This document shows, in pieces, positions 1-64,000 of a stretch of DNA of 64,000 nucleotides. Each line of letters begins with the position of its first letter. The first letter of the stretch is position 1. The translations under genes were made by a program, and so were the position numbers. A model generated the notes under the pieces. It was not told where the DNA came from. It worked only from the letters and a program-made list of their open reading frames with translations, and did no database searches. The stretch comes from Macrostomum lignano (Eukaryota): the NCBI GenBank assembly GCA_002269645.1, contig NIVC01003329.1:39833-103832 (forward strand), written 5' to 3'.

Positions 1-578
1 ACTCGTGTCTGGGATGGCAATTTCGGGGCTCAAGGAGTGAGCAGTGAGGGAGAGAGTGAGGATGGTTGCGAAGCTGTCCCCAACTGCCCGAGGTCTGTAA
101 GCAAAGCCGTCCTCACGGAGCTGCAGCTCTCGATCTCGCGGATTTCTGGAAGGCGCGGCTTGCAGCATCGACCAGGCCGGTTCTGGGGCTGACGCTCAGA
201 ATGATTGATCAGGAGGCAGGCTCGCGAAATCCCTGCAGTTGTCAAAAATGAAAGCAAGAACTGAAGGGGAGGGCAGAGGCGTGGCATTCATCGCGGGAGC
301 TCATCGTCTCACAAAATAGATTGAGATGCGGGGCGGAGACCCTCATCATCTGGATGAGCACAGGCCTCGGCCTGAGCCACGACTCGCCTGTCCGCCACAG
401 CGTCTGTCTGCATCATCCTTCGAGATTGGGATTCTCGCTACAATCAAAGTGAGAAGGACTGCTGCAGCCACGGCAACAAGAGGCCAGATAACTCCAGCGG
501 GTGAGGCAGGCTGAGTGAGACGACCTGTGGGCTCGTATTTGGGTCAGCGCAGCGGGTCAGCCGTTTTTGAAAATCAGA

Positions 579-925
579 TCCCTGCATCCCTGCCTCCCTG
601 CATCTCTACATCCTTGCGTCTTTGCATTCCTGCATCCCTGTCTCCCTGCATCCCTACATCCCTGCATCTCTGCATCCTTGCGTCTTTGCATTCCTGCATC
701 CCTGTCTCCCTGCATCCCTACATCCCTGCATCTCTGCATCCTTGCGTCTTTGCATTCCTGCATCCCTACATCCCTGCATCTCTGCATCCTTGCGTCTTTG
801 CATCCCTGCATCCCTGCATCCCTGCATCCCTGCATCCCTACATCCCTGCATCCCTGCATCTCTACATCCTTGCGTCTTTGCATTCTGCATCCTTGCGTCT
901 TTGCATTTCTGCATCCCTGTCCTGC
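579..925. repeat. 8-bp (CCTGCATC)n degenerate tandem repeat, left block
   Basis: Visible tandem units in the PDE intron; the same array resumes at 1333-1655 on the other side of the SINE. Confidence 0.95.
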
Positions 926-939
926 ACTACACGCTGATT

Positions 940-1299
940 TTTTTATTAGAGGCAGGGGGGTTGTGTGCACCCTGGCGCACTTTAGGCGACATAGGCACAC
1001 AACCGGCGAGAGGCATTACTGCCCATTCCGCCGACTCCCCTGAGCAGGCATACAAGCGCGCGGATACGTTACGCAGGCACACACTCACACAGGAGTGTAC
1101 AGCGGCCCTAACTTTATCAATCGTTAGGCATGTACACTTCACTGCGCCTTGGGGGGTTGGCTCTCAAGGCCGTTAATTGCACAAGCGAGCCAAGCCGAAA
1201 TTCCAATTCAGCCCCAAATTAATGTGGCTGCACTTGGAATCGAGCCTGGGTCGCTGGCACACCAGAGCAGCTGCGCTACCGCTGGGCTACGGCCCCCCT
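940..1299 (-). mobile_element. tRNA-derived SINE, copy 1 (~360 bp)
   Basis: Head GGCCGTAGCCCAGCGG (A box) ... GGCTCGATTCC (B box), A-rich tail. Perfect 13-bp TSD CTACACGCTGATT at 927-939 and 1300-1312. Near-identical to 20635-20998. Confidence 0.9.
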
Positions 1300-1332
1300 C
1301 TACACGCTGATTAAAGATGCTTCAGAAACAAG

Positions 1333-1655
1333 CCCTGCATCCCTACATCCCTGCATCTCTGCATCCATGCATCCCTGCATCCTTGCGTCTTTGCATCCCT
1401 GCATCCCTGCATTCCTGCATCCTTGCGTCTCTGCATCCCTGCATCCCTGCATCCCTGCATCCCTGCCTCCTTGCATTCCTGCCTCCCTGCATCCCTACAT
1501 CCCTGCATCCCTGCATCCCTGTCTCCCTGCATCCCTACATCCCTGCATCTCTGCATCCCTGCGTCTCTGCATCCCTGCGTCTCTGCATCCCTGCATCCTT
1601 GCGTCTTTGCATCATTGCATCCCTGCATCCCTGCATCCGTGGCATTCCTGCATCC
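1333..1655. repeat. 8-bp (CCTGCATC)n tandem repeat, right block
   Basis: Visible tandem units just downstream (on -) of the PDE exon 1 donor. Confidence 0.95.
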
Positions 1656-1663
1656 CCACCTAC

Positions 1664-2269
1664 CTTCGCAGCCTCCTCCAGTCGCAGCGTCTGCCCGGTT
1701 GCCGCCGCGTTGCCAACGATGCCGACGCCCGGCGGCACTCGAACTTCCGGCTCTGTAGGCGCGGCCTCGGCAGCGACGGTGTCCGCGGTCAGACGCAGCC
1801 AGCCGCCGGGCTCAGCGAGGAACAGCGCGCACCGGTCAGCCGCTAGCAGGAGCCGGCAAGCGCGGACGATCCGCCGGCGGAGCCGCCCTGAGTCCAGCTC
1901 CATCAGCAGGCTGCTCAGCATCATCTCACGGGCCGTGGCAGCCTCCTCCGTTAGGGCGGGCAGCGCGTGGCGACGCGGCATCGCCGGCGACGTGCGGCCG
2001 ATGCTGCCTTCGTCGGCGTGCAGCTCGGAGGAGGCCTTGCGAATGCGGTGGCTGCGCTGGCCCAGAAGGCGGCCGCTGCCCACGCTGCAGGACAGGGACC
2101 GCGGCGCCAGCTGTACAGTGCCAAGCGCCGCCGACGAGGTCGCTGCGAGCCGCCGTCGCAGCCAGCCATCAACCAGTCCGCGGCTGCCACGCCGATGGAA
2201 GTAGTCTTCAAAGAAGTCGGGGTGGCTGTCCAGCCAGGCCTCCACGGCCGCCTCCTCCGCCTCGGACAT
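1664..2269 (-). CDS. Exon 1 of a GAF-domain cyclic nucleotide phosphodiesterase (PDE5/PDE11-like); the rest of the gene lies toward or beyond the window start
   Basis: N-terminus VEAWLDSHPDFFEDYFHRRG..LVDGWL resembles the PDE5/11 N-terminal motif. GAF-A motifs ADRCALFL and GVGIVGNAAATGQTLRL. Phase-0 donor AAG|GTAGGT at 1664/1663 (202 codons). Confidence 0.85.
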
Positions 2270-2459
2270 GATGTAAGTGAGCTTTGCCGAAGCCTTGAAC
2301 TCAAACCTACTCGGCTCTGCGTCTGCCTGTCTACCGGGCTTCCGGGCTTCCGAGTTTAAATCCTCTGCCTTTGCCGAAATTCTGAGCCCAGTGCGTCAGC
2401 CAATCAGAGCCGCCCTCCATCCAGCGGGGTAGCGCATCGGCTTCTGAGGAACTTTGAAT

Positions 2460-2776
2460 CAGTGCCTGTCTCAGTGCCTGTCTCAGTGCCTGTCTCAGTG
2501 CCTGTCTCAGTGCCTGTCTCAGTGCCTGTCTCAGTGCCTGTCTCAGTGCCTGTCTCAGTGCCTGTCTCAGTGCCTGTCTCAGTGCCTGTCTCAGTGCCTG
2601 TCTCAGTGCCTGTCTCAGTGCCTGTCTCAGTGCCTGTCTCAGTGCCTATCTCAGTGCCTGTCTCAGTGCCTGTCTCAGTGCCTGTCTCAGTGCCTATCTC
2701 AGTGCCTGTCTCAGTGCCTGTCTCAGTGCCTGTCTCAGTGCCTGTCTCAGTGCCTGTCTCAGTGCCTGTCTCAGTG
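2460..2776. repeat. 12-bp (CAGTGCCTGTCT)n minisatellite
   Basis: About 26 near-perfect units. Confidence 0.97.
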
Positions 2777-3544
2777 TCTGCGTGCCTGCTTGTCTGAATC
2801 CCCAGAGTTAAACTCCGACCGTCGGCTGCCCGTGTTTGCTGGCGCAAGCGAGCGGCTTGGCGTCTCTCCGAGTAGACTCAGAAAGCCAGTGAAATCTCCC
2901 GCTACCGTCCGACTGCGAGCTGAGCTCCCCCTCGCCTGTCTCATCTCAGCCCTGCAGTTCTCCATCCCCCAGCGCTCGAGTTCCGTTACTAATGATCAGA
3001 CCTGACGCCCAGCGAGTCTCAGGTTGCGCAGCTTCTCAGGCTGTCTGTCTGTCCCCCCTGACCGGCAGCTTCGAACCGCTTTGAGCCGCACGCGCCCGGA
3101 CGTGATGACAGGCCTGAAAGACCGGCAATTATTCAGCGCTCCATTTCTATGGAAGTTTTCGGTGTACTTTTATTGCAGCAGAACAAAATAGCAACTTAAC
3201 GAAGGAAGGAAATTTCGCTTTGAGTTATTACTCGCATTTCACATGTATAGCCCTTCAACTCAATGCGGTAGCTGAGGCGACTTATCTCTAGGACTAAAAG
3301 CGATGAAAGTTCTTGCAAAAACTTAAATGCCTTTTTAATATCTGCCTCATTCGATTTCAGGCTCAATCTAAATTTGGATTTGAGCATACAGAGACATAAA
3401 ATGATTTATGAACCATTTAGTAATGTGTCGCGGCTAACAATAAAGACGGGATCTGTGACCGCTGAAACTTGGCAGAATTGATTGGTGGCGGCTGGACTCA
3501 AAGACTGACATCAGTTTTGGCTCACTTCAAAGACCTCAAAGATC

Positions 3545-3960
3545 AAAAACGATATCAGCGGCGGCCCAGATCAAATACGATAACAGTGGCGGCTTAGATC
3601 AAAGACGATATCAGTGGCGGCCCAGATCAAATACGATATCAGTGGCGGCCCAGATCAAATACGATATCAGTGGCGGCCCAGATCAAAGGCAGTGTCCGTG
3701 ACGGCCCAGATCAAAGACGGTATCAGTGGCGGCCAGATCAAAGACGGTATCAGTGGCGGCCAGATCAAATACGGTATCAGTGGCGGTCAGATCAAAGACG
3801 GTATCAGTGGCGGCCAGATCAAAGACGGTATCAGTGGCGGCCAGATCAAATACGGTATCAGTGGCGGTCAGATCAAAGACGGTATCAGTGGCGGCCAGAT
3901 CAAATACGGTATCAGTGGCGGCCAGATCAAATACGGTATCAGTGGCGGCCAGATCAAAGG
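3545..3960. repeat. 27-bp minisatellite (GGTATCAGTGGCGGCCAGATCAAAGAC)n
   Basis: Visible tandem units, more degenerate at the 5' end. Confidence 0.95.
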
Positions 3961-3994
3961 CAGTCGGCACAAACGGCATGAAGCAGTTTCGTTG

Positions 3995-4427
3995 GCGGGC
4001 AGGCGGGCAGATGGGGAGTCGGCAGAACGCGAGCGCATTGCGGCAGGAATTGCAGCGGAGGTGGCTGAGCACGAGAGGCGAGCGGAGGCCCTCCAGCGGG
4101 CGGTGGAGGCGGTGCGCAGGGCGGAGCGGCTGGAGGCCGGGCTGGAGCAGCCAAGGGAAGCGCCGCGACCGGTCACCTCGGAGGAGGTGGAGGCGGAGCA
4201 GCAGACTCAGGCTCTGGAGCGGGCGCGGGGCCGCGGTGCTCCGTGCGGAGAGGATGGAGGCGGAGGCCGAGGACGCCATGGCGATGGAGCGGGCGGCGCT
4301 GGCCTGCAGGGCGGCGGCTTGGCTGGCTGCCAAGGAGGCGGCGGAGCGGCGACAGACGGGAATGATGAAGTGGTGCCGCAACAGGAGGCTGAGGATGGAG
4401 GATTCTGCCTCAGGCAGTGAACCGTAA
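3995..4427 (+). pseudogene. Possible Glu/Ala/Arg-rich coiled-coil exon with an internal frame switch
   Basis: AERERIAAGIAAEVAEHERRAEALQRAVEAVRRAERLE... continues after a frame change near 4230 as AERMEAEAEDAMAMERAALA...; no family recognised. Confidence 0.3.
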
Positions 4428-4714
4428 ACTCGTATATTCGCTACTACTTTCAGTGTCAGTAGCATACCGCGCCGCGTAATTGCAGCAGAACTTTTTACAG
4501 GAATGAAAAGGCTTTGAATTTGAAAGCTTGACTTACTTGTGGTTTTTATGAGCTCAAGGCAGTTCGAATTGTATTTTCTACGAGTATTTAGCATGAAACT
4601 CAACACATCACTGCTAACTTATTTTAGTAGAACTTTTCAAATACATGGCCCACATCCATTCTTACAAGCATTGCGAGCGACAGCACAGGTTTTGTTCTAC
4701 TTAAACGGCGTATT

Positions 4715-5120
<406 letters not shown>

Positions 5121-5636
5121 CTAAGACACTAAGAAACAAAGACGGACAGAACAAACAGGCCAGAATTAGTAAAGAAAAAATCGGATAAAATAAATGTAGT
5201 TACTTTAAGTAGCACCAAAAGGCCTTTTATTTTGACCGCGGGATCGGCACAGCAACCTGGCCTGAGCCTGAATAATTGATCAAAATCTCGCTCCAGTGTG
5301 CCAAAATGCAGCTGCGAATAAAGCCAGCAGATGTGCGCCAGGTGCTTTCGTGTGGTCCTGGTTTGCCATGAACGCTGATTTAATATTTATAAATTTGGTT
5401 AATATAACTCAACGAAGTTGAGCTAGTATAAATATCTAAATAAATTACAAATTTCTGAATTTCTACTTTATTTAAATTAGCGCAAGACTGATTCTTAAGC
5501 AGCCAAGTTGAAACTTGCAGTTGAAATCTGCAGAAGCTGGCTCAGGTACGTCGTAAATCGAGTGGATTGGCTATTTTGGGTCTGGTAGAGTCTAAGAGTC
5601 CCCACGGGCCATTCGTCCACCAGGCCTATGTCAGCT

Positions 5637-6585
5637 CTTCTGCCTCCACTAATGCAGCCCTGCCTCTCTCTGCTTCTCTCTGCCTCTCCTCTGCCGCTCC
5701 TCTGCCTCTCCTCTGCCTCTCTCTGCTTCTCCTCTGCCTCTCCTCTGCCTCTCCTCTGCCTCTCCTCTGCCTCTCCTCTCCCTCTCCTCTGCCTCTCTCT
5801 GCCTCTCTCTGCCTCTCCTCTCCCTCTCCTCTGCCTCTCTCTGCTTCTCCTCTGCCTCTCCTCTGCCTCTCCTCTCCCTCTCCTCTGCCTCTCTCTGCTT
5901 CTTTCTGCCTCTCCTCTGCCTCTCCTCTGCCTCTCCTCTGCCTCTCCTCTCCCTCTCCTCTGCCTCTCCTCTCCCTCTCCTCTGCCTCTCTCTGCCTCTC
6001 TCTGCCTCTCCTCTGCCTCTCTCTGCCTCTCCTCTGCCTCTCTCTGCCTCTCTCTGCCTCTCCTCTGCCGCTCCTCTGCCTCTCCTCTCCCTCTCGTCTG
6101 CCTCTCTCTGCCTCTCCTCTGCCTCTCTCTGCCGCTCCTCTGCCTCTCCTCTCCCTCTCCTCTGCCTCTCCTCTGCCTCTCCTCTGCCTCTCTCTGCCTC
6201 TCCTCTGCCTCTCCTCTCTCTCTCCTCTGCCTCTCCTCTGGCTCTCTCTGCCTCTCTCTGCCGCTCCTCTGCCTCTCCTCTCCCTCTCCTCTGCCTCTCT
6301 CTGCCTCTCTCTGCCGCTCATCTGCCTCTCCTCTCCCTCTCCTCTGCCTCTCTCTGCCTCTTTCTGCCTCTCCTCTCTCTCTCCTCTCTCTCTCCTCTGC
6401 CTCTCCTCTGTCTCCCCTCTCTCTCTCCTCTGCCTCTCCTCTGGCTCTCTCTGCCTCTTTCTGCCTCTCCTCTGCCTCTCCTCTGCCTCTCCTCTCTCTC
6501 TCCTCTGCCTCTCCTCTGGCTCTCCTCTGGCTCTCCTCTCTGCTTCTCTCTGCCTCTCTCAGTCTCTTCTGTGTCTGTCTCTCCA
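5637..6585. repeat. Pyrimidine-rich (CTCTGCCTCTC)-like degenerate repeat
   Basis: About 950 bp of almost pure C/T with periodic G. Confidence 0.95.
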
Positions 6586-7673
6586 TTATTCTAATTTTTT
6601 CTATCTATTTGAACAGATCCTCCCGCGCAAAAAGCAGTCCACCCCGGTGCTTCAAGCGGGCGATTCCTGGATGAGCAGCAAAAACTATGAAGAAAGCCTG
6701 CATAAAAAGAATCGGCACTGAGCGGGAGCGGCAGCTCAAGTGGCGCGGCAGCCGCTGCACGGCTTCAAATAAAAAGTCCAGCCGGCCACCTGCCGCCCGG
6801 AGGCGGGCAGCCGAGCCGAGGGAAAGCAGAAAATCCCAGCCGGGCGCTGAGGCAGGCGAAGGGAAAGCGAACGGGGGATCTCAGAAGTGCAGCCGCGAGT
6901 GCCGCAGTAGCCACACAGGCCTGCCGTGGGCGCGGGGCGGAACCGGGGAGGGGGCGACCGCCTCAAACAGGCGCGCTGGAGCAGCCAGCGGACCCTCCGA
7001 GTAGCTCGTGCTGCCCGAGGGTTCCGCAACTCTGAAAGGCTCGCGTGACCACCCGGATGCGGTGGCAGCCCCTGCATTCTTTCTTTCTTTCTGTCTCTCA
7101 GGAGGCCAGGACCCGCTGCCGGAGGAGAGAGAGAGCGGCAGGGACAGGGAGAAGTGAAAGGTGGAGTCAAGGACGCCTAAGGTAGAGATCAGAACCGGAA
7201 AACACGAGTACCTGATACAGGGGCAGTTTTCTACGGAAATCTCCAGAGATCTCGCATTGGCATACAAAATGCATTTGGAAGATGAGAAGTTACCTGCTTT
7301 GTCTGATCTTACCTGACAATACCCTACCTTCCGAATCGCAAGTGTCCAGAAGTCCAGAGGGTGAGATGTTGCAGCTTTAGTGATAAAAACGGAGAAAGTC
7401 TCAATCTCGCAAATGCATTTTGCAGTGAAAACCGGCCTGTCGCTCCAGGCGCTCTCTGCGGGTCTCCCTGGCTGAGCAGCCGGCCGCTGTGGGGAGGGGG
7501 GTTGGCCAGGAAATTCTCCCTTCCCGCCCGAGCTCAGCCGGTTGGGCAGCTCAGTGACGCTGCTGGGGTGGCATCTCAGTTGAGTATCGGGCCACTAGAA
7601 ATGCTCAAAAACTCCCCAACTCCAGGCCGATCCCGGCTCCCCGAATCCCAGAACCCCGCCCAGCAGCCGCCTG

Positions 7674-8746
7674 ATGCTGCCGCCATCGCCGAGCATCTTC
7701 CCAGTGGACGAGGCCGCCGAGACCAGCAGCAACTCGGACTGCGAGAAGTGCAACAGCAGGTTCGACCAGAAGCTGCTCACGCTCCGCCAGCAGAGCAGCG
7801 GCGGCGGCGGGGAGCCGCAGCAGAGCTCCCAGCAGCGCGGCCTGCTGACCCGCCAGGACGCCGCGCCCTTCATTGACGACTTCGAAAACTTTGGTGGCGG
7901 TGGTGGCGGCGTCGGCCTTCGGGCCCGACTGAAGCGCTGGATGTCGGGGAAGCGCAGCCAAAAGCGACGCCACCAGTGGCGCGGCGGCGGCGACAGCCCA
8001 GGAGGCGGCGGCAACGGCAAGAGCTACGAGTTCCTGCAGGAAGTGGCGGCCGCGCTGGAGGGCGCTCAGCACCAGCAGCTGCCTCATCCCGAACGGCGTC
8101 AGAAGAGCAGCAGGCAAAAGCCGCTGGGCTCGGCGCCCGCCGGCTTCGGGCTCCCGACGGTGCGAACGCGCAGCCTGCGCCGCGCCCTCTTTGCCTGCGT
8201 GGCGGTGGGCATCGCCGTGTTCCTGCTGCTTGGCACCTGCCTGATCGCCGCCGGCCACGCCTGGAGCCACCGACCGGCCATCACGGCGGGCGCCATCTTG
8301 GTGATCAGCGGTGGCGGCCTCCTGCTGTACTCCTGCTGCGCCTCCTCGCAGTACCAGACCGAGCACGCGCCGCCCTCGGTCACCACCGCCGCGGCCCGCT
8401 GGGAGAAGCCGGCCTGCCTGCCCGATTTGGAGGGCTTTCAGCAGCCGCCGCTGTCGCCGCCGCCGCCGCCTCCCCCACCCGCGACGCATTACCAGCAGCC
8501 GCCGTCCTCCGCGCCGCCGGTGCCGGGCCGGCCGCCTTTCCTGCCAGCGGCCGGGGCGAGCAGCCGGCAGGGCAGCCTCTACAGCCTGGCCACCAACGCC
8601 GGCGCTGGGGCAGCGAGATGCGGCTGTGCCGGGGCAACTCCATCACGGACATGCTGCACGAGACGGTACCAGCCTGCCTGCACCGCCAGCACCACCACCT
8701 GCAGCGGCACCGGTCACTGGCGACCGCCATCCCGCTGCCGCTGTGA
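7674..8746 (+). CDS. Intronless orphan membrane protein with two TM helices and a Pro-rich tail (~357 aa if one G is restored at 8607-8610)
   Basis: Long ORF with strong GC3 bias; hydrophobic hairpin ALFACVAVGIAVFLLLGTCLIAAG / AITAGAILVISGGGLLLYSCC. The GC3 signal switches frame at GGGG 8607-8610 to end ...ATAIPLPL* at 8746. AATAAA at 8770-8775. Confidence 0.7.
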
Positions 8747-9317
8747 GCCTCCGATATCGAGAAGCTGACAATAAAATTACAAATTGCTTTGCGGACAGTC
8801 TATCGCTGTGAGAGATTGTGCTCATCACAGAGAATTCATTCTTTTGCACAACTTTTTTGCGTCAAATGCGTCCTGGGACAAAATAAAGTTGCGAGCCAGC
8901 GCTAAGTCAGGAACAGGTCGAGTGGTTCGTTTTCTCACAGAGTTCCGCCAGCATTGATCTGTGCGAGCTCTGATTGACGGCTCGGGTAAAGCAAAACGTC
9001 TGAAGGCCGGCGCGAGGGGCGAATCGATCCAGTTTGTTACCTGGCTGTAATTACAGTCCAGTCCATTTAGGTCGCGGCGCCCGCACAGTCCCGCTCATCA
9101 GCGCGCTTCCTCTTCGCAGACGAAGAACAAAGAAAGTGCGCGGAGAGGTCGACATCAATCAGATTCTATAATTAGCCCTGCCCTCCGCTTCAGCCGGCAC
9201 CGTCCGCTAATCTGTTATGGAAACAGAATGCGAGCTGAGCTCAGCTGCAACATTCAAAGCTGAGCCTTGTGACTCGCGCTTCGGGCTTAGAAAATTCCTA
9301 TTGACCTAAATAGCTAA

Positions 9318-9545
9318 GCACCTAAGCATCTAAGCACCTAAGCACCTAAGTACCTAAGTACCTAAGTACCTAAGTACCTAAGCACCTAAGCACCTAAGCA
9401 CCTAAGCACTTAAGTTACCTAAGCACCTAAGTACCTAAGTACCTAAGTAACTAAGTACCTAAGTACCTAAGCAACTGAGCACCTAAGCACCTAAGCACCG
9501 AAGCACCTAAGCACCTACATTTAAGTACATAAGTACCTAAGTACG
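9318..9545. repeat. 8-bp (CACCTAAG/TACCTAAG)n repeat
   Basis: Visible tandem units. Confidence 0.95.
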
Positions 9546-9917
9546 AGTACATTAGTAACTATGGAAAAGACGTTATCGCGCGTACTCGCAAAACACAACC
9601 AGCTCGCACATGTAGCTTAGATAAACTCCATGTCAAGCAGTACTTGTTTGACGTCACGGCAGAAGTTTTGTTTGATGTCACCAGGGTGGGATTCTGGCGG
9701 GGGGGAGGGCAGAGTGCCCCGTTGCCGTCTACAAAGATAAAAAATGACGATCCGCGCAGAGGCGGCTCTGGCTGTCCGGGACTTTCAAGCAGATTCAGCC
9801 GCAGCCGATCCTCTTAGCTCGGCCTGTGTGGCTGCAAAATATCAATTAGGCGAGCACCGGAAATTACTCGGGCCGAGCAGGCCCGGCAGGCCGGCGGAGA
9901 AAGTTTGCTCGGGTAAG

Positions 9918-11030
9918 CTCAGACATGCTCAGATATGCTCAGATGTGCTCAGACATGCTCAGATATGCTCAGATGTGCCCAGATGTGCTCAGATATGCTC
10001 AGATGTGCTCAGGTGTGCTGAGATATGCTGAGATATGCTGAGATATGCTCAGATATGCTCAGGTATGTTCAGACATGCTCAGGTATGCTCAGATATGCTC
10101 AGGTGTGCTGAGATATGCTGAGATATGCTGAGATATGCTCAGATGTGCTCAGATGTGCCCAGTTTGCTCAGATGTGCTCAGATATGCTCAGATATGCTCA
10201 GGTATGCTCAGATGTGCTCAGATTTGCTCAGATGTGCTCTGATATGCTCAGGTATGCTCAGGTATGCTCAGACATGCTCAGGTATGCTCATATATGCTCC
10301 GGTATGCTCAGATATGCTCAGACATGCTCAGGTATGCTCATATATGCTCCGGTATGCTCAGATATGCTCAGACATGCTCAGGTATGCTCATATATGCTCC
10401 GGTATGCTCAGATGTGCTCAGAAATGCTCAGGTATGCTCAGGTATGCTCAGACATGCTCAGGTATGCTCATATATGCTCCGGTATGCTCAGATATGCTCA
10501 GACATGCTCAGGTATGCTCATATATGCTCCGGTATGCTCAGATATGCTCAGACATGCTCAGGTATGCTCATATATGCTCCGGTATGCTCAGATATGCTCA
10601 GACATGCTCAGGAATGCTCATATATGCTCCGGTATGCTCAGATGTGCTCAGATATGCTCAGGTATGCTCAGGTATGTTCAGACATGCTCAGGTATGCTCA
10701 TATATGCTCCGGTATGCTCAGATATGCTCAGACATGCTCAGGTATGCTCATATATGCTCCGGTATGCTCAGATATGCTCAGACATGCTCAGGTATGCTCA
10801 TATATGCTCCGGTATGCTCAGATATGCTCAGACATGCTCAGGTATGCTCATATATGCTCCGGTATGCTCAGATATGCTCAGGTATGCTCAGGTATGTTCA
10901 GATATGCTCAGGTATGCTCAGGTATGTTCAGATATGCTCAGGTATGCTCAAGTATGCTCAGGTATGCTCAGATATGCTCAAATATGCTCAGATGTGCTCA
11001 TATGCTCAGATATGCTCAGGTATGCTCAGC
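9918..11030. repeat. 10-bp (GATATGCTCA)n repeat with higher-order ~50-bp periodicity
   Basis: Variants GATA/GACA/GGTA/TATA/CGGTA-TGCTC recur in a regular order. Confidence 0.97.
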
Positions 11031-11874
11031 CAAGGCTTAGTCGGACCAAAAAGGCTGCTCAGAGCGCCCTCATCCAAACATGGCACCGAAACATGGGAAG
11101 ACAGAAGAAAGAAGAAGCAGAAGAAGAATTGGTAAGCGAATTTCAGCAAAATAATTTGCGCCAAGGAGCGGCTGCGGAGAACCTCAGAAAATCTGTTTTT
11201 CAGTCGATCGCAACTGGTCCGTTACCGCACCTGCCGCTCGAGGAATTTGCAAACGAATTCAGACAGCAGGGACTCCTAATCGGTTTAAATTGCAATCCGG
11301 ATAGTTGCCGGTTTCTTCTAGAAGCAGCAAGGTCCAGCGGCGGTTGGACTTGCACTTTGAAAGCTCGAGCATACAGCAGACGGCAAGTGCAGTTTGGCAG
11401 CCTTCTTCTGCCGTACTCAGCTCCCACAGAAGCAGAAATTGAATTTGGCAGCGGGCCGCCCCGACCTGAAACTGAGCTGTAGGGGCGAGTTCGCGAATTC
11501 CTAATTCAATCCGGGCCCCGGGGTGCGAGATGGAAGGGAGATGAGCAGCTCTGAGCACTGGGCGACAGGCACCGATAGGCCCAGAGGGCAGGGCGCTGAG
11601 TCAATTGTGCCGCCTTCGTGCCATCTGTCCGCCTAATTAAACAACTCCAACGGGGGAATCCAGGGTCGGCATGGATTCCTACAAGTCTGTAGCGGTGATG
11701 TGCCGGATATATCCGACACAGTTACCTTTATGGGTGCCCTGCGGTCACTACGGATTGCTGTATAATGTACGAATTTTTAGATTATATGTACGAGTAGAGC
11801 CTCGGACATGCATGACGAAGTCTGCCGCCCCTGGAGCCAATTTTATAACGCCTTGGTAAAAAATCTATGGTTAA

Positions 11875-13270
11875 AAAGCCCCTGGTGCTAAAGCCATGTT
11901 GCTAAAGCCATGATGCTAAAGCCTTGTTGCTAAAGCCCCTGTTGCTAAAGCCCCTGTTGCTAAAGCCCCTGTTGCTAAAGCCCCTGGTGCTAAAGCCCCT
12001 GGTTCTAAAGCCCCTGATGCTAAAGCCCCTGGTGCTAAAGCCCCTGATGCTAAAGCCCCTGGTGCCAAAGCCCCTGTTGCTAAAGCCCTGTTGCTAAAGC
12101 CCCTGTTGCTAAAGCCCTTGTTGCTAAAGCCCCTGTTGCTAAAGCCCCTGTTGCTAAAGCCCCTGTTGCTAAAGCCCCTGTTGCTAAAGCCCCTGTTGCT
12201 AAAGCCCCTGGTTCTAAAGCCCCTGATGCTAAAGCCCCTGGTGCCAAAGCCCCTGTTGCTAAAGCCCTGTTGCTAAAGCCCCTGTTGTTAAAGCCCTTGT
12301 TGCTAAAGCCCCTGTTGCTAAAGCTCCTGGTGCTAAAGCCCCTGTTGCTAAAGCCCCTGTTGCTAAAGCCCCTGGTGCTAAAGCCCCTGGTTCTAAAGCC
12401 CCTGATGCTAAAGCCCCTGGTGCCAAAGCCCCTGTTGCTAAAGCCCTGTTGCTAAAGCCCCTGTTGCTAAAGCCCTTGTTGCTAAAGCCCCTGTTGCTAA
12501 AGCCCCTGTTGCTAAAGCCCCTGTTGCTAAAGCCCCTGTTGCTAAAGCCCCTGGTGCTAAAGCCCCTGGTTCTAAAGCCCCTGATGCTAAAGCCCCTGGT
12601 GCCAAAGCCCCTGTTGCTAAAGCCCTGTTGCTAAAGCCCCTGTTGTTAAAGCCCTTGTTGCTAAAGCCCCTGTTGCTAAAGCCCCTGTTGCTAAAGCCCT
12701 GTTGCTAAAGCCCCTGTTGCTAAAGCCCTTGTTGCTAAAGCCCCTGTTGCTAAAGCCCCTGTTGCTAAAGCCCCTGTTGCTAAAGCCCCTGTTGCTAAAG
12801 CCCCTGGTGCTAAAGCCCCTGGTGCTAAAGCCCCTGGTTCTAAAGCCCCTGATGCTAAAGCCCCTGGTGCTAAAGCCCCTGATGCTAAAGCCCCTGTTGT
12901 TAAAGCCCTTGTTGCTAAAGCCCCTGGTGCTAAAGCCCCTGGTTCTAAAGCCCCTGATGCTAAAGCCCCTGGTGCCAAAGCCCCTGTTGCTAAAGCCCTT
13001 GTTGCTAAAGCCCCTGTTGCTAAAGCTCCTGGTGCTAAAGCCCCTGTTGCTAAAGCCCCTGTTGCTAAAGCCCCTGGTGCTAAAGCTCCGATTCGAAAGC
13101 CCCCGGTGCTAAAGCCCCCGGTGCTAAAGCCCTTGTTGCTAATGCCCCTGGTGCTAAAACCCCTCGTGCTAAAGAGCCGGGTGCTAAAGCTCCTGATGCT
13201 AAAGCTCCTGGTGCTGAAGAACCTGGTGCTAAAGAACCTTGCTAAAGTGCTATGTGCTAAAGGTGCTAAA
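11875..13270. repeat. 15-bp (TGCTAAAGCCCCTGT)n minisatellite
   Basis: About 90 units with a higher-order ~179-bp block. Confidence 0.97.
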
Positions 13271-14026
13271 GTATGATTGAGTTGGAATTCTGCAGCTTGT
13301 GAATCTCTACTCTCAAAGATTTCGGTCACAGCTTCAAGTAGCAGTCAAAACAGCTGCTGCCATCAGGTCAGGCATGCGGACCGAAATGCCACGCCGTATT
13401 GGTCTGTTAGCAAGCTTTCACTCGCGGGTACGTTCACGGGTGACTTGAGAGCTGTACGCTTAATGACAATGAATGCTATTATTGTAGATTAAAGTACATT
13501 TTACGAGCTGCCATGTCTCTCTTCTTTGAGCTTTGCACCCTGATAAAGTATTTCGAGCAACATATTGCGTTGATAAAATGGTAAAACAGCCCTTTCTAAA
13601 TGCTTTTCTGGCCTCAACGCTGCCATGAGCAAATGGTGCGGTTATGAAGCAACAGTCTACGAGTACAGAGCGACATAAAATTCTACCGGTGCAGACTGTC
13701 CGCCCGCCTCACACTGAATTTCTAATTCGTCTTTGTGTATGATTCTTCATTTAGCCTGTCAGTCTTCCAAGCCCCAAACCTGAAGACCAGCCTACGACCG
13801 CAGGCGTACAGAAAGGTCCGTACTGGAGCGAGGAGCGTTCACTAACTGTACACCAGCGCAGAAAACTGAGTGTGCACTGCAAACCATGGACTGGAATCTA
13901 CCCCCCCCCCCCGACCCCTACATTATCTAAGAGTCTAGAAAGTCGTGACCTCGAACAAAAGCAAATAGAAAAGCTCTCTGAAAGAAAGGCAGCACAGGAG
14001 AGCACAAATCAAGGTGAAAGACGGCA

Positions 14027-15649
14027 ATGATGCAGCGACTGTCTGATCTGCTCAGCCAGCAGCAGCCAGGAACTCTGGCAACACTTGCGGCCACGACAGC
14101 CGCTGCAGCCGGCACCCTGTGGCTTGTCAGGGCCTGGTCGACCTCAGGCAGCCGTCAGAAACCTCCTCTCCCCCCCTGGACCTCGCGGATGGCCGCTCCT
14201 GGGCTCCCTGCCCAACATGGATCCGAAAAGGTCGCACGAGTCTGTGCTGGAGCTCTGCAAGACGTTCGGCCCGATCATCTCCTACAGGCTCGGCTCCCAG
14301 CTCTTCATCGTCATCAACGACTACGACTTGGCCAAGGAGCTTCTGGACGATGAAAATTTCACTGGGCGCTCGCGGTCGGTGGTAATCCAACGGCAGACTG
14401 GCGGCTGCGGCCTACTGTTCAGCGAGGGCTTGCTCTGGAAGCAGCACCGGCGACTGGCGCTGAAGACCCTGCGGGACTTCGGCTTCGCTAAAGACCGATC
14501 TGTGGAGATGGTCAACATCCAGCTGGACGACATCCTGACTGACCTGCGCGACGCCAGCGAGTCAGCGCGTCCGTTGAACATCCTGGACACATTCACCGAG
14601 GCCACCAACGCCGTCATCGCCACGCTGACTCTGGGCAGGCAGTTCAGGCGCGGCGACCCGGAGCTCGAATTCGTGCGAACAGCTGCTCGCCGCCTGTTCG
14701 CGGGCAGGCCGCTGCAGAACCTGCCGTTTCTGTTCCCCTGGACCGACTACATCGTGCGGCTGTTCCCGACCTCGAACGAGCAGAACCTCGTCAACATGGA
14801 GATTCTCGAGTTCATCCAGCGCCAGGTGCAGGAGCGCCTGAAACTCATGGGTGCCGACATAGAAGGCTTTGAGCCCGAGTGCCTCTGCGATGTGTACATC
14901 AAAGAGAGGCAGAAGGCTGAGGCAGCTGGAGACTTTGAAAGCTTCAAGGACATGCAGGTTTGTGCTTTCAGTCCATTTGAACTATTCAGTCTCTCGTATC
15001 TCTCAAAAAATCCAACATCCTGCAGGTTCTCCGCGTGGTGATGGAGCTGTTCATGGCCGGCACGGACACCACGGCCCGCAGCCTGGAGTGGCTGCTGCTC
15101 TACATGGCGTTCGAGCAGGACTGGCAGTCCCGGGTGCAAGCCGAACTTGACAGAGTCATTGACGGCGAGCGCAGGCCGTCCATGAGGGACAGGGACCAGC
15201 TGCCGCTCACCTGCGCCGTCATCGAGGAGACTTACCGCATCGTGTCGCTGACTCCGTTTGCGCTGTTCCACCCCGCGACGCAGGAGGACACAGTCTTTCA
15301 CGGCTACAGCTTCCCGACGAATGCACTGATCTTCCCGTTCACCTACGGCATGTCGCGAGATCCCAAGGTGTGGGCTCGACCGAATGAGTTTCACCCGGAG
15401 CACTTCCTGCGGCCGGACGGCTGCTTCGCAGGTTCCGGCAAGAACATCCCGTTCTCCATGGGCCGTCGAGTGTGCGTTGGCGAGTCGCTGGGTCGCATGG
15501 AGGTCTTCCTCATCTTCTCAGCCGTGATGAAGCTGTTCAAAGTTTGCATGGCGGATGAGTATCTGAGCAAGCGGGAGGACATCCTGCGCGGCAGTCTGGG
15601 CATTCTGAGAATTCCCGGCGACTACCGGCTGCTGTTTGAGGCCCGCTAG
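14027..15649 (+). CDS. Cytochrome P450, CYP2-clan-like, paralog A; join(14027..14957,15026..15649), with an apparent extra C at 14170-14176 (~517 aa corrected)
   Basis: PPGPRGWP hinge, WKQHRR (WxxxR), I-helix AGTDTT, K-helix EETYR, HPEHFL meander, haem motif FSMGRRVCVG. 68-bp GT-AG phase-0 intron. Confidence 0.93.
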
Positions 15650-16887
15650 GTCTGGCGACGTTCTTCGCTGGGCGAGCCGACGTGACGAATGCTGGCTCTG
15701 CCAGTCTCGAATTTGTTGACTGAACTCAGATTTTTAATAACTATTATTGCGCAACTCAATGACTCCACGTCCACGAGTGCAGGTATGTATGTACCTGGGT
15801 TAGGTTGGATCTATTAAACTTTTGCCAGCTTCATTGTGTTTAATTTGGCCATTTTGCACGAGCTGTTGCGGATAAATTGCCCAAGCTAGCTAAACCAGTA
15901 GTACACATAAAGCGCATTGTGTAACTCCAAATCTATTGACAAAATATACTAGTAGGCATGCATTGTTAAAATCACAACAGAGATAAATCAGATAATTTTT
16001 TTCTGAGAACACCTCCGTTTTACAAGAAGTATTACTGCGGCGAGGGGGGCAGAGCTCAGCGGTATGTCAACGAGGGCCAACGCCCAAGGCCCAGAGTGTC
16101 ATAGAAAAATGAATAAACAGGAGATATTTTATACTTATCCTCCACTTTTCCCGGTATCCGTGTGTGCATATGGGTGCTCAGGGGTCAGCGGAATGCTCAT
16201 GTCTGCTTGTCTTCTCTGTCGGCTGTCACTTTGCCCCCCCCCTTTGAGAACTACATGCATGTGTACTTATTATCTACTGCCATGCGAGAAATGTCTAAAA
16301 AGATAGCAGAGTGAAACGTAGCACAAAGGCAGGGGGCTTGTTAGCAGAGGCCTCCCCGAGCAGACAGGGAAGCTGGGCTCATGGGCAATCGATAGCTGCT
16401 GCATCGCCACTAATCAGGACCGGGGCATCTGATACTTCGCGTAATTGCGGCTTGTCTCCGGTCTGTGAGCAGCTCCGCTCAACAGCCCGCCCACTGGAGC
16501 AGCTGCCTGGTGCTCGGAGGGTAAAAGCGACTTTGTCGCAGCTGAGGGCGGCGGAGGCGCTTTTTTACCTCCCTCCCTCTGCATTTCGAGGAGCCGACTT
16601 CGGCTCTCGGAAGCAACTAATTGGGGCCGCGGCAGTCGGGGCTGCTGCAGCGAAGCGCCCGAGAGTCAGAGATTTAATTGACAGCGAGTACTTTTGAACC
16701 GCTCGAGACAGCGGCTGAAACATTGCGGATTTTTCTGGGTTTTTTTCTGGGCCACTTGCATATTGCTAGTTTAGCCAGAGTTGGCAGGTCAGCATGCAGA
16801 TGAACCAGCTGATTGCGCCACTCCGGAAGCTAAATAGGACAGCTTATTAATTTCAGTTCTGTTCACAAAGCTTAGATACATTGCTGT

Positions 16888-17370
16888 GCCCCAGCTGCAC
16901 CCACCTCCCCATTCTTTCTTCCCCAGTTATGCGCGGCTCAGCCTGATTGGCTGCCCCTCTCTGGCTGCTCCCCAGCTGCACCCACCTCCTCATTCTTTCT
17001 GCCCCAGTTATGCGCAGCCCAGCCTGATTGGCTGCCCCTCTCTGGCTGCTCCCCAGCTGCACCCACCTCCTCATTCTTTCTGCCCCAGTTATGCGCATCC
17101 CAGCCTGATTGGCTGCCCCTCTCTGGCTGCTCCCCAGCTGCACCCACCTCCTCATTCTTTCTGCCCCAGTTATGCGCAGCCCAGCCTGATTGGCTGCCCC
17201 TCTCTGGCTGCTCCCCAGCTGCACCCACCTCCTCATTCTTTCTGCCCCAATTATGCACGGCCCAGCCTAATTGGCTGCCCCTCTCTGGCTGCTCCCCAGC
17301 TGCACCCACCTCCTCATTCTTTCTGCCCCAATTATGCGCGGCCCAGCCTAATTAGCTGCTCCTCTCTGCT
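16888..17370. repeat. 81-bp minisatellite, ~6 copies
   Basis: Unit CCCCAGCTGCACCCACCTCCTCATTC...CTGGCTGCT. Confidence 0.95.
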
Positions 17371-18322
17371 CTACCCCCTTCTCTATCCCTGTGCATTGTC
17401 GTGTTTTTCTATCATAGAGAATCATTGCTACAACAACAGAATAATAAATGAAGGGCATCAGGCCATTCTATACCCGTAGATAGAGCACCACACGAGGTTG
17501 AATAAATAAGTTATTATTGGCCATTTAGCAGTTATTAAGTCTCCAGCCGAGTTGGGGAAGTGCAGATAGACTCGTAGCGATGGGAAATCTAATTGCAAAT
17601 CGGTCCCTGCGAAGTTCCGAAGCTGTTCGAGTCGACCTCTATTTTATTAATCCTAAGCCAGATCCCAAGGCCCGGGATTTGTCGGGGACTGGAGCCTGAG
17701 CTCTCGCGGCAGATTTTAGGATTTGTTAACCGATGCCGGGCATGCAGAGAGGGAGGCAGTGACGGTGAAATTAGCAGCCTCCGATGAGGCATCCCATCAA
17801 TGCTAGTGCCGTCTGCAGCGCTCTGACAACATGGCTGGATATAGAAATATTTTTATAACTCAACTCAACAGATGCAAATGAGACATCTGAGCAGAATGAC
17901 TGCGAGCACGGGGGATCTGCTTCAGCGTGGCTCATCTGAGCAGGACCCAAAAAAGACTAATTAGTTTTTTAGCCCCACAGCAGGTCTCCAGCGGGCACAG
18001 AAGGCAGTGATTAAAAGTGAAGAAAAGATAGCTCGGTGTTAATTTAGATTTCCAGTGGGACCGAGCCGCTGATGCCGCGGATCGAGCAGAGATTCCATGA
18101 TTGCCACGCAAGGCTCTGAACGCAAGCCGGTAATTACAGGATTCCGGATTTCAGCACTCCCTGTTGCAAGCGACACCTGCAATTGGCACCTTCGCCGCTG
18201 CAGACCGTATCTATTTTAGCTAACTTGGCGCGCGGTATATATTTACTATTTTTATTTTTTACAGAGAAATATTTTTAGTCTAGGTAAGCAACACTTCATG
18301 CTTGAACTCCTACTTTAAGATG

Positions 18323-18515
18323 AGATGGGCCTCCTATCTCTGCAATGATAGCCGTCCCCAATTTACAGAGATGGGCCTCCTATCTCTGCAGTGCTAGCCG
18401 TCCCCAATGTACAGAGATGGGCCTCCTATCTGTGCAGTGCTAGCCGTCCCCACTGTACAGAGATGGGCCTCCTATCTGTGCAGTGCTAGCCGTCCCCAAT
18501 GTACAGAGATGGGTC
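18323..18515. repeat. 46-bp tandem repeat, ~4 copies
   Basis: Unit GATGGGCCTCCTATCTCTGCAGTGCTAGCCGTCCCCAATGTACAGA. Confidence 0.9.
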
Positions 18516-18867
18516 TCCACTGCATGCTTTTTCAATGGCGGAACAATGACCAAAACTGGATAATTTCGATGAGTCAAAATGAGATGAACAATCAAAAGTA
18601 TTGAATCATTTAAATTGGCTTAATAATAGCAAATTTATAAAGATTATGCTCGTAAGATTATTCTTAACAGAAAGGATTGCATATTGATTACCTGAGTTAC
18701 ATGATTAAATAATTATGCGAGAAGAGCAGTCTGAGCGGTAGGGGCAATGGGGTTCAATGTAATAAAATTCGAATTCGGGAAATCAAGCACACTTTTATTA
18801 TAGTATTCAATGTATTGCATTGTTGGGCTCATAAGCTACTCATATCAGTAGTAGCTGTAACAGTACC

Positions 18868-19937
18868 TGTTCCAGTTTGCTTCAGTTCGTTTCATCCAGT
18901 TCGGTGAATCTGGAAAATGGTTTTGTGTCGCTTTGCTGACTATGCATGTACCCGAACCAATAGAAATTGATTTACTATACTTTACGATTAAACGGACCGC
19001 TCCGTTGAGGTGTCCAGGACCTCTCTTGAGCTTTCTGGCGACGTCCTCGGAGGGCTGTGGTCGTCTCTGGCACTCAGGGAGCTTCGGACATTGGTGCCCA
19101 GTGGGCTGTCCGAGTCTGCGGGAAGGATTAGGAGCTACATTTGACTCCGAGGCTAAGACACAGTCGGCACTGGTTGAAATAATGAATTTGTCTCACCCTC
19201 GCTTGATGGAGCTTGGACTGGCGGAAAATATTCGCTGATGTGCCCGCTGTCCTCAGCCGGGACGAGAATCGCCACGCGGTTTGCAGGGTCGCCGCCGTGA
19301 CTGCCTGACCGACCTGATTGCGTTTGGGTGGAGCCTTTGTTGCAAATTTTTTATTAGAATTTTATTAGAATTAAAATTAGAAACTAGAGCTAGCCCCATA
19401 CCAGAAACTAGTCCCATACCAGAAACTAGCCCCATACCAGAAACTAGCCCCATACCAGAAACTAGCCCCATACCAGAAACTAGCCCCATACCAGAAACTA
19501 GCCCCATACCAGAAACTAGCCCCATACCAGAAACTAGCCCCATACCAGAAACTAGCCCCATACCAGAAACTAGCCCCATACCAGAAACTAGCCCCATACC
19601 AGAAACTAGCCCCATACCAGAAACTAGCCCCATACCAGAAACTAGCCCCATACCAGAAACTAGCCCCATACCAGAAACTAGCCCCATACCAGAAACTAGC
19701 CCCATACCAGAAACTAGCCCCATACCAGAAACTAGCCCCATATCAGAAACTAGCCCCATACCAGAAGCCAACCCCTGACCAACGCACTCTGTACACCCTG
19801 AGCGGTGGCACTTGCAGATCCAGGTTGCGCAGATGAGGACACTGGGAGCCCTTCATTATACTGGGCCGAATCGCGTCCGCTGTCTGCCAATCTCGGATCC
19901 AGCATTACAGCTTCCCGGTTCTGAGAATCCGGATAAC
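18868..19937 (-). CDS. Putative internal exons of an unidentified gene: 19788..19937, 19197..19313, 19134..~18868
   Basis: Consecutive phase-compatible exons (150 and 117 nt, both phase 1-1) with AG acceptors and GTGCGT/GTGAGA donors and a 62-bp intron. The spliced frame is open, low-complexity and has no recognised domain. Confidence 0.35.
19383..19770. repeat. 18-bp (ACTAGCCCCATACCAGAA)n minisatellite
   Basis: About 21 units. Confidence 0.97.
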
Positions 19938-20634
19938 CTGAATTTTCAGAAAGCACCATGCCGTGACGATTTTCATTTTCCGTTCCGTTCTGTCCACCAT
20001 GTGGTCGATGTGTCTGAAATTGTATTTTGGGTTCGATTCCGTGAGCGAACTCTTTAATTTTGGGCTTGTGTTATGCTCGCCGTGCAATTTTCACTGCAGT
20101 GCTAGCCGTATCAGACTGCTTGCCTGATTTGGTTGCCTGATTTGGTTGGTTGAAGCATTTCTAATGCCCATGGTCTAGCAACTAACGAATTGACTGCTGC
20201 TAATATCAGAAAGGCTCAGTGGAGTCCATACAGACGTTCTCACCGCTCCCTCGACATCGCTTTGCTTGTCTGTCATGTCGACAATTGGCAGGTAGAAATG
20301 ATGGAGCCTTGCAGTTTACCGTCTCAGCAGTGTAAAATAAAATCTAGCGGTGAGAATTTATTTGCATGATAAAGAGGCTTCGAACAAGGCACTTTATTTG
20401 TGAGCCAGCCAATAGACTCTCGGACAGTAAGTGCAGCTGTACATGTTTGATATCTACACTGGTTAAGTGTAGAAAGTGCAGAGACGATCTGACTCACTGC
20501 TGTAAAGAGCACAGAATATACACAGAATGGCGAATCCCGCATTTTGAGAAAATTTCTTGCATAAGAATGATATTCTATACTGGCTACTCTTGTTGTGAAG
20601 AAAAACTAAGTAGTGTTGTATCCCAGCAGCCCCC

Positions 20635-20998
20635 GGGGGGCCGTAGCCCAGCGGTCTAGCGCAGGCTCTGGTGTGCCAGCGACCCAGGCTCGATTCCAAG
20701 TGCAGTCACATTAATTTGGGGCTGAATTGGAATCTCGGCTTGGCTCTGCTCGTGCAATTAACGGCCTTGAGAGCCAAACCCCCCAAGGTGCAGTGAAGTG
20801 TACATGCCTAACGATAAAATAAAGTTAGGGCCACTGTACACTCCTGTGTGAGTGTGTGCCTGCGTACGTATCCGCACGCGCTTTTATGCCTGCTCAGGGA
20901 AGTCGGCGGAATGGGCAGTAATGCCTCTTGCCGGTTGTGTGCCTATGTCGCTTAAAGTGCGCCAGGGTGCACACAACCCCCCTGCCTCTAATTAAAAA
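20635..20998 (+). mobile_element. tRNA-derived SINE, copy 2, nested in the P-like element
   Basis: A and B boxes, TAATTAAAAA tail. 15-bp TSD with one mismatch: ATCCC(A/T)GCAGCCCCC at 20620-20634 and 20999-21013. Confidence 0.9.
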
Positions 20999-22021
20999 AT
21001 CCCTGCAGCCCCCGGCCCGGCAGTAGGGTGGTACTACAGAGTACAGTACTGAGTAAAAGCGGGTCCTTGCTTAGCCTGCGCGCGGGCGCTAGGGCGAGCA
21101 ATTCCAAAAAGTCTGGGGCGTCAGGACAGGCCCACGCAGCTTTCCCACGCGTCGGGACGCAGTGGTGCTGGCCGCCTTCAGCGAGGCGTCGGGACGCGCT
21201 GGCTGGCGGCGTAAAGACGTATGTACGTACGGTATGTACCCTTCCGACGTCTCCCTCTAATCGAGCTGAGTCGGCGTCAGGACACACGGACTCTCTTTCA
21301 CCCCCTAGGCAACCGAAATAAGGAAAGCAGATCGCGCACTTACTCAACTGGCGGCTGTCGCCCAGGGCCGGTACAGGTTGATGGCCTTTTTCGTTTTATT
21401 TTTCTTTTCAAAACGTATCGCCGTAGCCTTGGCTGTATGGAGCCGTCTAGCTAATTGGAGCTGACTGAATTTGGAGTACTAAGAGAGAGGGATAGCCGAG
21501 ACGTGCACCGCTCCAACCCGCTGCGAGCGATGCCAAATAGCACACGCCCGCGGAGGGGGAGGGCCACGCGCTCTCCACCCCACCACCCCACCAACCAGCC
21601 AGCCAACCCCCCGCCCGGGGACGGCAGCACCAAACCCGCCGCCGGCTCAGCCAATCACTACACGGCTGGGCTGGCCGCAACCAATCAACCATGCAGGGCG
21701 AGAGAAATAATACCAGTAAAAAAACAAACCGACTTAAGCCTCTGGCTGGGGCATACGCAAAGAGGGGTTAACAAACAAAAAAAGAATGTATGCAAATAGG
21801 GTTGACTCAACCCACTGGGAGGGCCAGGTGCACTGGCACTGTGAAAGTGCACAACACAACAGCAGGCTGAATGGCACTTTACCAATTCTTTCCATGTATC
21901 CCCCACTTGCCCCGGGCGAACATCTATGGTCTCGATGTAAATTTCATTTATTTGCATCGGTGCAAATAAACGGTTTATTTCACTGTGCAACTGCTCTTTC
22001 GATGCAAATAAATGGTATATA

Positions 22022-22785
22022 TTCCCAATTTATACCAGTGCTAGGGCAATATACTCAGCAACAGTCAAAAGTTCCACCCACCAAGCGAGCTGAAAATTTT
22101 CTCACTTATTGCGACAAATTCTCACACACAATTCAACCCTCAAGTTACGCAACTAAGCCGCGGCGAGGAAGGGAAAGTGGACTGTATCAATAACTTGTAA
22201 TAAACGTCAGTCGCACAAAATCATAAATTTTTTAATGCAATATTCAGTTAGAATCGCGATGCTTAATAACGCGTGCAGGATCCCCTCGCATGCAGAAGTG
22301 CGCGATTCTGCGGGGCATCCTCAGGATGAGGCGGCGCAGAGAGTCCTGGGGGAAGCTGCTGCCAAGCGTTTTCAATGGCATGACGCAGCTCCGCAACATT
22401 CTGTGGTGGATTCTCTTTTCGAATGCTACGTTTTAGGAAGTTCCAGACATGCTCAATGGGATTCATGTCTGGGAACCGGGAAGGCCAGCGCAGAGTGCGC
22501 AGCTGTAGCTGTTCCTTCAGTTGACTAACAGCATCGGCTCGGTGTGGCGGCGCGTTGTCCTCCTGGACCATTAAGCAGACCCAAGACACCCCCAAGTGGC
22601 AATAAGATTTGTTCGTGCCGTAAGTTGCGTCACTCGCAATAAGTGAAAAAATCATCATCTCAGTGGGGTGGAACTTTTCACTGTTGCTGAGTATAAATGC
22701 TTGAGTGACTTGTTTATTAACCAAGGCGAAGCCGAGGTCAAGGCACGAAAGCATTTTTGCCCTAGCACTTGGTATTAATGGGGAA
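22022..22785. mobile_element. MITE-like element with long imperfect inverted arms and TA flanks
   Basis: TTCCCAATTTATACCAGTGCTAGGGCAA..TACTCAGCAACAGTCAAAAGTTCCACCC..CACTTATTGCG (22022-~22160) is mirrored at ~22615-22785; TA on both sides. Confidence 0.55.
22263..22570 (-). pseudogene. 3' fragment of a Tc1/mariner DDE transposase
   Basis: QEDNAPPHRA...WPSRFPDMNPIEHVWNFLKR...NVAELRHAIENAW...ARGSCTRY*; two compensating frameshifts near the end. Confidence 0.9.
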
Positions 22786-23191
22786 TATGTGATGTATCCA
22801 CCACTTGCCCCGGGCGAACGTCTATGGTCTCAGTGTAAATTTCATTTATTGCGGCTTTGTTCCACAGAATATAGGAAGGCTTGATAGAACCAACCCACCC
22901 CTTCCAAACTGTGCTATTTTTAATAACTACGACGTACCTTAAGGCTGGCCCTGCCTTCTGGTGCTTCTGAGCTTTACGTTAGTGCCTTAGACAACATGCC
23001 TTGGGCGTTCTAGCACGAGCTCATGGCGTGAAAGCATGCAGGTCAAATGCATTATTGATCGTCTTTGCTGTATTGCATTCTCTATCGCCCAAGCTGGTGC
23101 TGCTAAAGCAAGTTTTGGCTTCAAAAGTGCTAATACCGAAGGCATATCTGCTAGGGTTTGAATACGCAGCTTATTGTGATACTGTTTTTGC

Positions 23192-23804
23192 ATGACTGCG
23201 TCTGCTTCGAGGCTTCAGTGCGCTGCATACGGATGCCCAGACTACGCCGGAAAGTGTCCGCCGGGCACCGGTTTCCGGCAGCCAGAGAGCGGTGAGTGGC
23301 AGCTCGATAATTCTTAAAAAATGATAAGAGCGTTTTTACGTTTCCACGCCCCTTTTCGTTTTAGATGCAAAGATTGGGCTAAGCGCATCTTCAGAGCTGA
23401 CCTGCTGTTCCGCTTCTTTAAAACCGAGTGCAACTGAAGGGAACTGAAGGGAAAGCAATTCGATCGGACACGCTTCCTGCGACTGAAGTACAAGCGAGAC
23501 GACAGCTTAGTCACCCCAAGCAGAGCAGTTATCAGAGCTGTCACTGAGATGGAACGCCAATTCAAATTGCTGGAAGTCACAGAGTTCAAGCATGTGTCAC
23601 ACAGAATCAGCAAATTATTGGCCAATTGCATCAGGCCATATATTGCGACTCATTGCGCTGAGCACTCAGAGAGATGCGTGATGGGCATTGCGAGGCTGTT
23701 CTCGAAGCTAGCATTTTGCTAGCTTCTTGCAATGCAATGAGGCGAGGCGAGCATTTTGCAATGAGCAATCGAGAAAGTTCAGGAGGATGAGTGTGATTGC
23801 ATGA
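23192..23804 (+). pseudogene. P-element transposase remnant: THAP N-terminus (exon 23192-23291, intron 23292-23364) fused to the C-terminal region
   Basis: CAAYGC...HRFPAARE|R-CKDWAKRIFRADL matches the THAP pattern C-x4-C...FP...W. Then KYKRDDSLVTPSRAVIRAVTEMERQF...HCAEH...RKFRRMSVIA* resembles a P transposase C-terminus. Frameshifts and a stop; no catalytic core. Confidence 0.7.
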
Positions 23805-25310
23805 GATTTGCAATTTCTGTTGCGCCTGGCATTTCCTGCCTTGCGTGCAGCGCTAAAACTTAACCTGTTTCTATATGTTTGTTCCTTTTGTTTTTTAGCT
23901 TGCATATACATGGCAATGAGGTTACAACAGCTGTTACTACTGCTCATGATTTTGCGCACGCACCGTTCTGAACAAATTAATTACAAGAATAGCGCAGCAT
24001 TCATCTGCAGCGTCAAAAAGACGACTCAAAGCTTTCAAAGGCTGTCTTGAGCTCGACTTTTACATTCAACTTTGCGTTAAAAAAAGTTGCAGCTACTTAT
24101 CAGCTTCAAAACGTTAGTAGTGCAAGTGCATTTATTTTCGCTTTCATAGAGAACTGCCGATTCGCCATTCTGTGTATACTCTATGGTAAAGAGTGAATCC
24201 AAGAGAGAAAGTTATCGCATAGATCGTATTTATTTAGCAGCGACTCTGCAGGTAAATATGCGTACAATAAACACTAATGAGAGAAAGCACATTAGATAGC
24301 ACATTAGATTGTAGAGAGTTACTAAAACCATGCCGTAATGTGTTATTTAAAGTAATACGAGCTACTCTAAGAAAAGTATATTTAAATCTGCAACCTACAG
24401 AGTCATGCCCAAATAGAGTGACTCAGAACCCCACCTAGGACCAACGTTTGTTTGATCAAAGAACTGGATTTCAGCAGCAGCGTTTGCTCAACTCCATAGT
24501 CCATATATGGTAATGCTCAAACATGCATGACATATAAGTGAAAATCCGAGTAAAAAATTCAGACTCGGAGCGGTCTCTAAGAAAACTTTGAATTGGAAAC
24601 AAAGAAGACCCATCTCTGAGAGACGAAATCCTGTCCTATTGGTAAGCGCTTACCGGATTTAGTTCTCTGTTACTAGTGTTAATAAGTTTATTGATTAAGT
24701 TTGCGAGAGCCGTTTACTGTCGACATATTTTTGAGAAAGGCCTCCTTGTTTTCTAGTCTAGGATGCATTCCTAGAGCTAGAGGATTAATTGATTAATTTG
24801 AGTTATCCATTGCGTTTCGGACGTAACGAAGAAGACGCCCTTCAGGAGAACCTCTTGCAGAAACTAAGAGAGTTCGATTGTTTTTTAAGGCGCACGTTCT
24901 ATTGTTAATTCCTACTGATAATTCTATTGTTAATAGGAATTAATCCTATTCTTTTGTTAATTAATAAGTAATTGTTACTCACGGAGGTAACACTTCAACG
25001 AAGCCAAACCAAAAAGCCAACGAGTTACAAAAAGATCCTCTCCAGTAAGAGTTATTTGATTTTGCAAATACCTAGGCACTTGCTCCCCAGTGTCTAGAAG
25101 TCGGAGTTTTCGAGTGACTGATCACCACTCTTACACTCTTCAAGATGCACATTGCATATTTACAACAGGGGTAAAAATCATTGTCACGCAAGCACTAGGC
25201 TAAAATTCTCCCCAACCAGAGATCCCCAGGGGATATAAAAAAGCACCACTACTAGGGTATCAGTTCAAATACCTGGTCCGCCAGAGCACAAAACTCAAGG
25301 ATCACAATTT

Positions 25311-26470
25311 TTAGCTAAAAATTCTGTTTCGGGCAGCTCTTGGATGATCTCGCGTGGCGATGCTACCGCTGGGTAGGCCGTCGCGCTGGCCGGCAGGTGC
25401 AGCAGCAGCAGTTTCGACCAGGGGCCCCAGCTCTGAGACGTGGCGCATGCAGGACTGCTCGCCACGTTGCAGGACCTGCTTGACTGTCCACGGACGTGGC
25501 CCGAGCGGCAGCTGCAGTTTGTTACGTGGTTGCTGCTTTTGCAGAACTCCGTTTCCGACTCTGACGCCGTGCTCCCTGACCCCCTTGCAATCATTGAACC
25601 GCGCCTTCATGTCCTGGACATAGTTTCTGTGCCAGCTCTTCACCTCTTCATGGTTGACCTCGATGAGCTGTGATGGGCTTGATGGTCGGGATGCTGTCGT
25701 TGATCGTCCTGCCCATGAGGAGCACGGCCGATGTGATGTGATGCGGAACGCCAGCAGGCAGTCCTCGAAGGCCTCCCATCAGTTACGACCTTTGGCCACT
25801 GCTGTCTGAATCACTTTCCCGATGCTGCAGTTGACTCGCTCCGTTTGATTCTGGGTGTAGCGGGCAGATGAGGCGGTGGTGGATGCTGTATAAGGCGAGG
25901 AAGCTGCGGAAAAGCTGCCGAGCTGAATGGCGGGCCGTTGTCAATGACCACCTCAATCGGGACGCCGTATCTGCCGAACAGCCTCCGCACGTAGGGGATC
26001 ACACTCTCCTTCGTCGTCGAGTTGAGTACGTTGACCTCTGGGTTCTCAGAGTACAGTTCAGTGGTGACGAGCATCATCTGGCCTTGCACTGGGCCGTAGA
26101 AATCCATGCCTAGCAGCAGCCAGGCATCGTCCGGAATATCCGTCGGCCTCAATGGTATCTGTCGCACTAATGGCCGCAGCCTGGCACAGTGTGCAGCACT
26201 TGACGAAGAGCTCGCATTCGCTGCGCATCCAAGGCCCCGGACCTTTGCCTGCAGCCGTTTAAGGGTGCGGTCGGCGCCCAGATGACCGGTGTCTGACAGC
26301 TGGAGGACTTAAGGACTGGAGGACCTGCGCAGCGACTCATGGATAACGATGAAGTCACCGCGGAGTAACACCCGGTCGATTTCCGACAGCTCACTGATGG
26401 AATTAAAGGAGCGCTGGGCCGCCGCTCGCATACCAGGAGTAAAAAATGCAAGCATTGGGCAGCAGGCGAC
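25311..26470 (-). pseudogene. Degenerate Ty3/Gypsy integrase
   Basis: ELSEIDRVLLRGDFIVI...GHLGADRT (zinc-binding region), GMDFYGP...RLFGRYGVP..VVIDNGPPF (rve core), LLMGR, C-terminal VGNGVLQKQQPRNKL; many frameshifts and stops. Confidence 0.85.
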
Positions 26471-26496
26471 TACAACTGCAACCTGGAAAAGTTTTA

Positions 26497-26740
26497 GTAA
26501 GTTCTCGAATCTCCCAGCGGACTCGCTGCCAATCGGTAGGTGTGAGTAAGTTCTCGAATCTCCCAGCGGACTCGCTGCCAATGGGTAGGTGTGAGTAAGT
26601 TCTCGAATCTCCCAGCGGACTCGCTGCCAATGGGTAGGGGTCAGTAAATTCTCGAATCTCCCAGCGGACTTGCTGCCAATGGGTAGGGGTCAGTAAATTC
26701 TCGAATCTCCCAGCGGACTCACTACCAATGGGTAAACGTC
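26497..26740. repeat. 49-bp tandem repeat, ~5 copies
   Basis: Unit GTAAGTTCTCGAATCTCCCAGCGGACTCGCTGCCAATGGGTAGGTGTGA. Confidence 0.92.
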
Positions 26741-27012
26741 CGTAAATTTTCGTGAAATTATTTTCGGCTTTCAACGCAAAGTAAAAAATTATTATTGAAG
26801 AGCGGCAACAGGTAGAATACAGTTGAGCCTTCAAAACGGACTTTGCGAAGAGTTGCTTTTCTGAATTGTGTTGAATGAGGTTTCGCCATAGACAAAAATG
26901 GTAGAAAATACTCGTACAGCTGGATTCGCGTTCAGTCTCGCTAAAGCATTTCGAGGCAAAAATCGGCTCTCCAGAAAAATTTAAACGATTTCCTTCTGCT
27001 TCATTTGTCCCT

Positions 27013-27357
27013 GTGGAACCATAACGGACACAAAACACTGATTGAGCAGTTACTGTGGAACCATAACGGAAGCAAAACACTGATTGAGCAGTTACTGTGG
27101 AACCATAACGGAAGCAAAACACTGATTGAGCAGTTACTGTGGAACCATAACGGAAGCAAAACACTGATTGAGCAGTTACTGTGGAACCATAACGGAAGCA
27201 AAACACTGATTGAGCAGTTACTGTGGAACCATAACGGAAGCAAAACACTGATTGAACAGTTACTGTGGAACTATAACGGAATCAAAACACTGATTGAACA
27301 GTAACTGTGGAACCATAACGGAATCAAAACACTGATTGAACAGTTACTGTGGAACCA
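27013..27357. repeat. 42-bp tandem repeat, ~8 copies
   Basis: Unit GTGGAACCATAACGGAAGCAAAACACTGATTGAGCAGTTACT, no spacers. Confidence 0.95.
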
Positions 27358-28151
27358 CAACAGAAACTACCAGAGGAAGCTGGAAGTTTCCTCGAGCTGA
27401 ACTCACGTCAAAAGTTACCGAAGGATCAAAATATGAAGGAAAGTCAATGGATTTCCTTTAAAAAGTGAAAATATGCACAGCCGTGCAGAAATTTGCGTGC
27501 TCATTTTGCGGGTCAAGAAAGAGCACACAACTCTGAAGGTCAAGTTCAACACACGTTTAAATACATGTAGAATTCTCTAAGTAGTTAATTTAGCATTCGA
27601 AAGTTGGAGCTCTCCAAAACTTTGAGTAGCTGAAAAGCCTCCGGAAAAAGCTGTGTTTCTTGAGCTATAGGAACGTCTGTTAATTGCAGTTTAGATGGCA
27701 TAGAATTGCTGTCTTTGCATGAGCCTTTTTGTGCATTGCTAATTTTTAATTTTGCCAGTTGCTTTTTTTAATTTAAATGCATCCTAATCATCCCGTCTGT
27801 AAAGACAGCCCCAAGGGAAGGGGAAAAATTATCGTGATTACTTACAATAATCCGTTTTGAGTTCTTCAATGTCTTCGGCCATTGATGCGCGACTTTGAGC
27901 CCCTCATAACTGCTGCAAGTATTTTATATAGCTCGCATACCGACAGCTCAAAAGGTCCGAGTACACGTGGCTTTAATTCGAAAATTTACCGAAACCAAAT
28001 TATCCAAGCCGAAGGGCTAAGAAAGGTCTTACATTACTTCACCTGCATCAGTACCACCTGCATCAATACCATCTGCATCAGTACCACCTGCATCAGTACC
28101 ATCTGCATCAGTACCACCTGCACCAGCTCCACCTGACCAGCTCCACCTGTA

Positions 28152-30103
28152 TCAGTCGCGAGCTTCAAACAGCAGCTGGTAGTCACCCGGCAGTCTCAAA
28201 ATGCCGGCCGTGCCCCGCAGAAGTTCCTGCCGCCGCTCGGCGAACCCGGCCGCCAGGCGGACGCGGAACCGCTGCAGCACGGCTGCGAACACCAGGTACA
28301 CCTGCATTCGAGCCAGCGACCTGCCTGCGCACGCCCGGAGACCCAGGGAGAACGGCACGTTCTTGCTGGCTCTGGCCCGGTCGAAGTTGCCCTCGGCCGT
28401 GAGGAATCCCTCCGGCAGGAACTCGTCGGGCCGGGGCCAAACCACAGCGTCTCGCGACATCCCGTAGACGAACGCGAAGATCAGCGCGTCGCTGGGGATT
28501 CGGTAGCCCCGGAATACGGTGCCGTCACCCACGGCCCGGTGGAACATCCCGAGAGGACTGAGCGACACCAGCCGGTAAACTTCTTCGATGACCGCGCAGG
28601 TCACGGGTAGCCGGTCTTTGTCCCGCATCAGAGGTCGCCGCTCGCGTCCGACAACTTTGTCCAGCTCTGCCCGCACTTTGGCCTGCCAGGCCGGCTCGAA
28701 GGCGGCGTAGAGCATCAGCCACTCCAGGCTGCGCGCGGTGGTGTCCGTGCCGGCGAAGAACAGATCCATCACCACCGAAATGATCTGACAATCAGCATTG
28801 CGTCATCGCAGATGAAAGATGTTCCTAATCGTAGATATATGCTCTAATCGCCCCACATCCAGCAATTCTGCCAATTCCGCTGACTCCTGAGCACATTCAT
28901 GTACAAGCGCGCCAATGCTGTACGCAGGCACTGAGCACACGCATGTACAAGCGCGCCAATGCTGTACGCAGGCACTGAGCACATGCATGTACAAGCGCGC
29001 CAATGCTGTACGCAGGCACGCTCTCATACACACCCTCAAGCAGGGTGCACAGCGGTCCTGCCGTGACTTACTAATTATCAGGCATGTACACTATCTTTGC
29101 CTTGGAGATTGGCTCTCAAGTATGTGAATCGTATGAACATATCGGCCCAGATACCCAGGTACATACATATTTACCTGTTGATCCTTGAATGTTTCGAAGT
29201 CCCCGCGAGCCTCCGCCCGGCTCCTTTCCTGGATGTAGACGTCGCACAGGACTCGGGCTGGAAGGCCTCCACGTCGGCTCCCATCAGCTCCCTGCGCTGT
29301 CGAATCTGACCCCGGATGAACTCCTGGTTGGCCGCGACCAGCCGGGTGAAGTCGCTGGTGTCCGGGATGAGCCGCACCAGCCAGTCCAGCGGGGGGAACA
29401 GAAACGACAGGCCCTGCAGCGGACGCGTGGCGAACAGGCCGCTGGCTGCGGAGCGAATGAAGTCCAGATCCGGGTCGCCACGCTTGAACTGTCGGCCGAG
29501 CGTCAGCGTGGCGATCACAGCGTTGCTGGCTTCGGAGAAAGTGTCCAGCACCTTCACTGGGCTGCCGGACTCGCTGGCCTCACGCAGGTCCGCCAGAATG
29601 TCATCCGTCTGGCTGTCGATCAACTTAGCCGAACCGTCTCTAGCGAAGCCGAAGTCCCTTAGTGTCCTCAGCGCGAGGCGCCGATGCATCTTCCACAGCG
29701 GACCTTCGCTGAACAGCAGGCCGCAGCCGCCGCTCTGCCGCTGGAAGATGGCAGCCTGGCACCTGCCCGTGTAGTTCTCATCCTGGAGCATCTCCTCCGC
29801 CATGGCCAAGTCGTTGACAATGACGAACCGCTGGGCGCCCAGCCTGTAGGAGATGAGCGGGCCGTACTGGTCGCACAGCCGGGCAATGGACTCGTGCATC
29901 CGGGTCGGGTCCATGCTCGGCAGTGACCCCAGCACCGGCCAGCCCCGGGGTCCCGGTGGCAGCGGCGGCTCGCTTTTCTTCCGCCTGCGAACGGCCCTGA
30001 GAAGCAGCGCACCCGCTGCCGCTCCCGATGCAAGGCCAGTCAGAAGGAGCAGCGGTCGGTTCTGGGCGCAGCCGAGGAGCCAGTCGCCCGCCTTCAGCAG
30101 CAT
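28152..30103 (-). CDS. Cytochrome P450, CYP2-clan-like, paralog B; complement(join(28152..28784,29175..30103)), with an apparent missing base at 29249-29251 (~520 aa corrected)
   Basis: PPGPRGWP, WKMHRR, AGTDTT, EEVYR, FSLGLRACAG. 390-bp intron at the same position and phase as in paralog A. Restoring one base gives PE(S/C)LCDVYI as in paralog A. Confidence 0.92.
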
Positions 30104-31031
30104 CTGCCTGTTCTGTGTTCCTGAGGCCCCCGACTTCAAGTTGAAACTTTAAGAAGTGTTTCCACTTGGCCCCATAATCGCATGATGTGGTTGGCGAAAC
30201 GATTATGTATAGTGCCTAATAGTAGTTGTATACTCGTAGTACCGTGTTTATAAGAATCGTACTCAGACCGAACTGTTCTCAAGCCTTTCCAGAGTTCCTT
30301 GCCTGTGAGAAAGTTCAGTTTTTTCATCTGTACATTCGCTAAGATTATGAGAGGCTTTCTTGGGTTCTCGTTCGTCTCTGCGGACACAGCTTCAAATACA
30401 CAGCTCACGCTCCAAGTACTTTCTATTGTGAAGCAAATTACTTTCGAATTCCAAGAAAACAGAAACAACTGTTTTGAGCTCAACTGTCTCTTTCAAATAA
30501 TTTCTTTATTGCCTGTAGTTTTTTGACACGTACACCCAGGCACACAAACTCTGTCTCGCTCTGTGCGTTCTCTTTTGTTCTTGTCAATCACCTGGCCGGC
30601 TCAGCGGAGCGCTCGCATAGCAGAGTTTGCGCAAGAGTACATGCCGATGGGGCTGCGTCTGCGTTTCATGCAGCTTCATGCATCCAAAAAAACATGCCGA
30701 TTCGGGTCCTTAGTCGGAGATTTTTTAGCGCGCTGACAAACTTGGAGAAAGTTTAATTGTTCAAGAAAAGAATGCAATTTCTGTTAGCTGTCAGATCTGT
30801 TTCCTCGGTGAGTCACCAATGATTCCCGGCTCAATCCCAGGTGGGTTGGGCTATTCAATAATTGGTTTGATTTTATTGGCTGTAATTGCAGCTCACCCAG
30901 GGAGCAGTTGGTAGGCATCATTGGCTAAGCTATCGATTTCATATTGACAGACCATAAAAGGCGACTTCAGTCTCGAGTAAACAAGAGACTTGGACCGAGC
31001 TCACTGTTCCGGTTGTTCTCAGCACATCGAA

Positions 31032-34000
31032 ATGGCGTCTTGGCAGCAGCAGCAGCAGCAGCAGTCGAAAGCCGAGCTGGGAAAGCTCCGACGCAATGCA
31101 CTGGTCTCCTTTGCTGAGAACACCTCAGCCCACGGAATCATGCACCTGACCCGGGGCTCAGGGGTCAGCCGCTTCATCTGGGTGGTGGTGATCGTGGGCG
31201 CCTGCGCCGGCTTTGCTCTGCACCTCAATGAGCTGGCCCAGCGGTACCTGAGCTACCCGGTGAGCACCGAGTTCTCCAGCGAGGGCGCCGACTTTCAGTT
31301 TCCGACTGTGACCATCTCCCCGACCTACTTCATCACTTACAACACACCTGCAATTGAAAGCAATTATTCAGTACCGGGTGAGGGTGCGATGCCTTGCCAG
31401 TGTGAGCAGATGGTTTTGCATATCTTTACGCATTTTAACTGCATGAAATCTCGCTTCTCTATGTAGGGCATTCCAGAAACCTGAACCAGATGATCTTCGA
31501 CATCGCGCTGCTGTTCTACCAGCTGAAGCTGGACAACTGGAACGTCTCCATGCCGCCGGAGGACTTTGACTCGTATTATGACGGAAAGCTGGGGCTGCGG
31601 TCCCTGGCATATCGAGGAGTTCTGTTCCAGCTGCCGCATGAGACGGTCATCTACTGCCGGTACAACTCGGAGCCCTGCTCCTATGAGAACTTCACCGTCT
31701 ACAAGGATGAGGACAGGTGAGAACAGAGTCAGATTTCATGTTAGTTAGAGAACTTTCAAAACTCTTCATACGAAAGTTAAACTAAACTTCAGGTTCATGT
31801 GCCTGTCCTTTAATCCACTGAACCGGACGATCACGCAAGCTGGTGAGGGCAGCGGGCTGTACTTAGTGCTGTACAACTACGGCTTCTCGTTTCTCACCAA
31901 TGCGGAGCTGGTGGACAATGTCCCCGGCTTCCGCGTGGCGCTGCACGAAAAAGGTAAGGCACTGTGCGATCCTGCAAATACGACGCAAACGCTTCATTTA
32001 CGATTCTAGGCCACAGTCACGTTTTCATCGGGCTAGCTTTGAGGGTTAGGGTGGTCGCGAGCTCGGTGCATTGGACGTCTGCATTTAATGACTTTCTCTA
32101 CTGGCAAATGCGGTCAATGCGGTCGTTCTATGCACAAGAGCTGAACCCGCCAGCCCCCGCACAAAATGCAGGCTTCAAGCCCGACATGGTCTCAAGCTTC
32201 AACGCTCTGTTCGGCTACAAGACCTCGGCCCAGGTGACCGTGCAAAGCGAAACGAAGGTCAATCGAGCGGCCGCGGCGTGCACTGAGGACCTTCCGAACG
32301 TCACCTACACGGGGAACTTCTCGATGCCTGGAAACTACGAGAACCAGAGCTTCTATGGAACAACTGAGGACTGCGTCATCAGAATCATGCAAGAGGAGTA
32401 CCGCAACACCTGTAGCTGCTTAGGAACTCACCTGCCGCTGCCTACGGACCTTATGAACGACACTGAAGTGTGCCACATGCTGCCTGAGGAGGTGGGGCCA
32501 TTGTACTCTGGTACAGAATAGTTAACAAAGCAGAAGAAATAAAATAAGCAAACCAGTCACGACAAACTTTGTTGCACTTCATTTCCAATGCAGGTGTTTT
32601 TCTTCGACATAAGGCATCGAAAAAACGCTTTGAACATGACGGAGTACATCATCACAAATCGGAGCTGGGTGTACAACACACTGACCGAGTACCTGCAGCA
32701 GAACTGGGACGTGTACAACCGCACTGCGCAGCGGGTCAAATGCTTCCACCGAGTGCTGCAGCGCCAGAAGACGCATGGCGTGTGGGCCAAGCAGTGCCCG
32801 GTTCGCTGCAGCAACACCCGCTACAGCGTCACCACCGGCGTGTCCACCTGGCCCCGTGACACAACGCTGGCGGTGGTCGCCGTGAGGGACTACGCCACCG
32901 AACTGCTCAAGAAACTCGCTCGCACCAACCTCTCCAGCTCGCGGCCGCAGATTCTGCACGACTACACTTCTTACATGATTGACAAAAAGTTCATCAGCGT
33001 GCTGGATCTGTACCCCAAGACCACCAAGATCAGCGTCTTCACCGAGTCGTTTGGATATCCTCTGAGGAATTTTTTCTCGGACTTAGGTGGCATTCTCGGT
33101 GAGTCCTAGCAGTTACCTAAATGTACGAGTAATCGCACCAAAACCTTTTTGGCCAGGGATTTCTTGACAAGTCTCGGGAGAACGACAATTTTCTGTCCCA
33201 GGTTGACGGCCACAATTTGACTGCCGACGAATTGGGAGCAATAGTGAGGCCTAATGCGAGCCTACGGGAATAGAGCCAGAGGGAATCTTCTTAGTGTAAA
33301 ACTAGCAATCTAGTGCGGCCCCCCTTCGGGGCGCCCAATAAGCACAGAGCAAAAATAGTTAATGGAAAACAATTAAAAAAGCACATTTTCTTAAACACCA
33401 ATTCCTTCTTAACTTTTAAAAATCACCTTATTCATGTAAAATTGTCACGGACAATGATATTTGCTATGAATCTATTTTTTTCTAAAATTAACAAATATAC
33501 AACAAAATATAACTTTCACAAAGATAACAGACATTACCCCTAAATAGAAAATATTCCCAAGACAGCAAGCATCCCTCCAGATCGCAAGCACCCCCTCCAA
33601 AGGTAAGCAACCGCAGATAGCAAGCATCCCCTAATACTCGTAGCAAGCATCCACCCAGATAGCGAGCATCCTGCAGACAGCAAGCATTTCCCAAATATTG
33701 TAGAATCATCCACCCAGATAGCAAGCATCTGCAGATAACAAGCATCCCCCAAATATTGTAGAAGCATCCACCCAGATAGCAAGCATCCCCCAAATATTGT
33801 AGAAGCATCCACCCAGATAGCAAGCATCTGCAGATAGCAAGCATCCACCCAGACAGCAAGCATTTCCCAAATATTGTAGAAGCATCCACCCAAATAGCAA
33901 GCATCTGCAGATAACAAGCATCCCCCAAATATTGTAGAAGCATCCAGCTAGATAGCAAGCATCCCCCAAATATTGTAGAAGCATCCACCCAGATAGCAAG

Positions 34001-37000
34001 CATCCCCCAAATATTGTAGAAGCATCCACCCAGATAGCAAGCATCTGCAGATAGCAAGCATCCACCCAGACAGCAAGCATTTCCCAAATATTGTAGAAGC
34101 ATCTACCCAAATAGCAAGCATCTGCAGATAACAAGCATCCCCCAAATATTGTAGAAGCATCCAGCTAGATAGCAAGCATCCCCCAAATATTGTAGAAGCA
34201 TCCACCCAGACAGCAAGCATCCCCCAGATAGCAAGCATCCACCCAGACAGCAAGCATCCTGCAGATACCAAGCACCCCCCAGATATTGTAGAAGCATCCA
34301 CCCAGACAGCAAGCATCCCCCAGATAGCAAGCATCCACCCAGACAGCAAGCATCCTGCAGATACCAAGCACCACCCAAATATTGCAGAAGCATCAACCCA
34401 GTTAGTAAGAATCCATAAAAAGCAAACATCCCTAGATAGAAAGAATCGCATACATATAGCCAAGCTTATCAAGCGCAGTAATCCTTTGTTTGCCAAGCGC
34501 AGTAATCATTGGTTTATCAAGTGCAGTAAGTCTTGGTTTATCAAGTGCAGAAATCCTTGGTTTATAAAGTGCCGTAAGTCTTGGTTTATCCAGTGCAGAA
34601 ATCCTTGGCTTATCAAGTGCAGTAAGGGGGTTTATCAAGTGCAGTAAGTTCTGGTCTATCAAGTGCAATAATCTTTAGCTTATCAAGTGCAGTAAGTCTT
34701 GGTTTATCAAGTGCAGTAATCCTTTGTTTATCAAGCGCAGTAGTCCTTGGTTTATCAAGTGCAATAATCCTTGGTTTATCAAGTGCGGTAAGTCTTGGTT
34801 TATCAAGTGCAATAATCCTTGGTTAATCAAGTGCAGTAATCCTTGGTTTATCAAGTGCAGTAGTCCTTGGTTTATCAAGTGCAATAATCCTTGGTTTATC
34901 AAGTGCGGTAAGTCTTGGTTTATCAAGTGCAATAATCCTTGGTTAATCAAGTGCAGTAATCCTTGGTTTATCAAGTGCAGTAATCCTTGGCTTATCGAGT
35001 GCAATAATCCTTGGCTTATCAAGTGCAATAATCCTTGGTTTATCAAGTGCAATAATCCTTGGTTTATCAAGCGCAGTAATCTTTGGCTTATCAAGTGCAA
35101 TAATCCTTGGTTTATCAAGCGCAGTAGTCCTTGGTTTATCAAGTGCAATAATCCTTGGTTTATCAAGTGCGGTAAGTCTTGGTTAATCAAGTGCAGTAAT
35201 CCTTGGTTTATCAAGTGCAGTAATCCTTGGCTTATCGAGTGCAATAATCCTTGGCTTATCAAGTGCAATAATCCTTGGTTTATCAAGTGCAGTAATCCTT
35301 GGCTTATCGAGTGCAATAATCATTGGCTTATCAAGTGCAATAATCCTTGGTTTATCAAGTGCAATAATCCTTGGTTTATCAAGTGCAATAATCCTTGGTT
35401 TATCAAGTGCAGTAATCCTTGGTTTATCAAGTGCAATAATCCTTGGTTTATCAAGCGCAGTAATCTTTGGCTTATCAAGTGCAGTAATCCTTGGCTTCTA
35501 ATCCATAATCCAGGTCTTTTTAATTAGTTTTTTTAATAAAAGCTTTCAATAAAAAAATTATGCTACTTTTATTCTTTTATACACTACTAAGATTCGAACC
35601 CAGGTAGCTGCATTAGCAGTCCAGTGTGTTTACATCTAGGCTAGCTCTCATCTAATATACTAAAAATGGTCTGTTTGTGTGTGCGTGTGTGTGTGTGTGA
35701 TCGATTTTAGCAAAAACGGCTCAACCGATTTTCTTCGAATTTGCACCATTCGATTAGAATTTTTTCCGTGACGATACATGCATCGTGGCTAAGAAATTGC
35801 TCGATGCTAAAGGGATTAAATATTCGAAAAACATGCTTTTTTGCAAAGGTCAAGCAGCTCTTTCGACTTGAAATGCATTGTAAGAATGCTAGCAGAAAAA
35901 CTGACTGGTTGAATTCTGATTCTGAAATAGATTGCATCACAATACACTTTATTTATCGTCTGTGTACTGGCTGAATTTGACACACAATTGAATTGCGTCA
36001 CAGCTTTGAGTGTGAAAGCATAGCGCAGTACTGAATTTATATTACGTAACCATATTGTTAACTTTCATAGACACTGGTACTGACTTGCCTAAGAAATTGA
36101 TTATGTCATAACTGCTTCGTGTGACTTTTTACTCTACCTGACTTGGTGTGAGTGTTGAATTATATAAGTGGTACAACATCACTGATAACTTCGATGAGAG
36201 CTAGCCTAGAGCTGAACAGACCAGACTGCTAATGCAGCGACCTGGGTTCGAATCTAAGTAGTTTAAAAGTAGTAGTGTAAATTTTTTTATTAAAAGCTTT
36301 TATTAAAGGACTAAATAAAAACACTTAGATTACTGCACTCAATAAGCCAAGGATTATTGCTATTAATAAACCAAGGATTAATGCACTTGATTAATCAAGG
36401 ATTATTGCTATTAATAAACCAAGGATTACTGCACTCAATAAGCCAAGGATTATTACGTCAGTTTGAGGCAGGTATCTGACTCTAACTGGTTTTAAACCCC
36501 CCCCGCGCCGGCCCGGCCTCGCTTTGGTGGGTTGGTGGGGTGCTGGTGCTCTGCGTGCGTGCAGGGCTTAGGGCAGCCTCCCCCCGCTCTGTGTTATTTA
36601 GTCACGCGTCGCGGCCGCTGAGTCGGCGTAATTTTGGCAAAATATTTTTAGCCTGCCTGATTTGCCAAGCACTGCACTCACAATGGACTCTACGTTGGGC
36701 AGCATGACCGTGCAGGCCCTCAAAGATGTCTTACGCGAGAAGGCCTTACCTACAAGTGGCAATAAAGAAGAGCTGATAGGCCGCCTGCTCGCTGCAAGCC
36801 AGGCCGAACGAGCTCCCAGCGATGACGACGGTGACGACGACCAGGACGAGGATGACGTGCGCCGGGCTGCGCCAGCGGAGGAGGCCACAGAAGCGCAGAT
36901 TCGGCAGACTCAGAAGAGGATCGAGCTGCTTAAACTGCAGAAGGCTGAGGCCCAGTTGCGGGATGAAGTGCAGTCGATCCGCAGTGGCGCCGCATCGCCC

Positions 37001-40000
37001 CCGCTGGCCAGAGGAGGGCCGGACATCTACGCCAGCCTGTTCGGGACCAGAGCCGACAACCGAGGTTTGATTCGGCCGGAGCCCAGCGGCCCCCATCAGC
37101 GCTGCTCATCCCGGAATTTCTGGACGAGAGGCAGCAGTCGGGAGGATGGCTGACACAGGAACGTGGTCGCCTGACTCTGAAAGGCGCAACGCCGAGCCTG
37201 TCCGGAGTCAACTTCGGCCAGTGGGTGGCTGCCAACGCGCGGATCATGCAGCGACTGCTGGAGACCGGCCAGCTGGTGGCGCCCGGTACGGATGGACAGC
37301 CCGACTGCAAGAGTCTGAACGCCTACCTCAACTTTAACATCCACATCGGCGAGCTGCTCGACGCTGGCTACGACTGGAAGGTGGTGCTCCAGTACGACCA
37401 GGACATGAGGCTGCAGCAGCACTCGCGACAGCGCGACTGGGACAGCCCCGATCTGAACCTCATCATCAAGCATATGACGGCGCCCAAAAACCTGCGAGCT
37501 GCTGGCCCAGTCGCGGTCGGTCAAGGAGTCCAGGGTCACCGTAGCAGGGGCCAGCTGTCATCCGCTGGACAGGTCATCTGCGGCTTGTTCAATAGCAACA
37601 AAGGCTGTCACAGACACACCTGCAATTTCGCCCACATCTGCCGCATCTGCGAAGGGAGCCACTCAAAGCTGCAACACAGCTCGGTGGCTGCCGAATCAAA
37701 AAACTGAGCAAAGAGGCGGGTCGCGGCGGCACCAGTTTTAGCCCTAAGCGGACGGCGTCTGATAGACAGTCCAAAATTTTAATTCCATGCGAGACAGCTG
37801 CTCGCACTGCCACTGGCCCTGCCGCTCGCCCTGCCACTCGCCTTGCCGCTCGACCTGCCACTCGCCCTGCCGCTCGCCCTGCCTCTCGCCCTGCCGCTCG
37901 CCATGCCACTCGCCCTGCCACTCGCCCTGCCGCCGGCCCTGCCGCCGGCCCTGCTGCCGGCCCTACTGCCGGCCCTGCTGCCGTTCCTGCTGCCGGCCCT
38001 GCTGCCGGCCCTGCTGCCGTTCCTGCTGCCGGTCCTGCTGCCGGCCCTGCTGCCGGCCCTGCCGCCGGTCCTGCTGCCGGCCCTGCTGCCGGTCCTGCTG
38101 CCGGCCCTGCCGCCGGTCCTGCTGCCGTTCCTGCTGCCGGTCCTGCTGCCGGCCCTGCTGCCGGCCCTGCCGCCGGTCCTGCTGCCGGCCCTGCTGCCGG
38201 TCCTGCTGCCGGCCCTGCTGCCGGCCCTGCTGCCGGCCCTGCTGCCGGCCCTGCTGCCGGTCCTGCTGCCGGCCCTGCTGCCGGTCCTGCTGCCGGCCCT
38301 GCTGCCGGCCCAGCCGCCGGCCCTGCCGCCGGTCCTGCTGCCGGCCCAGCCGCCGGCCCTGCCGCCGGTCCTGCTGCCGGCCCAGCCGCTGGCCCTGCCG
38401 CCGGCCCTGCCGCCGGCCCCGCTGCCGGCCCTGCTGCCGGCCCTGCTGCCGGTCCTGCTGCCGGCGCTGCTGCCGGCCCTGTTGCCGGCCCGGTGGCTGC
38501 ACTCCGAAAACGTTGGCCGCTGTTAACTGCTGCTTGGACACCAGTCCTGCTCGGAGACTCGGACGCGGAGTTTCTGATCGCGGGAATTCGCGATGGCTTT
38601 CGCATCACCGACGCGGCTCCGACCAGCGAATCCCAGCTCGAAAATCATGCATCCGCCCGCTGCGAGGCAAATCGGAATGCCGTTGAGCTGCAGATCAGAG
38701 AGGAGGTCGTGGCTGGCCGGTACATCAGCGCAACTGACTTGGGCATCGCCAGGCCGACCATCATCAGCCCACTGGGCGCCGTCCCGAAGGCAGACGGCGC
38801 CATCCGCCTGATTCACGACGCGTCCGCGCCACAGGGCAACAGCCTCAACGATCTGTACAAGCCCCGCCAGAAGATGAAGTTTGCCAATGTCGAGGATCTC
38901 ACCAGGCAGCTGGCACCAAGCTGGTTCATCAGCAAGGTCGACCTACGCCACGCCTACCGAAGTGTTCAGGTGCACCCAGACTGCTATAAGGCGACGGGGC
39001 TCCGGTGGACGTTCGAGCTGGACGGTCAGCCCACTTATCTGGTTGACACGCGACTCCCATTCGGTGCGGCGGCATCAGTCAACATTTTCCACCGCCTAAC
39101 GCAAGCTGTCAAGCGCTTTATGTACAGGCAATTCTCGCATCTGTCCAAATTCGTCGTCATCGCATACCTCGACGATTTCTGCATAGCTGCCCGGGACTAC
39201 GAGGTCTGCCTGCAGCTGCACAATTTTCTGCTGGTCACCCTGCAGCGCCTCGGCTTTGAGATCAACTGGGCCAAGACGCAGAGCCCAGCCACTTCGGTCA
39301 CTTTCCTGGGTGTGCAGATCGACACATTGACTGGCCTGCTGTCACTGCCCGCCAAGAAGATGGACGGCCTTCGAGAACTTCTCCAGGACTGCGCCAACTC
39401 GAAGAGCCTGCAAAAACGTCGCCTTCAGCACCTAGTCGGCAAACTGAACTGGTTCTGCAAAGTGGCCAAACCTGCAAAGGCCCTGCTTCGCGCGCTCCTG
39501 GAGATAACCATCGCTATTCCTGAGCAGCATCATCGAGTACCGGTGCGCGGCGAGCTACTGGCCCAGTTGCAGTTCTGGCAGCATGCAATCCCAGTGTTCC
39601 CGACCGACAAGCTGTGGCGGCGTGCACGAGTGCTGGCAGCGGTCGAGACGGACGCCTGCGTCAGTGCCGGTGGCATGATCCTGAGCACCTCTGATGGCCA
39701 GCGCGAGTTCCGCCTCGTCGACTTCTGCAGTGACGCCGGTGGCATCTTCCTGAGCGAGCACATCAACGCCAAGGAGACGGTACTGCCGCTGCTCGCCATC
39801 ATTCTGTTCCAGGAGCAGCTGGCCGGCGGCAAGGTGGCCTGCTACGTCGACAGCAGCGCGGCGGTCGGCACCATCAACCGCGGTGCCTCCAGCAACCCGA
39901 TCGTCATGACCCTGCTCAAAACGGCCACTCTGGCAGCGCTGAGGCACGACTTTCAGTTTCGAGCTCACCATATGCCGGGGTCCTGGCAGCTGCTGAGCGA

Positions 40001-43000
40001 CCCGCTGTCGCGCTGCCTGACGCATCCCCGCCACATGCTGCTGTTTCTGCTGCGCTACTTCGGCCGGGCCAAGGCGCAGCCGGAAGATCTGCGCAGGGCC
40101 TGCCTCAATGAGTCAACGGCGGCCCGGTTGCTTGAGCAGGCGTCGCTCGCGCTGAGCCCCGGTCTCTGGCGCAGTTCTCGAGCGGAGCGAGTTGCGACGG
40201 CTGAAGCAGATCCCGAGCTCAGGTACGAGTCTTAGAGCTATTGCTTGGACCTGGCTTTTTTGGCTTGGTTTAATTTTTTCTGCGGCTCGTTGATTTGATT
40301 TTACACGCTTGTCTCCTTCTCCCTCTTTCTGTTGGTGTTGGGGTTCGTTTTCCCTTTCTGGGCCGCGTCTGCCGGTCTTTTGTGCCACTTGCTTTTACTC
40401 TGCGTTAGTCTTTTGGGGTTTAATACGTCAGTTTGAGGCAGGTATCTGACTCTAACTGGTTTTAAACCCCCCCCGCGCCGGCCCGGCCTCGCTTTGGTGG
40501 GTTGGTGGGGTGCTGGTGCTCTGCGTGCGTGCAGGGCTTAGGGCAGCCTCCCCCCGCTCTGTGTTATTTAGTCACGCGTCGCGGCCGCTGAGTCGGCGTA
40601 ATTTTGGCAAAATATTTTTTTCTTTTAAATTACAAAATCAATATATTTCGTCGCTTAAGGGGTTCGTTTTCCCTTTCTGGGCCGCGTCTGCCGGTCTTTT
40701 GTGCCACTTGCTTTTACTCTGCGTTAGTCTTTTGGGGTTTAATGCTATTAATAAACCAAGGATTACTGCACTTGATTAATCAAGGATTATTGCTATTAAT
40801 AAACCAAGGATTATTGCAGTTGATAAGCCAAGGATTACAGCGCTTGATAAGCCATGGATTATTGCAGTTGATAAGCCAAGGATTACAGCGCTTGATAAGC
40901 CATGGATTATTGCACTTGATAGTAAAGAATGTTGCACTTGATAAGCCAAGGATTACTGCACTCGATAAGCCAAGGATTATTGCTATTAATAAACCAAGGA
41001 TTACTGCACTCAATAAACCAAGGACTATTGCTCTTGGCAAACCAAGGATTACTGCACTCGATAAGCCATGGATTATTGCTATTAATAAACCAAGGATTAT
41101 GCACTTGGCAAACCAAGGATTACTGCACTCGATAAGCCAAGGATTATTGCTATTAATAAACCAAGGATTACTGCACTCGATAAGCCAAGGATTATTATAA
41201 GCCAAGGATTATTGCTATTAATAAACCAAGGATTATGCACTTGGCAAACCAAGGATTACTGCACTCGATAAGCCAAGGATTATTGCTATTAATAAACCAA
41301 GGATTACTGCACTCAATAAACCAAGGACTATTGCTCTTGGCAAACCAAGGATTACTGCACTCGATAAGCCATGGATTATTGCTATTAATAAACCAAGGAT
41401 TACTGCACTCGATAAGCCAAGGATTATTGCTATTAATAAACCAAGGATTACTGCACTCGATAAGCCAAGGATTATTGTAAACCAAGGATTACTGCACTCG
41501 ATAAACCAAGGATTATTGCTCTTAATAAACTAAGGATTACTGCACTCGATAAGCCAAGGATTATTGCTATTAATAAACCAAGGATTACTGCACTCGATAA
41601 GCCAAGGATTATTGATATTAATAAACCAAGGATTACTGCACTCGATAAGCCAAGGATTATTGCTATTAATAAACCAAGGATTACTGCACTCGATAGCCAA
41701 GGATTACTGCGCTTGATAAGCTTGGCTACATGTATAGGATTATTTCTATCCAGGGATGCTTGTTATTTAGGGATTCTTGCTATGTGCAGGATGCTTGCTA
41801 TCTGGAAGGATGCTTCTACATTATTTGGGGGATGCTTGCTATCTGGAAGGATGCTTCTACATTATTTGGGGTATGCTTGCTATCTGCAAGATGCTTGCTA
41901 TCTGCAAGATGCTTGCTATCTGCAAGATGCTTGCTATCTGCAAGATGCTTGCTATCTGCAGATGCTTGCTATCTGGGTGGATGCTTGCTAGGAGTATTAG
42001 GGGATGCTTGCTATCTGGGTGGATGCTTGCTAGGAGTATTAGGGGATGCTTGCTACTGGGGGGATGCTTGCTGTCTTGGGAATATTTTCTATTTAGGGGT
42101 AATGACTGTGATCTTTGTGAAAGCTATATTTTCTTGTCTGTTTATTAATTTTACCAATCTTGTTGGCGAAGCCTTCTGCAAAAACATCTTAGTTCTTATC
42201 CTTTTGACTATAGCTTTGAACTGTTCTGTCATTATTCGATAATTCGTTGGAAATTAATAAAGACGATATTGTTCAGTTTAATAGACTAATTTAGTTTAAT
42301 TTAAAACAAATTTATTGTGTCATAACTGCTTCGTGTTAGTAGTAGTAGTAGCAGCGATTGTTTTAATCAACTCGAATGATTGCATTAGGTCCAATTTCAT
42401 TTCAGTCAGAACTTAGTATGCATGATTCTCTCAGATTCCATTTTGCTAATACGTGTATTAGATTTTTCGTTGCAAATTAATAAAGACGATATTAAACAAG
42501 AAAGGGTAACACATTTTCTTTTCAAGATATTTTATTCTCAAATAAGATTTATTTAAGAAATCTTAAATAAGCATAAGCAGGCTGCTGCTGTCACTTGTGC
42601 TTGTCCGAGTTGTCCGGCCGTTGCTTGTGCTGCTGCTGTTGCTGCTTCTCCTGTTGCTCCTGCTGCTGTTGCTGCTTCTCCTGCTGCTTCTCCTGGCGGA
42701 CGTAATTATGTAGTGAATTGCATTTCGCCACTTTGTGGTTGCCTCCGCAGAAGTAACAGGCCACAGCTATGAAAGGAAGTAAGGATGGTTAAATTGTTAA
42801 TTTTAGAATAAAAACAGTATGTTTAATTGGTTGGCGATTGATTGGTTTGTTTGCTGCTCAGAGTCAAGAGGAAGAAAGAAAGCAAGTTCTAGGAGGTTAG
42901 TGATTAAATGATAAAGTAGTAACCCACAATACGTGCAATACTTACGTTTTCGGGGATGGCGCGGGCGGCGCTGTTGACTCTCTACGATAGTTACTTTCAT

Positions 43001-46000
43001 TGAGTATGTTAAATATGTAATCCAAATATACTGAATAAATTTATTACTTTTGCTTTTTGGATATCTTAAGTTGGCGTAGAGTAAGAATCTACAATATATA
43101 TATATATAGCAAAACTTTCTGGGGTGGGTTGGTGCTGGCCCAACCCGATTGGCCGTTTCGTGTGGGGATTAGCCACTCAGGGCTGAGGTGGACAAATGAA
43201 GCTAAGCAAGAGTGACGGCAGTGGCTGGACGGGTTGGGGCTGAGCTATGCACGGCTTAGGAGTGAAGCTCACACAGGTCAGAGAGAAGGGTGAGAGCGCA
43301 GTTTTGGTTGGGTGACTTAAGCCAAGCTGGGCCTGGGGAGATTGAATCAAAACCAGTTTGAAGCGGTAAACAACACAGAATACCCTGCACTTTTTAATTG
43401 TTGCTACTTTCTTAGCCATTGCAATGACTCAGGAGTAAACTCCGGGGTTATGGTTGATTGCAAGTAAGAATTAGGAGGGGTGGTGGAGATAGGCGCGAGA
43501 TTATAGAGCTAATGAGACGGCGGGTATAAACAGAGAAAAGAATAAGAAGACTGAATTAGATGAAAAAGGGTGAGAAAATGGAGTAAGCACAGACAAGTTC
43601 AGATGAACTGGATAAATGACTAAGAAAGTTAATGCTGCTTTTCATGAGTGTGAAAAACGATAAGTCGCAGACAACGAGGGGTTGGTCGTGGGAGTTCAAT
43701 TAGCATCGTGTGATCACGCCACAAGGTCCAGAGTCCACCCACCCCAGCCGATTTAGTCTGGAAACGAAGAGATTGCACAGGGAGGGAGTGTTATCTGTGT
43801 TCTGATTGGCTGTTTAGTTGTGTGGGGTTGACTGCTGGTGATTGGGGTGTGGGCTTGACTATTTAAATTGAAATGGATTGCAAACTGTGAGTTTAACCTG
43901 CTATTTCTACTGAAGTATTTTGCACTGCAACATTTCTAGAAGCTCTTTCTATTTTCTAAGTTTTGTTTCTACTTTGTTAAAACTGTTAAACTGAACAACT
44001 AAGCTACAATGGCGTCTACAATCACCAAGAAGATTAAGGCAAATATCTCTGGCCTGAAACTGGGCTACATGAATGCGGCGGTTACTGGCCTTGTAACCGA
44101 TTTGAAGGAGATCAGGTCCTACATGAAGAACGACGTCCGAAGCGAAGTTTTTTCATTCGTCTTGGTAGACGACTCGGCTGAGATGAGAGTCAGCGTTTTC
44201 GGCAAGGACCTGCGGTCTATTTGGGAAGTTTGCAATACTTCCGATGCTGTTCGGATAGCCGGCGGAATGGTAAAGACTTCGGATCCGAGATACAACAGCA
44301 CGAATAATCCTATGGAGGTGTCTCTTTCTGTTGACTCCAAGGGATCAATATTTCGAAGCAATGAAGTTCCGACTGTTAGTGAACGGGCGTGTAACTATAC
44401 GCGAATAAGCGACCTTCAAAACGTACGCCTGCAAGAGTGAGTTGCATTGTATCTATACTTGTATTTATTGTATAGACACAGTATACAATATTATTATATG
44501 TAAAATAGACATAATAGTATAGCATATTGGAAAATAGAGAATTGTATAGGCAATTGTGTAGCACTGTAGTGTATGTTCGGCTTTTATAAATTATTTTGAC
44601 TAGATTAGCAATCTATTGTATGCCTTCATTCCTTGATGTTGGCTAGACTAGCAGTCCATTATATTCATTCGTCTATTGATGTAGGTAGGAATAGGATTCA
44701 AATGAACTTCAAAAGGCGTTTTTGAGGTTTTAAAAGACTTTTAAAACTGTCCCCTCTGTATTGCCTTTTATTAGAAATGTCGATGTCCTTGGAGCAATCG
44801 ACGCACTGCAGCCGCCCGAGGAAGTCATGACGAAGGCTGGGAAGCGGATAAACGTAGCCAAAGTGACTCTTGTTGACCAGTCCTGTCGTTCTGTCTCCTG
44901 CACATTTTGGGGGTCGTCCTCCGATCAAGCTGTCAACTGGAGTGTCGGCGACATTTTGTCGATACGACGAGCAAAAGTACAAGAGTACGCTGGCGCTGTT
45001 GTACTTGGATGTACTGGCTCTGAAGTTCGGCTCAACTCGGACGACACCGAGGTTACGAATTTGACTGACTGGTACACGAATGCTAAGCAGAGCGATACTG
45101 AGTTTCAACCTCTGGGTGCTCCGTGTCCATCAGGCGCGGTTGGCGGCTCTTCTGACCAAAGGGGAAGCAACAGGTGAGTTATTATGCAACTACCGGTATC
45201 GCACGAATCCTTCCGGGATGTAGACGAAATTGTCTTGGACTTTGGAGAAGGAATAAAGGTGCGCGTGTTCATTGTACATGTAACTTATTTAATGTTTAGT
45301 ATCTTTCTGTAGTACAGATCTATTCACTCTAAGTTGCTACAGTATTGTATATTACTCGGTCAAGAATGTATAAAATTCAGTTTTAAGCAAACTTGTAAAT
45401 TTTTGTTTATTAATTTTACCTTTCTACAGAAACTATACAGACTGGTGCCGTCTTGTGAGAGCCAACTCGAGTCAACACGAATCGACTGGAGTACGCAGGC
45501 TGATGAAACAAGCAGAATGTCATGCGAAGATTTCTCTGGCAGTTCAAGAAATCAGTGAGTTATTGAAGCACATGTGTTGAAAAGCCATCACAAGTAAATT
45601 TTAGCATGGAAAAAGAATTGCTACCTTGGCCCTACATGCTAAAATTCCTGCTGCATTGGCACTGGCATGAATATGAAGTACCTTTAGATTGGGTGCGTAA
45701 GTCAAAATTGGAGACTGAAATTTAGGATATGGGGTATTTAAGATATAGTTGGACTGATGATACCTTAATTGCAGTTTTGGTAATCCAATAGCAAGTATCT
45801 AATTTTCCCTTCTCTTCCCTTCACTTCTATGAGTGTCTTCGACTTGTACTGTGCATTCTAAGAATCCCTTCCACAGTGCATTCTAAGAATCCCTTCCACA
45901 GTGCATTCTAAGAATCCCTTCTACAGTGCATTCTAAGAATCCCTTCCACAGCATCTGACAATGCCAGCTAATAGGATATCTGAGAATGTCAGCCAATGGG

Positions 46001-49000
46001 ATTTCTGAGAATTTCAGCTAATGGGATTTCTGAGAATTTCAGCTAATGGTATATCTGAGAATGTCAGCTAATGGGATTTCTGACAATGTCAGCTAATGGG
46101 ATTTCTGACAATGTCAGCTAATGCGATTTCTGAGAATTTCAGCTAATGGGATTTCTGACAATGTCAGCTAATGGGATTTCTGAGAATGTCAGCTAATGGG
46201 ATTTTTGAGAATGTCAGCTAATGGGATATTTGACAATGTCAGCTAGCTATTGGGATATCTGAGAATGTCAGCTAATGGGATATCTGACAATGTCAGCTAA
46301 TGGTATTTCGAAGAATTTCAGCTAGCTATTGGGATATCTGAGAATGTCAGCTAATGGGATATCTGACAATGTCAGCTACTGGTATTTCGGAGAATTTCAG
46401 CTAGCTACTGGGATTTCTGAGAATGTCAGCTAATGGGATATCTGACAATGTCAGCTACTGGTATTTCGGAGAATTTCAGCTAGCTACTGGGATTTCTGAG
46501 AATGTCAGCTAATGGGATTTCTGAGAATTTTAGCTATCTTCTTTAGAACATTAAGGGTGAGGTGTTACATTATCGCAGGGTGTATTTTTGCCACTGCCAA
46601 TGTTGATAGCAGGCTGGCTGCAGACGTGCTGGGCCTGACAGAGAGTTGGTTGAAATGGACATTTCGCTGCTTTGTATGTCCCTGGTAGATTTCTTCCACT
46701 CTATTACGTGGGCCAATCCAGAAGTTCATGGTAATTACCGGTGCATTTGTGCAGATTAAGGAAGGGATTTTGTTATGTCTGCTCGTTAGAATAGAATTTG
46801 AATTCTACTAATTTGTGAAATTATTGGACTCATTTTCCAGGCGATATGGAAATTCAATCAAATAATGTTCTGATTGTGGGTTGAGCCGGAGAAAGTCGTA
46901 ATAGTTGGATGATAAAAGCTCAATAAGAGTCCTGTCCCAAAGCGATAGGAAAATTCTGATTGATTTTCTGATTGAGGGGTTGAGCCAGAGACAGTCTTGA
47001 TAGTTCAGTAAGAATCCTGTCCATATTCTGCTGAGGGGTTCGGCCAGAGAGTCTGGTAGTGCGGTGAGAGAAGCTCAAATTGGCAGCTTTTTGTGGTGGG
47101 AGAAATTTTCTGATTGCATGAACTTTTGGAATGGCCCTCGTACATGCAAATGCAGCCAGAGGGGGTTGAAGCAGCCTTTGCAAACCCCAGATAGTCTGTT
47201 GTGATGGCTTTAACTCTGCCGAAGCCAGTCCCAAGCCTGGTTGCAAAAAGAGGAGGGTTGCAAACTGTTCTTACATGCTCATTAGTAATGCCTGAAATTT
47301 ACATGCCCCAAGTGAATGCCTCTGTCCAGCTGTGCAGACTAAAGCAAGCCAACAAGTGGTAAGATTGACACCAATGAAAAATTCTTAACAGAATTTGTGC
47401 AATGGTACCATCTTGTTGGCGAAGCCTTCTGCAAAAACATCTTAGTTCTTATCCTTTTATGACTTTGCAATTGTAAATATACGGAGTAAATAAAATGACT
47501 ACTTGCATTTGATTGCGTTTTTAAATTTGCTATTAACATTACAGTGCAGAGTTTTTCTTGTTTTCGTCTGAATACGCAGAGGAAAGGATTATTGAGTACT
47601 AATTAATGGGAGACTGCTCCCTAATTTGTGACTGTAAAGAAGAATGAAAATTTTATATACTAAAATATTTATTGTCAGCCATTCTGACTTTTTGTTAGTT
47701 AGATTGCTTCAAATGTACAGGTCTGGGTGTGTGATCAATATGGTAGCTGCAGGTTGCAGTGTTTTACATGTACTTTAAGTATATGTAGTTATGAGCGTAG
47801 TATATACTTTGTTGTACTTGTTTCCGCTAATGACTGACTGCGCCCCTCTCCACCGGCTGGGGCGCAAATGAAGAAGTTATTCCGACACTGTACGTTGCTA
47901 AGTACACTGGCGTGTCCCCCCTGGGGGAATGGGTAGGCGTATATGATAGTACAGTCTTGTCAGGCAGCTAGAAAAGTTTGGTTGAGAATTTTTTAACAAG
48001 CCTCTTTACTGGGGCGCCAACGATGTCGAATTTTTTCCAAAGCGCAGTACATGCTAAGTACACTGGCTTATGCCCCCTATTCCCTATTATCTGGGGTAAT
48101 GAGAGTGAAAGCGGCCCAAGCACAGGTTCGTTTTTATTACGTTAAAAATCTATACATTAATCACACACTTGTTTCGCAGTTAAGGAATTAATCAAGTGGA
48201 GTTGAATATGTCGATGAAAAATTTAGTGTAGGAGTCGCACAGATATATTGCATCAGTTAACCAGAGCTGTGAATCCATGTATTTCAAAGTTGTATGCATG
48301 ATTTGCAAAATGGGTCAAACCAAAGTCGTAAATAACTTACTAGAGTTGAGTGGCGAGTGACTTAAAATAAAATTTCGTTTTAATTACCGTATGAGAGAAT
48401 AAAGATTAAAAGGGTTAGGAGCACATGCAAACTGCAAAAAAGAACTGTAGCTAAAAGGAAATTAGGCTGTGGGAAAATATTGGTATTTGAGTCGCAATTT
48501 TAAAAGTACAAAAGTACAAAATCTAAATTACGGAAACAATACTTTTAACAAGTCAAACCAATTAATTATACGTCATTGTACTAGGCAATATCCACTATCA
48601 AATAACCACACTGGCTCCAAATACAATAACATTGTCGACACAATGTTTTTGTCTGTAACCGTTAAAACAGTTAACAGCAGACATCATTAAAATTGGTGCA
48701 ACGCCAGTGACTCCCTGCATGATAGGCAACTGTTGCCTTTGGCCTTTGGGAAACAAATTTTTTTTAGCTGTAGTTGCTTTTCCAGCCGTTGCAGAGCGTA
48801 CTGCTTGCACCGCAACAGAAGTAGTACGCTATTGCTCTGAAAGAAGGCAAGTAGGTTGAATTGTCAGTTTTTTAAATTCTACACAAGCATGTTTTATTGG
48901 TACATAAGCCCCAGGGCCAGAATTAAAATGAGAATTCGATTCCTAGCCCCCTCCCTAAGAATTCTTTTTATTTTAAAGGATTCGTCCCTTGCTTATTTGC

Positions 49001-52000
49001 CACCCCGAAGGGGGGCGCTAGATTGCTAGTTGAAATTATAAATGAATTTGTAGCACTTATAGTTCAACACTCACACCAAGTCAATTGAGTAAAAATTACA
49101 CGAGGCACTTATGACATACTCGTAATCAATTTCTTAGGCAAGTCAGTACCAGTCTATTAAAGTTAGCAATATGGTTACGCAAGATAAATCAAGTATTGTG
49201 CTATGCTTCCACACTGCGTTTTCGATACTGTGACGTAATTCAATTCAGTGTCAAAATTCAGCCAGTACAGAGACGATAAATAAAAGCCTATTTTTATGAT
49301 GCAATCTATTTCAGAATCAGAATTCAACCAGTCAGTTTTTTCTCTAGCATTCTTACAATGCATTTCAAGTCGAAAGAGCTGCTTGACCTTTGCAAAAAAG
49401 CATGTTTTTCGAATATTTAATCCCTTTAATATTGAGCAATTTCTTAGCCAAGATGCATGTACCGTCCCAGGAAAATTTCTGATCGAATGGTGCAAGTTCG
49501 AAGAAAATCGGTTGAGCCGTTTTTGCTAAAATCGATCACACACACACACACACATATACCGACAGACCATTTTTAGTATATTGGACTAGCCAATTCCAAC
49601 CCCCGTTGGGGCTTTCCGTCAGAACTCCTACCAAAGTTTTCCCACGCAAAAGAAATTCACCCAACTGAACCCCCCATCCAAAGAATCTCTCTGATGCAAA
49701 TAATCTCACATGCAAAAAACCCTCATCCAAAGAATCCCCATACAAAGAACCCCCCATCGACAGAATCCCCGAATCCGAAGAATTCCCCATTCAAGGAATC
49801 CTCTATCTGTAGAATTCCCTATTTAATGAATCGCCCATCCATAGAATCTCACATGCAAAGAATACCAATCCTTCCCGTCCCATCCCCATCCCATCCCATT
49901 GATAGAATCCCCGATCCGAAGAATTTCCCATTCAAGGAATCCTCCCATCTGAAGAATTCCCCGTCCAATGAATCCCTTATTCAAGAAATCCCCCATCCAC
50001 AGAAACCCTCTATCCAAAGAATCCCCCACCCATCCCTATCCAAAGAATCGCCCATCCATCCCTATCTAAAGAATCCCCCATCCATCCCTATCCCAAGAAT
50101 CCTCCTATTCATCCCTATCCAAAGAATTTCCCCATCCATTCCTATCTAAATAATCCCCCTAACCATCCATATTCAAAAAATTCCTTCTCTAAAAATCCCC
50201 CTCTAAAGAATTCACATCCTTAAATAATCCCCCATCAAAAGAATAATTGGCCAAAGAATCCAGAATCCCCTCATCTAAAGAACACCCGTTCAAATAACCC
50301 CCATCTAAAGAATCATTTATCTAAAGAACCCCCCATTCAAAAAACCCTCCATCGAAACAATGCCCCACCGAAGAAATTGCCCAAAAATTTATCCATTAGA
50401 AGCATCCCTCATCCAAAGAATCATCAATCCATAGAATTCCCCCAAGACTTAACATCTCAGCAATTTCCCCAAGCCTCGACACCTCAGAAATTTTCCCTAA
50501 GCATTGACATCTAAGCAGTTCCGGCGCAAGCCTTGACATGATACCAATTTCTCCCCGTCCAAAGCCTTGACATCTCAGTAATTCCCCTCCCCAAGCCTTG
50601 ATATCTCAGTAATTCTCCCAGTAAGCCTTGATATCTCAGTAATTCCTCCAGTAAGTCTTGACATCTCAGCAATTTCTCCCCGTCCAAAGCCTTGGCATCT
50701 TAGCGATTCCCCTCCCCGAGACTTAAGACCTCAGCAATTCCTTTTTAAGCCTTCACACCTCAGCAATTCCCCCCACAAGCCTTGACATCTCAGCGATTCC
50801 CCCACAAGCCTTGGCATCTCAGCAAGTCCCTCTTAAGCCTTCACATGTCATTAATTCCCCAAGGTAAGATTTTATACATGTATCTCAATAATTCCCCTTG
50901 TAAATCTTGACATCTTAAAATTCTCTTCCGAGCAAGCATCCCCCAAGAGCAAGCGTCCTTCCGATAGCAAGCATCCCCTGATAGAAAGTACCCCCAGCAA
51001 GATTAGTGAAGCAATTTCCTCAGCTAGCCAATTCCAACTCCCGTTGGGGCTTTCCGTCCAAACTCCAGCCACAGTTTTCCTACGCAATAAAATTTCACCC
51101 AACTGAATCTCCCATACAAAGAATCCCTCATCCAAAGAATACACCACCCATAAAATCCACGATACAAAGAATCTCACATGCAAAGAAGCCGCCATCCAAA
51201 AAACCTCCCATCGATAGAATCACCGATCCCAAGAATTCCCCATTCAAGGAATTCTCCTATCTGAAGAATTGCCCATCCATAGAATCTTACATGCAGAGAA
51301 TCCCCATCCAAAGAACCCCCATCGATAGAATCCCCGATCCAAAGAATCCCCCTATCCATCCCTATCCAAAAAATCCCCGACCTCCATCCATATCAAAAAA
51401 TCCCCCATCCACAGAACCCCTATCAATAGAATCCCGGATCCAAAGAATTTCCCATTCAAGGAATTCTCCTATCTGAAGAATTTCCCATCCAATGCATTGC
51501 CCATCCATAACATCTCACATGCAAAGAATCCCATTCAAAAGAATCCCTATTTAAAGAATCATCCACCCATTCATATCCAAAGAATCCCCCATCCATTCCT
51601 AACTAAAGAATCTCCCTCCAAAGAATCCCCATGCAAATAATCCACGTCCAAATAATCCCCATCCACAGAATCTCCATCCACATTATCCATTGATTCTCCC
51701 ATCAAAAGAATAACTGGCCAAAGAATACCTTCATCTAAAAAACCCGTTCAAAAAATTCACGTCCAAATAATCCCAATCAACAGAATCCCCCATTCAAGGA
51801 ATCCAAAGAATCTCCCATCCAAATAATCCGCCCATTAATAGAATTCTTGGCCAAAGAATCCCCTCATCTCCTCGAGATATCCATTAGAAGCATCTCTCGT
51901 TCAAAGATTCCCCAATCCATAGAATTCCCCCCCCAAGACTTAACATCTCAGCAATTCCCACCAAGCCTTGACACCTCAGAAATTCACTCTTAAGCCTTGG

Positions 52001-54211
52001 CATCTCAGTAATTCTCTCAGTAAGCCCTTATATCTCAGTAATTCCCCCAGTAAGTCTTGACATCTCAGCAATTCCCCTCACGTCTTGATATTTCAGCAAT
52101 TCCGCCATCCAAAAAACCTCCCATCGATAGAATCACCGATCCCAAGAATTCCCCATTCAAGGAATTCTCCTATCTGAAGAATTGCCCATCCATAGAATCT
52201 TACATGCAGAGAATCCCCATCCAAAGAACCCCCATCGATAGAATCCCCGATCCAAAGAATCCCCCTATCCATCCCTATCCAAAAAATCCCCGATTCAAAA
52301 ATTTTTGAATATGGACTACATGAATACTCGTAGCTTCTCTTCTACCTGATTTCCCTGACGTTTTTTTAGTTTTCTTTAGCTAAAAAGTTTAAAATTAATT
52401 TTTTTTAATAAAAAAGCTTTTACAAATTAAAAATTCGAACCCACGTCGCTGCATTAGCAGGTCAGTCTGTTTACCTCTAGGCTAGCTCTCATCGTTTTGA
52501 TAACATAAATCGTCGCACTTATATAATTCAACACTTTCAAAACTCCACGCACAGAGTAAATCACGCGAAGCAGTTATGACATAATTTCTCAGCCAGTCTA
52601 TCAGTTTCAAATAAAGTCACCAATATGGTTACGCAATCTAAATCTAAATTCAATGGCGCTGGCTTGAATGTATCAGTTTCAAATAAAGTCACCAATATGG
52701 TTACGCAATCTAAATCTAAATTCAATGGCGCTGGCTTGAATTGTGGAGTTGCGATAAAGTAGGGGTTTGCGATATTGGAGAGCGTACAATGAGTATATAA
52801 AGTAAAGTTCATAGGAATTTTCTTTTTAATGATGTGCTTTTAATTTTTCGAATCTAAGCAAAAAATTATATTCCCGAACTCAGCGTTTCAAGCTCTTTCT
52901 AGCAATACAAGGCTCTCTTCTGAAAGTAAAAAACTCGAAGCACAAACAACGATTGAACATTCCTGCTATAAAGCATTCAAATTCATAAGGTGTACATTCA
53001 GCGCTAGCTACAGTGAGAGGCCTGCAAGTTGATGCATTGAAATTAACAACCAAGCCAGCCCATGAATAATTGAATAGCGACACCCGCCCCTCAATTAAAA
53101 TGTGTTGCGCAACCTTTCAACGCTTGTAGCTCTCCACGCGAGTGTAGAGAACCAATGCTATAGTTGGCACTGAGTTATGATGCAATACAATTCCATCGGC
53201 AGTCAGACTGCTTCTCAATCGGAAAGAACTGTTTGAACTTTAAAAAACAGGGAGAAAATCGAGTTTTTCGAATATTTAAGCCCGAAAAAATGAAGCAATT
53301 TCTTAGCAAAATTTTGTGTACCAGCGCACCATCAATACGCATCGAATGCAGAAAACCCCACGAAATTCCGACTATGTAGAGTCAAGTTAAGCAAAGGTTC
53401 CTATAGGTACATAGTTTTGATTTTTAGTATATTGGACTAGCTAATTAGAGCTGGCTGCCAGCAGCCAGAATAATTTTTATTGCCCCCCCCTTTAAGTGGG
53501 GCCCAGTGAGTTTTCTTATCAGTTGGCTCTGGCGCAATCAATTAAAAATGACTGTGAAGTTTCTCGCTGATAAAATTTGCATTGAAAAAGCCCATTTAAA
53601 ACAGTTTTTCGAATATTTAATCCCTTCAGCATTGAAGCAGATACAAGAAATTTTAACCATACAATCCCAGGCTGATTAGAAATCTTTTGGCGAAAACGCG
53701 ATCAAAATCGGTCGAGAATTGCTCGCTCTAGAGCGTTATGGACAAGCATACAAATATTAGAGATTTAGTATGTCCAAAAAACTGGGTCCAAGTCTCATGG
53801 AGCAGTTGCTAACGGAAAGCCACATGGCTAGTGGCTTTCCGTTAGCAACTGCTCCATGAGACTTGGACCCAGTTTGGACATTGAATAACATGGGTACGAG
53901 CGTATGTAGAGTCCAAGGTTGAGCAATGTGACCGCGCTGTAACTTCAGGCCTCTGGGTTGGAATCTCGATCATCACCCTGCTGGAGATGGTAGAGCTTCT
54001 TGTCCAAATCCTGGTCCTGTCCGCATCCAAGCTGCAGTCGGGCGGCGGGCAGCAGGTGCAACCACTCCAGGGCTCGCACCTCCAGGACACGGAGTCACGT
54101 GACATCTATTCCTCCAAATTGGACTTGGATTGCAAGAAATCAACGGATCTGGAATCGGTTCGGGCCATGGAACAGCCGCAGTGCATTGAGACGCTTGGAA
54201 ATGAGCAGTGA
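31032..54211 (+). CDS. DEG/ENaC-family ion channel subunit, 614 aa; join(31032..31377,31467..31716,31793..31953,32172..32491,32594..33098,53949..54211)
   Basis: Pre-TM1 [11 protein letters not shown]1, FPTVTI, CLSFN, GLYLVL, GFRVALH, Cys-rich thumb, SDLGGILG|[12 protein letters not shown] (TM2, GxS filter). All splice phases agree and the CDS is 1845 nt with no frameshift. Confidence 0.93.
33565..35495. repeat. Helitron-internal tandem arrays: AGCAAGCATCC-based (33565-34400) and 24-bp TCAAGTGCAGTAATCCTTGGTTTA (34465-35495)
   Basis: The same arrays occur reverse-complemented at 36325-36454/40744-41720 and 41750-42075. Confidence 0.92.
36196..36254 (+). other. tRNA-Ser(GCT)-like Pol III promoter segment in the Helitron body; other copies at 35591-35650 (-) and 52433-52491 (-)
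   Basis: A-box-like TAGCCTAGAG, anticodon-arm-like GACTGCTAAT, B box GGTTCGAATC. No acceptor-stem 3' half, so not a tRNA gene. Confidence 0.55.
36683..37707 (+). CDS. Ngaro gag-like ORF1: SAP domain, coiled coil, C-terminal CCCH/CCHH zinc fingers; one frame break between ~36967 and 37150
   Basis: [29 protein letters not shown] (SAP); [34 protein letters not shown]. Confidence 0.8.
37596..40235 (+). CDS. Ngaro ORF2: (AGPA)n linker, reverse transcriptase and DIRS-type RNase H
   Basis: Frame open from 37596. [38 protein letters not shown]; RNase [25 protein letters not shown]. Confidence 0.9.
37805..38490. repeat. 12-bp (GCCGGCCCTGCT)n coding repeat inside Ngaro ORF2
   Basis: About 57 units, in frame as TRPA/AGPA. 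Confidence 0.95.
42591..43000 (-). CDS. Small 76-aa CCHC zinc-knuckle / poly-Q protein; complement(join(42591..42766,42946..43000))
   Basis: [34 protein letters not shown]...QQQQ...HK*. C|GTAAGT donor, TTTCATAG acceptor, 231-nt CDS, two AATAAA downstream. Confidence 0.65.
44009..45173 (+). CDS. RPA70-like ssDNA-binding protein with two OB folds; exons 44009..44436 and 44775..45173, 3' end unresolved
   Basis: [26 protein letters not shown] (DBD-A-like) and [38 protein letters not shown] (DBD-B-like); phase-2 GT-AG intron is consistent. Confidence 0.82.
45853..46540. repeat. Two adjacent 25-bp tandem arrays inside Helitron B
   Basis: (CAGTGCATTCTAAGAATCCCTTCCA)x~4 then (GAGAATGTCAGCTAATGGGATTTCT)x~22. 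Confidence 0.92.
49586..53436 (-). mobile_element. Non-autonomous Helitron D, head-to-tail with C, with an internally duplicated 3' end at 51024
   Basis: 5' TCCAATATACTAAAAATC at 53436. 3' GCCCCAACGGGGGTTGGAATTGGCTAG ends at 49586 directly before C's TC; a second copy of this terminus ends at 51024. Shares the tRNA-like segment; AAGAATCCCC and GACATCTCAG arrays. Confidence 0.75.
53437..53763 (-). mobile_element. Mini-Helitron E (327 bp), head-to-tail with D
   Basis: A|TCTCTAATATTTGTATGCTTGTCC..CTCGACCGATTTTGATC 5' end. 3' hairpin CTGGCTGC-TG-GCAGCCAG then CTAG abutting D's TC. Confidence 0.72.
53779..53875. other. Perfect inverted repeat: 45-bp stem, 7-nt loop
   Basis: 53779-53823 is the exact reverse complement of 53831-53875; loop ATGGCTA. 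Confidence 0.97.
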
Positions 54212-55177
54212 ATATGACTATTGTCCGTTTCGAGGGTTTTGGCCTTTCCGGCTATAAATGATTAAATTGGAGAAAAACTTTTGAATGGAAACTTGCCTGT
54301 GTAACCACTGACCACCCACGCATGCTTATTCCGTCCTTCATGTCTATCTTCCTATCCAAGATTATTTTCTAGCTGGCGGAGTTGCACATGAAATTTATAT
54401 ATTTTAACCTTTACTGCTCACACACCCCGGTTCAATCAGTGGAGCTTGTCCAGCAAGTTATTTAACTATTGCCACACCTGAGCAAAATTCTTATTAAATC
54501 TACTCGACATAAAATACAAAAACTTCTCACTCAACCTGAAGTAATATTTTTGCACTGTGCGAACACCTGGCTTTTCCAATGAAGTCACACGAGCGGCTGG
54601 TGAAGTTTCAAGTTGCTATTTATTTTGCTGGGACAACGTCAACTTCAAGCCAGCCGAGACTGGGTATGCTGCAGCCCACTACCGGTGAGTTGAACGGCAC
54701 TGAGTGCGGTCACTTTTCTAAAACATCGATCACGAATGCGTCTAAAATCTGATCGCTCTGATGACTGAGCATCTCATGCCCTGATCTCTTTCAAAAGGCT
54801 CTTTGTTTCTTTGTTTAAATCCATTAATAAAGAACTTTTAAACCAGAGTTTCAGTGGCAACAATGGTCTTCGAACAGACGAACTCTGAAAGCAATGGGCA
54901 AGATTTTTGTCATCTGATCTCCTTGTACCCTGCTCAAACTTGTTTTAGCATCCCTGCCAAGAAGTGATTCTGTTTGGAAATTTTAGAAATTGATATCGTA
55001 GAGAATTTGAAAAAATTGTTGAAGTCGTTAAGCAGACATGCTTTGTTTCAATGCTCAGCTCAATGAGCTGAGTCTGTCGCACTAAGGAGCTGCACGAAAT
55101 GCATAATATGAAATGTGTAATAAACAGCCGGATGGAGCTCTCGCTTGCTCGCATCTAAATGCTCATCGCTTGTAGTT

Positions 55178-55917
55178 CTGGTGTGGCATGGCATACTACT
55201 GGTGTGGCATGACATACTACTGGTGTGGCATGGCATACTACTGGTGTGGCATGACATACTACTGGTGTGGCATGACATACTACTGGTGTGGCATGACATA
55301 CTACTGGTGTGGCATGACATACTACTGGTGTGGCATGACATACTACTGGTGTGGCATGACATACTACTGGTGTGGCATGACATACTACTGGTGTGGCATG
55401 GCATACTACTGGTGTGGCATGACATACTACTGGTGTGGCATGGCATACTACTGGTGTGGCATGACATACTACTGGTGTGGCATGGCATACTACTGGTGTG
55501 GCATGACATACTACTGGTGTGGCATGACATACTACTGGTGTGGCATGACATACTACTGGTGTGGCATGACATACTACTGGTGTGGCATGACATACTACTG
55601 GTGTGGCATGACATACTACTGATGTGGCATGACATACTACTGGTGTGGCATGACATACTACTGGTGTGGCATGACATACTACTGGTGTGGCATGACATAC
55701 TACTGGTGTGGCATGACATACTACTGGTGTGACATGACATACTACTGGTGTGGCATGACATACTACTGGTGTGGCATGACATACTACTGGTGTGGCATGA
55801 CATACTACTGATGTGGCATGGCATACTACTGGTGTGGCATGACATACTACTGGTGTGGCATGGCATACTACTGGTGTGGCATGGCATACTACTGGTGTGG
55901 CATGACATACTACTGGT
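55178..55917. repeat. 21-bp (TGGTGTGGCATGACATACTAC)n minisatellite
   Basis: About 35 units. Confidence 0.97.
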
Positions 55918-56589
55918 GGTGCCAGCATTCTTAATTCATTATCTATGGAGACTGCCCCATCTTTTTTTGAAAAAGTTGAATGAATAAAAATAGTTTCCGA
56001 TGTAAGGATAGCTAACAAAGCAGTGACATCGCCCCCCCCAAAATGAACTATTAAATAAAGAGCCTACTAAATAGGCGTGAACGGTCAAAGCTGTAGGTTA
56101 AAAACATTCAAAACTTTTTTATACACCTGAAGCACCCAAAAGCCTCTTAGCTGCTTCGTTGTGAACTTTGCTCATCGCAACGAATCTGGCCAATTCAAAG
56201 TCCACGCAGCCTCGCCGCTGTTTGCCAACAATCCTGGAATTCATTTCACCTCGCAGCCTGTCGGACTGCTGGGGCTGCCCAGCCGGGCGATCCGCTGCCT
56301 CCACCCTCCGCATTCCTCAGCACCGGCGGGTGTGGCGAGTGGCGGCCGGATTTTGATTCAGTTTTCAGAGAAAACAACACCCGAGAGCCGGGGCCGCTCG
56401 CTAAAACCAGTCCAAGATGAAGCTTTGCACAGCCCTTGCAGTTCAGTCCGGGTAACCGGAGTTCGAGTTTGATAAAATTGATTGATATTCGGATATTTAT
56501 GGAAAATATTTCATCTTTATTGGTACAGTACAAAATGAACTGCTGGTCTATTCCATAGACAAAGTAAAGGAGTGGATTGCTAATCTACA

Positions 56590-58222
56590 TGGATGCACTG
56601 GATAAGGATTACAAGGATTGCTAATCTATGCACTGGATAAAGTAATGGCATGGATTGCTAGTCTATGCACTGGATGAAGGAATGGCATGGATTGCTAGTC
56701 TATGCACTGGATGAAGGAATGGCATGGATTGCTAGTCTATGCACTGGATAAAGGAATGGCATGGATTGCTAGTCTATGCACTGGATAAAGGAATAACATG
56801 GAATGCTAGTCTATGCACTGGATAAAGTAATGGCATGGATTGCTAATCTATGTACTGGATAAAGTAATGGCATGGATTGCTAATCTATGCACTGGATAAA
56901 GTAATGGCATGGATTGCTAGTCTATGCACTGGATGAAGGAATGGCATGGATTGCTAGTCTATGCACTGGATAAAGGAATAACATGGAATGCTAGTCTATG
57001 CACTGGATAAAGTAATGGCATGGATTGCTAGTCTATGTACTGGATAAAGTAATGGCATGGATTGCTAATCTATGCACTGGATAAAGTAATGGCATGGATT
57101 GCTAATCTATGTACTGGATAAAGTAATGGCATGGATTGCTAATCTATGCACTGGATAAAGTAATGGCATGGATTGCTAGTCTATGCACTGGATGAAGGAA
57201 TGGCATGGATTGCTAGTCTATGCACTGGATAAAGGAATAACATGGAATGCTAGTCTATGCACTGGATAAAGTAATGGCATGGATTGCTAATCTATGTACT
57301 GGATAAAGTAATGGCATGGATTGCTAATCTATGTACTGGATAAAGTAATGGCATGGATTGCTAATCTATGCACTGGATAAAGTAATGGCATGGATTGCTA
57401 ATCTATGTACTGGATAAAGTAATGGCATGGATTGCTAATCTATGCACTGGATAAAGTAATGGCATGGATTGCTAATCTATGTACTGGATAAAGTAATGGC
57501 ATGGATTGCTAATCTATGCACTGGATAAAGTAATGGCATGGATTGCTAATCTATGTACTGGATAAAGTAATGGCATGGATTGCTAATCTATGCACTGGAT
57601 AAAGTAATGGCATGGATTGCTAATCTATGTACTGGATAAAGTAATGGCATGGATTGCTAATCTATGCACTGGATAAAGTAATGGCATGGATTGCTAATCT
57701 ATGTACTGGATAAAGTAATGGCATGGATTGCTAATCTATGTACTGGATAAAGTAATGGCATGGATTGCTAATCTATGCACTGGATAAAGTAATGGCATGG
57801 ATTGCTAATCTATGCACTGGATAAAGTAATGGCATGGATTGCTAATCTATGCACTGGATAAAGTAATGGCATGGATTGCTAATCTATGTACTGGATAAAG
57901 TAATGGCATGGATTGCTAATCTATGTACTGGATAAAGTAATGGCATGGATTGCTAATCTATGCACTGGATAAAGTAATGGCATGGATTGCTAATCTATGT
58001 ACTGGATAAAGTAATGGCATGGATTGCTAATCTATGTACTGGATAAAGTAATGGCATGGATTGCTAATCTATGCACTGGATAAAGTAATGGCATGGATTG
58101 CTAATCTATGTACTGGATAAAGTAATGGCATGGATTGCTAATCTATGCACTGGATAAAGTAATGGCATGGATTGCTAATCTATGCACTGGATAAAGTAAT
58201 GGCATGGATTGCTAGTCTATGC
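56590..58222. repeat. 37-bp minisatellite (GGATAAAGTAATGGCATGGATTGCTAATCTATGCACT)n
   Basis: About 44 contiguous units, no spacers. Confidence 0.97.
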
Positions 58223-58664
58223 TAGTTTATCTACCGCAAGAATAAAAATATTAAATAAATCTGTAACTGTAACGTTATACTGTTTCTAAGAAATCATATT
58301 GATTATTCATTGCGAAGGCACTTCAAAGCCCCACAAACCCTAGGATTTTCTGCAAGCGGCACCACAGAAGCGCAGAGCCAATGAGCGCTTGCCGCCTCTG
58401 GGCAGCCAATGGTTGCCAGGGGATTCAGAGCGAAATTGCTCAGCTGAGTAGCTGAGTGAAAAGCAGCGTTTGCGCCGCAGCCAGAGCTTGTCTCCGAGGC
58501 GGATATCGAACTGCAGTTGTTGAAGGTCATGGTGAGTTTATTTGAGCAATTATTGATTCCAACTCTTGGCCTTGTGTCACACAGCTGTGAGACCGCGATG
58601 GAACAATAGCCAGTCTAATTATTATGATTTTTAGTATTGGCTTTCGTGTTAAACGGGCAAGGCA

Positions 58665-59205
58665 CAGGATAGAGAGGGGAGAGAGGGTAGGGAGGGATAG
58701 ACAGAAATAGACAGGGGTAGATGGGATAAACAGGAATAGACAGGGATAGACAGGGATAGATATGGATAGACAGGGATAGATAGGGATAGACAGGGATAGA
58801 CAGGGATAGACAGGGATAGACAAGGATAGACAGGGATAGATAGGGATAGATAGGGATAGACAGGGATAGGCAGGGATAGATAGGGATAGATAGGGATAGA
58901 TAGGGATAGACAGGGATAGACAGGGATAGGCAGGGATAGATAGGGATAGATAGGGATAGACAGGGATAGGCAGGGATAGATAGGGATAGACAGGGATAGA
59001 CAGGGATAGGCATGGATGGACAAGGATAGATAGGGATGGACAGGGATGGACAGGGATGGACAGGGATGGACAGGGATGGACAGGGATGGACAGGGATGGA
59101 CAGGGATGGACAGGAATAGATAGGGATAGACGGGGATAGACAGGGATAGGCAGGGTAGACAGGGATAGACAGAAATAGACAGGGATAGGCAGGGATAGAC
59201 AGAGT
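58665..59205. repeat. 10-bp (GGGATAGACA)n repeat
   Basis: Visible tandem units. Confidence 0.95.
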
Positions 59206-59623
59206 AGACAGGGAAAGAGGCAATGACAGACAAAAAAGCCAAGCAGAGGACAGGCGGTGGTACAAGAGAGGACAGAAAGGCCTGCCCACCGAGGACAAGT
59301 ATGCTCGGCAAAAAAGTTGAGTCCTCGAAGTACCCAGCGCCTAAACCTGGATAGGGAGTGAATCCCCAGACAGCCGTGACTGAAAAGAGGCCGCGGGCAG
59401 TGAGGATTCGAGTTCCTCTGCTGCGGTGCATCTCGCAGCTTTGCTCGCGAAGCTGTCTGAGAAGGGCAGGGCGGAAAGTGAATAATTCAGTGCTTTGCAG
59501 CTCTGGAGCTGGAGAACTTTGCCTGGCAGAATGATGAAGCGGGGGAGACTGTGGGGAAACAGCCGCTCTAGATGCTAAGTAGGTTGAAATCCCAGATGCA
59601 TTGGTAAGCCATCTTAATGGATA

Positions 59624-59975
<352 letters not shown>

Positions 59976-60941
59976 ACACACGGTGGATATGATCAGCGTC
60001 ATAATAAATGTCCCTCCCAGCCAGTCAGTCCACAGCCCATGACTCACAGTCGCCATGTCCATCCCGTCTTTCCTTCGCCCCTGTCTGCCATCATCGCTCA
60101 TAATCCCTCGGGTGCTCATAAACAGGGCGGTAATTGAATTCCGCTCTGACAGCCACAGCCCTGCGCCGCGCTCTCAAAGGGATTAGCGGAGTCAGGCAAG
60201 GCGACTTGCGGCCCACCCGCCTCCCTCAGAGGAGCTGGCCGGGTGACTCAGCCGCTGCCCCAGCCGGTGCTTGTCGCTGACCTTGCCGAGGTGAGCCGCT
60301 GAGTCGGGCCGGCCGAAGTCAGAATTGATTTATGAGCCACCGCTGCCTCGGCGCCTCTGGGCTCTCGACTGATCGCGTCTTCATGCAAATTCTGAGTGTA
60401 AGAAGTGAAAGTTGAGGATGAGTCTGCGGTGCGGTATTCCCATTGATGAAGTGGAGGCAATGCTCGAGAATCGATCGAGTCGCTGACGCGGCGTTGAAGT
60501 TCCTTATGTAATGAATGATATTTGGAGTCATTTCAAACGAACGCAGGGTTCAGCACTGGCTGAAATTGAGATCTTTGTCTCTCCGTAGATGTTTTTCACT
60601 CTCGTGCAGCATGTAATTCAAATTTTGCAGAGTTGCGACCTTGAAAAAATCCACCGATAGCGGCGGGATCCATAAAGTTTTCTATAAAACTGTGAAGCTC
60701 TTGTACGTACTTGTTGTCGCGCGATTCAAACCCATGAGGGTACGTACTTGTTGTCGCGCGATTCAAACCCATGAGGGCAAACCCGAGCATGCCTGACGAT
60801 TAGAAAGCCAGGGGCGCTGTACACCCTGTGTGAGCGAGTGCATGAGTTTGTGCCTGCGCACAGCGCTGGCTGTGGGGTTCACTAATGAGTTCTCGCAAAG
60901 ACTTGAGTTACCCTGGGTTTCTCCCGACTTTCCGACCCCAG

Positions 60942-63900
60942 ACTCTGGCCGGGCTTCTTGCCAGCCTCATCCTCATCGGCGTCGGCCAGCCCGATGCTTT
61001 GGCCGCGGATCCTCGGCCTCGCGCCGCTGTCATCCTGAAGACGCCCGCCGGCTCTGTGGTGGCCGGCACCGAGGCCGTCCTGACCTGCCAGCTGGCGCAG
61101 ACCGGCAGCGGAGCCGCGGACTCGCTGCGCCCTGGCGCCAGGCTGCGGTGGCGCCGAATCGACGGCGTCAAACTGGGCGCGGCCGGCAGGGTCCGGCAAA
61201 TCAACGGGACGCTGCGGATGGAGCCAGTGCTGATGTCGGATGCTGCGGAGTACGAATGCGTGGCCTCTACGGAAGGTGAGTGAGCTCATGCGCTTTACTT
61301 GCTTGAGCCTTCATTTGTGCTATTAATGCTGAGAACACCCACCCTGCCGACTCAAGCGGGCCAGCTGAAGTCGCCCCCAGCCCAGCTCACCGTGGTCCCA
61401 GCGGAGTCGGCAAAGTCTGCAGCCGGCCGGCCCGTCTTTGAAGTTCAGCCGCGCGATCAGACGGTGCTGGCTGGCGAGTCGGCGACCTTCCACTGCTCCG
61501 CCACGTTGGCTGCGAGCGGCTCCGGCGTCTGGCAGCGGCGACGGCCCGCGCTCAACTGGCGTCGAGAGTCACTTGATGGCAAGCCGCGATCGATGCCGTC
61601 TCCTGAACGAATTCAGCTGCTGGACAATGGCTCGCTCACCCTGACTGGTGTGCTTGCCGCCGATGCCGGCAGGTGAGTTGTGGAGCTGCTGACTTTTCCA
61701 GAGTTTCTGTGCCGCTTCTGACCAATCATCGGTCATGAATCTGTGCCGCTTCTGACCAATCATCGGTCATGAATCTGTGCCGCTTCTGACCAATCATCGG
61801 TCATGAATCTGTGCCGCTTCTGACCAATCATCGGTCATGAATCTGTGCCGTACCTGACCAATCATCGGTCATGAATCTGTGCCGCTTCAGTAGATTAACC
61901 AATGTCGCGCCGCAGGTACATATGCGAGGCCGCCAGCACGGTGGGTCCAGCTGCCGAGTCGGCGGCTCGCCTGACGGTGCTTCGGCGGCCGACTTTCACG
62001 GAAATGCCAGCTGACGTGACCGCGACCGTCGGCGACCGCGTCGTGCTCGCTTGCCGCGCGGTGGGCAACCCGCCGCCGACCGTCTACTGGTCCAAGGGCA
62101 TCGGGCGGTTCGTCTTCGCCGTCGACAACCACCCGGACGATGACAGCGACGATGGCCTGCGCGTCGGGCCCGATGGCTCGCTGACGATATCGCCAGTGGA
62201 GCGCAGCCACGCCGATCAGTTCCAGTGCCACGCCACCAACGCCGTCGGCTCAGCGCAGGCTGCCGCTCTGCTGCACGTTGTCGATTCTCCAGCCAGGTCG
62301 CCGTCCACTGCGGCCGTTCCGCTTTCGCCGAGGGACCGCCGGAAGCGGCTTTTGTAGCTGAGGGCTCCCGGCTCCGGCTGCCCTGCCGTCTGGCCGAGCC
62401 TGTTGAAGGCAGCCGCAATGTTCGGCGAGGCGCGGGCGCTTCAGCAGCGACCAGCGCGAGCAGTGCGGGCGGAGGCCGACGGCAGCTGGCTGGTCGCCTC
62501 GGCTCGGCTCTCGGACTCCGGAAGCTACACCTGCGCGGCAGAAGTTCCCGGCTTCGGCGTCACGGAGTGGCCGGGCGCTGTCAACGTCAGCGGTCCTCGC
62601 GGCGCAGCCCAGCTGCCAGCGCCGCGCATCAAGCGGTTGCCCCCTAAAGCGCCGAAATCCGTTGAAGTTTTGGACGCTGGGGCGACGCTGGGCCGCTGCT
62701 GCGAGTTGCGGACGCGTGCGGTCGCGTTTATCGGCTTGAGAGGCAGTGCACCGGAGATAAGAGCTGGCGCCGGTACGCAGGTGAGAACAGGCGATTGCTG
62801 CTGCGGACACAGTCCGATGTACGCAAGAAATTTACACCGACAAAAATATTTTCTGTTCTTTTGATTCAGTCAGTAATTCAGAGCTTGGGAGAGCGACCCA
62901 ATTAGTCGCTTCATCACTTAATAACAAAAATCATAAAATATGACGGCTGGGTCACAAAACAGAGTCAAAGGGCATCGTAGTTAACAAGCAGGCAGCCGAT
63001 GATTACGAGTTTGCACCTGGCGAGTAGATCTTTGCTTTGGGTTCACGATATTTGACTGCTCCAGTTGGACTGATGAGCATTTGACTGCCACAAACTGACT
63101 GACAACCCTAACCCTAGCCCTTACCCGCAACCACAGGAGTCTTTTTCTCTCAGTAGTAAAGCTTATTCGCTCGATCCATTGAAACATTCGTCAGTTTCTG
63201 ACGCTGAAAATTGAAATTGAGAAAATGTGTTACGAGCTACAATTATCGATCGCAACTGGCGTACACTACAGCCTCTCGTCGCTTGAACTCCCGCCGTCCA
63301 GGTCTGTTCGAGTCTCGCCTGCTGAAAGCTGACGGCCTGCCCGCCGAGTCCGAGTGCCGCTTCGTGGCTCGGGCCGTCACAGACTGCGGCGAAGCCCTCC
63401 TAGACTCCGCGGCTCAGCGGCCGCTGTCGGAGCCGTCGGGCATATCGGCGCCGGTGCGCACTCCCCGGCTGAAACGGCGCCGGCACTGGCGACGGCTGGA
63501 GCTGCGGGCTGGCGAAGGTCCCGGTGGGCCGGTGCGCGTTAGGGACCTGGCCGTCACGGTTGGTTCAGGGCGCAACCGGGTCGGGGGTTGGGAAATCCCG
63601 GGCTGGTGGAAATGCAGCAGACGAACCAAAGCGTAGAGAACTAAAACCGCAACTACTCATAGTAATTAAAGGCGAAATGTAATTCAACCTTTTGCCAGCC
63701 GCTTGACCGCTCGCTCTCCGTCGCCTCGTGGCGTCTCGAAGGCACCGCAGTGGCCCGCGCCCAAGTCATTGGATTCCGCGTCACCTACGCGCTGGAGCCG
63801 CTCAGCAACTGCTTAGCAACCGCCACCGTTGCTCCCGCTGCTGCTGATGACTCGCTGGTCGCTGGAGCCGCGGATACTGCTCGCTAAAGGCGGGCCCAGC

Positions 63901-64000
63901 ACCACGGTGGAGCACCTCCAGGACGCTAAGCTCGCCTTCCAGCATGGCGGGGCTTCGATGCCCGCCCTGGAGGATGAGACTGTCGACGTAGTGGCCGCAA
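60942..64000 (+). CDS. robo: Roundabout-like Ig/FN3 receptor, 5' part; exons 60942..61275, 61357..61672, 61916..62780, 63302..~63620 and more beyond; several frameshifts
   Basis: Four Ig domains (YECVASTEAGQLKSPPAQLTV; PVFEVQPRDQTV; CRAVGNPPPTVYW; YTCAAEVPG..TEW) then FN3 (PPKAPKSVEV; RFVARAV..LSEPSGISAPVRT; GFRVTY). Splice phases agree for the first four exons. Confidence 0.75.
61707..61889. repeat. 34-bp intronic tandem repeat, ~5 copies
   Basis: Unit GTGCCGCTTCTGACCAATCATCGGTCATGAATCT. Confidence 0.95.

Follow-up and report, generated by a model that had tools for sequence, protein, structure and literature searches.

Helitrons that carry an RPA gene have already been described, and RPA is listed as a recurrent accessory of these elements (PMC11417382, PMC6431247). 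The rice "mother" Helitron DHH_Mothra contains RPA only, without Rep/helicase, and many tandem repeats (Roffler, Menardo & Wicker 2015; PMC4683698), and the Helentrons of mites encode a 358-aa RPA made of DBD-A and DBD-B only (Thomas, Vadnagara & Pritham 2014; PMC4067079). The literature thus agrees with the preliminary description of the DNA considered here, which took RPA-like proteins to be known accessories of plant Helitrons, and contradicts its suggestion of an undescribed system, as both an RPA-only Helitron and two-OB Helitron RPAs had been published. A zinc-knuckle gene paired with the RPA gene found no description in the literature searched.

The window, i.e., the whole stretch of 64 kb of Macrostomum lignano DNA that was analyzed, holds such a pair. 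We consider it likely that the pair represents the accessory-gene module of a M. lignano Helitron family, present here in a RepHel-less and probably decaying copy, with the RPA-like and the nucleocapsid-like genes transcribed divergently.

The carrier Helitron and its surroundings

The element containing the pair, E2, measures 13,379 bp (9,090 bp once the nested retroelement is subtracted). The features of E2 and of its neighborhood are as follows:

35651..49029, forward strand: E2, non-autonomous canonical Helitron with the gene pair, delimited by its termini and the empty site
35651..35667, forward strand: E2 5' terminal sequence TCTAATATACTAAAAAT, beginning with TC, a motif kept in five elements
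48999..49029, forward strand: E2 3' terminus, GC hairpin (CCCC-GAA-GGGG core) with the terminal CTAG 12-14 nt later
33302..35650, reverse strand: 3' part of E1, with the 3' hairpin and then CTAGATTGCTAG|T at 33302
49030..49585, reverse strand: 5' part of E1, beginning TCCAATATACTAAAAATGG at 49585
36455..40743, forward strand: nested DIRS/PAT-like retroelement: Gag-like ORF containing a SAP domain, reverse transcriptase, split direct repeats
40744..42153, forward strand: E2 internal minisatellites, periods 24/48 and 18/41 bp, continuing the array of 36328-36454
42152..42205, forward strand: 54-bp direct repeat, left copy, 98% identical to 47406-47458
47406..47458, forward strand: 54-bp direct repeat, right copy; the two copies bracket the gene-pair module
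45851..46536, forward strand: further E2 minisatellites (25 bp and 79 bp), downstream of the RPA gene and present in L002 too

The left junction of E2 reads A|TCTAATATACTAAAAATGG, and at the right junction the 3' hairpin is followed by CTAGATTGCTAG|T, the 3' end being ...GCCACCCCGAAGGGGGGCG-CTAGATTG-CTAG with its last base at 49029. A 17-nt 5' motif of the form TCYWATATACTAAAAAT is common to five elements, including the Rep/helicase-bearing one at L001, and the 3' hairpin-CTAG design recurs in E1, E3, E4, L001 (twice), L002, and L004; in particular, E2 and the RepHel-bearing L001 element share the 3' hairpin plus AGATTGCTAG. The homology of E2 to L002 and to E1 ends exactly at the 3' terminus, and the three flanks differ. 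The insertion occurred between A and T without target-site duplication (flanks ...CTCTCA| and |TTGAAATT), and the joined flanks align to uninterrupted paralogous sites at L001 5890-6010, window 36270-36150, and window 52440-52560. These paralogous empty sites support both ends of E2, and the intact Helitron ends previously proposed around the gene pair are thereby confirmed.

The 5' TC, the palindrome with a CTRR-type 3' end, and the A|T insertion are those of canonical Helitrons (HLE1). Elements of the Helentron/Helitron2 type (HLE2) are marked by subterminal inverted repeats of 12-15 bp, T|T insertion, and an endonuclease fused to RepHel. This identity was ruled out for E2 by the A|T insertion and the lack of subterminal inverted repeats: no inverted repeat pairing the 3' subterminal region with any upstream site was found. 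Furthermore, no endonuclease was seen among the scanned ORFs of L001 and L005. As had been stated for the element, the ORF listing and tblastn returned no Rep/helicase, neither an ORF nor a remnant, in the 64-kb window, and none was found in L002. Lacking Rep (HUH) and the PIF1-like helicase, E2 is therefore a non-autonomous copy.

E2 landed in an older minisatellite-rich non-autonomous Helitron, E1, itself a member of an array of Helitrons arranged head to tail. The halves of E1 (33302..35650 and 49585-49030) are contiguous once E2 is taken out, and its start at 49585 directly abuts the CTAG of the next upstream element. E1 shares the internal minisatellites of E2 in the same order (35527-33483, minus strand). 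The retroelement (RVT_1, 8.6e-18; SAP, 1.4e-09) inserted into the 24-mer minisatellite of E2, and its repeats correspond as 36447-36649 to 40417-40619 (99%) and as 40340-40424 to 40659-40743 (100%). L002 keeps only the right-hand copy of the 54-bp direct repeat.

The gene pair and its relatives

Within E2, the module comprises the following features:

42591..43000, reverse strand: zinc-knuckle mini-protein gene, 76 aa (exon 1, 43000-42946; exon 2, 42766-42591, including the stop)
43001..44008, unstranded: divergent-promoter spacer of about 1 kb, with ATTGG and TATA-like motifs on both sides
44009..45177, forward strand: RPA70-like two-OB gene, 276 aa here (exon 1, 44009-44436; exon 2, 44775-45177, including the TGA at 45175-45177)
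45178..45558, forward strand: coding remnant beyond the stop, recognized against P0001 (346 aa) and L002: exon 2 remainder up to 45260, then an intron and exon 3 at 45430-45558

The two exons of the RPA-like gene are joined in frame via a GTGAGT...AG intron. Its product matches Pfam REPA_OB_2 (1.2e-17) and, over residues 24-275, the RPA70 DBD-A/B chains in PDB (1e-21 to 6e-17); the AlphaFold model presents two OB folds with pLDDT >90 and a disordered tail, and the best Foldseek matches are RPA70 AB. The N-terminal OB and DBD-C are absent (only A and B align, and Pfam Rep_fac-A_C gives no match), and identity as an RPA1/RPA70 orthologue, with its four-domain layout of DBD-F, DBD-A, DBD-B, and DBD-C with zinc ribbon, was rejected. 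The ssDNA-stacking aromatic positions are conserved (F64, Y95, W188, and Y214), and three subfamilies retain the equivalents of human F238, F269, W361, and F386. Identity to canonical RPA1 is only 22-31%, the nearest RPA1s coming from unrelated eukaryotes, so the host gene was not recently captured; the objection of near-identity to host RPA1 raised beforehand does not hold. All these data agree with the very divergent DBD-A/B-like protein of two folds that had been proposed, which, judging from its sequence, is an old two-OB RPA70-like lineage. In the tree, the flatworm family forms its own clade (support 0.999), with a 354-aa mite RPA (P0060) as its sister group (SH-like support 0.875).

The family is multi-copy, as shown by the second genomic copy at L002 and by nine M. 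lignano protein clusters whose identity to the window protein is 58-94%, with five intact 346-aa models. The GenBank gene models of the assembly derive from an RNA-seq-guided assembly (PMC5730564), and through them the family is transcript supported. The gene lies inside Helitron termini in the window, L001, L002 (3' end only), and L004.

The window copy of this gene is decaying and evolves without detectable constraint. Its frame is closed by a TGA at 45175-45177 (codon 277), private to this copy, where the twin copy L002 has CGA (Arg); in intact relatives, the frame stays open past this codon to 45260, continues in exon 3 (45430-45558), and yields 346 aa, the remnant encoding a 70-aa C-terminal tail in them. 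Thus, of the two spliced, stop-free, head-to-head genes initially reported, splicing and arrangement hold, but the RPA ORF is not stop free, and the end assigned to it at 45173 is in fact an AG|GTGAGT site. Between the window and L002 (99% identical), the gene shows 7 non-synonymous changes and 1 synonymous change, and introns are as similar as exons; this dN/dS check, proposed earlier, reveals no purifying selection, as expected for recent transposon copies, and lends function no positive support. The window copy lacks the intact ORFs and the purifying selection that mark an active copy. Because of the premature stop, the 7:1 changes, and introns conserved like exons, it is more likely a passenger in decay than an active helper.

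The exons of the knuckle gene are joined in frame by a GTAAGT...TCATAG intron, and its product consists of a basic stretch, one zinc knuckle, and a Q/E-rich low-complexity tail, about half of the 76 codons being CAG/CAA-type repeat. The spacing, CX2CX3HX4C, is one residue short of canonical CCHC (C-X2-C-X4-H-X4-C); CX3H occurs in the window, L002, and L003, with Tyr after the first Cys, and the canonical X4 only in the L001/L005 subfamily, with Arg at that position. The CCHC knuckle protein of the preliminary description therefore stands as a spliced gene with knuckle ligands, but not as regards canonical spacing or a Pfam match: zf-CCHC (PF00098) gave none at E<=10, and no match emerged among 5.8 billion proteins. 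By sequence, the window protein would be knuckle-like, yet outside zf-CCHC profile membership.

The gene pair was found at four further loci. Homologous knuckle genes with the same intron position lie head-to-head with the RPA gene in L002, L001, L005, and L003, and all five loci repeat one layout, in which the basic stretch is followed by C-x2-C-x3/4-H-x4-C, with the intron placed 3-4 codons ahead of the first Cys, and then by a low-complexity tail, although between some of these loci the DNA cannot be aligned. The knuckle gene is thus a conserved partner of RPA across deeply diverged Helitron lineages, whose RPA is only 42-49% identical to that of the window. It is missing from subfamily 3 (L004), and, because of this absence, the non-canonical spacing, and the lack of database and Pfam matches, the mini-protein may be dispensable or not translated.

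In the spacer, the RPA-gene side has ATTGG at 43805 and 43841 and TATTTAAA near 43861, and the knuckle-gene side has ATTGG at 43148 and TATATATA at 43094-43107; a CTGATTGGC-type box also occurs in the L001 and L003 spacers. The CCAAT-like and TATA-like motifs noticed before are therefore present, but not enriched over chance (3 observed versus 2.2 expected).

L002 is 99% identical to the window up to CTAG|T, where an unrelated flank begins. L001 and L005 carry OTU and Rep/helicase beside the pair: L001 has Helitron_like_N (3.6e-46), a PIF1 that is truncated, and a weak match to OTU, and L005 has Helitron_like_N as well and a full helicase. The RPA gene adjoins Rep/helicase sequence in L001, L004, and L005; Helitron termini around it were found in L001 and L004, and none in the examined L005 stretch. 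The search suggested earlier for RepHel elements with the same termini thus succeeded in L001, which combines same-family termini with Rep/helicase. E2 might be a semi-autonomous Helitron of the Mothra type: it has RPA, lacks RepHel, and has terminal motifs in common with the RepHel-bearing element at L001. However, L001 belongs to another subfamily (L001/L005), with RPA only 47-49% identical to that of the window, and none of the Rep/helicase elements found is of the window's own subfamily. Between subfamilies 1 and 2, the orientation of the gene module with respect to the termini is reversed.

Possible role and origin of the pair

At the level of the family, a Rep/helicase supplied in trans would peel off a single strand by rolling-circle transposition, the best candidate sources found being the OTU+RepHel+RPA+knuckle elements at L001 and L005. 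Since the RPA of their subfamily is only 47-49% identical, trans-mobilization by them is an assumption drawn from the similar termini. The RPA-like protein would coat and protect the peeled strand via its conserved aromatic stacking residues, and the knuckle protein alongside might serve as a single-strand chaperone or hairpin binder; the analogy with nucleocapsid knuckles makes a chaperone acting on single-stranded nucleic acids plausible. The helper-type Helitron borrowing its transposase, as first put forward, is consistent with a non-autonomous element that has RepHel relatives, but the window copy is probably no active helper, given its private stop and 7:1 changes. It is possible to hypothesize, only tentatively, that the knuckle and two-OB RPA-like proteins form a dedicated, co-inherited two-component ssDNA toolkit, the former as a nucleocapsid-like chaperone and the latter as a single-strand binder, that one flatworm Helitron lineage needs for rolling-circle transposition, RepHel-less carriers acting in trans as semi-autonomous helpers or competitors. 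If so, Helitron accessory genes would include a new class, the counterpart in a DNA transposon of the Gag/NC of retroelements.

Other explanations have to be weighed against an accessory module. Gene-fragment capture is common in maize and bat Helitrons, and both genes could be host fragments carried as passive cargo without a role in the life cycle of the element. Gene capture by Helitrons has indeed been documented (PMC4067079, PMC11417382), the window copy shows neutral evolution and a stop codon, the 54-bp direct repeat brackets the module, and the orientation of the latter differs between subfamilies. However, the pair is kept with intact ORFs, introns, and functional residues across lineages 42-49% identical, travels with Rep/helicase in L001 and L005, and includes an RPA with five intact 346-aa models that forms its own clade (0.999) and resembles canonical RPA1s, from unrelated eukaryotes, at only 22-31%, so that we judge mere cargo to be unlikely. 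Slightly less credible still is that the supposed knuckle gene is no gene but an ORF arisen by chance, or a degenerate piece of a retrotransposon Gag, beside the RPA gene. Its 76 codons, about half of them low-complexity, its lack of database and Pfam matches, its non-canonical spacing, and its absence from L004 would fit such an origin, but the same head-to-head architecture at five loci with partly unalignable DNA does not, nor do the 13 knuckle codons, which differ between the window and L002 by 4 synonymous and 3 mostly conservative changes with the ligands kept.

Least probable, in our opinion, is that the RPA-like family consists of domesticated or host multi-copy genes (e.g., germline-specific ssDNA-binding paralogues) with Helitron sequence only incidental. 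The promoter-like motifs, introns, and poly(A) signals of the genes, the annotation of members from transcripts, and the heavily duplicated genome of M. lignano are compatible with it; nevertheless, homology between the window and L002 stops exactly at the Helitron 3' CTAG with different flanks beyond, the empty-site reconstruction removes the whole unit cleanly, and the RPA gene adjoins Rep/helicase in L001, L004, and L005, with termini in L001 and L004.

Comparison with known systems

Compared with known systems, only the conserved zinc-knuckle partner looks new, since RPA-carrying Helitrons are already known. Mothra and E2 are both non-autonomous canonical Helitrons, tandem-repeat-rich and low in GC, that keep an RPA-like gene without RepHel and have termini in common with RepHel-bearing elements, in the case of Mothra a sister family proposed as the transposase source and in that of E2 a candidate one. 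However, Mothra comes from a plant, and the RPAs of plant Helitrons group in a clade of their own; it has no described zinc-knuckle partner, its RPA is not reported as two-OB-only with a divergently transcribed second gene, and the putative RepHel-bearing sisters of E2, different from the Mothra case, also carry OTU.

Helentron-Mo-1A of the mite Metaseiulus (Galendromus) occidentalis resembles the flatworm family in an RPA of about 350 aa with DBD-A and DBD-B only, located beside Rep/helicase, and OTU in autonomous relatives is common to animal Helentrons and the flatworm family. Different from Helentrons, E2 has canonical ends (TC...hairpin-CTAG) and A|T insertion, without subterminal inverted repeats or fused endonuclease; the flatworm RPA genes, unlike that of the mite, contain introns, and the flatworm and mite proteins are only 27% identical pairwise.

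With canonical RPA1/RPA70, the flatworm protein has in common the folds of DBD-A and DBD-B and each of the four aromatic positions that stack on ssDNA, but it is multi-copy and transposon-borne and lacks the N-terminal OB (DBD-F) and DBD-C with its zinc ribbon, and therefore the RPA trimer core cannot form. Finally, the knuckle protein resembles retroelement nucleocapsid knuckles (zf-CCHC) in being small and basic with Cys-X2-Cys...His-X4-Cys and, in the window, L002, and L003, in the aromatic residue behind the first Cys, and differs from them in its single knuckle, its Q-rich or RS-rich tail, and its location outside any Gag context.

Structure of the gene pair

The divergent gene pair pointed out in a preliminary description is real and well defined: the exon joins, Pfam and the structure matches bear out its reading as a spliced, two-OB RPA-like gene facing a spliced knuckle gene.

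The gene pair
44009-44436 (exon 1) and from 44775 (exon 2), with TGA at 45175-45177, plus strand: RPA70-like gene, in-frame splice
43000 (ATG)-42946 (exon 1) and 42766-42591 (exon 2), minus strand: zinc-knuckle gene, GTAAGT...TCATAG intron, in-frame join

The RPA-like protein matches Pfam REPA_OB_2 (1.2e-17), and over residues 24 to 275 it matches RPA70 DBD-A/DBD-B crystal structures, fungal as well as human (1e-21 to 6e-17). The AlphaFold model of P0001, an intact 346-aa relative from M. lignano, presents two OB barrels (residues 11 to 260, pLDDT >90) followed by a low-confidence tail, and structurally its closest counterparts are RPA70 AB (4gop_C, 6e-19; 1jmc_A, target TM-score 0.81). Furthermore, F64, Y95, W188 and Y214 align to the ssDNA-stacking aromatics F238, F269, W361 and F386 of human RPA70, and these four positions are aromatic throughout all three M. 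lignano subfamilies. The N-terminal OB and DBD-C are absent from the RPA-like protein.

The end at 45173 that had been described needs correcting: the TGA at 45175-45177, where the 99% twin copy L002 has CGA (Arg), closes the frame. In intact relatives, exon 2 extends to 45260 and a third exon (45430-45558) completes 346 aa. A 325-aa model, joining a donor at 45173 to 45430 in the other frame, was rejected because the relatives' frame continues to 45260 and the phase of exon 3 differs; what looks like a donor in the window copy, AG|GTGAGT, falls on the TGA codon. The C-terminal tail carries a motif, approximately D-[DE]-x-hydrophobic...RM...[RK]-[IV]-R-[LV]-R-[FC]-G, which, as seen in P0011, P0015, P0024 and P0162, is conserved in Logan sequences as well as subfamilies 2 and 3; it is weaker in the window's family, falls in a region of low AlphaFold confidence and is removed from the window copy by its stop codon. 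In the spacer between the two genes, the counts of CCAAT and TATA motifs are not above shuffled expectation.

The knuckle gene encodes 76 aa with a Gln/Glu-rich tail, and AATAAA signals follow its stop. Its description as a CCHC knuckle gene stands as regards the splicing and the presence of a knuckle motif, but the spacing in the window copy (C-X2-C-X3-H-X4-C) is one residue shorter than in the classical knuckle and Pfam gives no match. A homology search of 5.8 billion proteins with the knuckle protein returned nothing at E<=10.

The carrier Helitron and its surroundings

The region at 33-60 kb of the window is an AT-rich block full of minisatellites, lying between GC-rich genes (two cytochrome P450s, an amiloride-sensitive channel and Ig-domain exons), and an array of Helitrons, nested and in tandem, takes up about 25 kb of the window. 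In the published M. lignano genome, which is heavily duplicated, repeats make up more than half of the sequence, and simple or tandem repeats about 15% (PMC5730564).

Other features of the window
14085-15649 (plus strand) and 28152-30139 (minus strand): two paralogous cytochrome-P450-like genes in opposite orientation, each of two large exons, by eye from ORF translations only
22263-22754, minus strand: Tc1/mariner-type DDE_3 transposase fragment between host genes (Pfam, 1.6e-10)
36455-40743: nested 4.3-kb retroelement, a later insertion into the 24-mer minisatellite of the carrier Helitron, with RT, a SAP-domain Gag-like ORF and split direct repeats

Two identical 3' termini, each consisting of the hairpin CCCCGAAGGGGGG, then CTAGATTGCTAG, then T, end at 49029 (+) and 33302 (-), and a conserved 5' motif, TCYWATATACTAAAAAT, occurs at 35651 (+), 49585 (-) and 53436 (-). 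After removal of 35651-49029, the joined flanks (...CTAGGCTAGCTCTCA|TTGAAATTATAAATGAATTTGTAGC...) align across the junction with uninterrupted paralogous sites in L001, another locus with RPA-like genes, and in two other places of the window. It follows from the termini and the empty-site alignment that the carrier, E2, is an element of 13,379 bp inserted between A and T without target duplication. E2 is a canonical Helitron, with both ends supported by shared termini and an empty site, and the placement of the pair inside a Helitron with intact ends was therefore correct; the Helentron features of subterminal inverted repeats and T|T insertion are absent at E2. The reported lack of a RepHel (Rep/helicase) ORF also holds, and not even a Rep or helicase remnant is detectable within the window. 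E2 sits in opposite orientation within E1, an older 2.9-kb non-autonomous Helitron (49585-49030 plus 35650-33302). Some 190 bp separate the first Helitron terminus, at 33302, from the end of the ASC/ENaC-like channel gene that precedes it, a gene identified by eye from ORF translations only.

Three candidate features were discarded. A unit of about 550 bp (49032-49585, 36190-35654) is not a separate element, because its reverse complement is the true 5' region; a segment starting TCGATGAGAGC had been taken as the Helitron 5' end, which the exact CTAG|TC junctions and the empty site overturned; and a 'tRNA-like' box, GGTTCGAATC, seen by eye near 36230 and 35600, was found by neither ARAGORN nor Rfam.

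In the region 33302-53440, the minus-strand elements E1, E3 and E4, which are non-autonomous, follow one another head-to-tail, joined exactly as CTAG|TC at 49586|49585 and 53437|53436, and L001 shows the same arrangement twice (6417/6418 and 20797/20798). Joins of this kind would be expected from rolling-circle concatemers or circle junctions. An additional Helitron 3' end occurs at 51024, within a satellite block.

The nested retroelement, whose split direct repeats measure 203 bp (99% identical) and 85 bp (100%), has a DIRS/PAT-like appearance, and no ORF for a recombinase or an integrase was seen in it. A 54-bp direct repeat, 98% identical (42152-42205 and 47406-47458), flanks a 5.2-kb segment with the gene pair, and L002 has only its right-hand copy. 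The repeat could be a recombination or template-switch scar of module acquisition.

Conservation of the pair among related elements

Further copies were reached through NCBI-sourced cluster members; the lookup of genomic copies via P0001 returned none, and the search with RPA exon 1 alone gave no contig-level ORFs. L002 (NIVC01000254.1), which forms subfamily 1 with the window copy, is about 99% identical to it from the RPA gene to the terminal CTAG, beyond which the flank is unrelated, and an insertion of 2.2 kb, together with the loss of 33 bp, disrupts its RPA exon 2. Intron identity (99.4-99.7%) is on a par with exon identity (99.0-100%), and seven of the eight coding differences, the window's stop among them, are non-synonymous. 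Thus, the two RPA copies would be recent and unconstrained, although dN/dS in subfamily 1 rests on this single 99% pair, with changes too few for a real test. Leftward, the spacer retains 95% identity and knuckle exon 1 no more than 87%, and knuckle exon 2 is unalignable, a steep divergence across the knuckle gene although the two copies are otherwise 99% identical. Knuckle exon 2 of L002 still codes ...KCYFCGGPHRVARC followed by a Q-rich tail, and the 13 knuckle codons differ from those of the window by four synonymous and three mostly conservative changes. L002 also contains, at 15735-16127, a 393-bp insertion not present in the window copy, which with TGTAG...CTACA ends and an apparent GTAC duplication looks like a MITE, and, at 297-1992, a Harbinger-type DDE_Tnp_4 ORF with a MADF ORF.

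Subfamily 2 comprises L001 and L005, on two other scaffolds, whose RPA is 47-49% identical to that of the window. Their head-to-head partner gene encodes CRFCLRRGHIAAEC, a basic stretch and an RS tail, with the intron likewise placed just before the knuckle. These elements also hold an OTU-like sequence, Helitron_like_N (3.6e-46) and PIF1, with the helicase complete in L005 and truncated in L001, so that the transposase absent here is yet present in relatives. In particular, the L001 element combines RepHel with the 5' motif of the window and a 3' end made of a hairpin and AGATTGCTAG; in the 21-kb L005 stretch, Helitron terminal motifs were not found. With respect to the termini, the gene module is inverted between subfamily 1 (window 42591-45558) and subfamily 2, with the head-to-head arrangement kept. 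The pair also occurs in L003, a 2.7-kb contig of Logan run SRR24204725 (CYLCAGPHPVRRC, then a Q tail; RPA about 42% identical). Subfamily 3 is represented by L004 (RPA 34% identical), a Helitron of 3.5 kb that has an RPA gene and a RepHel with an internal deletion; the knuckle gene is absent from it.

Intron 1 of the L001 RPA gene contains, at 10434-10827, TTAGGG-like repeats and a full Helitron 3' terminus (a hairpin, then CTGATTGCTAG|T, ending at 10779), and therefore a small Helitron or fragment lies inside the intron of the accessory gene. A degenerate look-alike of this terminus occurs in intron 1 of the window copy (44603-44616).

Origin, possible role and relation to known Helitrons

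With the OB protein as query, the matches were M. lignano proteins only (58-94% identity), which assigns the window to this free-living flatworm; among 1.84 billion representative proteins searched, canonical RPA1 proteins from scattered eukaryotes reached only about 1e-20, with 22-31% identity. In the maximum-likelihood tree the flatworm RPA-like proteins form one clade (support 0.999), to which a 354-aa RPA from the mite Galendromus (Metaseiulus) occidentalis is closest (0.875). The protein is thus very divergent, as first described, rather than near-identical to RPA1, and the flatworm gene is not a recent host RPA1 capture. The annotated M. lignano 'REPA_OB_2 domain-containing proteins' examined here are transposon genes, not replication factors. 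In another flatworm, the trematode Calicophoron daubneyi, 26 separate stretches of P0010 (CAL8082275.1; annotated at 4,022 aa) match the RPA-like protein (E 2e-209), and P0010 probably consists of RPA-like OB units in tandem or of Helitron genes fused together.

Helitrons transpose by a rolling circle, via a single-stranded or circular intermediate. It is possible to hypothesize that the RPA-like protein binds the displaced strand, that the basic knuckle protein acts as a nucleocapsid-like chaperone on this strand or its terminal hairpin, and that the element would be mobilised in trans. The helper-type Helitron initially proposed is largely right in kind, but the concept is not new and the window copy, with its stop and seven of eight changes non-synonymous, is most likely a decaying passenger.

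The flatworm family bears on how Helitrons protect or process their single-stranded intermediate, and on why many lineages independently gained RPA-like genes. Since it offers a compact two-OB RPA with a conserved zinc-knuckle gene, in forms with and without Rep/helicase that have terminal motifs in common, and since transgenesis is established in Macrostomum lignano, we suggest it as a practical system in which to ask whether transposition becomes more efficient with accessory ssDNA-binding proteins, and whether 'RPA-only' elements help the autonomous ones or parasitise them. In plants, the RPA proteins of some Helitrons may possess domains of the zinc-knuckle type, and with this caveat the conserved knuckle partner may represent a modest, testable novelty. 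Full-text searching of the literature turned up no zinc-knuckle partner encoded by a Helitron, and zinc, CCHC and knuckle are all unmentioned in the text of the HELIANO paper.

Helitrons of plants, cnidarians and fish, and Helentrons too, are known to carry RPA-like genes recurrently as accessories (PMC6431247, PMC11417382). Given these plant and animal precedents, together with Mothra and the mite element, the helper-type non-autonomous Helitron is an already published concept, and not the undescribed system that had been suggested. In particular, the mite Helentron encodes a 358-aa RPA that, like the flatworm protein, has DBD-A and DBD-B only (PMC4067079). Mothra of rice is RPA-only and rich in tandem repeats, and a sister family is the proposed source of its transposase (PMC4683698); E2 resembles it in keeping the RPA gene, in lacking RepHel and in its tandem repeats.
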